DNA from: Methanobacteriota archaeon
GTDB taxonomy: Archaea; Thermoplasmatota; Poseidoniia; Poseidoniales; Poseidoniaceae
Reading direction: 5' to 3'
Length of the DNA stretch: 64,000 bases
NCBI GenBank assembly: GCA_038104845.1
Contig: JAYOBJ010000006.1
Span: 10,994-74,993, forward strand
A program made the position numbers and the translations under genes. Below, piece by piece: positions 1 to 64,000 of this stretch (positions are counted from its first letter, which is position 1; the number at the start of each line of letters is the position of its first letter). The notes beneath the pieces are model-generated. The model worked only from the letters and a program-made list of their open reading frames with translations. It was not told the DNA's origin and did not search any database.

Positions 1-108
1 GCCCACACTTCACCGACTTGACTGAGCCTCTATGAAGACTCTTCTCGAGGCAGCGTCTAAGAACAGGGATTGGGATAGATTGATGGCGAGCGAGCATGGG
101 GGGAAACC

Positions 109-1017
109 ATGCACGGTGACCATCTCGTGGGCGTGGTCATCCCAGCACGCAACGAGCACCGATTCATCCAAGTTGTCCTCGAACGGCTCCCCACGTTCGT
201 GGACCTCGCTGTCGTGGTGGACGACGGGTCGACCGATGGCACGGCTGACCGGGCCCGGGCAGCAGCAGCATCCGTGAACATCGAGGTGATTCAACTCGGC
301 GGAGAGGGCGTGGGTGCGGCGATCGACGCCGGCCATCGCCTTCTGCTTGAGATCTGGGATGAACCCTTTGTCAGTGCGGTGATGGCAGGCGACGGTCAGA
401 TGGACCCCGATGATTTGCTCAGGGTCATTGAACCCGTCATCACCGGACGAGTGGATCACGTGAAAGGCGACCGCACTTCGGATGGCTTTCGGGGGATGCC
501 GGCCAACCGTCGGTGGGCCACAGCCGTGTTGTCGTTTTTTACCACGCTGGCGTGCGGTCAGCGGATTCATGACCCCCAGTGTGGATTCACAGCAACACAC
601 CAAAGGGTGTTGGCGAGTTGGGATTGGGGGCGTTCCTGGCGTGGGTACGGCTACCCCAATCACTGGCTCATACATCTCGCAAGTCAAGGCTATCGAATCG
701 GTCACGTTCCGGTAAAATCGGTGTACGGCGATGAAGTTTCAGGCATCGTCAAGCGTCGTTTTTTTCTCAGTGTTGGCTGGATGATGGCGGTTGAACACCA
801 TCGCCGCAACCTGAAATGGCTCATCCCACACCGAGCAGCTTGGGCGTCGTACCTTGCGCTGACGGCATACATCTCGGGTTGGTTCGCATGGGCAACGTTG
901 CCTTCGGCAGGATGGGCGGCGTCGGTTGTGGCCGTCGCGAGTTGGACCACCGCACACCTCTTTGACCGGTGGGCCGTGGTGATGCGCAGAAAGGGGGCTC
1001 GAGATGCGGCGATTTGA
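109..1017 (+). CDS. Family-2 glycosyltransferase (dolichyl-phosphate sugar synthase-like) with C-terminal membrane helices
   Basis: ATG at 109. N-terminal VVIPARNE...LAVVVDDGSTDGT is the GT-A nucleotide-sugar binding signature. The last ~70 aa are hydrophobic (WASYLALTAYISGWFAWATL...). Confidence 0.8.
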   Translation: MHGDHLVGVVIPARNEHRFIQVVLERLPTFVDLAVVVDDGSTDGTADRARAAAASVNIEVIQLGGEGVGAAIDAGHRLLLEIWDEPFVSAVMAGDGQMDPDDLLRVIEPVITGRVDHVKGDRTSDGFRGMPANRRWATAVLSFFTTLACGQRIHDPQCGFTATHQRVLASWDWGRSWRGYGYPNHWLIHLASQGYRIGHVPVKSVYGDEVSGIVKRRFFLSVGWMMAVEHHRRNLKWLIPHRAAWASYLALTAYISGWFAWATLPSAGWAASVVAVASWTTAHLFDRWAVVMRRKGARDAAI

Positions 1018-1333
1018 CCGACGGCGCCAACCAAGAACCGCCCACGCACGCCATATTTTGGTCAAGTCAAAGCCCCAAGCCTTGACACTGCTTGAGGAAA
1101 TCCAAACCGCGAAACGCCCGTTTCGAAGGTTCAAACGCCTGGCGAAAAAGCACTCGACCTGCACCTCTGCCCGAAAAGGCGGTGACCTCGGTGAGTTTCG
1201 GGAAGGACAGATGGTGCAAGCCTTCGAGGACGCTGTGTGGGCCACGCCACCGGAATCGGTTCCGACATCCTTCGTCAAAACCCAATTTGGGTACCACATT
1301 GTGTGGGTCCACAGCGTGACTGTACCTGAATGA
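1004..1333 (+). CDS. Parvulin-type peptidyl-prolyl cis-trans isomerase
   Basis: 109 aa. HARHILVKS..., GGDLGEFREGQMVQAFEDAV and FGYHIVWV match the parvulin/PpiC rotamase core. Overlaps the upstream gene by 14 nt. Confidence 0.8.
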   Translation: MRRFDRRRQPRTAHARHILVKSKPQALTLLEEIQTAKRPFRRFKRLAKKHSTCTSARKGGDLGEFREGQMVQAFEDAVWATPPESVPTSFVKTQFGYHIVWVHSVTVPE

Positions 1334-1411
1334 TGGTGGGCGTACCAAGATTTGAACTTGGGTCCAAGCGTCCCAAACGCCCGAGTATAGGCCAAACTAA
1401 CCCATACGCCC
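1334..1411 (-). tRNA. tRNA-Pro (anticodon UGG), CCA encoded
   Basis: Reverse complement is GGGCGTATGGGTTAGTTTGGCCTATACTCGGGCGTTTGGGACGCTTGGACCCAAGTTCAAATCTTGGTACGCCCACCA. It folds with a 7-bp acceptor stem, a 5-bp anticodon stem with loop TTTGGGA (anticodon TGG, G37), T-arm CCAAG/TTCAAAT/CTTGG and discriminator A followed by CCA. Confidence 0.85.
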
Positions 1412-1444
1412 TTGAGTCGTCCCATGGCGTTCAGCATTTGAACT

Positions 1445-1885
1445 TCACTCAATGAACCGCCAGCGACCGTGGCCCAAGCGGAGGACCAAGCCCTCACCCT
1501 CAACCATCGCCATGACATCATCCACCGTCTCATCGACCTCCATGGTCCTCAACACCCCATCAACAGCGGAACGAACGAGTACCTCCGAAGCATCGGCGGC
1601 CTCGCGAAGCGCCTCAAGCAGGGAAGCGGGTGACGCAGCATCGGCATCGGGTCGCCCAGATTCGCCCATCCGACGTGCCAGTTCTTCCCGCAGTTCGTCG
1701 GGCGTGTTCGCCAAAGCAACGGCCCGCTGCAGGTCGCCTGCATTGGCTGCATACGCCACCACTTCGGCATCGCGAGGAAACGCCTGACCGCACCGTGAGC
1801 AGGTTCGCGGAGCTTGGCGATGGCCAGTGCACCGGCCACAAGCGGCGCACCTCACCACCATCCAGCGAGATTCAGCCACGGCCAT
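1445..1885 (-). CDS. Zinc-ribbon protein, function unknown (resembles haloarchaeal DUF5817-type proteins from memory)
   Basis: N-terminal CAACGR...(12)...CSRCGQ Cys4 ribbon, followed by an acidic/Ala-rich region and a small C-terminal domain. I prefer the ATG at 1885; the track start at 1894 is GTG. Confidence 0.5.
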   Translation of the reverse strand: MAVAESRWMVVRCAACGRCTGHRQAPRTCSRCGQAFPRDAEVVAYAANAGDLQRAVALANTPDELREELARRMGESGRPDADAASPASLLEALREAADASEVLVRSAVDGVLRTMEVDETVDDVMAMVEGEGLVLRLGHGRWRFIE

Positions 1886-1890
1886 GCACC

Positions 1891-2532
1891 TCACAGGGTG
1901 AAATCGGTGCCTTTGTTGGGTTGACCGGGTCGGCGGGCCGGTGCTGCTGGCGCTTTGGTGTCCACCCGCTTGGGAGGTTCGGAAGCGGTGCGTGTCAAGC
2001 CGCCACGTATTGGGCCGGTTCGGGTCCGTGCACCAAGGGCAAGTGAATCGGGGAGGATCAGTGCAGCCATCGCAACACCGTGGTGGTCTTGCCCCGCTGT
2101 GACCTCGTCAACCGCCATGTCAAACCGAACCACTTCCAAATCCCGACTGGCCAGCCGCCGTTGCAGGTTGCGTCGCAGAAGGATGGTGGTTTCCTCGTAA
2201 TCCAGCGTGGTGGTGATGGTGGCGACGATGGCGCATTCATCGCCTTCTGGTGTCACGCACTCGGCCCAAGCCACGCCTGCAGAAGCGGATGAACCGTTCC
2301 AAGCGTAGGCGGTGGCAAGGTGGCACTCCACAAGTGAACCCATGGGCAACGGACGTGGGGCTGCAGCACCAAACCCGAGTGGCAACATGGCCCCTTGGGC
2401 TTGGATCAAACGGACGTCACCCAGCCCAAGTTCCACCAAGCCTTGGTCAAATGCGTCCTCGGCGTTTTCGCCCCATGGAGCGACGGCGGTCATCAACCAC
2501 CCTGGGCATGCAGGGCCAGCGTTGCTTTGCAT
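1891..2532 (-). CDS. PdaD-like (pyruvoyl-dependent arginine decarboxylase fold) protein lacking the Ser-Ser self-cleavage site, with a basic C-terminal tail
   Basis: AFDQGLVELGLGDVRLIQAQGAMLP...LPMGSLVECHLATAY...GVAMAALIL aligns by eye with M. jannaschii PdaD ([25 protein letters not shown]...LPMGALVPTAYGY...AFAAAALW, recalled from memory). Possible ATG starts are 2532, 2550 and 2559. Confidence 0.55.
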   Translation of the reverse strand: MQSNAGPACPGWLMTAVAPWGENAEDAFDQGLVELGLGDVRLIQAQGAMLPLGFGAAAPRPLPMGSLVECHLATAYAWNGSSASAGVAWAECVTPEGDECAIVATITTTLDYEETTILLRRNLQRRLASRDLEVVRFDMAVDEVTAGQDHHGVAMAALILPDSLALGARTRTGPIRGGLTRTASEPPKRVDTKAPAAPARRPGQPNKGTDFTL

Positions 2533-2583
2533 GACGACGCATGCCCGCATGAGGTTCATGAACACCGTGGTGGACCGCCTTGC

Positions 2584-2862
2584 ATGCGCGTTGGGCCACG
2601 TCACCTGCTCATCGTGGCTTCCCTCGCCTTGGCCGGCATCATCGGCACAGCAGCCTTGCAACGGGGTGCGTGGGGGCTGACGCTCGCTTCAGGTTCAACC
2701 ACCCTTGGCCTGCTGGCCGTGTTGCTCCTGTCAAGTCGAGGACGGGCCATCGACCGTCGAACAGGTCTCAGCACCACATCATCGCCCGTGATGGGTCCCG
2801 TCGAAACGGTTCAAGAAGACCTGCCGGACCCGCTGAACCACGGGTTCGACATACCGTTTTAG
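2584..2862 (+). CDS. Small predicted 2-TM membrane protein (hypothetical)
   Basis: ATG at 2584. Two hydrophobic stretches (LLIVASLALAGIIGTAAL, TTLGLLAVLLLSS) and GC-rich third codon positions. Its 3' end overlaps the aCPSF1 stop by 4 nt (convergent). Confidence 0.3.
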   Translation: MRVGPRHLLIVASLALAGIIGTAALQRGAWGLTLASGSTTLGLLAVLLLSSRGRAIDRRTGLSTTSSPVMGPVETVQEDLPDPLNHGFDIPF

Positions 2863-4763
2863 AGCAACCGAACGGTTTCCAAATTCTTCGGCGCATAGGT
2901 GCGACACTTGTAGCGCTCGCGGAGCGTGTGACCCAATTCGTTGCACTTCTGGTAGTCCCCATGGTGGCAGATGATGTTGCGCGGTGGTGGGTTGAGTTGA
3001 TCGACAAACTCCAGCAGTTGCCGGCGGTCGGAGTGCCCTGAAAAGCCGTCGATGGTGACCATTTCGCAACCGATTTTCACGATTTCCGTCTTGCCATTGA
3101 TCAGCATCGGCACCTCACCAAAGCCCTTCTGAAGGCGGCGACCCAGTGTCCCCTCAGCTTGGTAGCCCACAAAGCACAACGAGTTGCGCTCCTCATGGGC
3201 CCAGTTCTTGAAGTACTCCATGACAGGGCCGCCGTTGAGCATACCCGAGGTGGCAAGCACGATGCAAGGAGAACTGTCCATGATGATGCTCTCTCGCAAC
3301 TCGCGACCTTTGACCGGCCGGAACCACTCGCTGGTGAAGGGGTTCTCCCCGTCATCCTTCAACAACGATCGGCTCAAGGACTTCGTGAGGTATTTTGGAT
3401 GCGAGGCATGAATGGCCGTGGCCTCCTGAATCATCCCATCAAGCCACACCGGCACCGGCTTCACAGCACCCGAACGGAACAGTTCATCGATGGCGATCAT
3501 CACCTCTTGACTGCGTCCGACGGCAAAGACAGGGCAAATCATTTTGCCACCTCGAAGGAGGGTCCGCTGAACGATGTCCTGGAGTTCTTGGTTGGCTTCT
3601 TGGCGCGATGGCTGGTAGTCGCCCGAGGCTCCGTATGTGGATTCAATCACCAACGTCTCAACACGTGGGAAGCGGGTGTTGGCTGCGTCAAACAACCAAG
3701 ATTTCTCGTATTTCTGGTCGCCGCTGAAGACGATGTTGTGCTTCCCATCGGCCACGTTCAAGTGGACCGCTGAGGAGCCGAGGATGTGACCGGCGTTGGA
3801 AAACGTCAATTTCACATCGGGTGCGATGTCGGTTGTCTCACCCCAATCCACGTCAACCACGTGCTTCATGCACATGCGAATGTCTTCCATGTCGTAGGCA
3901 GCGCGCTTGCCTTCCGCACCGCCGACCTTGATGTAATCGGTTTGGAGCAACAACATCAGGTCACGCGTGGGCGGTGTGCAGTACACCGGCCCACGGTAAC
4001 CGTACTTGAACAACACAGGGAGCATGCCCGCATGGTCAAGGTGGGAGTGCGTCAAAACGACCGCATCGATTTTCTCCAACGGCAACGCTTCGGGAGCGGT
4101 GAAGTACGGCATGGGGTCGGTGTCTGAAGCGATGTTGACACCCACATCGATCATGATGCGGGATTCGTTGGTGGTCACGAAGTGGCAGGCACGGCCCACT
4201 TCTCGATAAGAGCCCAATGCGGTCACACGGGCCCAGGTTGCACCGGGCCGGGTGGGGCGGTGGATGTTGAGGCCGAAGTCCTTGAGCAACTTCCGTCGTT
4301 CTTCGGCGTTGTGCTGCCGGTAGGTCCGGATGTCGTGCACGGTTCGGGAAAACAAGGGAGGCGTCCGCTCAACGTTCACGCTCCAACCCGTCGCATCCCG
4401 AATGGCCTTGAGGTGCTCGCCGCGACGGCCCACGGCCGTGCTGGGTTGCTTGCACTGGATGATGACTTCACCGAAACAACCGTCGAAGTACATCTCGGTG
4501 ATTTCAGCGTCATCGGGGATCAATTCCTCGATGAAGGCTTTGGTGTCGTCCATGCTCTTCATTCGGTCTTGAGGTGTTCGAAGGACAATTTTTCGCTTGA
4601 TGCGCTTGGCAATCTTTCCGATCAGGCCGTCGCTGCCGCTGAATGTGTTCATGTCGGTTGTCAAGATGGCGATGTTTCCACCTTCCAAATCGACAGTGTA
4701 TTCAACGCCGCGTGGGACCATCTTGGCGATTTCATCCTTCAGTTCTTTGTAGGTCATGCGCAT
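2859..4763 (-). CDS. aCPSF1/FttA: KH-domain beta-CASP metallo-beta-lactamase ribonuclease (archaeal transcription termination factor)
   Basis: N-terminal KH-like region, the HSHLDHAG metallo-beta-lactamase motif, beta-CASP region and C-terminal GHSD...HGD. ~635 aa, as in archaeal CPSF73 homologues. ATG at 4763; the track start at 4772 is GTG. Confidence 0.95.
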   Translation of the reverse strand: MRMTYKELKDEIAKMVPRGVEYTVDLEGGNIAILTTDMNTFSGSDGLIGKIAKRIKRKIVLRTPQDRMKSMDDTKAFIEELIPDDAEITEMYFDGCFGEVIIQCKQPSTAVGRRGEHLKAIRDATGWSVNVERTPPLFSRTVHDIRTYRQHNAEERRKLLKDFGLNIHRPTRPGATWARVTALGSYREVGRACHFVTTNESRIMIDVGVNIASDTDPMPYFTAPEALPLEKIDAVVLTHSHLDHAGMLPVLFKYGYRGPVYCTPPTRDLMLLLQTDYIKVGGAEGKRAAYDMEDIRMCMKHVVDVDWGETTDIAPDVKLTFSNAGHILGSSAVHLNVADGKHNIVFSGDQKYEKSWLFDAANTRFPRVETLVIESTYGASGDYQPSRQEANQELQDIVQRTLLRGGKMICPVFAVGRSQEVMIAIDELFRSGAVKPVPVWLDGMIQEATAIHASHPKYLTKSLSRSLLKDDGENPFTSEWFRPVKGRELRESIIMDSSPCIVLATSGMLNGGPVMEYFKNWAHEERNSLCFVGYQAEGTLGRRLQKGFGEVPMLINGKTEIVKIGCEMVTIDGFSGHSDRRQLLEFVDQLNPPPRNIICHHGDYQKCNELGHTLRERYKCRTYAPKNLETVRLL

Positions 4764-4839
4764 GGTGTTCACCGTTTCTCCCGCGTGGCATCACCGATGG
4801 AGGCTGCAGCGAGGTGCTGCAACGCGGGAACGGTCATGC

Positions 4840-5460
4840 TCACTTGAGCAGTTTGTCAATCTCGTCCTGCGAGACTTGTTGATAGCCCGAACCGGGCGTG
4901 ATGACGGCGAGGTCCATGCCGTTGCCGGAGGCCGCATCACGCTGTCCTGACGCTCGGAGTGCCCGGGCTGCAAGATTTAAGGCCTCCGCTTGTGTCATGT
5001 TTTCCTTGAATCCGTCTTCCAACACACCGTACATGTAAGGAGAGCCGGAACCGGTGGCGCAGTAAGTGTCGGGAATGGAACCACCAGCGGAGTCGATTGA
5101 ATACACGTGGCCCCCGTCTGCATCAACACCAACGATGAGCAGCTGGACCCAGTGCGGGCGGCCTGAGAGAATGTTGGCCGTGAGCGTGGCCGCACCCTTG
5201 ACGGTCATGGGCTGTTGGCGACGCAGCTCGAACAGAGCGACTTCCGCAGCGAGCGTCCTGGAGAGGGATTGTGCGTGGCCCACCAAACCGGCGGTGGTGA
5301 GGGCAAGGTTGTCGCCGATCTTGAACAACTTCTGCACGCTCTTGTTGGCGATGAAATGGCCCATTGTTGCACGGTGGTCTGCACCAACCACCACGCCACC
5401 CTTGAAGGTGATGCCAACGGTGCTGGTACCGGTCTTGAGGACGCCTTGTTGCTCGGTCAT
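4840..5460 (-). CDS. psmB: Proteasome subunit beta
   Basis: MTEQQGVLKTGTSTVGITFKGGVVVGADHRAT: a short propeptide followed by the TT(V)G active-site threonine region. 206 aa from the ATG at 5460. The upstream part of the 316-aa track ORF has no protein-like features. Confidence 0.95.
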   Translation of the reverse strand: MTEQQGVLKTGTSTVGITFKGGVVVGADHRATMGHFIANKSVQKLFKIGDNLALTTAGLVGHAQSLSRTLAAEVALFELRRQQPMTVKGAATLTANILSGRPHWVQLLIVGVDADGGHVYSIDSAGGSIPDTYCATGSGSPYMYGVLEDGFKENMTQAEALNLAARALRASGQRDAASGNGMDLAVITPGSGYQQVSQDEIDKLLK

Positions 5461-5543
5461 GGTGTCCACTCCACCGTGACACTCTTTGAACCTTGAGGCC
5501 ACACCTCCTGCCCTTCGGCGTAGGGCTTCGGGTGGGAGCGTTG

Positions 5544-6194
5544 ATGTACGGTGGCTCTCATGCCAAAACCGTGCGACGCCGACGGAACGCAAAACGGGAC
5601 GAAGGCCAAGCTTCGTTGGATGCGTTTTCAGCCGAGGCGCACGACGCAACACCGAGTTCAACGACCGCTGCCATCCCACCGATGGTCGACCTCGACCGAC
5701 TTGAGGCAGCGCAACATCAACTCGAGGGCGAGGCCAACGTCCAACATGGGTCCGTTGAGGGCGATGGACCGCGAGAGTTTGCCATGCCAAGCCTCAGCGG
5801 CGAGGGGCGGCCCAATGTACCGGTCACATCCACCATCACCTTTCACGACCTTGAACGCCAGTACCCTTCGGCACCGGTTCCAGCCATGGCATCGGGGACC
5901 GTCATCCACTACGCCACGCTGAGCGACCTGACGGGGTGCGACACCGTCATGAATTGGGTGGCGGACGGCCATGCGGTGCTCATCGACATGCAGCGGTTGA
6001 TGGCTCGGCACACCGAATTCACCCAGACCTTGAAGCGGCTTCAGGAGTTTGTTGAGGGCGACCTCAACGGAACCATCCTCAAAATGAACGAAACGAGGGT
6101 GATGTGTTTGCCGGAGCAATGTCGCGGTGTACGCGGCACCGAAATGGAGGCCTTCGCTGGTGAACAACACGATGATGTTGGGGTGTTTGAATGA
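5544..6194 (+). CDS. sepF: SepF-like cell division protein with a long N-terminal extension
   Basis: The C-terminal ~90 aa (VIHYATLSDLTGCDTVMNWVADGHAVLIDMQRL...LKRLQEFVEGDLNGTILKMNETRVMCLP) follow the archaeal SepF pattern. First ATG is at 5544; an upstream in-frame TTG at 5493 is possible. Confidence 0.6.
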   Translation: MYGGSHAKTVRRRRNAKRDEGQASLDAFSAEAHDATPSSTTAAIPPMVDLDRLEAAQHQLEGEANVQHGSVEGDGPREFAMPSLSGEGRPNVPVTSTITFHDLERQYPSAPVPAMASGTVIHYATLSDLTGCDTVMNWVADGHAVLIDMQRLMARHTEFTQTLKRLQEFVEGDLNGTILKMNETRVMCLPEQCRGVRGTEMEAFAGEQHDDVGVFE

Positions 6195-6820
6195 ACGAAC
6201 AGGACATTGACCTGCCTTGCCCAGTTTGCGGTGGTGTGGGTGAGGTCAAAATGTTGACACACATCGACGAAATCCCTTACTTTGGTGAACACACCCAAGT
6301 GACCCTGATGTGCGATGCATGCTCGTGGAGGCAGACGGATTTCATCCCTGCCGAGGGCAAGAAGGCCGGCGCATGGTCCCTGCTCATCGACCGACCCGAG
6401 AAACTCACGTCCCGCGTGGTCAGGGCGTCGTCGTGCACCGTCCGAATACCGGAACTCGACCTTGCCGTGAACCCCGGCAGCAACGCCACCGGTTACGTTT
6501 CCAACGTTGAGGGGGTCCTGAAGCGGTTCCTTGACATCATCAACATGGTTCAACGCGACCTCATGGCTGCCGAAGACTCGGAAGACGCCAACACACAACA
6601 GCAACTGGCTCAATTGATCAACATGTCCGCCATCCTGACACAATTGAACGAACCGGATGCCGCACCCATCACCGTTGAGTTGCTGGACCCTCACGGCCAT
6701 TCGATGATCATCCATGAAGACGCGACCCAGCGCGACCTCACCGATGAGGAGTTGCGTGAATTGCCGGTTGGCCCCGACCCGGCCGTGTTTTCGAGCGACG
6801 ATCTTGAGCCATCAGCGTGA
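6191..6820 (+). CDS. ZPR1-type zinc-finger protein
   Basis: CPVCGG...(25)...CDACSW zinc ribbon followed by a ZPR1-like beta domain. ATGA overlap with the sepF stop. Confidence 0.8.
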   Translation: MNEQDIDLPCPVCGGVGEVKMLTHIDEIPYFGEHTQVTLMCDACSWRQTDFIPAEGKKAGAWSLLIDRPEKLTSRVVRASSCTVRIPELDLAVNPGSNATGYVSNVEGVLKRFLDIINMVQRDLMAAEDSEDANTQQQLAQLINMSAILTQLNEPDAAPITVELLDPHGHSMIIHEDATQRDLTDEELRELPVGPDPAVFSSDDLEPSA

Positions 6821-8197
6821 GTCTGGGGCGAGGAACGACGGCACGAGGTGCGCTGTTTGGTCGCGCATCTCATCGAGGTGCGACAACCAAGCCACCGCTC
6901 GGTCAATGCATGCTTGCTTCATCTCACCGGCGAGGAGGGTTCCTGCTCGATAAGCTGCGTTCAATTCAGCGAGGTAAGCGTCGTCCTCCTCAAAGAAGTA
7001 CATCATGTACTGGTACGCCACGTCGATATCGGGATTGCCGCCCAGGCGTCGATGCTCCTCGATCGTGGCTTGGCTCCCCGAAAACGCTCGCTTGATCTTT
7101 TTCTCAACCGATGCAAGGTCGTCGCGAAGAAACAAGGTCGTCTTTGGTTGGCTGCTGCTCATTTTGCTTCCCGTCAACCCGACCGCGAAGTGGTGGTAGG
7201 TGGAGGAGGGTGCGAGCAATCCCATCCCGCCCAAATCACGCTCCAACCTGAGCAACGCCATTCGTAGGCCATGACGGTCCCGTTGTGTGGCGGACGGGAC
7301 ATGAACATGCCCTTGTTTCGGGCTGGAGATGATGTCCGAGAAACCAAGCGATTGGACGCATTCGACGATGCGGTCGTACACCACCGCCACCTTGGCCTTG
7401 TCAAGTCGCCCGTTGGGTTGGCGACCAAACACATGGGCGTTCTCATCGTGAATCGATGTGCTGATCAACACCCCTGATGAGGAGGCGGAACGGAGGTTGA
7501 ACCAGTTGGTTTTCGACGCCAGTCCCCGCGTGAGGCGAAGGTGAGGGTCCTGATCAACGCCGACGGGCACGACAACGGGGCGCAAGCCACCAAATTCATC
7601 CAATTGAGGATGCAGGATGTCACCCACTTGGACCATGGGTGCTTGGACGTGAGCCAAGTTGGTCTCACCGCTGAAGCCGTAGATGGCTTCAAATTCACTC
7701 AGATTCGTTCGTGTGCCCAATCGAAAACCCAGCCGCTGAACAGCGTGCCGCGTGGATTGGAAGTACACCTGGGTTCGCTCGGGATCCAAGCCGAGTGCTG
7801 CGTAATGGGCGATGTATTCCTCCATGGCAACCGACCGACCCTTGGCCAGATCAATGCCGCGTGTGGCTTGACTCTCAAGATCGGCCACGGCGATGGACAC
7901 ATCAGCACCCTGTTGTTGGAACCATTTGACCTGCTCCACCACCATGGAGTGACCCATGTGCATTTGGCCGCTTGGCATCAATCCGGTCAACACGCCGACC
8001 GCACCGCCGGTCCGCTGCGCTTCCTGAACGGCTCCCATGTCTCGATGAGCAAACACGATACCGCGGCGGTGGAGTTTGGTTGGGTTGGCCATCTCAACGC
8101 CGGTCATCGGTGACAAACCAAATTGCTCAATGATTCGGTCGTAATCGGTGGATTGGGCACTCCCCCACGGGTCGATGGTGATGTTCTCCTCGCCCAT
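6812..8197 (-). CDS. trpS: Tryptophan--tRNA ligase (archaeal/eukaryotic type)
   Basis: N-terminal DPWGS...DYDRIIEQFG, a HIGH-type motif (GQMHMGH) and a KMSSS motif. Confidence 0.85.
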   Translation of the reverse strand: MGEENITIDPWGSAQSTDYDRIIEQFGLSPMTGVEMANPTKLHRRGIVFAHRDMGAVQEAQRTGGAVGVLTGLMPSGQMHMGHSMVVEQVKWFQQQGADVSIAVADLESQATRGIDLAKGRSVAMEEYIAHYAALGLDPERTQVYFQSTRHAVQRLGFRLGTRTNLSEFEAIYGFSGETNLAHVQAPMVQVGDILHPQLDEFGGLRPVVVPVGVDQDPHLRLTRGLASKTNWFNLRSASSSGVLISTSIHDENAHVFGRQPNGRLDKAKVAVVYDRIVECVQSLGFSDIISSPKQGHVHVPSATQRDRHGLRMALLRLERDLGGMGLLAPSSTYHHFAVGLTGSKMSSSQPKTTLFLRDDLASVEKKIKRAFSGSQATIEEHRRLGGNPDIDVAYQYMMYFFEEDDAYLAELNAAYRAGTLLAGEMKQACIDRAVAWLSHLDEMRDQTAHLVPSFLAPDSR

Positions 8198-8215
8198 GGT
8201 GGTCCCTGTCCTCGG

Positions 8216-9514
8216 TCACTCGTCCTCGCCATGAAGCCTTCGCTCATCGGCGGGGGAGGTGCTGCGAATCTCCAACGGGTCAACCTTCGTCGGCCAACGG
8301 CCCGCCAAGGGCCCCACACCCTCCCGAGCCAAGACCCCCAGCATCCCAACGAACGTGACGAGGGTGATGCCAACAACGGCATAGGTCATCCATACCCCGT
8401 CCCCTTCACCGGGTTTGGGTTCCACCAACCACGTGAAACGAAGGGAGGGGTCGTCGATAAAACGCTTGGACCACCTGAAGAGGTCCGTTGTCGCATGCCC
8501 CGCCACCGTGACAGCGGCCGAGTGGTTGTTCCAGAAGGCCGATTGACCGAGAACGTCGTGATCGATGCCAGAAGCATTCAGGTGAATCTCAACGGTTCGG
8601 TTGTTTTGAACCGAGAGCAGCACCGTGCCGTGTTCATCCTGCCGCCAACCTTCCATCGTGTTTTGTTCACCCTCAATGTTTGGAAGTTCGCCGTCCGGTC
8701 CAAGGACACGGGCCACGGCTTCGCCCTCGACATCAAGCATCCACGTCACAGGCAAGTTCCACACCATGCCGTCCTGGACCGCAGTGCATTGTTCGGTCAA
8801 CAGAGGGCGAAACCTCAGGACGCTCGTGTTGTTTCCATCGACATAGTCGTGTTGAAATTCAAAACACCGCTTGACCGCCCATGTGGACCATGCTTCACCC
8901 CAGGTGGTGAGCCAAACATTCTCTGCAGAGGTGAGCATCGCCACAACATCGCGATCGTGCCGAACGGTGGCATCGTTGATGCGACCCACCCAGTACATGT
9001 TGACCAAGCCCCCTGCTTCAACAGCGTTCCGTACGGTGTCAACATCAGCGATGCCCAGTTCGAGGCTCCCGCCACGCCGACCGAGGTTGAACCAGTCCCA
9101 AACATCGTGGGGTTCGTCGTCAGCATCGTGCCATGCCGACACCGACAATCCCGTTTGATCGCCATGGACGGCGAACCCTTGCCCTTGGACCGTCGTGTGT
9201 TGAGCCATGGTCAGCCCGCTGGGCGTGAAGGTTGAAATCGGTGCATCGCCCCATTTGCTTGCAGGCAACCGATCCTCGATGTAGCGACGGCAGGACGCAG
9301 CCACCGCACCGGGGTCGTTGTACCAGGAGAGATGGGGCATACCGTAGCAGCCGATTTCGTCACCCAGCATGACGCGGTCCAGACCGATGTTGTTGCTGAG
9401 CCAACCGTCTTCCACCCACGCCGCTTGGGCGAGTGCCACCGGTTGTGCTGAAACACTGACAAGACAGGCCAACAGGAAGACGGGCAACGCACGCCCCATC
9501 CGTGGGTGACCCAT
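8216..9514 (-). CDS. Secreted protein with C-terminal membrane anchor (hypothetical)
   Basis: Signal-peptide-like MGHPRMGRALPVFLLACLVSVSAQPVALAQA (ATG at 9514 or 9499). C-terminal TM WMTYAVVGITLVTFVGMLGVLA. I recognised no family motif. Confidence 0.6.
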   Translation of the reverse strand: MGHPRMGRALPVFLLACLVSVSAQPVALAQAAWVEDGWLSNNIGLDRVMLGDEIGCYGMPHLSWYNDPGAVAASCRRYIEDRLPASKWGDAPISTFTPSGLTMAQHTTVQGQGFAVHGDQTGLSVSAWHDADDEPHDVWDWFNLGRRGGSLELGIADVDTVRNAVEAGGLVNMYWVGRINDATVRHDRDVVAMLTSAENVWLTTWGEAWSTWAVKRCFEFQHDYVDGNNTSVLRFRPLLTEQCTAVQDGMVWNLPVTWMLDVEGEAVARVLGPDGELPNIEGEQNTMEGWRQDEHGTVLLSVQNNRTVEIHLNASGIDHDVLGQSAFWNNHSAAVTVAGHATTDLFRWSKRFIDDPSLRFTWLVEPKPGEGDGVWMTYAVVGITLVTFVGMLGVLAREGVGPLAGRWPTKVDPLEIRSTSPADERRLHGEDE

Positions 9515-9628
9515 GGTGAACTCGCAGGTACCCTCCGCTTTCACGGTTGTCATCGGTCTGCGGCAAAATCCACCCGCATCGGCTACAAAGGGAAGAAGGC
9601 TGAAAACATCCTCTCCCGAGCAAGGGTT

Positions 9629-10414
9629 GTGAAGACGGACGCTGAATTTGATGAAGCGTGGCAACAACTGGCGCCACATTGGTCCATCCAAGCGGCGGAT
9701 GAAGGCATCCCCTCAACGCCGTTGTACAGCGGTTTGCGTCGGTTCCTCTCACCGGCTTTGCGACCCTTGCTTCGATGGCGAATTTCCGGTGCGGGGCGTG
9801 TCCCACGCCACGGGCCCGTGATCCTCGCAGCCAATCACCTCTCCCACGTGGACCCTGTCGCCGTGATCGCCGCAGCCCGTCGGACCACGTATTACTTGGC
9901 GAAAGAGGGGCACTTCGAAAAACGGTTCACGCGGCTGGTCATGAACGCCACGGGCCAAATCGAAACCAAACGAGCCGAGGGCGGCACCGATGCGTTGGCC
10001 AGTGCCGCCACCGTCCTCGAGCAGGGGCAGGCCTTGGGCATCTTCCCCGAAGGCACGCGCTCACGAAGGACGGAACCACCGTTCATGCTGCCGGGGAAAA
10101 CCGGGGTTGCTCGCCTCGCTGCAGCTTACCCTCAAGCCAAAGTGGTGCCCATCGCATTGAACGGCACCCGCAGCATCATGGCGCCCAAAACGCACAAATT
10201 CCCTCGGCTATGGAAACGCTTCGAAGTGAACATCGGCCATCCAGTGAGCTGGTTGGAATGGTTGCAGCACCCGCAAGGCGGCAACATCAACACGCAGCAA
10301 TTGAAGGAACTCGGTGCACAGGACGAACACGAGGTACGCGCAGCATTGGCCCAACTTTACCGCTCGTTCACCGACCAAATGATGGGGTCCTTGCAGGCCC
10401 TTGGCGCACCCTGA
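9629..10414 (+). CDS. PlsC-type 1-acyl-sn-glycerol-3-phosphate acyltransferase-like protein
   Basis: HxxxxD box (AANHLSHVDP) and FPEGTRS box. There is no in-frame ATG upstream of the motifs, so the start must be GTG. GTG 9629 avoids overlap with the divergent gene; GTG 9506 is the track start. Confidence 0.75.
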   Translation: MKTDAEFDEAWQQLAPHWSIQAADEGIPSTPLYSGLRRFLSPALRPLLRWRISGAGRVPRHGPVILAANHLSHVDPVAVIAAARRTTYYLAKEGHFEKRFTRLVMNATGQIETKRAEGGTDALASAATVLEQGQALGIFPEGTRSRRTEPPFMLPGKTGVARLAAAYPQAKVVPIALNGTRSIMAPKTHKFPRLWKRFEVNIGHPVSWLEWLQHPQGGNINTQQLKELGAQDEHEVRAALAQLYRSFTDQMMGSLQALGAP

Positions 10415-10446
10415 ACGTTGAAATAACCTCGAACAACGAGGCCATT

Positions 10447-11205
10447 GTGGCTTTGGTGGACACCCCATTTGGAACCCTCAATCTTGACGGCGAACTCAAT
10501 CACATCAACCCTCAGCGGTTGCAGGCAGAACAACGCGGTATGGTGCTGCTCAAGGGCATTGTCGACAAGACGTCAACGTGGACACAACGCCGCACCCGCG
10601 CTTCGGGTAACGTGATTCTCGTTTCACAGGCAGGGGGCTATGAATTGAGGCTGGATGTGATTGGAACCGTGGAACGGTACCTCCTGCACAACGACCCTCA
10701 CCTTCGTCTTTCGTTGTTTCGAGGGAAGAACCGCACGGTGGGGTACTGCGAAGAAATATGCGTCCTGTTCAATCAGCAACATCCGGGTTGTGCCATCGCT
10801 GACGGCATCGTCTCGCTCGTCTTGCTCGGCGAAGCGGAATGGCCTCATCAGGCGACGCCACATCCGTTGCGCCGGTTCACCGAATGGGCCGAGCGGGAGC
10901 GCATCGCCCGCCGCTGGAAATTGGGCATCATTGAACTGACCGCAGAGGACATGGACGAGATCAACGACGTGCGCGAAGCCTTGGAACTCGGCGTCCCTCA
11001 TGCCGCTTTGGACATGCTGTGCGCCTTCGCACGGCGCTGCTACACCTGCAAAGGCATGGACATTGAGGACGTGAGCCTTCATTTGAGGGGCCTGTTTGAG
11101 GAAATCGATCCCAAGGACATCGCTGCGTACGCCGCTTCGCCAAGCACGCCCAGCGACCGGTTGTTCTTACCCCTCGGCGGTGACGGTACCGCTGAACAAC
11201 CATGA
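10447..11205 (+). CDS. Hypothetical protein
   Basis: This is the 3' part of the 476-aa track ORF that does not overlap plsC. Candidate starts are GTG 10447 and ATG 10540. No recognisable motif. Confidence 0.4.
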
Positions 11206-11239
11206 AGTGCTGCCCTGCGAACCACACGGCGGTGAAGCC

Positions 11240-12034
11240 ATGCGCACCTACCTCGACCTGATGCAACACGTGCTCGACAACGGCGTGGAAAAGGGCGACA
11301 GGACCGGAACGGGAACCTTGTCTGTGTTTGGTCACCAGATGAGGTTTGACCTTTCGGAAGGGTTTCCAATGGTCACCACAAAAAAGCTCCATCTCCCATC
11401 CATTGTCCACGAGTTGCTGTGGTTTCTCAAGGGCGACACCAACGTGAAGTACCTCCAAGACAACGGTGTCCGAATTTGGAACGAATGGGCCGATGAACAC
11501 GGTGATTTGGGGCCAGTGTACGGGAAACAGTGGCGTGCTTGGGAAACCAAAGACGGTGCCATCATCGACCAGGTCAAGCAAGCGATCGACACCATCCAAT
11601 CCAACCCCAACAGCCGCCGAATCATCGTTTCCGCTTGGAACGTTGGCGAACTGGACGAGATGGCGCTGATGCCCTGCCATGCCTTCTTCCAATTCCATGT
11701 GGCCGATGGCAAGCTGAATTGTCAACTGTACCAGCGCAGCGCCGATGTTTTCCTCGGCGTCCCCTTCAACATCGCATCCTATGCGCTGCTCACGCACATG
11801 ATGGCCCAGGTTTGCGGCTTGGAGGCCGGTGAGTTCGTTCACACATTGGGTGATGCCCATCTTTACCTGAACCATCTTGAGCAAGCTCGCCTGCAAATCA
11901 CGCGAACGCCTTTCCAGCTGCCGACTTTGAAACTCAACCCTTCCATCACCGACATTGACGACTTCACCCATGAAGACATCGAAGTCATCGGTTATGAGCA
12001 CCACCCGCACATCAAGGCCCCCATCGCTGTTTGA
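11240..12034 (+). CDS. thyA: Thymidylate synthase (ThyA type)
   Basis: [38 protein letters not shown]..., PCH active-site region ([10 protein letters not shown]). 264 aa, like bacterial ThyA. Confidence 0.95.
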
Positions 12035-12043
12035 GGTGTCGCC

Positions 12044-12514
12044 ATGCTCGTGATGATTTTCGCTTGTGACGAACAGAACGCCATTGGAAAGGACGGGCGG
12101 CTCCCCTGGCGGCAGTCAAGCGACCTTCAACACTTCAAACGAACCACCCTGCACCGGACCGTTGTCATGGGTCGAAAAACCTGGGACAGCCTCGGCCAAC
12201 CACTCCCCAACCGTCGCAATGTGGTGATGTCGAGAACGAACGTGCACGGCGACGTGGAACAGATGGATGAAGCGGCCGTGTTGGCGTTGGCCGAAGAAGA
12301 GGACGTGTACATCATCGGCGGCGGCGAAATTTACGCTTTGTTCATGGAGCATTGCAAGGAACTCTACCGAACCGTTGTTCACACAACGGTGGAAGGGGCC
12401 GATGCGTTTGCTCCATCCTTGGAGGGCGAAGGGTTTCACTTGGTGGGTGAACGGCATGCACCATCCGGTCCAAGAGACGACCACGCCATGACGTTCCAGC
12501 ACTGGATTCGCTGA
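12044..12514 (+). CDS. folA: Dihydrofolate reductase
   Basis: IGKDGRLPWRQSSDLQHFKRTT...VVMGRKTW, then IIGGGEIY. 156 aa, 9 nt downstream of thyA. Confidence 0.9.
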   Translation: MLVMIFACDEQNAIGKDGRLPWRQSSDLQHFKRTTLHRTVVMGRKTWDSLGQPLPNRRNVVMSRTNVHGDVEQMDEAAVLALAEEEDVYIIGGGEIYALFMEHCKELYRTVVHTTVEGADAFAPSLEGEGFHLVGERHAPSGPRDDHAMTFQHWIR

Positions 12515-12883
12515 TCAGTCCGGTCGATACGCCGTGACACGAACGCCCAACCTGCCCTGCAGTGCCTCGCGTTGCATGATGCGTTCGTACTTGGCTTCAA
12601 AGGCCGCCTTGAGGTCGATTTCCATCGCCAAACTGTGGCCCATCAAGAGGATGAGAACATCGGCCATTTCTTCGGCGCACGCCTCCAGCGGTTTTCCTTT
12701 GGTCACGGCGGCGGACAATTCACCCAATTCTTCGATGGTGAGCGCGAGCCGGTACCCCATATCGTGACCGTTTTGACCAGCAAAATCGTGTTTTTTGTGG
12801 AACAACGCCACGTTTCGCATCATGGATTCCCATTCGTTTTGAGGCTCGTGGGCCAGCCATGCTTCAACATCCTTCCCGTGCAT
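12515..12883 (-). CDS. MazG-like nucleotide pyrophosphohydrolase
   Basis: LTIEELGELSAAV...EEMADVLILL is the EExxE...ExxD MazG helix pair. The ATG at 12883 lies just after the stop of the upstream gene (12909). Confidence 0.75.
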   Translation of the reverse strand: MHGKDVEAWLAHEPQNEWESMMRNVALFHKKHDFAGQNGHDMGYRLALTIEELGELSAAVTKGKPLEACAEEMADVLILLMGHSLAMEIDLKAAFEAKYERIMQREALQGRLGVRVTAYRPD

Positions 12884-12908
12884 GAGCGTTCTGCATGCGG
12901 CCAGAGCA

Positions 12909-13685
12909 TCATCTTTTCTTGAGCAGCGCTTCAATGCAGGCCATGACCGGCTCAAGCCGCTGGTTGGCCTGGGCGGACACAGCACGATGGTCGAGCGCTT
13001 TGTCGGCTTGACCTGGCTCCCGACCCGCCGCCCAGTTGGACGCAATGCAGACGGCGGCATAAGGCAGGTTCAGCTCCAACGCCAGTTTGGCCTCCCGCGG
13101 CATGGTCATTCCCACCATGTCGCCACCGAGCCGCTGAATGGCATCGATTTCGCTTGGGGTTTCAAACTGGGGTCCTTGGGTCAACCAGTAAGTGAACCTC
13201 AGCGGTGCATCGTCCGCTGTGGCTTGTTCCCGGCGGAGGACCCGCTCCAGCTGGTCGTTGAGGGGGGTGGAGAACGGGGTGGTCGCCGATGTGAACACGG
13301 AGGCGTCATCGTGGAACGTGGTGGCCACACCGGTGAAATCGATGTACTGGTCGGCCAGCCCCACCGCACCGGGCGGAAATCCAGGATGAAGGGTGCCCAC
13401 CGAACACACCGCCAGAATTACATCCACGTTGGCGTCTGCCATGGCACGGATGTTGGCGCGATGGTTGATGCTGTGAGGGGGGCGCCCGGCGTCGCCGCCT
13501 CCGTGGTGCCGTTGAAGAAACACCAGGGTGTGTTCGCCTTCATCGATGCTGATGACTCGGAGCGGCACCTCGCCGTAGGGCGTGTCAACACGAACGGTGT
13601 CGTCGCGTGAGGGGTTGCCGATAAACGCGTCACTGAGGGTCAAGTTCACCAAACCCGTGCCACCGATCAACCCGAGCCGGACCAT
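12909..13685 (-). CDS. S-methyl-5'-thioadenosine / purine nucleoside phosphorylase family protein
   Basis: MVRLGLIGGTG..., FLQRHH, TMPREAKLA and typical length for the PNP/MTAP family. Confidence 0.85.
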   Translation of the reverse strand: MVRLGLIGGTGLVNLTLSDAFIGNPSRDDTVRVDTPYGEVPLRVISIDEGEHTLVFLQRHHGGGDAGRPPHSINHRANIRAMADANVDVILAVCSVGTLHPGFPPGAVGLADQYIDFTGVATTFHDDASVFTSATTPFSTPLNDQLERVLRREQATADDAPLRFTYWLTQGPQFETPSEIDAIQRLGGDMVGMTMPREAKLALELNLPYAAVCIASNWAAGREPGQADKALDHRAVSAQANQRLEPVMACIEALLKKR

Positions 13686-13737
13686 GAAGCGCCATCAAGA
13701 CGCGCCATGTCAATTCTGCGGCGCCGAAGCAGGGGCT

Positions 13738-14694
13738 TCACTCGTTGAGCCGGGCGATGAGGTCCGCCTTCTTGCCCGAAACCGGCTTGCCGGCGGCCTT
13801 CAGGAGTTCCTTCAGTTCCGACACCGTCATGCTGTCGTAATCGAGGGCATCCTCCTGTGCAGAGGGAGCGTCTTCGGCCGGTGCAGGTGCTTCGACCTCG
13901 GCCTCCACTTCAGCGGCGGGGGCTGGCTCAGCTGCTGCCTCAGCCTCGCCCTCAACTTCGCCGGATTCAGCGGCCTCTTCGGCCATGGCGGCGGCGAGGG
14001 CTGCTGCTTTCTTGGCCTTCAATTCAGCCTCTTCACGCTGCTCTTTGGCGTGGATCTCGTCCAGCGTGGGACCCGATTGCACCACGACACCTTCCTGCAG
14101 GAGCTGGCTCTTGCGGATGGCGACCGAGCGGACGGGGTAGATGGGCTTGACACCCTTGCGGATCTCTTCCTCAAGCGTTCCATCAAGAATGGCGGTTTGG
14201 ACTTGAGCGTAGGTGCTCTTGGCAGCGGAGGCGATGATGATTTCCCTGCATCGGGTCCGCATGTCCTGCTTCACCGAGGTTTGCACGCGCTGGGCCGTGA
14301 TGATGAGCGGCTTGACGCGAACGAGGTAACCGTCGGTGGTGACCACATCGACCACGTCGTCGACCTTGCCGCGGTAGCGGCGGATTTGGCGACGGGTGTG
14401 GTCGGTCTGGTGGTGGTGACCAATGAATATGGTCAAGGCATCCTGACCAACGCATTCGTGGACACGGAACCGGAGGATCACGTGCATTTTGGAGAAGTCG
14501 CCGTTGAATTCTTGCTGGGTCATTTCGTAGACACGGCCGACGATGTGCTCGTCGGATTCACCGAGTGTCTCACCAATTTTCTGGAAATTCCATGGATGAC
14601 GAGGGGCACGAATCGTGTACCATCGCTTCATCTTCCACTTGTCACGTTGCTTACGTGCTGCTGCACGTGCCTTTGCACTGATTTTCTTTGCCAT
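13738..14694 (-). CDS. rps3ae: Ribosomal protein eS1 (S3Ae) with acidic linker and C-terminal SAP/Rho_N-like domain
   Basis: MAKKISAKARAAARKQRDKWKMKRWYTIRAP... is the eS1 core (~215 aa). It is followed by an ~70-aa Glu/Ala-rich linker and MTVSELKELLKAAGKPVSGKKADLIARLNE. Confidence 0.9.
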   Translation of the reverse strand: MAKKISAKARAAARKQRDKWKMKRWYTIRAPRHPWNFQKIGETLGESDEHIVGRVYEMTQQEFNGDFSKMHVILRFRVHECVGQDALTIFIGHHHQTDHTRRQIRRYRGKVDDVVDVVTTDGYLVRVKPLIITAQRVQTSVKQDMRTRCREIIIASAAKSTYAQVQTAILDGTLEEEIRKGVKPIYPVRSVAIRKSQLLQEGVVVQSGPTLDEIHAKEQREEAELKAKKAAALAAAMAEEAAESGEVEGEAEAAAEPAPAAEVEAEVEAPAPAEDAPSAQEDALDYDSMTVSELKELLKAAGKPVSGKKADLIARLNE

Positions 14695-14842
14695 GGTGAT
14701 CAACTCGGTTCGTGTCTTGCGGGGGCTACCCCACTTGCAAGCCTGCGACCAACCTCCCCTATTTGAAGAAGCCTGCACCGAACTCAAATTCGGCGATCTC
14801 GTCCAACGACAACCTCATGTCGGTTGCTTCCCTCGCCGCGCT

Positions 14843-15289
14843 GTGCCCTTTCATCACGTGACATGGCGGACGACGGGGAGTGCCGTTTCCGATCCGGCCG
14901 TCATCGTTGAAGCGATGGCTTGGCTCGCAGGTGGAAACGACCGTATCGCTGAGGAGCGAAGCACGTCCTACCACGGATCACCGCTTTGGTTGGTGACGGC
15001 CACCCTTCGCAGCAAGCGAACCACGGTCGCCACGCTGGCTCGCCTCGGTGCTGACAACCTGCGCACCCTGATGGAGGAACGGGCGATGCGAACGGACGAG
15101 CACAACGTCCTGCACCTGCGATTGGACCTTCACGAACTCGTGGCAGGGCAAGCAGTCCTGGCCAAACCCAGCGATGTGCCGACCGTCAAAGGCCAAGCCA
15201 AATTGGCCCTCTACCCCGGTCAAGATCCCGATGAGGAATGGGGGAAGGCGCTGGAGCAAGCCCTGAAAGCAGCGGAGGAAATGGTTTGA
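14843..15289 (+). CDS. Hypothetical protein, weakly UPF0201/COG1931-like (predicted RNA-binding)
   Basis: Only a loose pattern match (VLHLRLDLHELVAGQAVL...KGQAKLAL). Start uncertain (GTG 14843 or 14858, ATG 14915). The stop overlaps a possible TTG start of the next gene. Confidence 0.35.
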   Translation: MPFHHVTWRTTGSAVSDPAVIVEAMAWLAGGNDRIAEERSTSYHGSPLWLVTATLRSKRTTVATLARLGADNLRTLMEERAMRTDEHNVLHLRLDLHELVAGQAVLAKPSDVPTVKGQAKLALYPGQDPDEEWGKALEQALKAAEEMV

Positions 15290-17442
15290 AGCGTCTGGCA
15301 GCCTTGTTGATGCTCTCGCTCCTCCTCTCGGGGCTTTCTGCACCCGCATCGGGAGAAGCCCACAGCGGTGAGGCGCCCATAGGGTGTGCAGCGGACCGTG
15401 CAAACTGGACCATTGGCTTGGTTCAGTGCACCAGCGAGGCATCGGTGGATTACGTGCTGTTTTCACCCATTCCTTCCAACACCACATACCTCATTGACCA
15501 AGAGGGGCGGCTGATCAACGCCTGGACCTCGCCGGGGGCTTACCGCCCCGCCCTCTCTGCCTATTTGTTGCCGGACGGCAGCCTGCTCCGCAGTTCAAAC
15601 ATTGGAACGGAGGCCGTCGGTAATTTCACCGGCGGTGGCATCGGTGGCAACATCGAACGCATTGCATGGAACGGGACGCTGCTGTGGTCGTGGAACTACA
15701 CGTCCGAAACGAGCATCTTGCACCACGACATTGAGCCCATGCCCAACGGCAACATCCTTGCCATCGCGTGGGAGGACATCCCTGAAGAAGACGCCGTTTC
15801 AGCCGGACGCAACCCCGCCATCGTCAGCGATTCACCGAACGGTGGCAACAACGTTTGGCCCGACCGGGTCATCGAAATTGAACCGGTGGGGACCAACGAT
15901 GCCAACATCGTGTGGACGTGGCGCGCTTGGGACCACCTCGTCCAGGACCACAACGCGTCCCTGCCGAACTACGGCGCCATCGCCGACCACCCGCGTCGGT
16001 TGAACCTGAACCACATCGGTGGCACCGGTGACCAACAAGGGCGAGCGGATTGGATGCACTGCAACGGTTTGGACTACAACCCCACCCTTGACCAGATCGC
16101 ACTTTCCTGCCGAAGCATGAACGAAGTCTACATCATCGACCACAGCACGACCACCGAAGAAGCTTCGACGGGAATGGGAGGCAACGCCGGTCACGGTGGT
16201 GATTTCTTGTTCCGTTGGGGCAACCCGCAGGTGTACGGGCAAGGCACAAGCGATGACCAACGTCTCTTCGCCCAGCACGATGTTCAGTGGGTGGCTGACG
16301 GCCATCCTGAAGCAGGGGGTCTTTCCGTGTTCAACAACGGCAACGGTCGCGCCGTGCCCTTCTCCTCGGTTGACATCATCCAACCCAACCTCGACAACGG
16401 GACGTACGAATTGAACGCAAGCGGCATGTTCGGACCGGATGAACCGGCTTGGTCTTGGGACATCGGCGAGGCCATGTATTCGGGTTCAATCTCGGGGGCT
16501 CAGGCCCTTCCCAACGGCCACATGTTGGTGACACACGGCACGGTCGGCACCCTCTACGAAGTGGATGAAGCCGGCGAGATTGTCTGGACGTACATCGACC
16601 CTGTTGGTCGCACCGGTGCGCACAACCAAGGTGAACCGGTGCCACCCGGCAACCGTGCGGGCACGACCTTGAATCAAATTTTCAAAGCGGTTCACTACGA
16701 CCGTATGTTCCTCCTGGAAACAGGCATGGATCTCACACCGCAAGGCTACATTGAAGCGTGGGTGGACGCTTGCCCGACGGTTGAAGCGTGGGGTTTGGAC
16801 ATCGACGGAGACGGTTGCGTGGACGACGGAGACGGGGACGGTGTGCCCGATTACCTCGACCTTTGCCTTGCTGGCGACGACAGCGTTGACAACGACATGG
16901 ACGGCGTGCCGGATGCATGCGACACACTGGTTGACAGCGACGGCGATGGTGTGGCCAACGAAGTGGACCGATGCGAAGGGCACGACGACGCTGTGGACGT
17001 GGACGACGATGACACGCCCGATGCATGCGATGACCTGATCGACAACGACGGCGATGGCGTTGCGAATGGTGACGATCGGTGCGAGGGGCACGACGACGGC
17101 GTCGACCTCGACGATGACGGCATACCGGATGGATGCGACGGCCTCATGGACAGCGACAACGACGGTGTGGCCGATGACGTGGACGCATGCGCAGGCCACG
17201 ACGACGGTGTGGACACCGATGCCGATGGCGTGCCTGACATGTGCGACGAGACACCCACTGGCAACCTGACCGAGCAAGATGAAAACCCGACCAACGCCAA
17301 CGGTTCGACCTCGTCAACCACCACTCAAGCATCGAGGGGAAGCTTTGACCTCACGGATGGTGTCACTGCGGCGTCGTTGGTCATCATCGGGTTGTTGGGC
17401 CTCCTCAGTTGGCGACGTTTCGGTGGCGCAGGGCCACGATGA
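15238..17442 (+). CDS. Secreted arylsulfotransferase (ASST)-like beta-propeller protein with thrombospondin-type-3 repeats and a C-terminal TM anchor
   Basis: Signal peptide LKRLAALLMLSLLLSGLSAPASG (the true start may be TTG 15286). ASST-like HHDIEPMPNGNILAIAWE. DxDxDGxxDxxD repeats. C-terminal hydrophobic helix followed by RR. Confidence 0.8.
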   Translation: MGEGAGASPESSGGNGLKRLAALLMLSLLLSGLSAPASGEAHSGEAPIGCAADRANWTIGLVQCTSEASVDYVLFSPIPSNTTYLIDQEGRLINAWTSPGAYRPALSAYLLPDGSLLRSSNIGTEAVGNFTGGGIGGNIERIAWNGTLLWSWNYTSETSILHHDIEPMPNGNILAIAWEDIPEEDAVSAGRNPAIVSDSPNGGNNVWPDRVIEIEPVGTNDANIVWTWRAWDHLVQDHNASLPNYGAIADHPRRLNLNHIGGTGDQQGRADWMHCNGLDYNPTLDQIALSCRSMNEVYIIDHSTTTEEASTGMGGNAGHGGDFLFRWGNPQVYGQGTSDDQRLFAQHDVQWVADGHPEAGGLSVFNNGNGRAVPFSSVDIIQPNLDNGTYELNASGMFGPDEPAWSWDIGEAMYSGSISGAQALPNGHMLVTHGTVGTLYEVDEAGEIVWTYIDPVGRTGAHNQGEPVPPGNRAGTTLNQIFKAVHYDRMFLLETGMDLTPQGYIEAWVDACPTVEAWGLDIDGDGCVDDGDGDGVPDYLDLCLAGDDSVDNDMDGVPDACDTLVDSDGDGVANEVDRCEGHDDAVDVDDDDTPDACDDLIDNDGDGVANGDDRCEGHDDGVDLDDDGIPDGCDGLMDSDNDGVADDVDACAGHDDGVDTDADGVPDMCDETPTGNLTEQDENPTNANGSTSSTTTQASRGSFDLTDGVTAASLVIIGLLGLLSWRRFGGAGPR
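16798..17250 (+). repeat. Coding tandem repeats (thrombospondin type 3-like Ca-binding DxDxDG motifs)
   Basis: Repeated D(S/N)DGDGVA(N/D)xxDxCxGHDDxVDxDxDGxPDxCD units are visible in translation. Confidence 0.7.
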
Positions 17443-17526
17443 GCGATTTCGCATGTACGAAACTCAAAATCCATCCTAACAAGCCATTAAGTAGAGCACC
17501 ACGGCTCGTAAACACGAGGAAACACC

Positions 17527-17802
17527 ATGCCACACATCGTCACCTCCGCCTGCGTTGACCACAAATACCAGGAATGCGTTGCAGTCTGCCCCGTCGAGGC
17601 CTTCCGTGAGGCCGATACCTACTTGATCATCGACCCAGATGAGTGCATTGACTGCGGTGCTTGCGTGCCCGAGTGCCCCGTGGACGCCATTTTCGCCGAC
17701 ACCGATGTTCCTGCTGAAGAAGAAGCATGGATTGAGCGGAACGCCGAAGAAGCCGTGGACGCCGACATCGCCGAAGGCGATTCACCTGTCCTCGCTGACT
17801 GA
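17527..17802 (+). CDS. Ferredoxin, 7Fe type ([3Fe-4S][4Fe-4S])
   Basis: CVDHKYQECVAVCP (Cx7CxxxCP) plus CIDCGACVPECP. 91 aa. Confidence 0.9.
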   Translation: MPHIVTSACVDHKYQECVAVCPVEAFREADTYLIIDPDECIDCGACVPECPVDAIFADTDVPAEEEAWIERNAEEAVDADIAEGDSPVLAD

Positions 17803-17918
17803 GAACCGCCAGCGTGCGGACCTGACGAAACGGTGTGAGCGAAAGCCAGACGCCCCGTTTTGCGGGACACAGCAAGCAAAGAACCAACCTTCTTGAAGGA
17901 ACGGCGACAGCCGACACC

Positions 17919-18917
17919 ATGAGCAGGGACCCTGTGGATTTGGAACAACTTCGTCACGGCAGCAGCCTCGTCAAGCGTGGCTTTGCTCGCATGCAACAGG
18001 GCGGTGTCATCATGGACGTCGTCAACCCTGAGCAAGCCGCTGTGGCCGAAGACGCTGGAGCCGTCGCCGTCATGGCGCTGGAACGGGTTCCCGCCGACAT
18101 CCGCAAAGCCGGTGGTGTGGCTCGAATGAGCCACCCTGACATGATCCAAGGCATCTTGGATTGCACGTCCATCCCGGTCATGGCCAAATCACGCATCGGA
18201 CACGAGGGCGAAGCCAGGATTCTCGAGGCAATGGGCGTTGACATGGTGGACGAGAGCGAAGTGCTCACGCCTGCCGACCCTTACTTCCACATCAACAAAC
18301 ACACTTACGACATCCCCTTTGTGTGCGGAGCGACCGGACTCGCCGAGGCCGTTCGCAGAATTTGGGAAGGAGCCGCCATGATTCGGACCAAGGGTGAGGC
18401 TGGTACGGGCAACGTCGTCGCTGCCGTGACCCACGCTCGGTTGATCGACCAAGAAATTCAGCAAATCCAATCCTTGGACGATCACGGTTTGAACGCATGC
18501 ACCGAACAAATCATCGATCGGTACAAGGTGCTTGCATCACAGTCCACGTTGCCTGGCACCCACCTGCACACGCCCTTTGGCCCGGTGGACGACACCATGC
18601 ACGCCGGCGTCCGGGCCGTGTTGGATGAGGTTCACAAACTCGGTCGATTGCCCGTCGTGACCTTCTCCGCCGGTGGTATTGCGACCCCCGCTGATGCCTC
18701 GTTGATGATGCGCATGGGGATGGACGGTATCTTCGTCGGTTCGGGAATTTTCAAGTCAAGCGATCCCAAAACCATGGCTGACGCCATCGTGATGGCAACC
18801 GCCCACTACGACGATGCATCGAAGGTCGCCGAGGCCATGGCGATGATGGCCGGTGAACCCATGAAGGGCGACGAGCTGGAAACCCTCGAAATCCGATTGG
18901 ACCAACGGGGATGGTGA
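17919..18917 (+). CDS. pdxS: Pyridoxal 5'-phosphate synthase subunit PdxS
   Basis: [69 protein letters not shown]. No adjacent pdxT. Confidence 0.95.
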
Positions 18918-18921
18918 ACGC

Positions 18922-19161
18922 TCAGTTGAGCGGATCGGCAATTCCTTTCTCACCCAAGGTCCACTTGAGCGTTTTCACGACGCCTTGAAGCGCTTTGTGA
19001 TTCCGTGCTGCTTCCTTCATGCCCTTCTGATCGTCTTCGCTCTTGCACGTTTCGTACCAAGCTTTCCATTCCTTCATTTTGACTTCTGCCCGTTCAAGCA
19101 TTGCCTCAATTTCCTCCCAAGTGCGGTCGTACGACCGCTCAGGTGCCTCGTTGTGAACCAT
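18922..19161 (-). CDS. Small helical hypothetical protein
   Basis: 79 aa from the ATG at 19161, charged and helical (WEEIEAMLERAEVKMKEWKAWYE). Last gene of the minus-strand gene string. Confidence 0.4.
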   Translation of the reverse strand: MVHNEAPERSYDRTWEEIEAMLERAEVKMKEWKAWYETCKSEDDQKGMKEAARNHKALQGVVKTLKWTLGEKGIADPLN

Positions 19162-19220
19162 GGTCCTCAAATTCCGCCGACTCGGCAGGGTATTTATGCT
19201 CTTGTCCGGGATGCCCAAGT

Positions 19221-20270
19221 TCAGGCTGGGATTCGCTGACCGTCGAATTCAGCAGGTCCAAGGCGTTCTCCGTCACCCACCACACAAGCGTTCAACACCG
19301 TTCCGGTGGCCAGCGCCACGTTGGTTCCGATGACAGAATCGGTGATGATGCATCCGGCGGGTACCGTGGTGCCACCCATCAGCAACGACCCATTGACGTG
19401 AGCACCGGCGGCCACCCGGCATCCAGTGCCAAGATAACTCCGCTCGACTTCGCCTTCCACCTCAACGCCGTTGGCCAGTACACTGTCCGCATGAACAATG
19501 GCGCCCTCTTGCAAAGAAAATGGGAGATCTTCACGTTGTTCCAACAACATCGCCTGTGCGTTCAGCAACTCGTTTGGCTGGCCAACATCAAACCAGACAC
19601 CGTCGATGGTTTGGGCGAACATCGGCCATCCCATGGCCAACAGGTGCGGAAACAATTGTTTGCTGAAATCAAATTTCTGACCGACCGGCACATGCTCAAA
19701 CACATCGGGTTCCAGGATGTACAGACCTGCGTTGATGATGTTGGAGAAGGCTTCCTCGGGGGTTGGCTTTTCGAGAAACCGTCGAATGAAGCCCGAACGC
19801 AGGCCACCGTCCACCTCACCGTCGCGCGTCGATGACAGACCAACGATGCCAAATTCGGAGGGGTCGTCCACGGCCCACAACGCCATCGTGACCTTGGCAC
19901 CGCTGGTGCGATGTGCATCCACCAGTGCCAGGATGTCAAACGAGGCGACGGCATCCCCCGAGCCAACGATGATGGTGTCGTTGATGCGGTCACGGAGCAA
20001 TCCCACACTTCCCGCTGTCCCCATGGGCGTGGCTTCCTGATTCACCGAAGCGTTGAGTCCTGGACGGTTCCACGACGCCACGTGTTGTTCCAATTGGCTC
20101 CCCTGGTACCCGGTGGTCACGATGATGTCAGAAACGCCAGCTTGCACCATGGCGTCTTTGACGTAGTCAATCACGGGCCGGCCCAGCAGTTCCACCATTG
20201 GCTTGGGGCGGCTTCGTGTCAATGGCATCAAGCGAGAACCTTGACCTCCGGCCATGATAATGCCCAGCAC
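19221..20270 (-). CDS. Sugar-1-phosphate nucleotidyltransferase with C-terminal left-handed beta-helix
   Basis: GIIMAGGQGSRLMPLTRSRPKPMV is the NTP-transferase G-loop. Hexapeptide-like C-terminus. GTG start at 20270. Confidence 0.85.
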   Translation of the reverse strand: MLGIIMAGGQGSRLMPLTRSRPKPMVELLGRPVIDYVKDAMVQAGVSDIIVTTGYQGSQLEQHVASWNRPGLNASVNQEATPMGTAGSVGLLRDRINDTIIVGSGDAVASFDILALVDAHRTSGAKVTMALWAVDDPSEFGIVGLSSTRDGEVDGGLRSGFIRRFLEKPTPEEAFSNIINAGLYILEPDVFEHVPVGQKFDFSKQLFPHLLAMGWPMFAQTIDGVWFDVGQPNELLNAQAMLLEQREDLPFSLQEGAIVHADSVLANGVEVEGEVERSYLGTGCRVAAGAHVNGSLLMGGTTVPAGCIITDSVIGTNVALATGTVLNACVVGDGERLGPAEFDGQRIPA

Positions 20271-20279
20271 AGCAAGACC

Positions 20280-21281
20280 TCAGCGTCGACGAACGGGATT
20301 CAGTCGGCGCATGTTTTTCTTTTTGGGGTTGGATGCGCCGCGCATGTCTTTCTTCACGGGCTCGTTGCTTCCGATGCCACCGAAAACAAGTTGCCCCTCG
20401 CTCAACAACGAGGCGACCATTTGGTCGGCCACTTCATCGGATTCAGCACCGGTTTTCATCTCGGCCTTCACGGCGTTGTTGTGGTCAACCATCCATGATT
20501 TGCGTTCCTCGACCGCCATGTTGAGTTGCTCACGCACCTTGTTGACATCCACCATCAATTCGGTGATCTTCTCGTGGACGCCGTTGGCCTTCTCATGGTA
20601 TTCCACGGACTCCAGGTGGTGCCGATCGCCTTCGGCCTTCAGGAAATCCCGGTGATCGAGGCCTTCCTTGTATTCAGCCCACTTCTCATCGGCCCGCTTC
20701 AGCGCTTCAACGAAGAGGTTGTGGGCATCGTCGGATTCAGCCTTGAGGGTCGCAATGGCTTCGTCGAGGTTCGACAGGTCAACGCTCACGAGTTCGAATT
20801 TTTCCACTTCAGGCGCCAATTCCTCTGCACGACGCTTCATGCGCTTGATGCGCTCCATCGTCTCTTTTTCCTTCTTGGTGCTGGATGAAGTGGTCTGAAA
20901 CTGCTCGTCAAGGTTCTTGATTTCATTCATCAATTGAGAGTACTCAGCGGTGGCTGATTTTTTTGAACCCGCTTCTGACCTTCGACCTTTCGCTTGGCCA
21001 AAGAGTTCCTTCAATTGAGCGTTCACGGCGTCGCGCTTGGCTTTGTGGAGGTTGCGCTCGGCGTGGATGGCGTCCAACTCGGACTTCACAAGTTTGAGTT
21101 TGTCACGATGTTCGCGATACTGTTCCTGCACTCCATCCCGCTTTTTGGCCAGGGCTTTGCCTTGTTCTCGCAAGGAATTGCGCGTCTCGCGCATCTTGCG
21201 AACCTTGGCTTCCATGGTTTGAAGTTCTTCACGAAGCCCTGCATCGGGTTTCTTTTCATCGTCGCCCCTGAGGCCGCGCAT
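20280..21281 (-). CDS. Archaeal coiled-coil protein (COG1340-like), paralogue A
   Basis: 333 aa, almost entirely heptad-like charged helix. Shares a central segment (SQLMNEIKNLDEQFQTTSSSTKKEKETMERIKRMK) and a C-terminal motif (DQMVASLLSEGQL) with paralogues at 26564 and 28265. Confidence 0.7.
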   Translation of the reverse strand: MRGLRGDDEKKPDAGLREELQTMEAKVRKMRETRNSLREQGKALAKKRDGVQEQYREHRDKLKLVKSELDAIHAERNLHKAKRDAVNAQLKELFGQAKGRRSEAGSKKSATAEYSQLMNEIKNLDEQFQTTSSSTKKEKETMERIKRMKRRAEELAPEVEKFELVSVDLSNLDEAIATLKAESDDAHNLFVEALKRADEKWAEYKEGLDHRDFLKAEGDRHHLESVEYHEKANGVHEKITELMVDVNKVREQLNMAVEERKSWMVDHNNAVKAEMKTGAESDEVADQMVASLLSEGQLVFGGIGSNEPVKKDMRGASNPKKKNMRRLNPVRRR

Positions 21282-21343
21282 GATTCATTCCACGGCCAAC
21301 CACCTATCAAGCCTGCGGATGCTGCGCGAAACACGTGCAACGG

Positions 21344-22921
21344 TCACCCGGTGATCCCAAAGACCTGAAGCGAAATCAAAACGGATGAGACCAGCACACC
21401 ACAACCGCCCAAGACATAGGCCATGATCGCTCCAGTTCGACGAAGCCACTGACTGAATTCAGCTCGCACGCGAACGTTGATCTGGCGACCCAAGAGGAGT
21501 TCTCCGTTCGTCTCCTCCAAACGGACGGAAACGGTGGCGTCCCCGTTGGAGATGGGGACCAAGGTCTGCCACGACACCGTGCTGTCCATCAACAATCCCG
21601 ACATTTTCCCGAGGACATCGTCGTTGCCCTTTTGCGCCAACGGGAGGGCCTTGGAGGACCACCAGTATCGCTCGCCGGGTTCGAGTCGATACGTCAACGC
21701 CACGTCCTTGGGGAGGAAGTTGGGCGTTTGCACACGGAACACCACCGTGCGTGGCTGGTCGGACAGGTTGTGAAAGAGGGTGAATAAGTTGGCGCGGTCG
21801 GTCACGACGTTTTCCATGTCAACCTCAAACACGAGATCGTCCATTGCTGGGTCATCGCCCGACTCCAAGTTCTGTTTCAACCGATCCACCATTCGGAAAA
21901 AGGCGGGGCTCCGCTTGGAGATGGTCCCCATCAGCACCAACCAAACCTCGAGGGTGAACACGGGGTGGGTGAACACGTACTCCATGCCCTTGAGGGTCAA
22001 AATTTCCTTGAGTTCGTCCTCCATGGTGGAGCGGTCGAGCCCAGTGGCGTGGCGGTACAAGGTCATCAGAAATTTTTCGTGAGCGAACGCTCGTTTCACC
22101 GTTTTTCTGAAACCGTCTTCAAGCCCCTTGCAATATTCGTCGTATTCCGAGCGGAGCAACGGGTCCATGTGGGTCTTGAGCAAGTCGTTGAAGACCATCG
22201 ACAAGGTTGATGGATGAACTGGAGGGGAATACGCCGCCATGAGTCCGGTTCGGTCCACCATGTTGAACGGGGTTGAGCGCGTGGGGAGGTGGGAGCCCAC
22301 AGAAAGCACCAAAAACGCCGCAGCCCCCAACAGCGAAAGCGTGCCCATTTCATCGGCCGGCCCGACGTAAAGCACAACCAGCAACATGAACGACGACAGG
22401 ACGGCGAACACCAAACTGCGGTTGTGGTGATGACCGGCCTGCTTCATGGAGTAAACCAAGCCGTCGAAACCGTGCAACGAAGCGACCGAGCGGTGGTCGT
22501 CGTTCGAATCGTCAATGCGTTGCTCAAACGCTCGCATGGACATCGCAACACGGTACCGGTGAAACCCAACCGCAAGGGTGTAGCCCAGAAGGACAACAAA
22601 GGAGATCGATGCCAAAAACACGGAAAATGTCATGTTCAAGTTGGGTTCAATGTTGTCCGCCCACCACTCCGGCGATGCCGAGGAAAACGCCCATGTAACA
22701 AAAAACGTGAACGCAGTGAATGCTGGGAGGAACAGGACCAACCGGAGGCCAGAACTGATGATTTGTGAATCGATGGCGTGAAGGACCGATTCCGACAGCC
22801 GGAAGCCGACGTCGGGCGGTGAGCTACCGACCTTGGACTCGGGCGCTGAAACACTTGTGGTTTCATCCGAGGGTTGGCCGGCCCCCTCTGCGGTATCGTC
22901 ACCCGCAGCGTCGTCCGCCAT
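21344..22921 (-). CDS. Polytopic membrane protein with large soluble domain and C-terminal TM (hypothetical)
   Basis: Four N-terminal hydrophobic helices, a ~280-aa hydrophilic domain and a C-terminal helix AIMAYVLGGCGVLVSSVLISL. ATG at 22921; the track start at 22978 is TTG and would overlap the DtxR gene. Confidence 0.65.
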   Translation of the reverse strand: MADDAAGDDTAEGAGQPSDETTSVSAPESKVGSSPPDVGFRLSESVLHAIDSQIISSGLRLVLFLPAFTAFTFFVTWAFSSASPEWWADNIEPNLNMTFSVFLASISFVVLLGYTLAVGFHRYRVAMSMRAFEQRIDDSNDDHRSVASLHGFDGLVYSMKQAGHHHNRSLVFAVLSSFMLLVVLYVGPADEMGTLSLLGAAAFLVLSVGSHLPTRSTPFNMVDRTGLMAAYSPPVHPSTLSMVFNDLLKTHMDPLLRSEYDEYCKGLEDGFRKTVKRAFAHEKFLMTLYRHATGLDRSTMEDELKEILTLKGMEYVFTHPVFTLEVWLVLMGTISKRSPAFFRMVDRLKQNLESGDDPAMDDLVFEVDMENVVTDRANLFTLFHNLSDQPRTVVFRVQTPNFLPKDVALTYRLEPGERYWWSSKALPLAQKGNDDVLGKMSGLLMDSTVSWQTLVPISNGDATVSVRLEETNGELLLGRQINVRVRAEFSQWLRRTGAIMAYVLGGCGVLVSSVLISLQVFGITG

Positions 22922-22958
22922 GTTCGCAGGAGGAGCGAGGTGTTCTAAAGCGTTCAGC

Positions 22959-23621
22959 CTAAGGACGAACCCGCTCAACCAAAATTCCGTTCACCCACGC
23001 ATCGTCAAGGTTGAGCACCATCTGGGTTTCGGTGAACCAGATGGAATTGTCCAGCGTCAACACGGATTGAATGCCGATGCCCTGTTGCGCCAGCCATTCA
23101 GTGACCTGCCCAGGAAGCAGCATGAGGCGGACCGTGTATTGTCCGGAGGCGTGAGCCGAAGCGAGTGGTTCAATCGAAGCCACCGCGTTGAGTCGGGCTT
23201 GAATACGCTCACTGGGTGCTGGGATGGGGCGGCCGCTGGGATCGGTGGTTTGGCCGCTCAGCATGGTGGACAGCGCCACCTCGAGGTCATCGTCGATGGC
23301 GTGTTCAAGCCTGCAGGCGGTTTCGTGGGGGTTGCCGTCGTACGGTAGAAGATCGAGCAACACCTCTGCCAAACGATGACGTCGCTTCATCTGCTGACCG
23401 TGCACCAATCCGTCTGCCGTGAGTTTGGCACCCTTGTAGGGTACGTATTCGAGGTAGCCTCTTGCAGCGAGACGCTGGACCATCTCCGTGGCGGAAGCCG
23501 GTTTCACGCCAAGCTTTGCTGCCAGGTCACCCGTGCGCACCCTTGCGTGAGGATGTTGCTCATGAAACTCGTACATCATCTCAAGATATTCGTCCTCGAA
23601 CTCTTGAAAGTGGCCGACCAC
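22959..23621 (-). CDS. DtxR/MntR-family metal-dependent transcriptional repressor with C-terminal SH3-like (FeoA-type) domain
   Basis: EDEYLEMMYEF...TGDLAAKLGVKPASATEMVQRLAARGYL (wHTH), RRHRLAEVLL, HETACRLEHAI metal-site region. Confidence 0.85.
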   Translation of the reverse strand: MVGHFQEFEDEYLEMMYEFHEQHPHARVRTGDLAAKLGVKPASATEMVQRLAARGYLEYVPYKGAKLTADGLVHGQQMKRRHRLAEVLLDLLPYDGNPHETACRLEHAIDDDLEVALSTMLSGQTTDPSGRPIPAPSERIQARLNAVASIEPLASAHASGQYTVRLMLLPGQVTEWLAQQGIGIQSVLTLDNSIWFTETQMVLNLDDAWVNGILVERVRP

Positions 23622-23641
23622 GGTGAATCACGACGGGCGAA

Positions 23642-26074
23642 TTACGGCAGGTCTGCTTTGAATACCTTTGTGCAGGCGGGACATCGTACCGAGCCCTCGT
23701 GGTTTGAAGGAACCCGAAGTTGTTGGCTGCAATCGGGGCACGAAACGGTGATCTTCTCGGGTGTGGGTGAGATGGCTGGTTTCGAAACGGCTGCAAGTGC
23801 GGCTGAGGCATCGAACCGGTGCGAGCAATCCGGACAGCCAACCGAGCCTTCGTACGTGGCCGGAAGCCGAAGCCGTCGCTCACACGATGGACAGGCCACT
23901 TCCACCTTGACATCCTCCTCCTGCTTGGGAGAGGCATCAAGCGAGGGGGGTTTTGTGGTTCGGTCGGGCCGATTGGTCATGACCCTCGCAACGGCGATGA
24001 TGACGCCACCCAACACGGCACCCCAAAGGATGGAAGCCCACGGAAGACCGGCAGACGGTTCTTCGGGTGGCGAACCGGCGAGGTAGGTGGCTTGGGCATC
24101 GATTCGCTGTCCATCAACGTCCCAAACTGCGTGAATCAACACGTTGGTGCCGCTGGGCCAATCCACCATGATGCGCTGCGTGGAAATGGATCCGGACCAT
24201 GCATCCACCGGCTCTTCAGCGAGCAAGGCACCGTAAGCATCGAGGAGGCGAACGGTTCCTGCAGGAGCCTGAAGAGCCCCGGTTTGCTCAAACTGAAGCT
24301 CAAGGCTGACCTCATCACCCACCACAGGGCGAATGGGTGAAACCACTGGATTGAGCGTCAACCGGTACGTCGTCGTTTCTTCGGGAAGGGTCGTTGACAC
24401 CGAGAGCGGTCCCGGCCCGATGGACCAGCCCATCGGCGTGATGCGCACCACAGCCCGATCACCGACGGCTTGACCCAGGTCAAATTCATGCACCAGATAT
24501 CCGGGTTCAAACAAACGCTCCTGTTCAAGAACATAGGTCGGCCCGTCACCAGCATCCACACCGACCTGCAACAAGGCCGTGCGGTCAGGCCCATCCTCCA
24601 ATTGCGTGGACACCGTTAACACCGTGCGTCCGTTGATGGTTTCAACACCAACAATGCCGATGCCAATTGACTGTGGAGGCGATACCGTGAGGGTCAACGC
24701 ACCGGAAGAGACACCTTCAAACCCGCCATCGTCGGAATCCAAGCGCCAGGTCATGGCATGCTCCCCTGTGGTGGCGTGCAGGTGCTCGACCCTCACTTCG
24801 CCCGCTGCACCTGCTTCCAGGGTCGCCCAATCGCCAGCGGTCTCGATGGACCCGTCCGTCAGCACCAATCGCAACCGCCCCTGACGATCGCCGGTGTTGC
24901 GAACGAGCAAATGCGCACCCATCGCATCGCCTTGGTGCCACGGGCCGCCCTCCAGCGAGAGCGAAGTGGTTCCGGCGATGCTGAAACTCGCAGATTCGAG
25001 ATCAAAAACCTTCACCGCCGGCCAAGCGTCGCCGGCCTCAGTCCGGGGACCCGCATGTGAACAGGAGAGTGACATCGGCCTGGCAAGCACGGAGAGGTTC
25101 ACCTCGACGTGCTGCCCCTGAGCAAGGGACAGTGTTTCGTTGTGAAGCGTTTGATTTCCATCGCCGCAGACCAGGTGTCCGTTGAATGCAGCCGTCCCGT
25201 TGTTCCAGACCGTGAGCATCAGCGACACCGGGTCCCCGGCCACCAAGGTTGCCTGGTCCACCTCATCGAACAAACCGTTCAGCAACGGCAACGGCGGTGG
25301 TGCGACGGTAAGGATGCCTTCACGCTCCCGTTCCGATTCGTCCTCGCCGATGTCCCCAAGGAGCCTCAACGACCATGACAGATTTCCCTCGGCCACCGTC
25401 GCCGTTCGATCGACCGTTTGCACAATGGATGACATGGCCGGCACCGAGATGTTGCTCAAGTTGTGAAACAACGTGGTGTTCATCTGTGTGGTCGACACGT
25501 GCAAACTCCCGTTCCAATCAACATCGCCGTCGTTGATGATCGGGACGAGGAAGCGCAGACCGTCGCCATCGTGCACGCTGGTGTTTCCTGTTTCAGACCC
25601 GTTCCCGCTCAATCCGGTGATGGTGGGTGACCCCAAACCGACATCGAGGGGCCGCAGCCGTTGCAACGGGCGTGTGAAGGCACTCAGGTGTGTTGAGGTG
25701 TTGGCACCCACGTCACCCTCAAGGGAAACGTACAGCGTGGTCAATCCAAACGGAACGTCGTTCAGCGTGAGATTGTACACACGAGAAGCCCCGCTTCCAA
25801 GCGTCTGGTTGGGCAACACCGTCTCGTTCAGCATGTCGCCCTCAACGGATTGAAGTCCATAACGCAGGGAATAATTCGCCGTGCCGCTCGCGAGTTCCTC
25901 CACGGTCACGGACCAGTCCACCGTGGAGGCATTGACGGTCAAGGTGGTGTTGCTCGTGCTTTCCGTCGTTGCCAATCCTGCCGCGCCGGCGGTGGCTGCG
26001 ACCGGTGGTAGCGTGAGAACCGAAGCGAGGAGGAGCATCACAAGAATGCCCGCTCGAACCGAATCGCTCCGCAT
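23642..26074 (-). CDS. Surface protein with CARDB-like Ig repeats, one TM helix and two cytoplasmic MJ0042-type zinc ribbons
   Basis: Signal peptide from the ATG at 26074 (MRSDSVRAGILVMLLLASVLTLPPVAATAGA). Repeated xVxNxG-type beta-sandwich segments. TM WASILWGAVLGGVIIAVARV. C-terminal VACPSCERRLRLPATYEGSVGCPDCSHRF and VSCPDCSQQLRVPSNHEGSVRCPACTKVF. Confidence 0.75.
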   Translation of the reverse strand: MRSDSVRAGILVMLLLASVLTLPPVAATAGAAGLATTESTSNTTLTVNASTVDWSVTVEELASGTANYSLRYGLQSVEGDMLNETVLPNQTLGSGASRVYNLTLNDVPFGLTTLYVSLEGDVGANTSTHLSAFTRPLQRLRPLDVGLGSPTITGLSGNGSETGNTSVHDGDGLRFLVPIINDGDVDWNGSLHVSTTQMNTTLFHNLSNISVPAMSSIVQTVDRTATVAEGNLSWSLRLLGDIGEDESEREREGILTVAPPPLPLLNGLFDEVDQATLVAGDPVSLMLTVWNNGTAAFNGHLVCGDGNQTLHNETLSLAQGQHVEVNLSVLARPMSLSCSHAGPRTEAGDAWPAVKVFDLESASFSIAGTTSLSLEGGPWHQGDAMGAHLLVRNTGDRQGRLRLVLTDGSIETAGDWATLEAGAAGEVRVEHLHATTGEHAMTWRLDSDDGGFEGVSSGALTLTVSPPQSIGIGIVGVETINGRTVLTVSTQLEDGPDRTALLQVGVDAGDGPTYVLEQERLFEPGYLVHEFDLGQAVGDRAVVRITPMGWSIGPGPLSVSTTLPEETTTYRLTLNPVVSPIRPVVGDEVSLELQFEQTGALQAPAGTVRLLDAYGALLAEEPVDAWSGSISTQRIMVDWPSGTNVLIHAVWDVDGQRIDAQATYLAGSPPEEPSAGLPWASILWGAVLGGVIIAVARVMTNRPDRTTKPPSLDASPKQEEDVKVEVACPSCERRLRLPATYEGSVGCPDCSHRFDASAALAAVSKPAISPTPEKITVSCPDCSQQLRVPSNHEGSVRCPACTKVFKADLP

Positions 26075-26165
26075 GGCACTTGCTGTGTGTGGGGGTTCTT
26101 CACCTTCACGCCACAAGGCATGCCGAGGGATTCCTTCTTGTAGATTGGAAGCCCAGCGGGGCTCC

Positions 26166-26567
26166 ATGCACACGAAGGCGTTGGTGGACCTAACGCCTGT
26201 TGCACTGGTCGAGCTGATCAAAGCCAAACACCACCAACTCCTCAACGAACTGCCAGGTTTGTTGGAGGTTCGTGAACAGGAACTGTCGCGTGCCTTTGCG
26301 GCTGCAAAGGTGGCACGAACCGCTTTGGCTGAGGACCCAACGCCGTCCAACACCCATGAACACGACGAGCGGGAAGCGTTTCGCCGTGCAGCGGAATCTC
26401 GGGTGTACCGCTTGAGGGAGGCCTGTGCCAATGCCGAACGCTGCATGACGTACTGGAACGACGAAACGGAACCTTGGCGGGACCTGCTTGAAGCCAGGGA
26501 CCGTGTGGATGCGGGGCACCCACCGCGCTTCAAATCAAAGAACAACCGCGGTGGTGAACGTGCGTGA
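26166..26567 (+). CDS. Helical hypothetical protein
   Basis: 133 aa from the ATG at 26166, divergent from the receptor gene. The stop overlaps the GTG start of the next gene (GTGA). Confidence 0.45.
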   Translation: MHTKALVDLTPVALVELIKAKHHQLLNELPGLLEVREQELSRAFAAAKVARTALAEDPTPSNTHEHDEREAFRRAAESRVYRLREACANAERCMTYWNDETEPWRDLLEARDRVDAGHPPRFKSKNNRGGERA

Positions 26568-27337
26568 AAAGGTCATCAGGACACACCAATTCGGGCCATA
26601 ACGAGGCACAATTAGCGTCCCTGGTCGAGGCCATCACCGACCTCAAGCAACGACGCACCGCCGTTCGCCAACGTCGTCACATCAACGGCCTTGCCATCGC
26701 TTATGGAAAGCGCGACAACCGCACCCTCACACTTCCAGGACAACTTGAGTCCTCCGATGACCCGATCATCCGTGAGGTGCTTGACGCCAAAGCCACCTTT
26801 TTGAACGCACACGCCGAACGGGAAGCCATCTCCAGCACCGTGCCCATTCCACGAGCCACGATTGAAAAACGGTTGAGGCACCTGATGAAATCCCTCACCA
26901 GCAACACGGGCGTTGACGGCGTCAAACCGGTTGACGTTGAGCGAGACGCCTTTGCAGAATTCTTTGAAATCCAAGCGCTCCACCGCCGGGTCGGCTCACT
27001 GGAAGCGGCCAATGCAGCGATGATCCTCGCTCGCGAGCGGCTGCAACAAGGTCTGGCTGCACTCAACAAGCACAACCGCAGCGCCCATCGAGAAGAACAA
27101 GGCATCCAACGGCGGTTGGACGAAGCCTTCAGCGCCGCACGGGCGATGCGTCGTGAAGTGGGCCGCTCCAATTCGCCATCCCGCCCCACCGTTTCCGTGG
27201 CCGCATCCGAATCGCTGATGGAACGGTTCCGTGCAGGTCAACCCATCTCCATGGATGAGATGCATGCCATGTTGGAGCACAGCAGTTTGTTCAAAGATCC
27301 CGACCCAACGGATTTAACGGAACCGACGGAGGCGTGA
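26564..27337 (+). CDS. Coiled-coil protein, divergent COG1340-like paralogue B
   Basis: GTG start. Helical and charged. The C-terminal SLMERFRAGQPISMDEMHAMLE resembles the tail motif of paralogue C (LMAKLLSGGTLSTEELMQLQ). Confidence 0.55.
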   Translation: MKRSSGHTNSGHNEAQLASLVEAITDLKQRRTAVRQRRHINGLAIAYGKRDNRTLTLPGQLESSDDPIIREVLDAKATFLNAHAEREAISSTVPIPRATIEKRLRHLMKSLTSNTGVDGVKPVDVERDAFAEFFEIQALHRRVGSLEAANAAMILARERLQQGLAALNKHNRSAHREEQGIQRRLDEAFSAARAMRREVGRSNSPSRPTVSVAASESLMERFRAGQPISMDEMHAMLEHSSLFKDPDPTDLTEPTEA

Positions 27338-27350
27338 TACCTTGCCATCG

Positions 27351-27866
27351 ATGGCTTGGGTGCCTTGCGAAGAACCGCGTCACTTATCCCAACAGCACTG
27401 TCAAGATGTCCTGACGTTGTTTCTGGAAGAAACCGGTGAACAGTACGCTGAAACATCGGTTCGACACCTCCCGATCCCAGCATGGGGCGGGAACATGAAA
27501 CTCGTCGACCTTGATGTGAAACAGCCCCCCATCGAGGGTGTGTTTTGGGCCACGCCGTTCATGGACGACATCGTGCGCGTGGCAGCGTTCGTGGTTCATC
27601 GCCGCCACCAGGGCAAGGGGTACGGCACCTTGGCTTGGTCCCGCTTCGTACGGCACGCCATCGAGGCTGGGTTCGACCGTGTCCAGCTCGAGGTGAAAGC
27701 AGCGAACACACGGGCTCAATCGTTCTACACCCAACGTGGGTTAGCTGTTCATGATTCGCTGATCGGCTACTATGCATCGGGCCCAGGCTACATGATGCGA
27801 GGACCCTTGCGCATTGATCATGGAAAAGACCATGATGCGCAGTGCGGGGGTGAACACCGTGTTTGA
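27351..27866 (+). CDS. GNAT-family N-acetyltransferase
   Basis: VAAFVVHRRHQGKGYGTLAWSRFV is the acetyl-CoA binding R/QxxGxG motif, followed by QLEVKAANTRAQSFYTQRGL. Confidence 0.75.
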   Translation: MAWVPCEEPRHLSQQHCQDVLTLFLEETGEQYAETSVRHLPIPAWGGNMKLVDLDVKQPPIEGVFWATPFMDDIVRVAAFVVHRRHQGKGYGTLAWSRFVRHAIEAGFDRVQLEVKAANTRAQSFYTQRGLAVHDSLIGYYASGPGYMMRGPLRIDHGKDHDAQCGGEHRV

Positions 27867-28191
27867 CCGCCTGCTCCGACCTCTCGCCGAAATGCGAGCG
27901 GTTCGCTCGGTCACGTTGTTGGACACCGATGGGTTTCTGATTCACACCACGTCATCGGACGCCACCAACAGCGAGGCACAGCGGTTGCGATGGTCCCGCT
28001 TGTGCAAGGAGCGAGGGGGTGAACGCATCACCATGGTGTTTGAACGCGGCGTGGTGGTGGTGGGCACCGCACCGCTGGGTGTGCTGCTCGTCCATGCGGC
28101 GCACGAGGTCAACCTTGGTGCTCTTTACACCCTCTACGAGACGACACTTGAATCGATTCGGGACACCGGCCGCCGCCGAGACCCCCCATGA
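27814..28191 (+). CDS. Roadblock/LC7 (MglB-like) domain protein
   Basis: LRPLAEMRAVRSVTLLDTDGFLIH...ITMVFERGVVVVGTAPLGVLLVHA follows the Roadblock pattern. Its 5' end overlaps the GNAT gene by 32-53 nt, depending on which start is used. Confidence 0.7.
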   Translation: MIMEKTMMRSAGVNTVFDRLLRPLAEMRAVRSVTLLDTDGFLIHTTSSDATNSEAQRLRWSRLCKERGGERITMVFERGVVVVGTAPLGVLLVHAAHEVNLGALYTLYETTLESIRDTGRRRDPP

Positions 28192-28264
28192 GGGTTAAAT
28201 GGGGGTGGTCGTTGGCCTGCGTTGCGGGAGGAAGGGATTCCTCCCCGAACAGGTGCGATGTACG

Positions 28265-29140
28265 ATGACGGAACTCAAAGGTCTTCTCGAAGAACGACGT
28301 AAAATGGTGGACAAGAAGGCCACGCATCACCGTGAAATCCGAGACGACTGGAACGCCAAAACCAAGGAGTACACCACCACACGAAACGACCTCAACAACG
28401 AGGTCCGTGAACTCATCGTCCAGGTCCGTGAACAACGCGACCTCCGTGACCAAATGAACGAAATGGTTCGTGAAAAGAAGAAGGTGCGTGAAGAAGCCAA
28501 TCAGCGCGTCCGAGACGCCAAAGATGCCTCTCGCACCAACCAACCCGAGCAACCTCAGCAATTTGACCGACGCGGCCGCCCCATTCGCCCCGACACCGTT
28601 CAATCCGTGACCCGAACCATGCAGCGCTTGGAACGGGAATTCGAACAAGGCAAGCACACCGGAAAAAACGAAACGAAGTACTTCAAGCGGATGAAAGAAC
28701 TCAGTGCGAAGCTGAAGAAACTCAAGGAAGAGCAATCCTCCATGACCGAGGGCGAGGGCAACGAAGCCCTTCGTCAAGCCATGGCCGACCAAGAAGCCGC
28801 CCACACGGCCGTGAAGGAAGCTGCCGATGCTGCTCAAAGCGCACACGATTTGATGATCGAGTGGAACACTGAGGTTGACAAGCAGCGTGAGAAGGCCGAG
28901 GCCGCTCACCGCCGGTTGCGTACCTCCAAGAAAGAAGCTGACAAAGAGCACAGCCTCTACATCGTCTCGCTTCGATGCCTGCACTCCATTCAAGACATCC
29001 TCCGTGCCATGCGTGGCGCCAGCGAGGGCGGTGGTCAGCGCCAATCCTCCAGCGAAGAAACGCAGGACTTGATGGCTAAATTGCTCTCCGGCGGCACCCT
29101 GTCCACCGAGGAACTGATGCAGCTCCAGCGGTTTGACTGA
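28265..29140 (+). CDS. Archaeal coiled-coil protein (COG1340-like), paralogue C
   Basis: MTELKGLLEERRKMVDKKATHHREIRDDWNAKTKEY... Central RTMQRLEREFEQGKHTGKNETKYFKRMKEL. An alternative upstream ATG exists at 28199. Confidence 0.7.
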   Translation: MTELKGLLEERRKMVDKKATHHREIRDDWNAKTKEYTTTRNDLNNEVRELIVQVREQRDLRDQMNEMVREKKKVREEANQRVRDAKDASRTNQPEQPQQFDRRGRPIRPDTVQSVTRTMQRLEREFEQGKHTGKNETKYFKRMKELSAKLKKLKEEQSSMTEGEGNEALRQAMADQEAAHTAVKEAADAAQSAHDLMIEWNTEVDKQREKAEAAHRRLRTSKKEADKEHSLYIVSLRCLHSIQDILRAMRGASEGGGQRQSSSEETQDLMAKLLSGGTLSTEELMQLQRFD

Positions 29141-29201
29141 ATGGAACCGAGGGAACACATCAAGAACCTCAACGCACAGCCAGTATTGGACGTGAGTTTC
29201 C

Positions 29202-30359
29202 ATGATTGGGCAAGACGACATCGCCGCCTTGGTTGAAGAATACGACCGTCTGAAACTTCGCATCGGCATGACGGCCTCGCACTCGGCCTTGGACATCTGC
29301 GATGGCGCCATTGAGGAGGGCTTTCCCACCGTGGCGTACTGCAAGGAAGGTCGTCACAAAACCTATGCGAATTACTTCAAAACCCACCGAAGCCACTCCG
29401 GCCGTGTTCGCCGTGGGATGGTGGACAAGGCCATCGTGATGAAGGAATTCAACGATGTCATGGCCCCAAGCATGCAGGAAGAGATGCGGAAGCGCAACGT
29501 CATTTACATCCCCAACCGATCGTTCACCTCCTACTCCAACATCACGGACATTGAGGAACATTTTCACATTCCCATGTTCGGATCCCGCAACATGCTCCGC
29601 ATGGAAGAGCGCACCGAAGAACAGGATTACTATTGGATTCTCGAAAAGGCCGGCCTCCCCTACCCCGAGAAGATCGACCGGCCCGAAGACATCGATTGTT
29701 TGGTCATCGTGAAGTTGCACCACGCTCAGAAAAAACTGGAACGTGGGTTCTTCACCTGCGCCTCGTTCAAAGAATATCAGGACAAATCCGCCGCGTTGTT
29801 GGCAGAAGGTGTCATTGACCAAGCCTCCCTCGACGGCGCCCGCATCGAACGCTACGTCATTGGCCCCGTGTTCAACCTGAACTTCTTCTACAGCCCGCTG
29901 GCCGAAGAAGGCGAGCGCCTGGAGTTGCTCGGCGTGGATTGGCGCTTTGAATCCTCCTTGGATGGCCATGTTCGCCTTCCTGCACCGCAACAGATGACCA
30001 TGCCCATTCATCAGCAAATCCCTGAGATGACCGTCGTGGGCCACAACACCGCCACGATCCGTGAATCCCTGCTGGAAAAAGCGTTTGAGTTGGGCGAACG
30101 CTTCATCAAGGCCAGCAAAGAGCATTACGATCCTGGTATCATCGGCCCCTTCTGCTTGCAAACCTGCATTGACAAGGACATGAACTACTACATTTACGAC
30201 GTCGCTCCTCGCCTCGGTGGAGGCACCAACGTCCACGTGAGTGTAGGCCACCCTTACGGAAATGCGCTGTGGCGAAAACCGATGTCAAGTGGCCGGCGAA
30301 TTGCCATGGAATTGCGAATGGCAGCAGAGCAGGACCGTCTGCTCGAAGTGTTGACGTGA
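29202..30359 (+). CDS. purP: 5-formaminoimidazole-4-carboxamide ribonucleotide (FAICAR) synthetase PurP, ATP-grasp
   Basis: IGMTASHSALDICDGAIEEGFPTVAYC and overall length/pattern of the archaea-specific PurP. Confidence 0.88.
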   Translation: MIGQDDIAALVEEYDRLKLRIGMTASHSALDICDGAIEEGFPTVAYCKEGRHKTYANYFKTHRSHSGRVRRGMVDKAIVMKEFNDVMAPSMQEEMRKRNVIYIPNRSFTSYSNITDIEEHFHIPMFGSRNMLRMEERTEEQDYYWILEKAGLPYPEKIDRPEDIDCLVIVKLHHAQKKLERGFFTCASFKEYQDKSAALLAEGVIDQASLDGARIERYVIGPVFNLNFFYSPLAEEGERLELLGVDWRFESSLDGHVRLPAPQQMTMPIHQQIPEMTVVGHNTATIRESLLEKAFELGERFIKASKEHYDPGIIGPFCLQTCIDKDMNYYIYDVAPRLGGGTNVHVSVGHPYGNALWRKPMSSGRRIAMELRMAAEQDRLLEVLT

Positions 30360-30415
30360 GTGCCACGCAGCCCACTTCGCCATCCACGGAGAACCACCAG
30401 CTCGCCTGGTGCAAC

Positions 30416-31012
30416 TCAATCCAATTGTGCGCTGTACCCAGAGACAGGTGATTCTGCCCCCATCCATGCTTGAATGGACTCGGGGTCGTCCCACAAACCG
30501 ATGCGGACCGCCAACACGGTGCCGTTCTCGACCAGGACCACGTGCGGTATGCCTTGCACCTGCATCGCCGATCCAAGCCAAGGTGCGTGGATGAACGGAC
30601 GGTTGATGGTGCGGTTGAGTTCATCCTCCATGTGATCCTTCCAAGCGGTCATGTTGTCGTCCGACTCGTCCTTGTTGAACACCAGAAGTTGACCACCGGG
30701 CACCGCAACGTCCAACGCATCCAAGGTGGGTTTGCAATGGGTGCACCAGTACGCTGAAAGGTAAGCCACCCAACGGCCAGTGCCGTTGGAGGAGGACAAG
30801 TTGTGTGCCACCCCGGTGTCGTCGGTCAGGTTGAACGACGGGAAGGCACAGGACAGGTTCCATTCAGGGTAGTCCGGGCCGTCGCATGAAACGGTTTCCA
30901 CCTCTGGAGGATCCTCAAGCGCAGAGTGGTCGGAGGATGACGTCAAACACCCTGCAAAGGGAGCCAACACACACAGCAACACCATGAGGAGCGATCGGTG
31001 CAGGGTTGTCAT
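30416..31012 (-). CDS. Secreted TlpA/redoxin-like thiol:disulfide oxidoreductase (lipoprotein-like signal)
   Basis: MTTLHRSLLMVLLCVLAPFAGC lipobox-like signal. Thioredoxin-fold active site YWCTHCK. Confidence 0.8.
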   Translation of the reverse strand: MTTLHRSLLMVLLCVLAPFAGCLTSSSDHSALEDPPEVETVSCDGPDYPEWNLSCAFPSFNLTDDTGVAHNLSSSNGTGRWVAYLSAYWCTHCKPTLDALDVAVPGGQLLVFNKDESDDNMTAWKDHMEDELNRTINRPFIHAPWLGSAMQVQGIPHVVLVENGTVLAVRIGLWDDPESIQAWMGAESPVSGYSAQLD

Positions 31013-31058
31013 GATGTCGCGGTTGAAACCGGAGCATTTGAAGGCTCGGCACACAGGT

Positions 31059-31592
31059 TCAGTCCACCAATCCATGGCCGATCAAAAGCAAAACGACGGC
31101 GACGATGGACAACGACCGTGAGATGTGGAGCAAGCGTGCATTGCGCTTGACAAAACGCGGTGACTTGCTCCAGGTCATCGCAGAACCGGACAGCACCACG
31201 ACCCACATCGCTCCCGTACCGACCCACAAGGTCCAATGCCATTCCAACACCCAGCCGTGGACGGTACCCAGCAAGGCAGCACCAAAACCCACCCAATTGT
31301 GGGCCCGCATGTACCACCGGTTCACCTTGCTCAAGCGCTGTTTGAAGGGGCGAGGTTCCTGATTGAACAATTCAGCACCGTTTTTCCTCAACCATTTGAA
31401 CGCTGGCCGCCACACCACGATGGCGAGGGTGGCGATGAGCAACACCTTCGCTGCCTCACCCAACCCCTCGGCATCAACGCCCAACACCGTGGCGTCATCG
31501 TCATCCTCCTCCTCGTCGTCCCCGTCCGCATAGGCGGTTGGCAACAGCAACATCAGCAAGATGAGCCAGAGGACCGGACGACGTGAAATCAC
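31059..31592 (-). CDS. Membrane protein with paired intramembrane histidines (possible b-type heme binding), acidic N-terminal stretch
   Basis: GTG start and signal-like N-terminus. DGDDEEEDDDDA. Four hydrophobic helices, two of which carry His pairs (HNWVGFGAALLGTVH; HISRSLSIVAVVLLLIGH). Confidence 0.6.
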   Translation of the reverse strand: MISRRPVLWLILLMLLLPTAYADGDDEEEDDDDATVLGVDAEGLGEAAKVLLIATLAIVVWRPAFKWLRKNGAELFNQEPRPFKQRLSKVNRWYMRAHNWVGFGAALLGTVHGWVLEWHWTLWVGTGAMWVVVLSGSAMTWSKSPRFVKRNARLLHISRSLSIVAVVLLLIGHGLVD

Positions 31593-31776
31593 ATACAGAT
31601 GGAGGGGGACGAAGTTCTTGAAACCAACCCAGAAAGCCCCGCCGCATGTTCAACACTCTCACAGCCGACAGGCTGCTCAACCGCACAACACGTTCGGATG
31701 AACCGAGGCCCCTTGCCTTACGTGCAGGAATCGATCGACGAACAAGCCATGCTGTTCTGTGTTCAACGCGCAGAAT

Positions 31777-34700
31777 TCACTGTTCAAACGGCATCCAAGC
31801 TTGGGAACCGCTGTCGAAGTAGGACAGGTTGCCCTCGGCGTCCTTGGACCAGTGCACTCCGTTCTCCTCCCATTGCAGGGGCTGTTGCGTGGCAGCTTCG
31901 AGCGAGGGCAACGCCTTGTCCGACGCCGCCATGTGCATCTCGGTGACGGCATCCATGGTGTTGGTGGCTTCGGCGAAGGCCGACATGGGGTCGGTGTTCT
32001 GCTTCCGCATCACCGTGAAGCCTGCACCACCAATGAGGGCCATGACGACCAAAGCGATGAGCCCGTACATCATGCCGCTGCCGCCTTCCTCCACCACCGC
32101 CAGGGATTGTGTGGGGTCTTCAGGGAACGCATCGTAGCGGTCGGCCACGCCGTCACCGTCAGTGTCCACCGATTCGTTGGCATCGAACTTGAAGGCGTCC
32201 TCTGCGTCGTTGACACCGTCGCCGTCGGAATCCTTCTGCGACAGTGCACATCCTTCGTCGTCGACCAGCTCGCCTTCAGCCGTGTTGATGCAGGTGTCCA
32301 AGTGATCCTTGACGCCGTCGCCATCGGTGTCCTTTTGCCGGTCAGCACAGCCGTCGAGGTCCACCGAGTCACCGGCGAGCGTATCGGGGCACAGGTCACG
32401 TGCATTGTCAATGTCGTCGTTGTCCTCGTCCTTTTGCGAGGCGGAACAGCCGACTTGATCGGCTTGTTCGCCGGCCGGCGTGATGCGGCACAGGTCGTCG
32501 CTGTTGGGAATCCCGTCATTGTCGTCATCCAGTTGCGTATTGGCGCAACCGGTCAGGTCCACTTCGGCACCGTTAGCGGTGCCGGGGCACTGATCGAGCA
32601 AATCGTTCACCAAATCACCGTCGGTGTCCTTCTGCGAGGGCGAGCATCCAACGGCGTCGGGTGTCTCGCTCATCGAGGTCCCGTCGCAGACGTCGTTCGC
32701 ATCGTTGACCCCATCACCGTCGGTGTCCCGTTCGTTGGCAGCGCAGCCCACGCCGTTGACGATGCTTCCAGCGGTGGTGGTGGGGCACTGGTCGATGTTG
32801 TCCGTGATGGTGTCACCGTCGGTGTCCAATTGATAGAGCGCACAACCAGCAGCGTCAACGGTGCTCCCCAACGTGGTGCTGGGACAGGCATCGAACGCGT
32901 CCATCACGCCGTCGTTGTCGGCGTCTTCCTGACTTCCCGAGCATCCAACGGCGTCCACCGTTTCACCGGCCGGTGTGTCGGGGCAGGCATCGTTGCGATC
33001 GCTGACACCGTCCATGTCGGCATCGAGTTGGGAGGCGGAGCACCCTTCGCTGTCCACGGCTTCACCGGGCGGCGTGTTGAGGCAGCGGTCGGGGGCATTG
33101 CCATTGGCGTTGTCGCCGTACCCGTCGCCATCGGCGTCAAACCATTGGGTCGGGTCGGCCGGGAATGCATCGGCGTTCAGGCCTGCGGCGTTGTCGCCGT
33201 AACCGTCGCCGTCACCGTCGGCCCACTGGGTGGAATCGTTGGGAAACGCATCGGGGTCCGTGCCGGCTTGGTTGTCACCGTAGCCGTCGCCGTCGGCGTC
33301 GAACCACTGGCTGACGTCGTTGGGGAACTTGTCACCGTTGTTACCGTTGGGGTTGTCGCCGTAGCCATCGCCGTCCGTGTCGTGCCACTGGGTGTTGTCG
33401 TTGGGGAAGGCATCGGAATCCGTGCCGGTGGCGTTGTCACCGTACCCATCGCCGTCGACATCGCTCCATTGCGTGGCGTCCGTGGGGAAGGCATCCCCGT
33501 TGGTTCCAGCAGGGTTGTCACCGTAGCCGTCCCCGTCCATGTCCTCCCATTGGGTGCTGTCAGCCGGCCAAAGGTCGGGGTAGTTGCCGTTGGGGTTGTC
33601 GCCGTAGCCGTCACCGTCGGTGTCCGACCATTGCGTGGCGTCCTGTGGGAAAGCGTCGGGGGCGTTGCCGGTGGCGTTGTCGCCGTACCCGTCACCGTCT
33701 GCGTCGCTCCACTGCGAGCTGTCGGTGGGGAAGGCGTCGGCCATGTTGCCCGATGCATTGTCGCCGTAGCCGTCACCGTCCATGTCCGACCATTGGGTGC
33801 TGTCGTTGGGGAAATCGTCGACTGCATCGTTGTACCCATCGCCGTCGGTGTCTTTCTGCGAGAGCGCACAGCCGTTGGCATCGACCGGAGTCGAGGGTGC
33901 GGTGTTGTTGCAGAGGTCGACCTCGTTGGCAACACCGTCGTTGTCGTCGTCAAACACCAATTGGAAGCAGGCATCGTCACCCGGGAGCTGTTGCATGCTG
34001 TTGGTGTAGAGGTCAATGACCACGCAGTAGGTACCGGAGGTGGTGGGGGTCGTGTAGTTGAACATCGGCAGGGACATGTTTTGCGAGGTGGCCGTGAAGG
34101 CGGTCACCGAGGACGAAGCGAGGACCGCTCCACCGGCGTCGGTGACGGCGTACTGGTAGCGGTACGTGTCGCTCACGACCAGGTCAAGGCCTTTCGCACG
34201 CACGTTGTTGGAGGCTGCGGTTGAACTGGCCGAATACGAATCGATCAGCAAACTGGGCAGCTGCGGGAAGAAGGCGTCGAAATGGCCGCCGGTCACGTTT
34301 TCGTTGGTGACCACGTCGACCATCGTTCCGTTGACGGACAGACTTGCGAACAGCAGGTGTTCATCCAACGACAGGGGGTTGGACCAGTTGATTTGGTAGG
34401 TGGCCGAGGATGCTGTTGGTGCGAGCGTCCACATGTCGCTGTCGTGCATGGAGGCGTTGATGGCGTCGTAGGGATTGTTCGACACCGTCACGTTGTCGAG
34501 GAACGTGTCGTAATTGAGGACCATCCACCGCACGTCGTAGGTGGTGGATGTGGACAGATTGGTCAGCTCAATCGCCCCTGTGGTCGAAGAGGTGCTCATC
34601 GCCTCGACGTTTTCGATGTACAGTTCAGCCGTGTCGCTGTTTTGAGGTGCACCCCCCGGGCCAAACAGCGTGGCAGCGACGGTCAGCGTGGACTCGTCCA

Positions 34701-35871
34701 TGTCCGGCATGAACGAGATGTTGACGCTGTGCGTGGTGTTGGCTGCAGTGAAGGACCCCGTGGTTGATGTGGCCCAACTCGTCGAATCATCGTAGAACAC
34801 TTGACCGTAGGTGTGGTTGTAACCGTAGTTCGATCCTGCGGTCAGACCGGCGAACTCGAGCGTGGCGTGTGTGGCGTTGTGCAGGACAACCTCGACGATT
34901 TCTGCGGTCTGGCCGCCACCGGGGTTGTCGGTGGTGATTTCAATGTCGTAGGTGTTGGCGAACGTGGTTCCACCAAATCCGGTGTAACCGTACACGTCGA
35001 CGTAGGTGGTTTGGTTGACGGCCGCCGTGTGCGACATGGATTCAATGTTGGACGTGCTGGTGGAACTGTCGATGAAATTGCCCCCTGCATCGTCCCATCC
35101 GACATCGATGTCCCCGTTGGCGTCGATGAACGTGATGTTGACGTAATAGGTGACGCCCGCGATGGTGTCGATCTCGAAGAAGTCAACATCGGTGGCTGAA
35201 TCGATGGAAAGCCCCGTGCAGATCATGGGCAGCAAGGAGGCAGAGGTCGCCGTTGCCGTGGTGTCGTTGGGCTCCAACACATCGGGGAGCACGCTGTTGT
35301 TGCCTGAGCAGTTCACCACGGAAGTGAAGTTTCCACCACCGCCACCGGTGCCGCCCGTACCGTTCGACACGGTGAATTTGTACAGCGTGAGGGACCAACT
35401 CCCCGAACCGGAATACCTCGATATGTCGATGTAAACCATCGCACCTGCGCCGCCGGTGGTGTTGGTTGAAAGGGTCTCCGGGTTGCCAAACAACGACTCG
35501 CCCAAGAAATTTTGATTGCTGTCCAAGAAGGTGAGGTCAAAGTCGTTCGTGACGGTGGTGCTGTTGTTGAACGTGGTCGTGGAAGGGAACGAAAGGCTGG
35601 CCGACAAACCCTGGTTTGAATTCAACGACACGCGGATGATGTCGTTGTCGTCACCCCACGTCAGTTCACCGGTGCCTGAATAGGAGCCCGAGAAGATGTA
35701 GTTCGTGATGCTCACGCTGGTGTTGTCGGGCAGGTCGCCGCCAGAGTTCAAGTCGTTTTGGTTCGCCCCAACCGCACTCACGGAAGGCGTCATGGCCGTG
35801 GCCAACAACGACAACAAGAGCATGAAGGTCAAGGACAGGCTGTGGATACGGGAAGAGGCTTCGCCGCTCAT
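31777..35871 (-). CDS. Giant (1364 aa) surface protein: N-terminal beta-rich domains, 9x 27-aa DGDGYGDN repeats, Cys-containing thrombospondin-type-3 repeats, TM anchor, 76-aa cytoplasmic tail
   Basis: Signal peptide SLSLTFMLLLSLLATAMTPSVSA. Repeats counted in translation. TM MMYGLIALVVMALIGGAGFTVM followed by RK. Confidence 0.9.
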   Translation of the reverse strand: MSGEASSRIHSLSLTFMLLLSLLATAMTPSVSAVGANQNDLNSGGDLPDNTSVSITNYIFSGSYSGTGELTWGDDNDIIRVSLNSNQGLSASLSFPSTTTFNNSTTVTNDFDLTFLDSNQNFLGESLFGNPETLSTNTTGGAGAMVYIDISRYSGSGSWSLTLYKFTVSNGTGGTGGGGGNFTSVVNCSGNNSVLPDVLEPNDTTATATSASLLPMICTGLSIDSATDVDFFEIDTIAGVTYYVNITFIDANGDIDVGWDDAGGNFIDSSTSTSNIESMSHTAAVNQTTYVDVYGYTGFGGTTFANTYDIEITTDNPGGGQTAEIVEVVLHNATHATLEFAGLTAGSNYGYNHTYGQVFYDDSTSWATSTTGSFTAANTTHSVNISFMPDMDESTLTVAATLFGPGGAPQNSDTAELYIENVEAMSTSSTTGAIELTNLSTSTTYDVRWMVLNYDTFLDNVTVSNNPYDAINASMHDSDMWTLAPTASSATYQINWSNPLSLDEHLLFASLSVNGTMVDVVTNENVTGGHFDAFFPQLPSLLIDSYSASSTAASNNVRAKGLDLVVSDTYRYQYAVTDAGGAVLASSSVTAFTATSQNMSLPMFNYTTPTTSGTYCVVIDLYTNSMQQLPGDDACFQLVFDDDNDGVANEVDLCNNTAPSTPVDANGCALSQKDTDGDGYNDAVDDFPNDSTQWSDMDGDGYGDNASGNMADAFPTDSSQWSDADGDGYGDNATGNAPDAFPQDATQWSDTDGDGYGDNPNGNYPDLWPADSTQWEDMDGDGYGDNPAGTNGDAFPTDATQWSDVDGDGYGDNATGTDSDAFPNDNTQWHDTDGDGYGDNPNGNNGDKFPNDVSQWFDADGDGYGDNQAGTDPDAFPNDSTQWADGDGDGYGDNAAGLNADAFPADPTQWFDADGDGYGDNANGNAPDRCLNTPPGEAVDSEGCSASQLDADMDGVSDRNDACPDTPAGETVDAVGCSGSQEDADNDGVMDAFDACPSTTLGSTVDAAGCALYQLDTDGDTITDNIDQCPTTTAGSIVNGVGCAANERDTDGDGVNDANDVCDGTSMSETPDAVGCSPSQKDTDGDLVNDLLDQCPGTANGAEVDLTGCANTQLDDDNDGIPNSDDLCRITPAGEQADQVGCSASQKDEDNDDIDNARDLCPDTLAGDSVDLDGCADRQKDTDGDGVKDHLDTCINTAEGELVDDEGCALSQKDSDGDGVNDAEDAFKFDANESVDTDGDGVADRYDAFPEDPTQSLAVVEEGGSGMMYGLIALVVMALIGGAGFTVMRKQNTDPMSAFAEATNTMDAVTEMHMAASDKALPSLEAATQQPLQWEENGVHWSKDAEGNLSYFDSGSQAWMPFEQ
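32122..33090 (-). repeat. Cys-containing thrombospondin-type-3-like coding repeats (GCxxSQxDxDxDGVxDxxDxCP)
   Basis: Residues ~928-1250 of the giant protein; about 9 degenerate units. Confidence 0.75.
33091..33819 (-). repeat. Nine tandem 81-nt (27-aa) coding repeats, consensus DAFPxDxTQWxDxDGDGYGDNxxGxxx
   Basis: Residues 685-927 of the giant protein form nine consecutive in-register copies. Confidence 0.9.
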
Positions 35872-35892
35872 GGTGTCAAGGGTTTTCCGATG

Positions 35893-35902
35893 GTATATGA
35901 TA
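35893..35902 (-). promoter_or_regulatory. Candidate TATA box for the giant surface-protein gene (near-leaderless transcript)
   Basis: The minus strand reads ATCATATACC, 22-31 nt upstream of the ATG at 35871. It is embedded in the inverted repeat GGTAT-ATG-ATACC. Confidence 0.3.
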
Positions 35903-35909
35903 CCTCTCG

Positions 35910-36149
35910 CTAAATGGCGGTGGGTGCGACATGGCCGTCCCCCTTGTCGTCGGGTTGACGGACACGGGACCAGACGCCTCCCATGAGTTCATCGTGGTGC
36001 GCTTGGCAATAGTGGAACCGTCGGTAGGCTTCACGGAAGGAATAAGCCTTCTTTCCGGTGGCAACGAGAAAACCTTCGGGGGACAAACGAGAGACGATGG
36101 TCCCCTCAGCATCGCATCCGGGAAGGTCGCAGGCTGGGCCGTCGCTCAT
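35910..36149 (-). CDS. Small Cys/His-containing hypothetical protein
   Basis: MSDGPACDLPGCDAEG...RRFHYCQAHHDE. 79 aa, last gene after the BCCP gene. Confidence 0.4.
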   Translation of the reverse strand: MSDGPACDLPGCDAEGTIVSRLSPEGFLVATGKKAYSFREAYRRFHYCQAHHDELMGGVWSRVRQPDDKGDGHVAPTAI

Positions 36150-36185
36150 GTTCAACACTCGGGTCCACAACTAATGAACTCTTGC

Positions 36186-36596
36186 TCAAGCGTCATCGTC
36201 GGGCGAAGGCTCGGGCTCAATGACCACCAAAGGCACATTGGCTTCAATGGCTTCGCCTTCCGAGCATTGGACGGAGATCACCGTACCGGTCACGGGTGCT
36301 TGGATCTCGTTCTGCATCTTCATGGCCTCAAGAATGAGTACGACTTGCCCTTCCGTGACCTGTTGACCTTCCTCCACCTCGACGGTGACCACCTTGCCGG
36401 GGATGTTGGCCGAAACGGTGCCGGACTTCTTCTTCTTTCGCCCACCCGAGCGTTTCGCCTTGGCAGCGGGTGCAGCATTGGGCACTTCGATCTCGAAGAC
36501 CTGACCGTCCACGGTCGCCTTCCAGATCGTCCCGTCGGTTTCAAGCTCCACCGTGTATTCCGTGCCGTTGACCTTCACCGTGTGTGTTTCCGTCAT
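36186..36596 (-). CDS. Biotin carboxyl carrier / biotinyl-domain protein
   Basis: C-terminal biotinyl domain with the EAMKMQNEI biotin-attachment motif, a Lys/Ala-rich linker and an N-terminal small beta domain. Confidence 0.85.
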   Translation of the reverse strand: MTETHTVKVNGTEYTVELETDGTIWKATVDGQVFEIEVPNAAPAAKAKRSGGRKKKKSGTVSANIPGKVVTVEVEEGQQVTEGQVVLILEAMKMQNEIQAPVTGTVISVQCSEGEAIEANVPLVVIEPEPSPDDDA

Positions 36597-36600
36597 TCGT

Positions 36601-36789
36601 TCACCTCCAAGGCGAGCGCGAAGCTCGAGCATGCATCAGCGATGCTTGACCAACCATCGTGCGACGGTGGTCCTGCGACCAGGGCGCCCCGGGTTGGCGG
36701 GCGCGAGCCGATTCATCTTCGCTGTGAGAGCGCATCTGCATCAACACGGCCACAATGGCCGCCGTTCGTCGTTCATCCTCCGCCGACAT
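36601..36789 (-). CDS. Small ORF between carboxyltransferase and BCCP genes (possible acyl-CoA carboxylase epsilon-like or decarboxylase small subunit)
   Basis: 62 aa, MSAEDERRTAAIVAVLMQMR... Packed with 9-nt and 4-nt gaps. The assignment is a weak pattern match only. Confidence 0.35.
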   Translation of the reverse strand: MSAEDERRTAAIVAVLMQMRSHSEDESARARQPGAPWSQDHRRTMVGQASLMHARASRSPWR

Positions 36790-36798
36790 GCCCTCACC

Positions 36799-38352
36799 TC
36801 ACAACGGAATGTTGCCGTGCTTTCGAGCAGGCCTCAATTCCTCTTTGTCCAACAGCATGTCCAAGGCACGGCACAACCGCTGGCGCGTTTGGTTGGGTTC
36901 GATCACATCGTCAAGGTAACCCATGGCCGCCGCCTTGTAGGGGTTAGCGAATTTCTCCTTGAAATCCTCTGTCAAACGAACACGCTCCTCCTCCGGGTTG
37001 CGCGCCGATGCGATGCGACGGCGGTGGATGATCTCGACTGCCCCGTCTGCGCCCATGACCGCCAACTCTGCCGAGGGCCAGGCGACGTTGTAATCGCCGC
37101 GAATGTGTTTGCTGGACATCACGTCGTAAGCACCGCCGTAGGCTTTCCGCATGACCACCGTAAGTTTGGGCACGGTGGCTTCGGCGAAGGCGTACAGCAG
37201 TTTGGCTCCGTGGCGAATGATGCCACCCCACTCCTGATTGGTCCCGGGAAGGAAGCCAGGAACGTCCTCAAACGTCAGCAGCGGGATGTTGAACGCATCG
37301 CAGAACCGAACAAAGCGAGCCGCTTTGTCGCTGGCGTCGATGTCGAGGCATCCAGCGAGCACCTTGGGTTGGTTGGCCACCACGCCCACGGTTTGCCCGC
37401 CCAGGTGGCCGAACCCGATGACGATGTTCTGCGCCCATTCCGATTGAACCTCGAGGAATCCACCGTCGTCGAGCACGTCGGTGATGACATCCACCACGTC
37501 GTAGGGTTTGGACGGGTCGTCAGGGATGACCGAATCGAGAGCGTCGCACGAGCGATCTTTGGTGTCGGAGGTGGGCTTGACAGGCGGTCGCTCGAGGTTG
37601 TTTTGCGGCAGCAAGTCCGTCAAATCCCGGGCCAACTGGATGGCGTGCTCATCGTCGGAGGCGGTGAAATGGGACACCCCGGACTTTGAACCGTGTGTGA
37701 AGGCGCCACCCAGGTCTTCAAAGCTCACCACTTCGTTGGTGACCGTTTTGATGACCTCAGGACCGGTGATGAACATGTGAGCGGTTTGGTCCACCATGAT
37801 GACAAAGTCCGTGATCGCCGGCGAATACACCGCACCTCCGGCGCAGGGCCCCATAATGACGGAGATTTGAGGGACCACCCCGGACGCACGAACGTTTCGG
37901 AAGAAAATTTCAGCATAGGAACCCAACGAGGCAACACCCTCCTGGATACGCGCCCCCCCTGAGTCGTTCATCCCGATGACGGGACGACCGGTCTTGAGGG
38001 CCATATCGAGGACTTTGCAAATTTTGAGGCCGTGCATTTCGCCCAACGATCCACCGTACACCGTGAAATCTTGAGCGAAGGCAAAGACTTCGCGCCCGTT
38101 GATGGTCCCGTGGCCCGTGACCACGCCGTCGCCTGGAATCACGTTCTTGTCCATGTCGAAATCACGGCAACGGTGCTCCACCAGTGCGTCGATTTCCTGA
38201 AAAGTTCCGTCGTCGAGGAGCAGTTCCAACCGCTCTCGAGCCGTGAGTTTCCCGCGGTTGTGTTGAGCATCAACACGCGCCTGGCCACCGCCAGCCTCAC
38301 TGCGGGACTTCCGGTTGCGCAGGTCTTTGAGGCGCTCCTCTGTGCTGGACAT
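36799..38352 (-). CDS. Acyl-CoA (propionyl-CoA/methylmalonyl-CoA) carboxyltransferase, beta subunit
   Basis: Two crotonase-like carboxyltransferase halves ([38 protein letters not shown]). ATG at 38352. Confidence 0.92.
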
Positions 38353-38486
38353 GGTGTTCCCCAGCACACCTTGTCTGCACGCCGCCCTTATGCGTTCCTA
38401 TCCGCAGGACTGCGTTCAAGGCCGATTGAGCGCCCACATCGGGCGGCGAGGGGTGCGTTGATAGGGAGGCGCTTCATCCTGTGTCC

Positions 38487-38933
38487 ATGGACCAACCGTT
38501 GCGCATCGTGGTGGCCAAGCCGGGACTCGACGGTCACGACCGAGGAGCAAAGGTCGTAGCACGCGCCCTTCGCGACGCAGGCCACGAAGTGATCTACACA
38601 GGCCTGCGTCGGACATCGCAGCAAATCGTCGACACGGTGCGGGACGAAGACGCACGGTTCCTGGGGCTCTCGTCTCTTTCTGGCGCTCATGCCCACCTCT
38701 TCCCTCAAGTCTGTCAGAAACTGATCGAAGCAGGTCTGGAGGATGTCGTCGTGTTCGGCGGCGGAATCATTCCCGAAGACGACCGCCCTGCCTTGCACGA
38801 GGCGGGTGTTCGCGCCATTTTCGGACCCGGGACACCCACCGCTGAGATCCTTGAATTCATGGCCATAGCCTCGTCCATGAACGACGTGGGCGTTGGCCAA
38901 CCCAGTGACTGGTATTGGACGTCCAACGCATAG
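38487..38933 (+). CDS. Methylmalonyl-CoA mutase, B12-binding small subunit/domain
   Basis: RIVVAKPGLDGHDRGAKVVARALRDAGHEVIYTG contains the DxHxxG cobalamin-binding motif. Confidence 0.9.
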   Translation: MDQPLRIVVAKPGLDGHDRGAKVVARALRDAGHEVIYTGLRRTSQQIVDTVRDEDARFLGLSSLSGAHAHLFPQVCQKLIEAGLEDVVVFGGGIIPEDDRPALHEAGVRAIFGPGTPTAEILEFMAIASSMNDVGVGQPSDWYWTSNA

Positions 38934-38941
38934 GTGGTGGC

Positions 38942-39859
38942 ATGGACGACCTCCACCGTTTGGCCCAAGGCGGCGACCGACGTGCGCTTGCACGAATGTT
39001 GTCGGCGATCGAGTCGGGTGAGGTCGATGTTCATCCATTGCTCAGCACACCAGCTGCATCAAATGCATGGAAGGTGATGGCCATCACCGGCGCACCCGGC
39101 GTAGGCAAATCGGTGTTGGTGGATGCCATCCTGCAGCGTTGGGCCCGAGCAGGGCACACCACCGCCTTGCTGGCCGTTGATCCAAGCTCACCCCGAACGG
39201 GTGGGGCCCTGTTGGGGGACCGGGTTCGGATGACCACGGTTGATGACCCCGAACTGAGTCATCGCGTCTATGTTCGATCGGTGGCGACACGAAAGGCCAT
39301 CGGCTCAGTACCCATGGTCGTGGAAGACATGGCGGCTTACCTGCTGAGTTGCGGTTGGAACCGAGTGCTCATCGAAACCGTCGGCGCAGGTCAGTCCGAA
39401 CTGAGGTGCGCCGCCGTGGCGGACCGCATCGTGGTGGTGGAAGGGCCGGCACGTGGCGACGGCATTCAAGCGGAAAAGGCTGGATTGCTTGAACTCGCCG
39501 ATCTGGTGTTGGTCAACAAATGCGACATTGAAGGAGCCGAGCGTCACGCTGCAGAGCTCAGCGAATCGTTCGCGCTGGGCGATGAGGTCCCTGATGTGAT
39601 GCTGGTTTCTGGTTTGAAAAGCATCGGTGTTGACGAGGCGGCAACGGCCATGCTGAACTTGGCCCCCTCGAACCGCTCGCTCAAAGCAAAAATGCGAGAG
39701 CGGCTTCATGCGCTGCTCGAACGACGGCTCACCGGCCATCCGGACTACAATCGGACGCTGGACGACCTCTCCCAAGGGACAATTGATATTCATGAGGCAA
39801 TGGTACACCTGATGAGTGAGCGCCATGAGTCACCAGGTCGAGATGACCAACCCCGTTGA
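38942..39859 (+). CDS. meaB: MeaB/ArgK-type G3E GTPase (methylmalonyl-CoA mutase chaperone)
   Basis: P-loop GAPGVGKS, LAVDPSSPRTGGALLGDRVRM, VNKCD. Confidence 0.9.
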   Translation: MDDLHRLAQGGDRRALARMLSAIESGEVDVHPLLSTPAASNAWKVMAITGAPGVGKSVLVDAILQRWARAGHTTALLAVDPSSPRTGGALLGDRVRMTTVDDPELSHRVYVRSVATRKAIGSVPMVVEDMAAYLLSCGWNRVLIETVGAGQSELRCAAVADRIVVVEGPARGDGIQAEKAGLLELADLVLVNKCDIEGAERHAAELSESFALGDEVPDVMLVSGLKSIGVDEAATAMLNLAPSNRSLKAKMRERLHALLERRLTGHPDYNRTLDDLSQGTIDIHEAMVHLMSERHESPGRDDQPR

Positions 39860-40451
39860 AACCTCGGTCGGTGGGATGCGCGGCCATCTGCTCCGCCGCT
39901 CCATCCATTTGGGCATGGTCGCCATTCCCTTTGCGTATTTTGAATTCGGGGCCTCCGTCGCTGACACCCTTCAGGCGAGCGTTGACCAGCTCGTGGCCGG
40001 CTTTGTGCTCCTTTTGGTCGTCGTCGAAATGCTTCGCTTGCGCCTTGGCATCACCGTATTCGGCCAACGCGATTACGAAGCTAAACAGATCTCAGCCCTC
40101 GCCTGGGGCGGTTTTGCCATCGGCATGGTCCTGTTGCTGACCCCCGAACCCGGCTACGCGTGGCCGTTGATCGTTTCGTTGGCTTTGGGCGACCCGTTCA
40201 TGGGTGAACTCCGCCGAAAGGGCATGAACGACCAAAGCGTCATGTTGTACGCCACCTTGCTCATTCTTGCCATCTGGCTCGTGTGCTGGTGGGCCGTGGG
40301 CACGCCCCTCCTCATCTGTTTCCTCCTGGCCCCCGTCTGCATGGCGGCAGAATGGCCGCGCCTCACCTACATCGACGACAACGCCACCATGGTGCTCATC
40401 CCGCTGGCGTTGGTCCTCCTGCTCGAGCCGTTTGTGGGGCTGATGGCGTAG
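39825..40451 (+). CDS. CTP-dependent polyprenol (dolichol/phytol) kinase-family membrane protein
   Basis: LLRRSIHLGMVAIP..., LALGDPFMGELRRKG, 6-7 hydrophobic helices. Family call is of moderate strength. Confidence 0.55.
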   Translation: MSHQVEMTNPVETSVGGMRGHLLRRSIHLGMVAIPFAYFEFGASVADTLQASVDQLVAGFVLLLVVVEMLRLRLGITVFGQRDYEAKQISALAWGGFAIGMVLLLTPEPGYAWPLIVSLALGDPFMGELRRKGMNDQSVMLYATLLILAIWLVCWWAVGTPLLICFLLAPVCMAAEWPRLTYIDDNATMVLIPLALVLLLEPFVGLMA

Positions 40452-40527
40452 ACAAAACCTCCACCTGAGTGCAGCCCCCACCATACGTTGAAAGGGTGAG
40501 CGCGGGTCCATCAAACAGGCGAGAACC

Positions 40528-40638
40528 ATGTCGGACGAAGGAACGGACAACGACCCCCCCCAAATGGCCTACCAAGTGGCTTTTGCCTTGGTGATCATCG
40601 CCCTCCTCGTGACCGTGTTCCGCTACCCACTTTGGTGA
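40528..40638 (+). CDS. Possible 36-aa single-TM micro-protein
   Basis: MSDEGTDNDPPQMAYQVAFALVIIALLVTVFRYPLW. Below the ORF-track size cutoff; found by reading the intergenic region upstream of asnB. Confidence 0.25.
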   Translation: MSDEGTDNDPPQMAYQVAFALVIIALLVTVFRYPLW

Positions 40639-40694
40639 TTTTTTCAGCACGAGAATGAACACCCCTTCAAAAGGTGCAGCCTCGAGGGCGGACC

Positions 40695-42467
40695 ATGTGT
40701 GGGATTGCGGGTGTGTTGGGCCATCCCGACGCGACCGTCTTGAACCGCATGAATCGAATTCTCGGTCACCGTGGTCCAGATGAACAATCGACCTTCCTGG
40801 ACGAACCGGTCGGTTTGGCTCACACACGGCTTGCCATCGTTGATGTCAACGGGAGCCAACAACCGATCCGCGGAGCAGACTCCACCGTCCTCATCGTGAA
40901 CGGGGAGATCTACAACCACCAGGACCTTCGACGCACGGTGACCTACCCCTACCAAACCGTTGGGGACAGCGAGGTCATCCTCGCCCTGCACCAAGAAGGC
41001 GCCAACGGCCCCGTTCGTTCCGCTGCCGAACACGCCCGTTGGGTGCGACGACTCGACGGAATGTTCGCCTTCGCACTGTGGAACCCTGAAGAGCGAACCC
41101 TGCTGCTCGCTCGTGACACGCTGGGCATCAAACCCCTCTTTCGCACACGGGTGGAGGACAGTTTGCTGTTTGCCAGCGAAGCCAAAGCCTTCCAGGCCCA
41201 CGACGCTTACCGGCCCACCCTGGACCGAACGGCGTTCGGTGCTCGCTTGGTGTGGGAGTACCCACTGGACAGCAGTTCCTTGCTCTCTGGCGTCCACCAA
41301 GTCCGGCCCGGAACCGTGGAAGTGTGGACCGTGGGTGAACAGGGTGCGCCCTTCTTGAAAGATGTCGCTGTGTTTGAACGATCCGTGGTCGAACCCCGAG
41401 CCACATGGGACCCGATGAGCGGCGCGCCCGAGCTCTTGGATTCCTTTGTGACGAGCGTGCAACAACGCCTGATGGCCGATGTCCCCGTCGGCATCGTCCT
41501 CTCCGGTGGTCTGGATTCGAGTTTGGTGGCTGCTGTGGCTCACGAAGCCGCTGAACGGGCAGGGCAGCCGGTTCCGGCGTGTTGGACGGTGGCGGAGAGC
41601 GAAGACAACCCCGATTGGATGGCGGCTGAGGACGTGGCGTCATCCTTTGACCTTGAACATCATCAACACGTGCTGGAACCGGATGCTTTTGAACGCACCC
41701 TCCCATCCCTCGCTTGGCACGGCGAGGACATTGATGTCACCGTGTTGTTTTTCCAACCCCTGTTCAAGCACATGCGCAACCACGTCACCGTGGGTTTGTG
41801 CGGCCAAGGAGCGGATGAACTCCACGCAGGCTACCCGAGGTACCGGTCCCTCGACCGCCACCGTCGCGAACTGATGGCACGGGAGCGCGCCCTGCCGTCG
41901 GATGTCCAAAACATGTTGTTGAACGGCAACCTCACGACCCAGAACGGATGGTTCCAGCCAACCCACACGGCCGCTGAACCGACCGGTGACCTCAACAGCA
42001 TGCTTCAATTTGAATTCGACCACGGGCAGCTGAGCAATTTTCAACTTCGCTTGGTTGACCGCCACTCGATGGCCCATTCCCTCGAGGTGCGCGTGCCGTT
42101 TCTCGGACGTCCGCATCGTCAACTTGCCCAGAGTCTACCCATGAACTGGCGGCTACCGAACGATGACCTCGAAAAACTGGCGTTGCGTCGGGCGGCCGCG
42201 TTGACCAAACTGCCGAAACACATCGTTGATCGGCCGAAATTGCCAGCCGGCCGAGCCACCTCACCAACGATGATCGATGCTTTTCTCCACGGCTACGCCG
42301 CGCAAACCGAGGCGCTGCTGGCAAAATACACCGATTGGGCACCGGCCATGAAAGGCCAGGAAGAGTTGGCCCTCGGATTGGGGTTGTTCGAAGCGATGCA
42401 TCTGAACGCCGAAGGTTGGCAACAACGTCACCGCAGCGTCGATGAATGGCTCAGCGAGGTGATATGA
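40695..42467 (+). CDS. asnB: Asparagine synthase (glutamine-hydrolysing) family amidotransferase
   Basis: MCGIAG provides the N-terminal nucleophile Cys. SGGLDSS PP-loop. Confidence 0.9.
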   Translation: MCGIAGVLGHPDATVLNRMNRILGHRGPDEQSTFLDEPVGLAHTRLAIVDVNGSQQPIRGADSTVLIVNGEIYNHQDLRRTVTYPYQTVGDSEVILALHQEGANGPVRSAAEHARWVRRLDGMFAFALWNPEERTLLLARDTLGIKPLFRTRVEDSLLFASEAKAFQAHDAYRPTLDRTAFGARLVWEYPLDSSSLLSGVHQVRPGTVEVWTVGEQGAPFLKDVAVFERSVVEPRATWDPMSGAPELLDSFVTSVQQRLMADVPVGIVLSGGLDSSLVAAVAHEAAERAGQPVPACWTVAESEDNPDWMAAEDVASSFDLEHHQHVLEPDAFERTLPSLAWHGEDIDVTVLFFQPLFKHMRNHVTVGLCGQGADELHAGYPRYRSLDRHRRELMARERALPSDVQNMLLNGNLTTQNGWFQPTHTAAEPTGDLNSMLQFEFDHGQLSNFQLRLVDRHSMAHSLEVRVPFLGRPHRQLAQSLPMNWRLPNDDLEKLALRRAAALTKLPKHIVDRPKLPAGRATSPTMIDAFLHGYAAQTEALLAKYTDWAPAMKGQEELALGLGLFEAMHLNAEGWQQRHRSVDEWLSEVI

Positions 42468-42468
42468 C

Positions 42469-43671
42469 ATGCACTTGAAAGATCTGAATCAGCAACTGGA
42501 AGCCCATCGTGCCGAACTTACCGCATGGATGGCGGAGAAACGTCGTAATGTGTCCATGCCGATTTACGGCAGCGTGGATGTCCGTGATGCGGGCTGGAAG
42601 GTGGGTGTGGTGGATGCCAACCATTTCCCTGCTGGCTTCAACAACGTCGCCCAAGACCAGCAAGAAGACCTGTCCATCCTCTTGAAGGACCATCTGCAGC
42701 GGACCCATCCGGACGCCACCTGGGTCCACGTGTACCCTGAGAGTCACACACGAAATCCCGCTTACGTCGAAAACATCGCCTCCATCCAACGCATGATCGA
42801 ACGGGCCGGGTACCGCTGCACCGTGGGGTCGCCTGAGTTGGACGAATTCAAGACACTGAACGGGACGAGCGGCCCCCTCAACCTAGACCTCACCCATGTC
42901 GATGAGAACAACCGTCTTCTTGTGGAGGGGGACGAGCCCGATTTGATCCTCCTCAACAACGACCTCACGGACGGCGACATTCCCGGTATCGCATCGCCCA
43001 ACGTCACTCCGCCGCCCCACATGGGTTGGTTTCGCCGAAGGAAATCGCAACATTACGAAGCGCTCCGCCCGTACGTGAACGAAGTGGCCGAGTTGCTGAA
43101 CCTCGACCCTTGGCACCTCATGCCCGAATGGTTTGTTTCCGAGGACAAATGCCTGACTGAAGACGCCTGCAAGCAGCGTCTTGCGGAAGAAATCGACGAC
43201 TTCCTCAAGCGGCTGAAGGCCAAATACGCCGAGCTCGGCATCAACCGCCAACCAAGCGTGGTGATGAAAAACGACAGCGGTACCTACGGCCTTGGCGTCA
43301 TGGTCTTGACATCGGGCGACCAAATCCTCAACCTGTCCAACCGCAAGGCCAACCGCTTGCGTTACGCCAAAGGTGGAGCGACGGTTGAAAATTACCTCAT
43401 CCAGGAAGGCATCCCCACAGCGCTTCAAACCGAAGCAGGCGAAGCACTTGAGCCGGTGGTCTATCTGGTGGATGGAGAAGCTGCTTCCTGGTTTTACCGA
43501 ATCAACCCCAAGAAATCCGACATGGACAACCTCAACTCACCCAGTGCGCGGTTTGAAAATTACGCCGAAGGGGCCAACCCCTACGCCACCGAAGCCCACG
43601 GCTGGCACGCATTGGTCGCCGAACTGAGCATGTTGGCGATGGGCAAGGAAGCCGAGCGATACAGCGCTTGA
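42469..43671 (+). CDS. Glutamate--cysteine ligase, Thiobacillus ferrooxidans-type GshA family (tentative)
   Basis: PIYGSVDVRDAGWKVGVVDANHFPAGFNNV and VVMKNDSGTYGLGV match my memory of this rare GshA family. ~400 aa. The start is 1 nt after the asnB stop. Confidence 0.55.
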   Translation: MHLKDLNQQLEAHRAELTAWMAEKRRNVSMPIYGSVDVRDAGWKVGVVDANHFPAGFNNVAQDQQEDLSILLKDHLQRTHPDATWVHVYPESHTRNPAYVENIASIQRMIERAGYRCTVGSPELDEFKTLNGTSGPLNLDLTHVDENNRLLVEGDEPDLILLNNDLTDGDIPGIASPNVTPPPHMGWFRRRKSQHYEALRPYVNEVAELLNLDPWHLMPEWFVSEDKCLTEDACKQRLAEEIDDFLKRLKAKYAELGINRQPSVVMKNDSGTYGLGVMVLTSGDQILNLSNRKANRLRYAKGGATVENYLIQEGIPTALQTEAGEALEPVVYLVDGEAASWFYRINPKKSDMDNLNSPSARFENYAEGANPYATEAHGWHALVAELSMLAMGKEAERYSA

Positions 43672-43702
43672 GTCGCACACTCTCAGCTCAACCCAGAAAG
43701 CC

Positions 43703-43822
43703 ATGCTGAGCGTATTCAGCGGCATGGCGCTGGGTGCCGCTGGCCTCGCTGTTTGGGTGAGCCGCCGGGAAGGGCGACGCATGCAAGAGGATGAATACGA
43801 AGACCGCCACGCCCGCTCATGA
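43703..43822 (+). CDS. Possible 39-aa single-TM micro-protein
   Basis: MLSVFSGMALGAAGLAVWVSRREGRRMQEDEYEDRHARS. The stop overlaps the ATG of the next gene. Confidence 0.25.
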   Translation: MLSVFSGMALGAAGLAVWVSRREGRRMQEDEYEDRHARS

Positions 43823-44496
43823 AGGGCAAGGCGTGGTGGTACGTGGCCACCATTGCCGTTGGCCTGTGGGTGTCCGCTACGGGCGCTCATGGCACCTTAC
43901 CCGATCGCTGGGCTGAATGGCCCGTGAACCTCTGGTGTTGGGGACTGTTTTTCACCCTGTACGCGAAAGCAGAACGGAAAGAACGCATCGAAATGATCAC
44001 CGTCCTTGCGTTCGCTACACCCATGGAATTGTTCTTTTCAGAGGTGTGGAAGGTGTACGAGTACCAACGGGGGTTGATGCCGATGTTTGTCCCGGTGGGT
44101 CATTACTTCCTGTTTGATTTGGGTCGGATTTGGGCCCAACGCATCCGAGTTTCGTGGGCGATGCCGCTTTTGCTGCCGTTCGTGCCGGCGGTCGCGTATG
44201 GGGTGTGGACCGGTGGCGACACCTCGGGCGTGTTGCTGCTCGTCTTGGTGGTGCTGTTCACTCGGTTTGGACCGCAACCCCGCCTGTACGCTGCGATGGT
44301 GTGGGCCGCCTTGGCCATGGAAATCGTTGGCACTCAACTCGGGAACTGGACTTGGGCGACCGAGGTGCCGTGGACGCCGTTGACGGCTTGGAACCCACCG
44401 TTGCTGGTGGGTGCGTTCTACTGCTTGGGTGACCTGTTGGTGAACCTCAGCGTTGCTAAGTTTGAAGGGGAACCTCCCAAGGAGGTCACTGCATGA
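43819..44496 (+). CDS. Polytopic membrane protein (hypothetical)
   Basis: ~7 hydrophobic helices. A PMELFF segment faintly recalls lycopene-cyclase-domain PxEE motifs, which is not sufficient for a call. Confidence 0.55.
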   Translation: MKGKAWWYVATIAVGLWVSATGAHGTLPDRWAEWPVNLWCWGLFFTLYAKAERKERIEMITVLAFATPMELFFSEVWKVYEYQRGLMPMFVPVGHYFLFDLGRIWAQRIRVSWAMPLLLPFVPAVAYGVWTGGDTSGVLLLVLVVLFTRFGPQPRLYAAMVWAALAMEIVGTQLGNWTWATEVPWTPLTAWNPPLLVGAFYCLGDLLVNLSVAKFEGEPPKEVTA

Positions 44497-44825
44497 CGGG
44501 AGCCGACGAGTTGCGCCGGCGACGTCAAAACGAAGCCGTTCGCATCCGCACGGCGCTCAATCGGCAACGCGGTGAACAACGGGCCAACACCAAGGGAGGT
44601 GAAGGAACGGTGGCCTTCGTCGAGGAACGAAAGTGCATCGGCTGCGACCAGTGCACCATCGTTTGCGATGACGATGCGATTGAACTCTACCACGTGGCCA
44701 TGAAGAGCCCCCTCATGTCGGTGGAAAGCAACCGAAAGGCGAAGGTCCTTCGTGACCCTTGCACGGGTTGTCGGCTTTGTGTGCTGGCGTGCCCCACCGA
44801 CGCCATCACCATGATCGACCGATGA
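44493..44825 (+). CDS. 2x[4Fe-4S] ferredoxin-domain protein with basic N-terminal extension
   Basis: CIGCDQCTIVC and CTGCRLCVLACP. ATGA overlap with the upstream gene. Confidence 0.8.
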   Translation: MTGADELRRRRQNEAVRIRTALNRQRGEQRANTKGGEGTVAFVEERKCIGCDQCTIVCDDDAIELYHVAMKSPLMSVESNRKAKVLRDPCTGCRLCVLACPTDAITMIDR

Positions 44826-44846
44826 ACGTGAACCGGAGGATGAAGC

Positions 44847-45137
44847 ATGGCCAAGAAAGGAAAGGACCCCACTGCACAACGGTTTGGAGGCGAATTTGGC
44901 CCCTACAGGAAACCGGGCACCGCAGGTGTCAGTTTGTCGACGTTCAAGACCCTCGTCTGGGTGTCCAACCTTGGCGGTTTGTTGCTCGTCGCCCTCGCCC
45001 TCGAGCTGATGTTTGTCCAGCAGAACTTTGCATGGGGCTTGCTCTCGCTCATTCTCGGGGTCGCCGTTGGCTTGTTCCCTTCCAACTACGAAATCGTCGG
45101 AATGGAAGAGGACGACGACGGGACGAACGACCGCTGA
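44847..45137 (+). CDS. Small 2-TM membrane protein (hypothetical)
   Basis: 96 aa, two hydrophobic helices, acidic C-terminus. Confidence 0.45.
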   Translation: MAKKGKDPTAQRFGGEFGPYRKPGTAGVSLSTFKTLVWVSNLGGLLLVALALELMFVQQNFAWGLLSLILGVAVGLFPSNYEIVGMEEDDDGTNDR

Positions 45138-45140
45138 CGG

Positions 45141-45848
45141 TCAAGGTGCTGATGCGTAGACCCGACGCACGAACGGTCGCTCAACGCTCATGTAAAACAC
45201 GTAGATGCTGACATGGAACACCGCCGCCACGGCCCATCCTTCCATGGATGCCGCCTCAAGGGCTGCGCCATGCATCGACACATTGCCGATGCCGTACATG
45301 GGGTTGGAGAACACGGCATACGGCCCTCCCGTGACCAGTTCAGCATCGCTTGCGCAATCATGGAACAAATCTCGGTAGTAGTACACGTCCATCCCGACAA
45401 GGTGGGTGGCCCACGCCTTGACGCCAACGCTGACGATGAACAGCACACCGCCCACGGCCATGGCGACGGAGGTCGCCACGGGGAGGCTGACCGTGCCGGT
45501 GTGCGCACGAAGGAACATGGCAAGGGACCAACCAAGGTTGAAGAACACGACACCGAGGACGGACTCGTAGATGGCCCAGGCTCGCTCATCACCCCACCAC
45601 CGCCGAAGTCGGTGGTGCAGGTTGAACCTATAGAACAGGATGTGGCCGAGGTAGTACACGCTCCATTCGACCGCCACGTACACCAGCGCCAACCGCGGGG
45701 TGGTGATGTACACCCAACCCGCCAAGGCAGAGAGAAGGATGAACAAGGCCGTGATGAGGGTCTGCACCCGAGGGCGATCCAACCTCAGGCCGGACATCCC
45801 AAACACGAGGTAAAGTCCCCTCAACATGGGTGAGCCCGGGCTGGCCAT
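45141..45848 (-). CDS. Isoprenylcysteine carboxyl / phospholipid methyltransferase-family membrane protein
   Basis: VTGGPYAVFSNPMYGIGNV is the GPY...RNPMY-type motif of ICMT/PEMT enzymes. Multi-TM. Confidence 0.7.
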   Translation of the reverse strand: MASPGSPMLRGLYLVFGMSGLRLDRPRVQTLITALFILLSALAGWVYITTPRLALVYVAVEWSVYYLGHILFYRFNLHHRLRRWWGDERAWAIYESVLGVVFFNLGWSLAMFLRAHTGTVSLPVATSVAMAVGGVLFIVSVGVKAWATHLVGMDVYYYRDLFHDCASDAELVTGGPYAVFSNPMYGIGNVSMHGAALEAASMEGWAVAAVFHVSIYVFYMSVERPFVRRVYASAP

Positions 45849-45967
45849 GTTGCTGTTTGGTGAAACCGGCGCTTGAATCAACCGGCCCACGCAGCCCTGA
45901 TGGGCAGACAAAGCGTGGCGCCTATTCCTTCACCGCACCACCGGCCCGAAAGCGGGCCGTTTCAGGT

Positions 45968-48784
45968 TCAAGCTTCAGCGGGTTGACCGGCTTGGACATC
46001 GCCACCAACGAGTGCTTTCTTCTCGTTGACTTGGCGTGCCAGGAAGGACACCACGTCCAGGATCTCGATGTCCTGGTAGGCTTCGTCACCTTCGAATTTC
46101 AGGCACTCAAAGTGCGACACACACTTGGGGCAGGAGGTCAGCATGGTCTCAGCACCGGTGGCCCGCACTTCTTCCATACGCGTCACGCGCAGTGAACGTG
46201 CGTTCTCGTTGCACGACATCATGCTCGACACGCCGCAACACATGGCGTCCTCGCCGTGGTGCTCCATCTCCACGAGTTCAACGCCCTCCACGGAGGTGAT
46301 GAGGTCACGGGGTTCATCGTACACGCCCATTTGCCGACCCAATCGGCACGGGTCGTGGAAGGTCACCGTCGTGTCTTCGGTCTTGAGGTCCATGTCAAAG
46401 CCCTGCTCGAGCAGGAACTCGGTGGTGTGCATGACCTTGACATCCTCCAACTCGTAGTCACGAGCAAAGGTTCGGAAACACTCGGCGCAGGACGACACCA
46501 GCGTGTCAATGCCGGATTCGTTGATCTTCCGCTGGTTGTAGGCCTTGAGTTTCTCGAAGACTTCATCCAGACCCTGCCATTTTTGGTCGTGGCCACAGCA
46601 CTTCAGGAAGTCACGACCGAGGTAGGCCACGTCCGTGCCCATTTCCTCAAACAGCGTGAATGCGGCCGTGGTGGTGTCACCGAGGTTCATGGTGCCTTCG
46701 TTCACATGGGAGAAGACCATCTCCTGATCGAGGTAGTCGACGCAGCCAGGGTAGTAACCCACGTTGGACGTGATTGGGTAGTCCTCCACGGCGATGAAGT
46801 CCTCATCAGCAGCTTCGTCGGCTTCGGCGTTGAGCACAGCTTGGAGCACCGTGTGAGGGATCTCGGCTTGAGGACCGCCCACGATCAAACTGCGACGGAT
46901 GTCAACGTACGAGTCGTAATCCACGAGTTGGGGGCAGGCATTGGTGCACGCTGAACAGGTCAAACATGAATACAGCGGCACACCGTCGTCTTCGTTGTTC
47001 CACGAGTTGTAAATGATGTTGAGTTTGTCACCGCCGTTGAACAAACGGACAGGGCAGGCGTCGTCGCAGAGGTCACAACCGTAGCACTTGTTCATCTCAA
47101 ATTCGTACCCACGAGCCATGTAGCGCAACAGAACAAAGACAAGGGCCCCAAAGGTCACGGAAGGAATGAACATAGCATACGTGAGTTTGGCGTCCAAGGA
47201 TTTTGGATTTTGATGGAAACTGGGGTTCTCGATGACGCCGAAGGCCGTGCCGCCCAGCGCCATCTCATCGGCGTTGGAGAGGTTGACCGTGTGACCTGCG
47301 AGGGAGGCTGGAGCGTCGTCGTTCCAAATCAGCAAAGGTTGGTAGGCAGCGACCGTGAAGGCCGTCTCGGTGCTGATGCTGTTGTTCTCAGCGAGCGCAC
47401 CGCTCACAACCACTTCATAGGTGTAGTCGTAGGTGCCGACCGACAATTCGGTGGTGTCGCCCGCACAGTTCTCGAACGAACTGACCACGTTGCCGTTGGC
47501 GTCGGTCACGGTGAGCGTGGTGGCGACCATGGCTTGGGTGTTGATGCCGTCGATCTTTCGCTCGCTCGAGCGGTATTCACAACCCAGGTCGGTCGTGATG
47601 CCGTCGTTGGTGACTTCCTCTGGGTGGCCCTCTGGGAAGTACGTGGTGTCCTCGGTCACGGTGAACTGTCCGGTTGCAGTCCATCCTTCACCACCAAAGA
47701 ACGTGGTCGTCCCGTGGGCTCCGTTGACGCCGTTGTCAAGGTCTTGATGGCCGTTGGCATCGCTGAAGTCCGTGATGATGTAACGGGCCGGTTGGTAGAT
47801 GTTCCAATCAAGCCATGCGGCTGTGGGAACGACACCCGATTCGGACCAACCGCGATCGTCCGTGAATTCGTTCACATCGTGGACGTGGACATCGCTGGGT
47901 TGGGTGCGCATGGCCTCGAGTTCGCCGTAATCCTTGATGGTCAGCAGACCTTTGGCGTCCCAGAACCCTTTGTCGTAGGTGTCGAAGGTGGCGACGGTCG
48001 CAGCTGAGGAGATGATGAGGGCGCCAACGAGAAGTTGACGGCTCTTGGCGACCGTAAAGCCAGCACCCAGGGCCCTTACCAAGAGGATTCGGCCGATGAA
48101 GTACACCACGATCCACATCAAGACCCCAGTCATGACCCACGGTATGGAGTTGAACACGTCCGCAATCCACGGGTCGCGTGTGCCGCACAACAGGTCGCCG
48201 TGCGAGTCCAACTTACAGAAATCGGACCGGTTTTTCCCGTACAATTCCAAGAAGATGTTGATGGAAAACACCGAAATGAACCAAATGTGGGCGAGGTAAA
48301 CCGCTCCAGCGGCAGCGAACCATGGGTCCTCCACCGGTCGCTTCTCACGCCCGCCGAGGAAGGGTGGAAGGGCAAGGATGCCGACGGGAATGCCGGTCAG
48401 CGCAGCGCCCCACCATGCAGCGTTCCATGGGAACACCGGTTGACCCACAATGTCGCCGATGAATCCGGTGGGCACCACAAACTGGGGAAGGTATTCACCC
48501 CAGCGAAGGTAACCGTACGAAAACAGAACGTACCAATCGGGGAACACGAACCCTGCTTGTGCGTAGGGGTCAGCAGCACCGTGCAACGGTGGTGGAATCA
48601 ACCATGCGTAAAACAGGAGGATGGAGATCATCGATGCGAAGATGATGGTGTCGCGCAGCACTTCGTGCGGCCAAAAACCGTGACCGGTGCGCGTGCGTTT
48701 ACGCTTCTCTTCCGCTTTCTGCAGTTGTTCTTTTTCCTCCATGTACATGGAGGCAACTCGGCCAAAATTGTCAATCAGTCCCAT
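45968..48784 (-). CDS. Fusion protein: cytochrome b C-terminal (subunit IV-like) domain + extra TMs + ~280-aa outer-face insert + TM + HdrD/GlcF-like 2x[4Fe-4S] and 2x CCG domains
   Basis: WPHEVLRD...ADPYAQAGFVFPDWYVLFSYGYLRW is the PEWY loop region. CYGCDLCDDACP and CLTCSACTNACP. Cys-rich CCG repeats (YYPGC...KCCGHD...SSCAEC; HDPC...MCCGVS...SCPKC). A single uninterrupted ORF of 938 codons. Confidence 0.85.
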   Translation of the reverse strand: MGLIDNFGRVASMYMEEKEQLQKAEEKRKRTRTGHGFWPHEVLRDTIIFASMISILLFYAWLIPPPLHGAADPYAQAGFVFPDWYVLFSYGYLRWGEYLPQFVVPTGFIGDIVGQPVFPWNAAWWGAALTGIPVGILALPPFLGGREKRPVEDPWFAAAGAVYLAHIWFISVFSINIFLELYGKNRSDFCKLDSHGDLLCGTRDPWIADVFNSIPWVMTGVLMWIVVYFIGRILLVRALGAGFTVAKSRQLLVGALIISSAATVATFDTYDKGFWDAKGLLTIKDYGELEAMRTQPSDVHVHDVNEFTDDRGWSESGVVPTAAWLDWNIYQPARYIITDFSDANGHQDLDNGVNGAHGTTTFFGGEGWTATGQFTVTEDTTYFPEGHPEEVTNDGITTDLGCEYRSSERKIDGINTQAMVATTLTVTDANGNVVSSFENCAGDTTELSVGTYDYTYEVVVSGALAENNSISTETAFTVAAYQPLLIWNDDAPASLAGHTVNLSNADEMALGGTAFGVIENPSFHQNPKSLDAKLTYAMFIPSVTFGALVFVLLRYMARGYEFEMNKCYGCDLCDDACPVRLFNGGDKLNIIYNSWNNEDDGVPLYSCLTCSACTNACPQLVDYDSYVDIRRSLIVGGPQAEIPHTVLQAVLNAEADEAADEDFIAVEDYPITSNVGYYPGCVDYLDQEMVFSHVNEGTMNLGDTTTAAFTLFEEMGTDVAYLGRDFLKCCGHDQKWQGLDEVFEKLKAYNQRKINESGIDTLVSSCAECFRTFARDYELEDVKVMHTTEFLLEQGFDMDLKTEDTTVTFHDPCRLGRQMGVYDEPRDLITSVEGVELVEMEHHGEDAMCCGVSSMMSCNENARSLRVTRMEEVRATGAETMLTSCPKCVSHFECLKFEGDEAYQDIEILDVVSFLARQVNEKKALVGGDVQAGQPAEA

Positions 48785-48800
48785 GATTCATCCTCCAAGA

Positions 48801-49658
48801 TCAGTGCGGCTCCGCGATGCCTTGCACCCAGACAATAAACAAGTGAATGATGATGAGCGTCGTCACGATGACGGGCAAGATGAACACGTGGATGAAGTAC
48901 ATACGCGTGACCGTCAAGGGCGTCAACTCCGAACCGGAGAAGAGCAAGGTGGCCACGTATTTGCCAACCAACGGACTCGAATTGGCCAAATTGATGCCGA
49001 TGATGGCAGCACCGTAGGCGAGGCTGTCCCACGGCAAGAGGTAGCCCGAATATCCAAAGACGATGGTGAGGGCCATCAGGGCCACACCGATGAGCCAGTT
49101 CAACTCACGTGGGTTGCGGTATGCACCGGTGAAGTACACGCGACACATGTGCAAGAACACGCTGGCCACCATGAAGTGCGTCGTCCAGTGGTGAACCGCC
49201 CGCAGGATGTAGCCAAACGGCAACTGGGTCATGATGTACTCCATGCTGGCGTAGGCTGGCGAGGGGTCACCCTCGCCGCCGGGCACGTAGTAAATCCCCA
49301 GCACGGTCCCGGTGATCACGAGGATGATGAACGACAGGAAGGAGATGCCCCCCAAGCAGTACAGCGGGTACCAGTACCAGATGATGCGAAGTTTGTACTT
49401 CTCTGCGTGGGTCAACGGCATTTGACGGTGCATGTTGTAGTAGGCGCCTTTGGACATGTTCCAGTAGTCCTGCAGACGGAATCGGGTGTCCAACCACGAG
49501 AACACCCAGAGGAACGACCTTTCCGCCACGCCCATCTTGCCGGAGGATTCGACGGCACGAAGGATGTCGCGCCGAGGCATTTCTTCGCTCTCTTTGCGCA
49601 GCGTGAACGCCACCAAGACCACGAGGAAAACGATGAAGAACCAAAGCACCCAGAACAT
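48801..49658 (-). CDS. Cytochrome b, N-terminal di-heme domain (b6-like, 4 helices)
   Basis: RAVHHWTTHFMVASVFLHMCRVYFTGAY, NWLIGVALMALTIVFGYSGYLLPWD, MYFIHVFILPVIVTTLIIIHL (His pairs for hemes bL/bH). ATG at 49658; the track start is TTG. Confidence 0.9.
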   Translation of the reverse strand: MFWVLWFFIVFLVVLVAFTLRKESEEMPRRDILRAVESSGKMGVAERSFLWVFSWLDTRFRLQDYWNMSKGAYYNMHRQMPLTHAEKYKLRIIWYWYPLYCLGGISFLSFIILVITGTVLGIYYVPGGEGDPSPAYASMEYIMTQLPFGYILRAVHHWTTHFMVASVFLHMCRVYFTGAYRNPRELNWLIGVALMALTIVFGYSGYLLPWDSLAYGAAIIGINLANSSPLVGKYVATLLFSGSELTPLTVTRMYFIHVFILPVIVTTLIIIHLFIVWVQGIAEPH

Positions 49659-49676
49659 TGTTGTCAAACGATCACC

Positions 49677-50528
49677 TCAGTCACAGAACGTGTACCAATC
49701 CACGTAGTCGGTCAAGCCCTCAATGGTGTCACCGTTGAGTTGAATGGGGATGATGGGCAGACCCACAGGGGCAGGCCCGCCGGCACGGCGGATACCAGCG
49801 TACTTGAACGTGGCACCGGTTGAGCGGTTTCGGTTGGAGTTCATCTCAAGCACCGTGGGGTCAAAACGGGAGGAATGGCAAATGCAGAACAGCTTGGTAC
49901 CACCGTCGTCACCGCCACCGGGCGTCCAGGAATCCTCAGTGAACGAATTGGACACCAGTTGCCAACCGGGGATGCAGCACAAATGCGTGCAGCGGCCGAA
50001 CACCATGACGAGGTCGTCGCTTGGCATCAGGCGGGGGTCGGCTTCGGCCAAGTCTTCGAAGTGACCGACGTACTTGCCCGTCTCATCGTAGCCTTCGGTG
50101 AACTGGAACCGGGCTTTGCCGTTGCTTTCGGGCGTGCCAGCGTTGCGGCTGTGCTCGACGTACATCACCACGACAGGGACACCGTTCCATACACCCGAAG
50201 CACCGGCCGTCCCGGTGCTCGAGTTGGCGGCTTCAGCAACGAAGTCAGATTTGGTCATGGGTTGCAGGTGCTTGGCGCCGTACCAAGCCTCGTCTTCACG
50301 TCCCTTGGCCCAGAAGTTGACCGCAAGATCACCACCGCCGCCACCGCCGGGTGGAAGGAGAATGGCGGCGAAGCCCAACATGCCCAAGGAGGCCGTGAGC
50401 ACACCGGCGGCGGTGTTGAATCCGTAACGAAGGAACTGCCGTCGGTTGATGGTGGTGTGCATGCCGGCACCTTCGGCATCGTCAAGTCCGGGTGCGGGTT
50501 TGAGTTCGTATTCACGTGCCATGTCCAT
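49677..50528 (-). CDS. Rieske [2Fe-2S] protein with twin-arginine signal
   Basis: INRRQFLRYGFNTAAGVLTA (Tat motif plus TM). CTHLCC ...(29 aa)... CICHSS cluster-binding boxes. The ATG at 50528 shares one nt with the upstream stop (TGATG). Confidence 0.9.
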   Translation of the reverse strand: MDMAREYELKPAPGLDDAEGAGMHTTINRRQFLRYGFNTAAGVLTASLGMLGFAAILLPPGGGGGGDLAVNFWAKGREDEAWYGAKHLQPMTKSDFVAEAANSSTGTAGASGVWNGVPVVVMYVEHSRNAGTPESNGKARFQFTEGYDETGKYVGHFEDLAEADPRLMPSDDLVMVFGRCTHLCCIPGWQLVSNSFTEDSWTPGGGDDGGTKLFCICHSSRFDPTVLEMNSNRNRSTGATFKYAGIRRAGGPAPVGLPIIPIQLNGDTIEGLTDYVDWYTFCD

Positions 50529-50971
50529 CACCACTTGTATTCACGCCAGTCTTTCTGGTGTTCCGGAATGAATTTGTTTTGTGCGTGCTTGACGATGATG
50601 GTGTCGGGCAGGATGAACTTCAGGTAGATGACACCGACCATGATGAGGGTGGTGAACGTCATGGCCAAGTGGAACGAAAGTTGCTGCTGGTCCCATTTTT
50701 TGGCGAGCCCGTACACCATCGAGAAACTCCAGTAGCAGATCCAAAACAGACCCCAAGCGAGGAAGAACATGGCGAGGTACGACCCACCCGAGGGTGCAAG
50801 CGAAGCGGAAACGATGGTGCCCGGTTCAGCGACGTTGAACACACCGTGGTCAATGGCGTCCGACATCTGGTCCTCCGTCAACTCAGCGCCTTCGAGGGCG
50901 GTGCGGGCGTCCTCAACGCTCACCGAGCCGTCGGCCACCTTTCGCAGCAGTTGGGATACGGTGTCGTCCAT
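50528..50971 (-). CDS. Small membrane protein (soluble helical N-domain + 3 TM), occupying the CbsB position of the operon
   Basis: 147 aa. SQLLRKVADGSVSVEDARTALEG, then three hydrophobic helices. TGATG coupling at both ends. Confidence 0.6.
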   Translation of the reverse strand: MDDTVSQLLRKVADGSVSVEDARTALEGAELTEDQMSDAIDHGVFNVAEPGTIVSASLAPSGGSYLAMFFLAWGLFWICYWSFSMVYGLAKKWDQQQLSFHLAMTFTTLIMVGVIYLKFILPDTIIVKHAQNKFIPEHQKDWREYKW

Positions 50972-51816
50972 CACTGGTCACCTCGACGCATGAGTTTGTA
51001 GCGCAGACGAAGCTGATTGCTTCGGCCTTTGTACGAAGTGGAGAAGCCGTACCTCAGCAGCAAGCCTGCGAAGGCAACAACGCCCAGGACGGCACCGAAC
51101 CCGAGCAAACCGAGCCAATGGGCACGGAGTTTCGCACCCATGTGGTGCAGGTCAACACCGTGGGATTCGGGTTCGGGCGCTGACACTTCGCCATCGCCGG
51201 CGAAGAGGGTTCGCGTGCCCATGGCGGCGGACGTTTCGTCGCCCTCGTTGAGACCGAAATTGAACTGATTCCAACGGTCTTCGACACCGGGCACCTGATC
51301 CCCGTTCACCGAGTTGCCAGCGATGTAGAAGTAAGCCACACCTGCGCCGGCGTCAGCAGGAGCCGTCCAGACAAAGTCCCACGCACGGTCAGAGGTGGCG
51401 GAGGAGGCTTCCGTGTGGGTCAAGGCCTGAAGGTCAACGGCACCGTCGATCTCAGGGTTTTGGGCCATGTCGCTGGACAGTTCGCCCAAGGTCACTCGCA
51501 TCGAGAAGCCAGCGGTGTAGGTGCCGGTGGCAGGCGGCCCGCCAATCAGTTGGAGGCGAAGGTCGTAGGTTTGGCCGGCTTCGTAAGCGTAGGGAACGTG
51601 GTCAACCACCACCTGGACCGAGTTGTCGGCGACCTCGTTGTGGCAGAGGCAGCCAGATTTGGCGACGTCGTCGATCTCCACCGTACCGGTGGAACCTTGA
51701 TGGGTGTGGGAACCGGCGATGCCACCGTGGTACGAAGAGGCCAGCGTAGGGAAGAGGAGCAGCAGACCCACCAAGGTCAACAGCCCAATTCGCGATGTTT
51801 GAGTGGTTTTGAGCAT
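50971..51816 (-). CDS. Secreted protein with C-terminal TM anchor; His-rich N-terminus and CLCH motif (candidate redox subunit)
   Basis: Signal peptide IGLLTLVGLLLLFPTLASS, then YHGGIAGSHTHQG and SGCLCHNE. A beta-rich domain. C-terminal WLGLLGFGAVLGVVAFAGLLL followed by a basic tail. Confidence 0.65.
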   Translation of the reverse strand: MLKTTQTSRIGLLTLVGLLLLFPTLASSYHGGIAGSHTHQGSTGTVEIDDVAKSGCLCHNEVADNSVQVVVDHVPYAYEAGQTYDLRLQLIGGPPATGTYTAGFSMRVTLGELSSDMAQNPEIDGAVDLQALTHTEASSATSDRAWDFVWTAPADAGAGVAYFYIAGNSVNGDQVPGVEDRWNQFNFGLNEGDETSAAMGTRTLFAGDGEVSAPEPESHGVDLHHMGAKLRAHWLGLLGFGAVLGVVAFAGLLLRYGFSTSYKGRSNQLRLRYKLMRRGDQ

Positions 51817-51995
51817 GGCCTCACCCTCTGCTCTTTCCGACTTGGGTGGACTCCTTAAACATTGTCAGCAAAACACCCGCGAATCTGCGGCGCAGTGCAC
51901 CGTTTTTTTGTGACTTTCCCGCCCCAACACCTATCATTCAAGCCAGCCTTGGCGGCAGGATTTTTTAGGGCCGAAGACAGGATGGGCCGGCCATC

Positions 51996-52295
51996 ATGTC
52001 GAACCACGCATTTGAGAACACCTACGGGCTGTCAAACGAGCAACTTGAACGCTTGGATGAAGCCGAGGACCTGATGGTCAAAGGGGCCCTCGGTCGGGCA
52101 GAAACGACGTTGCTTGACATGCTCAACGCCGACCCCGAATGCATCCCCGTGCTGTCCAACCTCGGCCACCTGTACGGACGATACCTGTCCGAGTTTGAGA
52201 ACGCTGTGAAGTATTACAACAAGGTCTTGGAGCTTGAACCGGACAATGCATGGGCCCGGGATGCGCGCCGACGGTACCTCCGCTATGTGGAATGA
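51996..52295 (+). CDS. Small TPR-repeat protein
   Basis: LSNLGHLYGRYLSEFENAVKYYNKVLELEPDNAWA is a canonical TPR. Confidence 0.7.
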   Translation: MSNHAFENTYGLSNEQLERLDEAEDLMVKGALGRAETTLLDMLNADPECIPVLSNLGHLYGRYLSEFENAVKYYNKVLELEPDNAWARDARRRYLRYVE

Positions 52296-52376
52296 GCACA
52301 CGCACTGGGCACAGCACTCAAATGAGATTGGAAGCCTACGCCAAAGTTCTTTGAGAACCACCCAACAACTTCGGCC

Positions 52377-53291
52377 ATGGACCCCGCCACCATCCTCATC
52401 GCGGGCGTCGGCGGATTGGGGTGTGCTTGGGCCAAACAAGCCCATGAAAAGTCGGGTGGAGGTGTCCATTTAGCACTGATTGATGCCGACGAACGGAGCT
52501 TTGCTACCGGTGAAGGCATCCACGTGCTGCGACTCGGCCACACCCTTGACCAAGTTGGGTGTGCAGCCTTGCCTCCACTCGCCGAGCAGCGCATGCGTGG
52601 GTTAGCCTCACTTACAGCAAGCGTCCTTGAACCCACCGAATTGGTGGTGTTGTTGACCGCCTTGGGCGGCGGATGCGGCACGGGGGCCGCCCAGGAATTC
52701 GCACGCCAGGCTCGCCAGCGTGGCGCCATCGTGTTGGCCGTTGCGGCCTTGCCCTTCGAAGCCCAGCACACGCGACTGAAGATCGCCGAGGCGGGTTTGG
52801 CCCGATTGGAAGCGATGGCCCACATCACGGTTCGTCTCTCGCTCGATCGCTTGGCCCGACAGGCACGCGATCGAGGCCAGCAGTGGCACATGGGTTCGGA
52901 ATGGATCGAAGATTTGGTTGACGGGCTGGTTCGGACCCTGATGCGCATGGGCCTCATCAACCTCGATCTGATGGACTTGAGGGCCGTTGTTGACCAGGAC
53001 GGCGAAGCAACGATGCTCGTTGGCGTCGGCCGTCCCGACGACCCGCGCGGCATTCTTGAATCGGCGCTGAAGGCCCCCCTCGCCGCCATGGACGTGGGTG
53101 GTGCGACAGGATGCCTGATTCAAGTGGAGGGTGGGCCGGGCATGACCATCGGCCAGGTGGACGCCGTGGCGTCCTTGTTCACCAGCGCCCTCGACGAAGG
53201 AGCGCACGTCATCCTCGGTGCCCGCGTCAGCGATGACCTCGAGGACAGCATCCGCGTGGTGACCTTGCTGTCCGGGATACGACCGGATTAA
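52377..53291 (+). CDS. Divergent, tail-less FtsZ-family protein
   Basis: IAGVGGLGCAWA (G-box), LGGGCGTGAAQEFA (tubulin signature with Thr to Cys), PFEAQHTR, INLDLMDLRAVV (T7 loop NxDxxD), GATGCLIQVEGG...ILGARVSDDL. 304 aa with no C-terminal linker or peptide. Confidence 0.8.
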   Translation: MDPATILIAGVGGLGCAWAKQAHEKSGGGVHLALIDADERSFATGEGIHVLRLGHTLDQVGCAALPPLAEQRMRGLASLTASVLEPTELVVLLTALGGGCGTGAAQEFARQARQRGAIVLAVAALPFEAQHTRLKIAEAGLARLEAMAHITVRLSLDRLARQARDRGQQWHMGSEWIEDLVDGLVRTLMRMGLINLDLMDLRAVVDQDGEATMLVGVGRPDDPRGILESALKAPLAAMDVGGATGCLIQVEGGPGMTIGQVDAVASLFTSALDEGAHVILGARVSDDLEDSIRVVTLLSGIRPD

Positions 53292-54706
53292 CCTTCGTTG
53301 GATGGCCCGCCCCAATCCACACCGTCGGCCAGCACCTCCACTGGGTCGTCGGCCCAATCCACGCTCACCGCAGTTGGGTCAGGTGGGCCCGTGCCTGCAT
53401 CCCCTGCAGCAACCTCGCTTTCGGGTGGTGCAACTGATGAAGCGTGCGTTCCTTCAGCAGGGACAGGGGTTGACTCCGAAACGGTTGACATGGGGGTTGC
53501 TGCTTCGACGGTGCGTTGGATGGTGACTTCCGCATCGTGTTGCCCAAGGGCACGGCGCAGGACGCTGCGCTGCATCCACAGCAGCGTGCACAGCACCACA
53601 GCATGACCCGCCATCATGACGGTCCGAACGTCATCCAGCACCCCTGTCAACATCGCGACGCTTCCAGCATAAGCGTACCCGAACGCCAACCCCATCGGCA
53701 GCGCGTTTCCATCGTGCACCAAGCCCAAGGTGGATTTCACGGACTTTGAGGTCAAGCCCCAGATGGCCATGATGACCGTGAACACCATCAACATCAATTC
53801 CTCCATCAGCAACAACACAGGAGGGGGGGCCATCACCGTGTGTCGCCAAACCGTGAGTGCATGCCAGATCACAAAGAACTGCGACATCAGCAGCCAAACA
53901 CCAGAAAACCGATGCAGTGAACGGTGGTTCGATGCCAACCGGCGTTCATCCCGCGTCAAGGCGAAGGACAACGCCATCAGGGCGGCGAACAACCCGAAGA
54001 ACGCTGCGTTGGATTGAATCACCGCAGCCAACCCAGCATCGCCTCCGGCCAAGAGGGTGAACAGACTGAGCAAGCCAAGGGCGATCCCGCCGAGCACAAG
54101 GACGTGGAGGACAACGTGCCCTGCGATGCCACCCGAACGTGGCATCGGTTCGGGGAGGCGTTTCGCTGCGACGGACGACACCCAGGAGGACAAGCTCCGA
54201 GCTTGGACGACCGACCACAGCACAAAAAGCCCGCTCAACAGCACAGGGAGGTTGGCCAGTTGGTCGCCCAGCGCACCGTTTTCGCCCAACAGCACGAACA
54301 GGGCCAGCGCCCACACCATCGCAAGCAGGAGCGGAAACAAGCAGATCTTGGTCCAATGCATGAGCCGTCTTGCAAAGCCGAGGGGCGTCGCTTGATCCAT
54401 TCCGCCCTCCTCCGGGGGATCCAACGCCATCCAGCGCCGGACAGTGTGCAGGGAGGACATCACACCCGCCGTGGCATACGCCAAGGCCATGCTGGTGAAC
54501 GCCATGGCCGACGCATCGGTGAAGCCTCCTTGGGTGGCGAGGAACAGCAGCGAACTTGCCAACACCAAGAGCAGCACATGGGGAAGCGTGCGTGGGTGGA
54601 GCAGCGTGCGAATCAAGGTCAACAACGATGAGTCTTGTTTGGCCATGGCCGCCAAAGGATCGCTGGTTTCAACGGTCGCCGTTGCTGGTGCATCGGGCAC
54701 ATACAA
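53288..54706 (-). CDS. Polytopic membrane protein (hypothetical)
   Basis: ~12 hydrophobic helices and a Pro/Ser/Ala-rich C-terminal tail. TTG start at 54706 (uncertain). Convergent 4-nt overlap with the FtsZ-like gene. Confidence 0.6.
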   Translation of the reverse strand: MYVPDAPATATVETSDPLAAMAKQDSSLLTLIRTLLHPRTLPHVLLLVLASSLLFLATQGGFTDASAMAFTSMALAYATAGVMSSLHTVRRWMALDPPEEGGMDQATPLGFARRLMHWTKICLFPLLLAMVWALALFVLLGENGALGDQLANLPVLLSGLFVLWSVVQARSLSSWVSSVAAKRLPEPMPRSGGIAGHVVLHVLVLGGIALGLLSLFTLLAGGDAGLAAVIQSNAAFFGLFAALMALSFALTRDERRLASNHRSLHRFSGVWLLMSQFFVIWHALTVWRHTVMAPPPVLLLMEELMLMVFTVIMAIWGLTSKSVKSTLGLVHDGNALPMGLAFGYAYAGSVAMLTGVLDDVRTVMMAGHAVVLCTLLWMQRSVLRRALGQHDAEVTIQRTVEAATPMSTVSESTPVPAEGTHASSVAPPESEVAAGDAGTGPPDPTAVSVDWADDPVEVLADGVDWGGPSNEG

Positions 54707-54780
54707 CCCTGGAAGACGGATGATTTGAGGTTACGCCATCCGAACTCAACGTTCATGACGGGTCACGCACACGAGGGATT

Positions 54781-55140
54781 GTGGGCCGGAAACTCACCAA
54801 GGCGCTGCGCGGCAAGCGTCGCTGGATTGGTGTGGCGTTTCGTCCTGGCATTGAGGAACGGTCGACTGCTGGACGCCTGCTTCGCCAACTTGATGAAGAC
54901 CTCAACACCCAACAGCCGCTTCGACTCATGGATTTCGTTGAGCCGGAGGCCCATGGCATCGATGACGAGCGATGGCTTGGCATCCTTTGCGTACGGCTGG
55001 AGGATGCAGCGGCGCTTCGTGAAGTCCTGAGCAACGACGATGCCCTCACCCGAAGAGGGTTGCAAAGTCTGACGACCAGTGGAAAGATCAGACTGGTGAG
55101 GGAACGGTTGTGCCTCCCCAAACCCAAGCGCAGACGCTGA
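54781..55140 (+). CDS. rnp2: RNase P protein component 2 (Pop5/Rpp14 family)
   Basis: LRGKRRWIGVAF... N-terminal pattern and ~120 aa length. GTG start. Confidence 0.65.
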   Translation: MGRKLTKALRGKRRWIGVAFRPGIEERSTAGRLLRQLDEDLNTQQPLRLMDFVEPEAHGIDDERWLGILCVRLEDAAALREVLSNDDALTRRGLQSLTTSGKIRLVRERLCLPKPKRRR

Positions 55141-55181
55141 ACACCCAAGATTGATGAGCAGGCCCATCAAGGACGGTCACC

Positions 55182-55715
55182 ATGGGCGGGGCTGGGACAG
55201 CACCAAAAATGAAGATGAGCGATGCACTCATCTTGGTGGGTGCGACGGTGTTGCTCGGCGCATTGTTCATGCATGCGTGGGTCAATCCGTTGGCTCTCAA
55301 CGGGGGGGACGATCCTTACGAGAAGCAGGTGAACCTCATGGCAGGGGACCGGTTGGTGATCGACATCACGGTGGCCGACGAAACCACCCTCCGAACGGTG
55401 GTTCGCGACGCCGACAACCGGGTGATGGATGCGTCCAATGTGGTGTTGGCAGCAGCTGGCACCGAGCGGTACACGTTTGAGGCGGACAACGGCGGTGCTT
55501 TTTTTGTGGAAATCGATACCAACGGCGTGGATGCCACCCTCGACTCGTTCTCCATTGAGCGCGGGTTCATGATCGACATGCTGCCGTTCCCCATTGGCAC
55601 GGTGGTGCTGCTCTACGGGCTTTACCTCAGGCAATCCACCGAGAACGACGACAACAACGACCCGCTAGCCGCCATGGACGCCATTCTGGAGCCCGGCCCA
55701 GACGACGGCGTCTGA
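55182..55715 (+). CDS. Membrane protein: N-TM, ~120-aa beta-rich outer domain, C-TM, acidic tail (hypothetical)
   Basis: ALILVGATVLLGALF and MLPFPIGTVVLLYGLYL helices. Confidence 0.5.
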   Translation: MGGAGTAPKMKMSDALILVGATVLLGALFMHAWVNPLALNGGDDPYEKQVNLMAGDRLVIDITVADETTLRTVVRDADNRVMDASNVVLAAAGTERYTFEADNGGAFFVEIDTNGVDATLDSFSIERGFMIDMLPFPIGTVVLLYGLYLRQSTENDDNNDPLAAMDAILEPGPDDGV

Positions 55716-57203
55716 ATCATTGATGCGAACAACCTCACCGTCGACCGACCCCAGGATGTCGCCCGAACTCAGCAGCCGAGGGTCCTCAACCGTTTGGCCC
55801 TCGAATTGAATGGGCCCCAATTCAACAAAACCATCCTGACATGAAGCAGCCAGGGTCGCAACATCTTCCACCCTCGGCCCTGCTCCGTGTGGAATTTGCT
55901 CGTGAAGGCTCGCCACGACCGCATGAACAGCGGACAACAGCAACGTGAGATCGGTGCTCACGCCCCCATCGACCACACCACCGAACGACGTGTTCTTTGG
56001 AGCCAGCGCATTGAGCCCAATGCCCACCACGAGACGGTGAAGCGGCCCACGGCTTCTCATTTCATACAAGATTCCACCGCATTTTCTGAACGCACCATCA
56101 CCGCAGTGAACGTAGAGGTCGTTGGGCCACTTGAGCACGAACATCCCTTTGTTGTGGTGCGACAGTCGATGCATGCACTCCACCAGTGCATGGCCCAAAC
56201 GAACTTGATCCAAAGGGCGGTGATGAACCGTTGAGCCAGCCTCCACGACCCACGATGCTTCGATGGCATCGGGTGACGACACCCATGGCCGTCCTTGACG
56301 GCCGTGACCCTCGCCTTGGCGATCCGCCGACAAACGATGGCCAACGGTGTCATCGGACACCAACAGGGACGCATTGGTGCTTTCGACCGTGGCAACGTGC
56401 GTCATGGGGGACCCTTCGTAAGGACGCCACAGAGCCAACACATCCAACACCTCTCCGTTATCAAACGTCTTCCGCACGACCGGTTGAGCGGCCAATCCCC
56501 AACCCCATGCTTGGGAACATGCACCGGGTTGCGCCCCCATGGAGGACACCACCAACAAGGCGACCCCCCCCTTGGCGAGCAAGGACGTGGTCGCCAACCT
56601 CTGTACAAAGTCGGCGTAGAGACCTAACGGCGACGTGTCCGTCAACGACGCTTCCTCAAAGGGACCGAGGTGTTGTTCGCCCATGTTGTCCGGCGGGGCG
56701 AGGTACGGCATGTTCCACACCACGAGATCGTACGATGCATCGCCGCCCCATTGTGCATCAACTCCGTCCGCAGCAGGACCTGGCCCCCCTTCATGAACGA
56801 TCAAACGATGCCCGTGGCGCTGGGCGTTGCCCCGAGCAGCTGCCACCGCCATGGGATTCACATCGCACCCAGTGACGCGCCAGCCTTTGCTGGCAGCGAA
56901 GATCGACAGCGCACCGCTGCCACACCCCACGTCCAGAACCGATGCGCCTCCCGGAAGGCTGCATCGGTGCATGGCGGCGGCCAAGGCATCGGTGTCCTCT
57001 CGAGGAGGGTACACCGTGAACGGTAAACTGAGTTGCAAGGATTGCCCCAGTGGGGTGTTCCACACCACTTCCGTTGCATCCGTCGCCGTCCGCAAGGCCT
57101 CCCTTTTGGCATCGTCGGCAAGAAACCACGGCCCTTCTGCCATGCACTGAGAGGCTCGGCGACCGTCAAAGAACGTAACCCGTGCAAGCGGTCCAATGTG
57201 CAT
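55665..57203 (-). CDS. Fusion of a HemK/PrmC-like class I SAM methyltransferase (NMPY motif) with biotin--protein ligase (BirA catalytic + C-terminal domains)
   Basis: VLDVGCGSGALSIFAA (motif I) and DLVVWNMPYL (NPPY-type motif IV). GEGHGRQGRPWVSSP (GRGRxGRxW biotin loop) and KWPNDLYV. Confidence 0.85.
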   Translation of the reverse strand: MHIGPLARVTFFDGRRASQCMAEGPWFLADDAKREALRTATDATEVVWNTPLGQSLQLSLPFTVYPPREDTDALAAAMHRCSLPGGASVLDVGCGSGALSIFAASKGWRVTGCDVNPMAVAAARGNAQRHGHRLIVHEGGPGPAADGVDAQWGGDASYDLVVWNMPYLAPPDNMGEQHLGPFEEASLTDTSPLGLYADFVQRLATTSLLAKGGVALLVVSSMGAQPGACSQAWGWGLAAQPVVRKTFDNGEVLDVLALWRPYEGSPMTHVATVESTNASLLVSDDTVGHRLSADRQGEGHGRQGRPWVSSPDAIEASWVVEAGSTVHHRPLDQVRLGHALVECMHRLSHHNKGMFVLKWPNDLYVHCGDGAFRKCGGILYEMRSRGPLHRLVVGIGLNALAPKNTSFGGVVDGGVSTDLTLLLSAVHAVVASLHEQIPHGAGPRVEDVATLAASCQDGFVELGPIQFEGQTVEDPRLLSSGDILGSVDGEVVRINDSDAVVWAGLQNGVHGG

Positions 57204-57290
57204 CTTGCCTCGTTAGCATAGGTTTTAGTAAACAAAGGCTGTTTTTGTCGATGAGGCAGAGGGAGGAGCGCATGCTGCCCCTCAGCAATC

Positions 57291-57300
57291 TATAAAAATA
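57291..57300 (+). promoter_or_regulatory. Candidate TATA box upstream of tRNA-Lys / rpoH operon
   Basis: TATAAAAATA in the AT-richest spot of the window, 38-47 nt upstream of the mature tRNA 5' end. Confidence 0.3.
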
Positions 57301-57337
57301 CCATGCAAGTCGGGCAACAAGCCCAAGTTGCTACATT

Positions 57338-57411
57338 GGGCCTGTAGCTCAGTCAGGTAGAGCGTCGGACTTTTAATCCGATGGTCGCGGGTTCGAACCC
57401 CGTCGGGCCCG
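57338..57411 (+). tRNA. tRNA-Lys (anticodon UUU)
   Basis: GGGCCTGTAGCTCAGTCAGGTAGAGCGTCGGACTTTTAATCCGATGGTCGCGGGTTCGAACCCCGTCGGGCCCG. All four stems pair. Anticodon loop CTTTTAA, T-loop TTCGAAC, no encoded CCA. Confidence 0.9.
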
Positions 57412-57460
57412 CCTGATTGTGCTGCAGGTCCGTGTGGGAGGGCCATCGCGGGGAAAAAAC

Positions 57461-58111
57461 ATGGTCGTAAAGAGTGCAACGAAAAAGCGATTGATGGAAT
57501 TGGGCGTTTCCGAGGAATACGCCCACAAATTGGCCACCGACCGCAACATGACGGACATCAAGAACATGTCCCATGACGACGTCGCCACCACCCTTGGCGT
57601 CTCCAAGGACGCCGAGGCCTTCACCCAAACCATGAACATCATCGCAGAACAAGGCTCTCGCCGACGTGCTGCCAAGAAAAGCACCAAGATCACCATTCGT
57701 GCCAAAGCCATCGATGACTTCGACCGCCCGGAGATCACCTCCCGGTTCAACGTGCTCAACCACGAACTCGTGCCCCACCAGGAACTGGTCGGACCGGCCA
57801 ACGTGTCCGAGGAAGAGCAACTTGCCATCGAGACCGCTGAACTGGCCCCCTGGCGCATGGTCCAACCCGACCCCGAAACCGGCGAACCTCGCCTCGCCAA
57901 GGAATTGCTTCCCAAGATCCTCATCACCGACCCTGCCGTGCAAGTGGTGAAAGAGGTGGCCGAAGCCGAGGACAACGCTCGCTTGGCTGCCGATCCGGAC
58001 CACCGCCCCTTGGCGGCCGGCTGGATTGCCGACCGGGTCCTGAAGGTCATCCGCCGATCCCCGTCGGCGGGCAAATCCGTGGCATACCGACTGATTGTCG
58101 AGGGGAACTGA
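57461..58111 (+). CDS. rpoH: RNA polymerase subunit Rpo5/RpoH with ~95-aa N-terminal extension and internal insertions
   Basis: C-terminal FNVLNHELVPHQELV...LPKILITDPAV...RVLKVIRRSPSAGKSVAYRLIV is the RpoH/Rpb5 C-domain. Sits directly upstream of rpoB. Confidence 0.8.
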   Translation: MVVKSATKKRLMELGVSEEYAHKLATDRNMTDIKNMSHDDVATTLGVSKDAEAFTQTMNIIAEQGSRRRAAKKSTKITIRAKAIDDFDRPEITSRFNVLNHELVPHQELVGPANVSEEEQLAIETAELAPWRMVQPDPETGEPRLAKELLPKILITDPAVQVVKEVAEAEDNARLAADPDHRPLAAGWIADRVLKVIRRSPSAGKSVAYRLIVEGN

Positions 58112-58124
58112 GGAGGAACACACC

Positions 58125-61100
58125 ATGCAAGAAATCATTCAAGCTTTTTTCAAAGAACGCAGCCTTGTGAACCACCAACTGGCCTCCTACAACGACTGTA
58201 TCCCCGCCTCAGAGACCTCGTTGTCCCGGATGGAGCGCATCATCCGCAACATCCGAGTTGGCACCGACGAGGATTTTGACGACGACGAAGGCGGCTACAT
58301 CAAGCTGGACGTTGCCGACCAAGACATCGTCATTCGCCTCAAGAACGTCCGCCTTGGCAAGCCCACGGTCAAGGAAGCCAACGGCGCTCTGAACGACTCC
58401 ACCCCGATGGAGTGCCGACTCCGCAAGTTGACCTACATGAGCCCCGTCTCCATCGACTTCACCATCCTGCGAAACGGCGTCCCTTCGCCCACGGAGGAAG
58501 GCGTCCAAGTGGGTTCCATGCCCATCATGGTCCGCTCGGAACGCTGCAACCTGCATCCCAAGCACATCGCTGGCGACCGCGTGCTGACCCCCGTGACCTC
58601 GGACGAGGATCGCTCGTCGTGGCACGAATTGCTTCGCAAGCGCGGTGAAGATCCGTTGGATCCCGGTGGCTACTTCATCATCAACGGCACCGAGCGTGTC
58701 CTCATTTCGATGGAAGACCTGGCACCCAACCGCGTGACCGTTGAAATCAACAAGCGCTACGCCAAGCAGACCGAAGTGGCAAAGATTTTCTCACAAAAAG
58801 ACGGCATGCGCAAGCCCTTGACCGTCGAGAAGCGCCGTGACGGTATGCTGATGGTGAAGATCAGCACGGCCGGAACGACTGCCATCCCTGTCGTCCTCCT
58901 CATGCGTGCCCTTGGCGTCGAGAACGACCAAAACATCTTCCAGGCCATCGCCGGCAACACTGACTCGTTCAAGTTCATCGTTGCCAACATCAACGAGGTC
59001 AACGACAACGAAGAGTACAAAGTGGTCACCACCGAAGAAAGCCACCAGTGGCTTGAGAAGAAATTCGCCGCCGGACAACAAAAGGAATACCGTGAAGCGC
59101 GTGTGAACCAACTCCTCGACCGCGAGCTGCTCCCTCACCTTGGCGACCAAGTCAGTGACCGCGAAAAGAAGGCCATCTACCTCGGCCGCATTGTTCGCCA
59201 GGTCCTTGAAATGGCCATCGAAGGCCGTGACCCCAACGACAAGGACCACTACGCCAACAAGCGCGTCCGCCTCGCAGGCGACCTCATCGAGGACCTGTTC
59301 CGTGTGTCCGCGGGTCAATTGGCTCGTGACCTCAAGTACCAACTTGAGCGCCACCACAACCGCAAGCGTGAACTCAAGATCACCTCCTGCCTTCGCCCCG
59401 ACGTGCTGACCTCCAAGATCATGCACGCCCTTGCCACCGGTAACTGGGTGGGCGGTCGATCCGGCGTCAGCCAACTGCTGGACCGCACGACCTACCTCGC
59501 AGCCCTTTCCCACATGCGCCGTGTCACCTCTCCGCTCGTGCGCAGCCAACCCCACTTCGAAGCCCGTGACCTTCACCCCACGCAATGGGGCCGGTTGTGC
59601 CCCAACGAAACCCCTGAAGGGCAGAACTGCGGTTTGGTGAAGAACGCCGCCCAGATGATCGACATCTCCGAGGACGTGAACGAAAAGGAAATCCACGAGC
59701 GCCTCGACGAGCTCGACGTCTACCAGCCCGACGATTGGACCGACGGCGACCGCATCCACGTCAACGGCGACATCTACGGCATTCACAAGAAGGGCACCCG
59801 CTTGGTGGACCACTTCAAATCGGCCCGCCGACGCGGAACCATCCCCTCGGAAGTGTCCATTCGCCACGACAAGGAAAACAAAGACATCTTCATCAACACC
59901 GACAAGGGACGAATCCTCCGCCCTGTGCTCATCCTGTACGACGGGGCACCGCGTCTGACCCAGGCTCACCTTGAGCGCTTGTCCAACGGCGAGATGGACT
60001 TCCGCTCCTTGGTGGTCGAGGGCATCGTCGAGTGGGTTGATGCAGAGGAAGAAGAAGACCTCTACATCGCACCTCGTCCCTTCGTCCTGCCGGAAACCGT
60101 CCCCGAAGGCGATTCCGGTGGTTTGGCCGGACGCGTGGTCAAGAACGAAGACGTCCAGTGGATGAACCTCGGTCAACACGGTGCCACCACGGCCCATCTG
60201 AAGGCCAACGTTCGGATGCCCAACGGCGAGTGGGCCACCACTGAATTCGAAGTGCCGCTCCTCTACACCCCGGAACACACGCACTGCGAAATCGACCCGC
60301 AACTCGTGTTGGGTGTGTGTGCATCGCTCATCCCCTACCCCGAGCACAACTCGACGCCCCGTGTTACGGGCGGTACGGCGATGGTCAAGCAATCGCTTGG
60401 CTTGCCAAGTGCCAACTACCGCATGCGCCCCGACACGCGAGCCCACATCTTGCACTACCCTCAACGTTCGATCACCAAGACCCGGGCCATGGCCACGACG
60501 AACTTCGATTCCCGCCCCGGCGGTCAGAACTTCGTCGTCGCCATCATGTCCTTGCACGGTTACAACATGCAAGACGCCGTCATCATGAACAAGGGGTCGG
60601 TGGACCGAGCTTTGGGTCGATCAACCTTCAACCGCACGTACAACGCTGAGCGCCGCCGTTTCCCTGGCGGCCAGGTCGAAGAGATCGAGAAGCCCGGCAC
60701 CTCCAAGCAGGAAGTCAAGGGCCTCAAGACGCCCGAATCGTACTTCCACTTGGAAGCCGACGGCTTGCCCATGCCCGAGTCCTACCTCGAAGGTGGCAAC
60801 GTGTTGGTCGGCAAGACCAGCCCGCCCCGCTTCCTTGAGGAATCCTCCGGCGGTGCCTTCTTGATGGCACAGGAGCGACGCGAATCCTCCATGCTCGTTC
60901 GCCACGGCGAAAAGGGCTGGGTGGACAACGTCTACGTGACCGAGTCCCTTGATTCCGGTCGCTTGGTTCGTGTGATGGTTCGCAGCCACAAGGTGCCGGA
61001 AGTTGGCGACAAGTTCGCGTCGCGCCACGGACAGAAGGGTGTCATCGGTCGACTCGTCGAACCCGAGGACATGCCGTTCACCCCCGACGGTGTCGTGCCC

Positions 61101-61742
61101 GACCTCATCATCAACCCTCACGCCATTCCATCCCGCATGACCGTGGCCCACGTCCTGGAAATGATCGGTGGGAAGGTCGGCTCCATGGAAGGTCGCCGCA
61201 TCGACGGTACCGCCTTCCGTGGAGAGAAGGAGTCCAGCCTGCGCGACGGTTTGGTGCGCAACGGCTTGGCCCACACCGGTCGTGAAATGATGATCAACGG
61301 TGAAACCGGCGAGTCCTACCCCGCTGAAATCTTCGTTGGTTGCATCTTCTACCAGCGACTGCACCACCTCGTCAGTTCGAAGATTCACGCCCGCTCTCGC
61401 GGACGTGTGCAAATCCTGACCCGCCAGCCCACCGAAGGTCGTGCCCGGCAAGGTGGTCTGCGGTTCGGTGAGATGGAGCGTGACTGTTTGATCGCCCACG
61501 GTGCCTCGATGGTCATCAAGGACCGTTTGCTCGATGAATCGGACGGTATTGACATGTACGTCTGCGCTCAGTCCGGCCACATCGCCTGGTTCGACCCCAA
61601 GCGAAACACCTACGTCAGCCCGATCCACGGCGACGGTGCTGAGGTGTACAAGGTGCAAACCTCCTACGCTTTCAAGCTGCTCTTGGACGAAATGAAGAGT
61701 TTAGGTGTGGCCATGCGTCTTGAACTGGAGGACCGAAAATGA
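58125..61742 (+). CDS. rpoB: DNA-directed RNA polymerase subunit B (Rpo2), unsplit
   Basis: AGGAGG 8 nt upstream of the ATG. Conserved Rpb2 blocks throughout (GDKFASRHGQKGV, MPFTPDGVVPDLIINPHAIPSRMT, C-terminal Zn region). Confidence 0.97.
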   Translation: MQEIIQAFFKERSLVNHQLASYNDCIPASETSLSRMERIIRNIRVGTDEDFDDDEGGYIKLDVADQDIVIRLKNVRLGKPTVKEANGALNDSTPMECRLRKLTYMSPVSIDFTILRNGVPSPTEEGVQVGSMPIMVRSERCNLHPKHIAGDRVLTPVTSDEDRSSWHELLRKRGEDPLDPGGYFIINGTERVLISMEDLAPNRVTVEINKRYAKQTEVAKIFSQKDGMRKPLTVEKRRDGMLMVKISTAGTTAIPVVLLMRALGVENDQNIFQAIAGNTDSFKFIVANINEVNDNEEYKVVTTEESHQWLEKKFAAGQQKEYREARVNQLLDRELLPHLGDQVSDREKKAIYLGRIVRQVLEMAIEGRDPNDKDHYANKRVRLAGDLIEDLFRVSAGQLARDLKYQLERHHNRKRELKITSCLRPDVLTSKIMHALATGNWVGGRSGVSQLLDRTTYLAALSHMRRVTSPLVRSQPHFEARDLHPTQWGRLCPNETPEGQNCGLVKNAAQMIDISEDVNEKEIHERLDELDVYQPDDWTDGDRIHVNGDIYGIHKKGTRLVDHFKSARRRGTIPSEVSIRHDKENKDIFINTDKGRILRPVLILYDGAPRLTQAHLERLSNGEMDFRSLVVEGIVEWVDAEEEEDLYIAPRPFVLPETVPEGDSGGLAGRVVKNEDVQWMNLGQHGATTAHLKANVRMPNGEWATTEFEVPLLYTPEHTHCEIDPQLVLGVCASLIPYPEHNSTPRVTGGTAMVKQSLGLPSANYRMRPDTRAHILHYPQRSITKTRAMATTNFDSRPGGQNFVVAIMSLHGYNMQDAVIMNKGSVDRALGRSTFNRTYNAERRRFPGGQVEEIEKPGTSKQEVKGLKTPESYFHLEADGLPMPESYLEGGNVLVGKTSPPRFLEESSGGAFLMAQERRESSMLVRHGEKGWVDNVYVTESLDSGRLVRVMVRSHKVPEVGDKFASRHGQKGVIGRLVEPEDMPFTPDGVVPDLIINPHAIPSRMTVAHVLEMIGGKVGSMEGRRIDGTAFRGEKESSLRDGLVRNGLAHTGREMMINGETGESYPAEIFVGCIFYQRLHHLVSSKIHARSRGRVQILTRQPTEGRARQGGLRFGEMERDCLIAHGASMVIKDRLLDESDGIDMYVCAQSGHIAWFDPKRNTYVSPIHGDGAEVYKVQTSYAFKLLLDEMKSLGVAMRLELEDRK

Positions 61743-64000
61743 GCAGAAAGAGCACGATGATCCCCAAGCGAATCGCACAGATTCGTTTCGGTTTGATGGA
61801 CCCCCTCGAAATCCGCAAGATGTCGGCTGTTGAAGTCAAGACGGCGGACACGTACAAGGACGACGGTCACGCCTACAAGCAGGGTCTGATGGACCCTCAC
61901 ATGGGTGTGATTGAGCCCGGTTTGGTGTGCCCAACGGACAACTGCCAGTACCAGGACTCGCCCGGTCACTTCGGCCACATTCAGCTCGAGCTGCCCGTCA
62001 TCCACATCGGGTTCGTGAACCTGATCAAGACGGCCCTCAAAGCGACCTGCAACAGCTGCAGCCACATCTTGCTTCACGGCGAGGCCGGCTCCAGTCCATC
62101 GGCCAACCCCGAACAATCCGAGCAGGACTTCTACCGAAACCGTATCCGCGACGTCATCACCAAGCACGGCGTGGGTTCCACGGAATTCTCGAAGATCATC
62201 AAGGAAGTCGAGAAGGTCACCTCCGGCACCAAGCGAAAGGTGTGCATGCACTGCGGCGAATCGCAAGGCAAAATCATCCTTGACAAGCCTACCACCTTCA
62301 AGGAGAAGCACGAGAACAACAACACGGAACGTAAACTCAACCCTCGTGACGTTCGCGAATGGTTGAGCAGCATCCCTGCAGACCATCTGATTTTCATCGG
62401 TATGGACAAGCAAAACCGGCCGGAATGGGTCGTGCTCAAGGTGCTGCCCGTCCCACCCATCACCGTTCGACCGTCCATCACCTTGGACAGCGGTGACCGG
62501 TCAGAGGACGACCTGACCCACAAGCTGGTCGACGTGCTTCGCATCAACCAGCGGCTCCGTGAGAACCGTGACTCGGGTGCGCCTCAACTCATCGTTGAGG
62601 ACCTGTGGGAATTGCTTCAGTACCACATCACCACGTACTTCGACAACCAAACCTCTGGCATCCCGCCCGCTCGCCACCGCTCCGGTCGCACCCTCAAGAC
62701 GCTCACGCAGCGCCTGAAGGGCAAGGAAGGCCGTTTCCGAAGCAACCTCTCCGGGAAGCGTGTCAACTTCTGTGCTCGCTCGGTGATTTCGCCCGACCCC
62801 TACCTCAGCGTGAACGAGGTCGGCGTGCCAACCAAGATCGCCAAGGAACTGACCGTCCCCATCCGTGTGACGGCCCGAAACCGTGAGCAAATGCGGCAGA
62901 TGATCCTGCGCGGTCCTGATGTCCACCCCGGTGTGAACTACATCATCCGAGGCGACGGTCGCCGTGTCAAGATCAACGCTCGAAGCCGTTTGATCAACGC
63001 CGGCTTCCGCTGCCACAACCCAGAGTGCAACGAGGAAACGACCACCCGTCACGACCTCCATTCCGTGCTCCCCGCACCCAACTTCCTGCCAGGCTTGGTC
63101 ATCCAGAAGCAAATCTCGCTCAGCGGCATGGACCAGTCCCTTGAGGAAGTCACCTACACCGTGAACGACACGGCCACGCTGGCCAACCTGCAAGGTGTGG
63201 ACGAGAACGGAAAGATGCTCGCTGAGGACGACCCACGTGCTGTGCTCCACTACCGTTGGATGCACGAACTGTCCCAGGCCGACAACCCCAACCCTGAACC
63301 CTACCCCGAACACCTCGAAGTGTCCTGCCCACACTGCGGCAGTCCCTTCGACGAGTGGACCGAGGAGCGAACGGGCGTGGAAGACCGCTTGGCGACCGTG
63401 GACCGCTACGGCAACCCCAAGCCCGGTCTCCAGGTCGAGCGCCACCTGATCGACGGCGACGTCGCGATCTTCAACCGACAGCCGTCGCTGCACCGCATGT
63501 CCATGATGGTGCACGAAGTGCGTGTCATGGAAGGTCACACGTTCCGGTTCAACTTGGCCGTGTGTACGCCCTACAACGCTGACTTTGACGGTGACGAGAT
63601 GAACCTTCACGTTATCCAGTCCGAGGAAGCTCGAGCCGAAGCCAAGATTCTGATGCGTGTCCAAGAGCACATCCTGACGCCCCGCTACGGCGGAGCGGTC
63701 ATCGGTGGCATCCACGACCACATCTCCGGCGCTTACCTGCTCTCCCGACCCGGCACCCTCATCCGCCAAGCCCACGGCTTGGAGATGCTGGGCAACATCG
63801 GTTACACCGGTGAACTGCCCGAGTTGGTGAAGGACGAGAACGGCCAACCCGCCTACCGTGGACAGGATTTGATTTCCCTCATCATTCCCGACAACATCTT
63901 CCTTCGGTTCCGCAGCCGAAGCAACGACGATGTCGTGGTGAAGGAAGGTCATGTGGACGGCACCCTCGACAAGCGTGCCATCGGTGCTGAAGACGGACGT
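61739..64000 (+). CDS. rpoA1: DNA-directed RNA polymerase subunit A' (Rpo1N), 3'-partial (runs off window)
   Basis: Not in the ORF track (no stop in the window); I translated it manually from the ATG at 61739 (ATGA overlap with rpoB). GHFGHIQL, NRQPSLHRMSMM, YNADFDGDEMNLH. Open to position 64000. Confidence 0.97.
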   Translation, partial: MSRKSTMIPKRIAQIRFGLMDPLEIRKMSAVEVKTADTYKDDGHAYKQGLMDPHMGVIEPGLVCPTDNCQYQDSPGHFGHIQLELPVIHIGFVNLIKTALKATCNSCSHILLHGEAGSSPSANPEQSEQDFYRNRIRDVITKHGVGSTEFSKIIKEVEKVTSGTKRKVCMHCGESQGKIILDKPTTFKEKHENNNTERKLNPRDVREWLSSIPADHLIFIGMDKQNRPEWVVLKVLPVPPITVRPSITLDSGDRSEDDLTHKLVDVLRINQRLRENRDSGAPQLIVEDLWELLQYHITTYFDNQTSGIPPARHRSGRTLKTLTQRLKGKEGRFRSNLSGKRVNFCARSVISPDPYLSVNEVGVPTKIAKELTVPIRVTARNREQMRQMILRGPDVHPGVNYIIRGDGRRVKINARSRLINAGFRCHNPECNEETTTRHDLHSVLPAPNFLPGLVIQKQISLSGMDQSLEEVTYTVNDTATLANLQGVDENGKMLAEDDPRAVLHYRWMHELSQADNPNPEPYPEHLEVSCPHCGSPFDEWTEERTGVEDRLATVDRYGNPKPGLQVERHLIDGDVAIFNRQPSLHRMSMMVHEVRVMEGHTFRFNLAVCTPYNADFDGDEMNLHVIQSEEARAEAKILMRVQEHILTPRYGGAVIGGIHDHISGAYLLSRPGTLIRQAHGLEMLGNIGYTGELPELVKDENGQPAYRGQDLISLIIPDNIFLRFRSRSNDDVVVKEGHVDGTLDKRAIGAEDGR

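What the first reader, a model, noticed from the sequence alone, without database searches (positions are those of the whole stretch)
45968..51816. Rieske/cytochrome b operon whose subunit-IV-like gene is fused to a cytoplasmic HdrD-like Fe-S/CCG module: candidate undescribed quinol-linked redox complex
Five co-directional genes are joined by TGATG overlaps or gaps of 18 nt or less:
1. a secreted, C-terminally anchored protein;
2. a 3-TM protein;
3. a Tat-signal Rieske protein;
4. a 4-helix di-heme cytochrome b N-domain;
5. a 938-aa ORF.

The 938-aa ORF begins as the cytochrome b C-terminal/subunit IV domain (FPDWYVLFSYGYLRW, the PEWY loop). It continues through extra helices and a ~280-aa hydrophilic insert, crosses the membrane once more, and ends in two CxxCxxCxxxCP motifs plus two CCG-type cysteine-rich repeats. 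Those motifs are the signature of HdrD/GlcF/DsrK-like proteins.

Counting helices from the PEWY loop (outer face) places the insert outside and the Fe-S/CCG module in the cytoplasm, on the heme bH/Qi side. Electrons from quinol oxidation could therefore be delivered across the membrane to a cytoplasmic disulfide or other substrate, instead of or in addition to Q-cycle recycling; the reverse direction is also possible.

HdrD-like modules are known partners of NarI/HdrE-type cytochromes b (HdrDE, Hme, DsrMK). I am not aware of one fused to a bc1/b6f-type cytochrome b. The order of genes 1-4 mirrors the Sulfolobus cbsA-cbsB-soxL-soxN arrangement, as I recall it.
Basis: partly seen in the sequence, partly recalled or inferred. 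Interest (0 to 1): 0.75.

Follow-up and report, generated by a model that had tools for sequence, protein, structure and literature searches.

The report
Archaeal complex III with built-in Fe-S wire
Abundant marine archaea (Marine Group II) encode a cytochrome b6f-like respiratory complex in which one membrane subunit is permanently fused to a cytoplasmic iron-sulfur module of the heterodisulfide-reductase type. This arrangement is real, conserved and uncharacterised, and it probably wires cytoplasmic electron carriers directly into complex III.

Summary
Five tightly packed minus-strand genes encode:
- a secreted, anchored beta-sandwich protein;
- a DUF7318-like membrane protein;
- a Tat-signal Rieske protein;
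- a cytochrome b6 with all four haem histidines and the CxGG cysteine that binds haem cn;
- a 938-aa fusion of a cytochrome b C-domain/subunit IV with two [4Fe-4S] motifs and two complete CCG motifs.

The fusion is no artefact. Full-length homologues (917-942 aa) occur in the sampled Marine Group IIa and IIb loci. Shorter versions without the roughly 265-aa external insert occur in other archaea, next to HdrABC/MvhD-like genes or polyferredoxins.

An RnfB-like 2x[4Fe-4S] ferredoxin and a 96-aa membrane protein lie beside the operon here, and in MGIIb they are translationally coupled to the fusion gene.

The closest solved relative of the Fe-S module is mycobacterial EtfD, an electron wire from a cytoplasmic donor to haem b and quinone.

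I favour electron entry: ferredoxin to the HdrD module, to haem bH/cn, to quinone.

The literature notes only "MGII-specific complex III" and "hdrD-like and rnfB-like genes near complex III". I found no description of the fusion. I rate it a new variant of a known kind.

The parts
50971..51816 (-). g1: secreted protein with an N-terminal signal peptide, a beta-sandwich ectodomain, a C-terminal TM anchor and a nearly invariant basic cytoplasmic tail. It is the candidate p-side subunit standing in the position of cytochrome c1/f.
   Evidence: NCBIfam choice-of-anchor V domain, 6.7e-25. No Pfam hit. No CxxCH motif. Invariant C56xC58H59, M106, H225, M226 and H233, with the tail RYGFSTSYKGRSNQLRLRYKLMRRGDQ nearly invariant. 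The AF2 model shows a beta-sandwich plus a TM helix at pLDDT 64.6. Foldseek returned only generic Ig-like folds. The same position holds a Reeler-domain protein, a cytochrome c or a multihaem c in other lineages.
50528..50974 (-). g2: small membrane protein with 2-3 TM, a divergent DUF7318 member.
   Evidence: Pfam DUF7318, E=9.4e-4, below the gathering score. A bona fide DUF7318 gene occupies the same position in L086 and in the P0151 contig. Conserved in all MGII loci.
49677..50534 (-). g3: divergent Rieske [2Fe-2S] protein with a Tat signal (RRQFL at residue 31), a TM anchor, a poly-Gly hinge, box I CTHLCC (182) and box II CICH (217). It probably starts at the ATG at 50528, within a TGATG overlap.
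   Evidence: TIGR01416, 3.3e-10, on residues 170-227. PDB Rieske 7yr9_A, 0.041, aligned over both boxes. Motifs confirmed by regex. No Pfam Rieske hit.
48801..49667 (-). g4: cytochrome b6-type subunit comprising helices A-D plus one extra N-terminal TM. It carries the four haem-ligand histidines (H159/H173 and H260/H275, with b6-type x14 spacing in helix D) and Cys104 in the YCLGG motif, which is the haem cn attachment cysteine of b6.
   Evidence: Pfam Cytochrome_B, 2.5e-40. PDB cytochrome b6 1vf5_A, 1.6e-42, with C104 aligned to b6 Cys35. The Cys plus four His pattern is conserved in 41 of 45 loci.
48065..48784 (-). g5 residues 1-240: cytochrome b C-terminal domain/subunit IV homologue. It has helices E, F, G and H, the PDWY Qo motif at residues 82-85, and conserved cysteines C190 and C200 in the outer G-H loop.
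   Evidence: The family profile A4 hits solved cytochromes b (residues 229-381) at 2.9e-13 and b6f subunit IV at 1.8e-9. Relatives P0148, P0162, P0169 and P0151 pass the Pfam Cytochrom_B_C threshold. TM segments are at 46-64, 126-144, 161-179 and 221-239.
47117..48064 (-). g5 residues 241-556: MGII-specific hairpin consisting of TM-I (251-269), an acidic and variable extracellular insert of about 265 aa with a beta-sandwich core (355-487, conserved C402/C440), and TM-J (534-552).
   Evidence: Absent from the short-form fusions. The sequence varies among MGII homologues while the flanking parts are invariant. The insert has 11 K/R against 41 D/E. The AF2 model shows beta-strands at 355-487 with pLDDT 70-92. 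Foldseek gave only generic beta-sandwich matches.
46886..47116 (-). g5 residues 557-633: HdrC-like ferredoxin domain with two cubane [4Fe-4S] motifs (C567xxC570xxC573xxxC577P and C607xxC610xxC613xxxC617P). It begins 14 residues after the last TM, with the conserved GYEFEMNKCYGC segment.
   Evidence: Pfam Fer4_9, Fer4_8 and Fer4_10, 1.6e-7 to 3e-6. The motifs are invariant in 20 homologues. Spacings confirmed.
46100..46759 (-). g5 residues 676-895: two CCG domains (HdrB-like), each with a complete five-Cys set (C681, C729, C730, C766, C769 and C813, C849, C850, C885, C888). This is the ligand pattern of Hdr non-cubane [4Fe-4S] clusters.
   Evidence: Pfam CCG, 4.1e-23, two stretches. The best NCBIfam hit is TfrB at 5.4e-33. 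PDB sequence search gives EtfD 9ojn_A at 5.5e-24. Foldseek gives EtfD at 6.9e-13, then LutA and HdrB. EtfD's C-T and His583 deviations are not present here.
45943..45958 (-). G+C-rich hairpin (GGCCCG-CTTT-CGGGCC) starting 10 nt after the g5 stop codon. It may mark the end of the transcript, or be an RNA-stabilising stem.
   Evidence: Read directly from the sequence. Function not tested.
44493..44825 (+). Fd110: RnfB-like 2x[4Fe-4S] ferredoxin of 110 aa with a basic N-terminal extension. It is the probable cytoplasmic redox partner or subunit of the complex.
   Evidence: Pfam Fer4_21, 2.8e-14. The best NCBIfam hit is rnfB TIGR01944 at 5.2e-14, below cut-off and covering the ferredoxin domain only. 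It is adjacent to the fusion gene in all MGII loci with enough flank. In MGIIb it overlaps the stop codon of the fusion gene by 4 nt: in L047 the fusion gene is 6360-9179 and the ferredoxin gene 9176-9508.
44847..45137 (+). orf96: small membrane protein with two hydrophobic segments that always travels with Fd110.
   Evidence: Conserved next to Fd110 in MGIIa and MGIIb. In L047 it lies at 9513-9785, 4 nt after the ferredoxin gene. No family hit.

Best explanation
**What it is.** This is the Poseidoniales (Marine Group II) form of respiratory complex III, a cytochrome b6f-type Rieske/cytochrome b quinol oxidase.
- Quinol is oxidised at a PDWY Qo site.
- One electron goes through the Tat-exported Rieske protein towards the outer face. 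There the anchored beta-sandwich protein g1 stands where cytochrome c1/f would be.
- The other electron crosses the membrane through the b haems of a b6-like subunit that retains the cysteine for haem cn.

**What is special.** Subunit IV has a fourth helix and is fused to an HdrD-type module with two cubane [4Fe-4S] and two non-cubane CCG clusters. This module sits in the cytoplasm directly under the n-side haems. In this lineage the fusion runs through an extra external beta-sandwich hairpin.

**How I think it works (inferred).**
- The module acts as an electron wire, like the one in mycobacterial EtfD. It connects haem bH/cn and the Qi pocket to a dedicated RnfB-like ferredoxin encoded with the operon.
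- The most likely direction is inward. Reduced ferredoxin, for instance from 2-oxoacid:ferredoxin oxidoreductases of a protein- and lipid-degrading heterotroph, passes electrons to Fd110, then the HdrD module, then haem bH/cn, then quinone at Qi.
- The quinol formed there is oxidised at Qo. Complex III would thus double as a ferredoxin:quinone entry point.

**Shown versus inferred.**
- Shown: gene content, motifs, homology, conservation and topology logic.
- Inferred: cofactor occupancy, contact between the first [4Fe-4S] cluster and the haems, the partner, and the direction of electron flow.
For: **Architecture and homology:**

**The fusion is real and old.**
- The homology search returned 469 hits. 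The complete proteins among those listed are 915-942 aa, down to 61% identity, across Poseidoniaceae and Thalassarchaeaceae.
- All 18 Fe-S cysteines are invariant.

**Topology.**
- The positive-inside pattern fits.
- 4-TM short forms join helix H directly to GYEYxLNxCYxC.

**Haem ligands.** The haem cn cysteine and four histidines are conserved in 41 of 45 loci.

**Ferredoxin partner.**
- Fd110 and orf96 are always adjacent.
- They are translationally coupled to the fusion gene in MGIIb.
- Fd110's best family hit is RnfB.

**Other lineages.** The same fusion is followed by further cytoplasmic electron-transfer proteins.
- HdrC-HdrB-HdrA-MvhD in L001.
- An FAD oxidoreductase, an Fe-S protein and FlpD in L084.
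- A polyferredoxin in L003.

In each case the HdrD module looks like an adaptor between the cytochrome and cytoplasmic redox proteins.

**Structural precedent.**
- The closest solved structure is EtfD.
- EtfD was shown by cryo-EM to be a cluster-to-haem-to-menaquinone wire, with 7-9 A steps, working in an aerobe (PMC13083937).

**Independent suggestion.** Diamond et al. proposed ferredoxin entry at complex III from gene neighbourhood in Angelarchaeales (PMC9038741).
Against: - No direct evidence exists for the direction of flow or for the partner.
- Both CCG sets keep the full catalytic-type Hdr ligand pattern. They lack the shielding changes of EtfD (C-T, His ligand). That fits real thiol/disulfide chemistry at least as well as a passive wire.
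- The AF2 monomer model is poor in the membrane part (pLDDT 36-60, pTM 0.40). No multimer could be modelled, so the cluster-to-haem distance is unknown.
- In this genome the ferredoxin gene is on the opposite strand, convergent with the operon.
- Covalent haem cn attachment in archaea is unproven.
- Whether MGII already has another ferredoxin-oxidising route was not examined.
Confidence: 0.45

Rival explanations
1. The low-potential electron from Qo bifurcation travels bL to bH/cn to [4Fe-4S] to the CCG clusters, and there reduces a cytoplasmic disulfide. The substrate could be a low-molecular-weight disulfide such as bis-gamma-glutamylcystine, or a protein disulfide or trisulfide. This would happen instead of, or alongside, Q-cycle recycling, making the complex a quinol:(outer acceptor + disulfide) oxidoreductase.
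For: - Both CCG motifs are complete and invariant, matching the catalytic non-cubane clusters of HdrB/HdrD rather than the modified ones of EtfD.
- The module is 41-44% identical to HdrD-like proteins of Methanoperedens and Methanosarcinales.
- A glutamate-cysteine ligase gene (GshA, PF08886, 1.3e-97) lies 2.3 kb away. It stays in the neighbourhood in 26 of about 35 MGII loci with enough flank.
Against: - No candidate disulfide carrier gene (DsrC/TusE-like) was seen in the conserved block.
- The closest HdrD-like relatives are not canonical hdrED genes. They sit in hdrD-like/hdrC/hdrB clusters of unknown function.
- Much of this MGII region is syntenic: FtsZ-like, TPR and AsnB genes are conserved too. 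GshA proximity is therefore weak evidence.
- CCG proteins such as LutA, GlcF, GlpC and EtfD work without disulfide substrates.
- This model gives the conserved ferredoxin no role.
Confidence: 0.25
2. EtfD-like role. The module accepts electrons from electron-transferring flavoprotein, or another flavoprotein dehydrogenase of beta-oxidation or amino-acid catabolism, and passes them to the b haems and quinone.
For: - EtfD is the best sequence and fold match among solved structures.
- EtfD links ETF to menaquinone in an aerobe.
- MGII are described as degraders of proteins and fatty acids (PMC6336850).
Against: - No etfAB genes were seen next to the operon in any locus.
- The conserved neighbour is a ferredoxin.
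- The cluster ligands differ from those of EtfD.
- The ETF and ETF-QO content of MGII genomes was not examined.
Confidence: 0.1
3. Thiol oxidation feeding the quinone pool, that is, a reversed HdrDE-type reaction. A cytoplasmic thiol pair is oxidised at the CCG clusters and the electrons reduce quinone at Qi.
For: - The CCG ligand set is intact.
- Reversed Hdr reactions are proposed for related archaea.
Against: - An aerobe has no obvious need to respire on thiols.
- No thiol-generating pathway is linked to the operon.
- The ferredoxin is left unexplained.
Confidence: 0.07
4. Assembly or annotation artefact. The 938-aa ORF would really be two genes joined by a frameshift or a chimeric contig.
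For: The only point in favour is that fragments of 60-340 aa exist in the protein collections.
Against: - Many independent full-length homologues of 915-942 aa come from many studies and contigs up to 3 Mb.
- The join is conserved in about 40 genome loci.
- Short-form fusions occur in unrelated archaea.
- The fragments are consistent with ORFs truncated at contig ends.
Confidence: 0.01

Closest known systems
Cytochrome b6f and Firmicute-type bc (split cytochrome b6 + subunit IV) Rieske/cytochrome b complexes
   Same: - A Rieske protein with a Tat signal.
- A four-helix b6 with H-x13-H and H-x14-H spacing and the CxGG haem cn cysteine. The best PDB hits are cyanobacterial and plant b6 at 1.6e-42.
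- A separate subunit IV carrying P(E/D)WY.
   Different: - Subunit IV has a fourth helix and a cytoplasmic HdrD module of about 385 aa, plus an external insert in MGII.
- No c-type cytochrome subunit is present: none of the seven proteins has CxxCH.
- The p-side partner is an uncharacterised beta-sandwich protein.
- A DUF7318 subunit and an operonic ferredoxin are present.
Mycobacterial EtfD (Rv0338c/MSMEG homologue, PDB 9ojn) and related ETF:menaquinone oxidoreductases
   Same: - A single polypeptide joins a membrane haem-b domain to two [4Fe-4S] and two CCG domains.
- It is the best sequence match (5.5e-24) and the best fold match (6.9e-13).
- It works in an aerobe as an electron wire from a cytoplasmic donor to quinone.
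   Different: - EtfD's membrane part is a NarI/HdrE-like five-helix haem-b domain, not a bc-type subunit IV.
- EtfD has a linear [3Fe-4S] cluster (C-T instead of CC) and a histidine ligand. The MGII protein keeps CC and CAEC.
- In MGII the haems are on a separate b6 subunit.
HdrDE heterodisulfide reductase and its relatives DsrMK, HmeCD, TmcBC and QmoC
   Same: An HdrD-type catalytic module (two cubane motifs plus two CCG domains) sits on the cytoplasmic face of a membrane b-type cytochrome that exchanges electrons with a quinone or phenazine pool.
   Different: - In all of these the partner cytochrome is of the NarI/HdrE type (from established knowledge). Here it is a Rieske/cytochrome b6 complex.
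- The nearest HdrD-like sequences (41-49% identity) are Methanoperedens proteins in hdrD-like/hdrC/hdrB clusters, not canonical hdrED.
- MGII are aerobic heterotrophs, and I know of no report of CoM or CoB in them (from memory; not checked here).
"Complex III plus hdrD-like plus rnfB-like genes" noted in Ca. Angelarchaeales (Diamond et al. 2022), and the "MGII-specific complex III / RnfB" of Tully 2019
   Same: The same association of a Rieske/cytochrome b cluster with HdrD-like and RnfB-like genes in Thermoplasmatota, and the same suggestion of ferredoxin entry.
   Different: - Those papers give one or two sentences from gene neighbourhood.
- Neither reports that the HdrD-like protein is itself the subunit IV/cytochrome b C-domain.
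- Neither gives topology, cluster ligands or the wider family.
Sulfolobus SoxLN-CbsAB (cbsA-cbsB-soxL-soxN)
   Different: - No detectable homology of g1 or g2 to any named family other than choice-of-anchor V and DUF7318.
- SoxN is a long, unsplit cytochrome b without an HdrD module (from memory).
- Not tested with CbsA/CbsB sequences.

Membership tests
Rieske/cytochrome b (bc1/b6f-type) complex | Rieske [2Fe-2S] protein with CxH and CxxH boxes and disulfide cysteines, exported by Tat | tested here: met
   CTHLCC at residue 182, CICH at 217 and RRQFL at 31. TIGR01416 at 3.3e-10. The PDB Rieske alignment spans both boxes. The protein is divergent: there is no Pfam Rieske hit.
Rieske/cytochrome b (bc1/b6f-type) complex | Cytochrome b with four conserved haem-ligand histidines on helices B and D | tested here: met
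   H159/H173 and H260/H275 are present. Pfam Cytochrome_B at 2.5e-40. They are conserved in the 43 of 45 related loci whose alignment covers all four positions.
Rieske/cytochrome b (bc1/b6f-type) complex | Cytochrome b C-terminal domain/subunit IV with the P(E/D)WY Qo motif | tested here: met
   PDWY at g5 residues 82-85. Profile against PDB gives cytochrome b at 2.9e-13 and subunit IV at 1.8e-9. Relatives pass the Pfam Cytochrom_B_C threshold. The window protein alone does not hit that model.
Rieske/cytochrome b (bc1/b6f-type) complex | High-potential c-type cytochrome subunit (c1 or f) | tested here: not met
   No CxxCH motif in any of the seven proteins. g1 is a beta-sandwich protein of unknown cofactor. 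Many archaeal complexes also lack c1/f, so this does not exclude membership of the wider family.
b6f subtype (three-haem cytochrome b6) | CxGG cysteine for covalent haem cn, and b6-type H-x14-H spacing in helix D | tested here: met
   C104 in YCLGG aligns with b6 Cys35. The helix D spacing is x14. Actual haem attachment cannot be tested with these tools.
HdrD (HdrB+HdrC fusion) / CCG-domain Fe-S oxidoreductases | Two CxxCxxCxxxCP cubane [4Fe-4S] motifs | tested here: met
   C567-C577 and C607-C617. Pfam Fer4 dicluster models hit. The motifs are invariant.
HdrD (HdrB+HdrC fusion) / CCG-domain Fe-S oxidoreductases | Two CCG domains, each with the C...CC...CxxC five-Cys set | tested here: met
   Pfam CCG at 4.1e-23 with two stretches. 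Spacings are 47/35/2 and 35/34/2. The first spacer is longer than the classical 31-39.
HdrDE heterodisulfide reductase proper | Partner HdrE (NarI-type dihaem cytochrome b) and CoM-S-S-CoB as substrate | tested here: not met
   The membrane partner is a b6-type cytochrome b, and no HdrE-like gene is in the operon. The substrate cannot be tested. I therefore do not file this as HdrDE.
EtfD-type ETF:menaquinone oxidoreductase | NarI-like haem-b membrane domain fused to the Fe-S/CCG module; C-T in CCG1 giving a linear [3Fe-4S]; a histidine ligand to the non-cubane cluster | tested here: not met
   The membrane domain is a cytochrome b C-domain. The protein has CC at 729-730 and CAEC at 766-769 where EtfD has CT and CPHC. 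It may work like EtfD but is not a member.
Sulfolobus CbsAB-SoxLN | Homology of the first two genes to CbsA (haem-b glycoprotein) and CbsB | not tested
   No CbsA or CbsB sequence or model was available. Pfam, NCBIfam and Foldseek gave no such link.

The most novel reading that the evidence does not exclude
The MGII complex would be a naturally hard-wired ferredoxin:quinone reductase built onto a b6f-type complex. A dedicated ferredoxin docks on an HdrD-type cluster chain fused to subunit IV, and feeds electrons through haem cn/bH into the Qi site. This would be the first case in which the long-debated ferredoxin-to-haem-cn-to-quinone route, proposed for cyclic electron flow in chloroplast and cyanobacterial b6f, is fixed in the polypeptide and can be dissected. 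The related HdrA/MvhD-linked versions would couple flavin-based and quinone-based bifurcation in one assembly.
Probability: 0.35. Interest if true: 0.85.

Novelty: new variant of a known kind. Interest (0 to 1): 0.65.

Why it matters
Marine Group II archaea are among the most abundant microbes in the surface ocean and are uncultured, and their "missing" complex III has been noted for years. This work shows three things:
- their complex III is a b6f-like enzyme with an HdrD-type Fe-S chain fused to subunit IV;
- a ferredoxin is encoded with it;
- the same fusion recurs in other archaea next to HdrABC/MvhD modules.

Together these define a family of Rieske/cytochrome b complexes that communicate directly with cytoplasmic low-potential carriers.

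If the wire feeds the Qi site, it explains how these aerobes reoxidise ferredoxin. It also gives a tractable natural model for the ferredoxin-haem cn pathway of cyclic electron flow.

If the wire instead drains the b haems, it would be a case of Qo-site bifurcation used to make low-potential reductant or thiols.

Either outcome changes how energy budgets of marine archaeal heterotrophs are modelled.

Tried and rejected
- **Pfam on the g5 N-terminus and insert** at E<=10 gave nothing useful. A single-sequence PDB search gave only E=0.48 to subunit IV. The question was resolved with a family profile.
- **The AF2 monomer of g5** was of modest quality (pLDDT 65.5, pTM 0.40). I used it only for secondary structure and domain-level Foldseek hits.
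  - The membrane part is unreliable without cytochrome b.
  - Multimers cannot be run here, so no cluster-to-haem distance could be obtained.
- **AF2 plus Foldseek on g1** gave only generic Ig-like and cohesin-like matches. Its cofactor remains unknown.
- **The idea that the HdrD module is orthologous to canonical HdrD of HdrDE** was dropped. The Methanoperedens hits are 324-aa HdrD-like genes followed by hdrC- and hdrB-like genes.
- **GshA proximity as evidence for a gamma-glutamylcysteine disulfide substrate** is kept only as a lead, because the whole neighbourhood is syntenic in MGII.
- **The PEMT-like gene between g5 and orf96** is not part of the system. It has no counterpart in any related locus.
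- **The profile search with A6** returned only 49 hits because of the word index. The true spread of the short-form fusions is therefore under-sampled.
- **Taxonomy of several short-form contigs** could not be obtained.
- **Literature searches for a description of the fusion** found none. The library lacks most subscription journals, for example Dibrova 2013 and ten Brink 2013 in BBA.

Full report
**1. Observation**

| Gene | Coordinates | Length |
|---|---|---|
| g1 | 50971-51816 | 281 aa |
| g2 | 50528-50974 | 148 aa |
| g3 | 49677-50534 | 285 aa |
| g4 | 48801-49667 | 288 aa |
| g5 | 45968-48784 | 938 aa |

The junctions are as follows:
- g1/g2 and g2/g3 are TGATG-type overlaps.
- g3/g4 is a 9-nt gap.
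- g4/g5 is a 16-nt gap containing GGAGG.

A TTTAAG box lies about 45 nt upstream of the g1 start. A GGCCCG-CTTT-CGGGCC hairpin starts 10 nt after the g5 stop.

The window comes from a Poseidoniaceae (MGIIa) genome. The nearest loci are titled Poseidonia sp. or Ca. Poseidonia alphae, with 86-89% identity for g5 and 97-98% for the cytochrome b.

**2. Identity of the parts**

*g4, cytochrome b6.*
- Pfam Cytochrome_B scores 2.5e-40.
- The best solved relatives are cyanobacterial and plant b6, at 1.6e-42.
- The four haem-ligand histidines are present, with b6-type x14 spacing in helix D.
- Cys104 in YCLGG aligns with b6 Cys35, the attachment site of haem cn.
- This Cys-plus-four-His pattern is kept in 41 of 45 related loci.
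- There is an extra N-terminal TM helix.

*g3, a divergent Rieske protein.*
- It has RRQFL, a TM anchor, a poly-Gly hinge, CTHLCC and CICH.
- TIGR01416 scores 3.3e-10, and a PDB Rieske alignment spans both boxes.
- There is no Pfam Rieske hit.

*g2* is a weak DUF7318 match. Its positional equivalents elsewhere are bona fide DUF7318 genes.

*g1, the exported protein.*
- It has a signal peptide, a beta-sandwich and a C-terminal anchor.
- NCBIfam calls it a choice-of-anchor V domain (6.7e-25).
- Invariant C56xC58H59, M106, H225, M226 and H233, together with an almost invariant cytoplasmic tail, suggest a cofactor site and an interaction on the n-side.
- Fold search was uninformative.
- None of the proteins has a CxxCH motif.

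*g5, the fusion.*
- Residues 1-240 are a cytochrome b C-domain/subunit IV homologue.
  - The protein does not hit Pfam Cytochrom_B_C itself.
  - A profile of the family hits the C-terminal halves of solved cytochromes b at 2.9e-13 and b6f subunit IV at 1.8e-9.
  - Relatives at 30-43% identity pass the Pfam threshold.
  - The Qo motif is PDWY.
- Residues 557-633 carry two CxxCxxCxxxCP motifs.
- Residues 676-895 carry two complete CCG sets.
- All 18 of these cysteines are invariant in 20 homologues.

**3. Not an artefact**

- The homology search gave 469 hits, of which 120 are listed. The complete proteins among them are 915-942 aa, with identities down to 61%. They come from many studies, including contigs of up to 3 Mb.
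- The genome scan recovered the fused gene in about 40 Poseidoniales species loci, with g1-g5 in the same order.
- Shorter fragments in the collections are consistent with truncated ORFs.

**4. Topology**

- Six hydrophobic segments are predicted at 46-64, 126-144, 161-179, 221-239, 251-269 and 534-552. These match the AF2 helices.
- K/R-rich loops fall on the N-terminus, the F-G loop (REKR), the H-I loop and the stretch after TM-J. The 264-aa insert is acidic (11 K/R against 41 D/E) and variable.
- Short-form homologues lack TM-I, the insert and TM-J. They join helix H directly to GYEYxLNxCYxC. Both forms therefore have an even helix count, with the Fe-S module cytoplasmic.
- The first cubane motif starts 14 residues after the last TM.
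- Unfused relatives end in GYExKLNxxYYKVR, which corresponds to the first residues of the ferredoxin domain. This suggests the segment packs on the n-side face of the complex. That is inference.

**5.

- A 110-aa 2x[4Fe-4S] ferredoxin (44493-44825, + strand) and a 96-aa membrane protein (44847-45137, + strand) are adjacent in every MGII locus with enough flank.
- In MGIIb they follow the fusion gene on the same strand with 4-nt overlaps or gaps. In L047 the three genes are at 6360-9179, 9176-9508 and 9513-9785.
- In MGIIa the block is inverted.
- The ferredoxin's best family match is RnfB, over the ferredoxin domain only and below cut-off. This is presumably the "RnfB" reported for MGII by Tully 2019.
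- The PEMT-like gene at 45141-45911 is peculiar to this genome.

**6. The wider family**

| Locus | Source | Gene order |
|---|---|---|
| L001/L004 | uncultured archaeon | multihaem c, small protein, Rieske, cytochrome b, fusion, HdrC-like, HdrB-like, 1010-aa HdrA-like, MvhD/FlpD |
| L084 | JGI metagenome contig | cytochrome b with Big_5 domain, fusion, FAD oxidoreductase, Fe-S protein, FlpD |
| L003 | Logan contig SRR14366766 | 260-aa Rieske-like protein, cytochrome b, fusion, polyferredoxin; a second contig carrying the same fusion also has a Reeler-domain protein and DUF7318 upstream |
| L085 | JGI metagenome contig | cytochrome b, fusion, 180-aa protein |
| L086 | "Halobacteria archaeon" MAG | cytochrome c, DUF7318, Rieske-like, cytochrome b, PetD+Fer4 without CCG |

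- About 45 protein clusters from Thermoplasmata MAGs are PetD+Fer4 proteins of 436-453 aa.
- A Geothermarchaeales genome carries the full fusion (L005).
- The p-side subunit and the cytoplasmic partners vary from lineage to lineage. The cytochrome b, the PetD-like domain and the Fe-S module stay constant, and a DUF7318 gene and a Rieske or Rieske-like gene are identifiable upstream in several of these clusters.

**7. Closest known systems**

- Among solved structures the Fe-S module is closest to M. smegmatis EtfD (9ojn), at 5.5e-24 by sequence and 6.9e-13 by fold. LutA and HdrB follow.
- EtfD is a NarI-like haem-b domain fused to the same four-cluster module. Cryo-EM showed it to be an electron wire with 7-9 A steps from the clusters to haem b and menaquinone, working in an aerobe.
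- EtfD has a C-T substitution, which gives a linear [3Fe-4S], and a histidine ligand. These changes are interpreted as making the clusters non-catalytic and shielded. The MGII protein keeps the full Hdr-type ligand set, with CC twice and CAEC.
- The nearest HdrD-like sequences (41-49% identity) are Methanoperedens and Methanosarcinales proteins in hdrD-like/hdrC/hdrB clusters, not canonical hdrED.

**8. Mechanism**

*Shown:* a b6f-type core with a cytoplasmic four-cluster module covalently attached to subunit IV, and an operonic ferredoxin.

*Inferred:* the clusters lie within electron-transfer distance of haem bH/cn.

I favour electron entry, from ferredoxin to the HdrD module, to haem bH/cn, to quinone at Qi (confidence 0.45). 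My reasons are:
- The ferredoxin is a conserved, translationally coupled partner.
- In the other lineages the module is followed by proteins that sit on the cytoplasmic, low-potential side (HdrA/MvhD, polyferredoxin).
- EtfD sets a precedent.
- Physiological electron flow in these organisms runs from cytoplasmic donors to external acceptors.
- The same idea was reached independently from gene neighbourhood in Angelarchaeales.

The CCG ligand set is catalytic-type, and GshA is a conserved though non-specific neighbour. An ETF-linked role (0.1) and thiol oxidation (0.07) are less likely.

**9. Novelty**

- A phylogenomic survey of cytochrome bc complexes does not mention Fe-S or Hdr fusions.
- A systematic survey of archaeal fusions does not mention cytochrome b or Rieske proteins at all.
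- Tully 2019 notes only that MGII have cytochrome b and Rieske genes but no canonical bc1, plus RnfB.
- Diamond 2022 notes hdrD-like and rnfB-like genes next to complex III.
- I found no description of the subunit IV-HdrD fusion, though the searchable library omits most subscription journals.
- Both modules and the principle of an HdrD-like module on a membrane cytochrome are known. Their union with a Rieske/b6 complex is not. I therefore rate it a new variant of a known kind, with interest 0.65.

Noticed in passing
window 44493-45137 (+); L047 9176-9785: An RnfB-like 110-aa ferredoxin and a 96-aa membrane protein always accompany the operon. In MGIIb they are co-directional with the fusion gene and overlap it. 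In MGIIa, including this window, the block is inverted and preceded by a 225-aa membrane protein (43819-44496) found only in MGIIa.
   Followed up: yes
window 45141-45911 (-): A PEMT-family (phospholipid or isoprenylcysteine methyltransferase-like) membrane protein is inserted between the fusion gene and orf96. It has no counterpart in any of the roughly 40 related loci, so it looks like a recent insertion in this genome.
   Followed up: partly
window 42469-43671 (+): A glutamate-cysteine ligase (GshA, PF08886, 1.3e-97; TIGR02049 just below cut-off) lies 2.3 kb from the fusion gene, and stays nearby in 26 of about 35 MGII loci. This suggests MGII make gamma-glutamylcysteine-type thiols, and it gives a possible, unproven substrate link for the CCG module.
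   Followed up: partly
P0152, P0153, P0157, P0160: Unfused PetD-like relatives end with GYExKLNxxYYKVR, which corresponds to the first residues (GYEFEMNKCYGC) of the ferredoxin domain in the fusions. This is either a relic of a lost Fe-S domain or the docking segment onto which the domain was added. P0160 carries a Laminin_G_3 domain instead.
   Followed up: partly
window 50971-51816 (-), g1: The cytoplasmic tail after the TM anchor (RYGFSTSYKGRSNQLRLRYKLMRRGDQ) is almost invariant across MGII, whereas the ectodomain varies. Invariant CxCH, Met and His residues hint at an unidentified metal or haem site.
   Followed up: partly
L003 898-3174; L084 4426-6924: In other lineages the cytochrome b gene is 758-832 aa long and carries a Big_5 (bacterial Ig-like) domain. 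External beta-sandwich additions therefore recur in this family, on different subunits.
   Followed up: no
L005 and L085 cytochrome b genes: Two fusion-bearing lineages have Tyr or Ser in place of the haem cn cysteine, so the three-haem state is not universal among complexes with the fused Fe-S module.
   Followed up: partly
window 31777-35871 (-): A 1364-aa ORF with thrombospondin type 3 repeats lies in a stretch with the highest G+C in the window (0.633) and strongly negative AT skew. It is probably a large surface protein.
   Followed up: no
window 52377-53291 (+) and 51996-52295 (+): An FtsZ/tubulin-family protein of only 304 aa and a small TPR protein lie immediately upstream of the operon, divergently oriented, and are syntenic with it throughout MGII.
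   Followed up: no
L008 8046-10506: Methanoperedens genomes carry a 324-aa HdrD-like gene with only one cubane motif visible, directly followed by hdrC-like and hdrB-like genes. This cluster contains the closest relatives of the MGII Fe-S module, and its function is unknown.
   Followed up: partly
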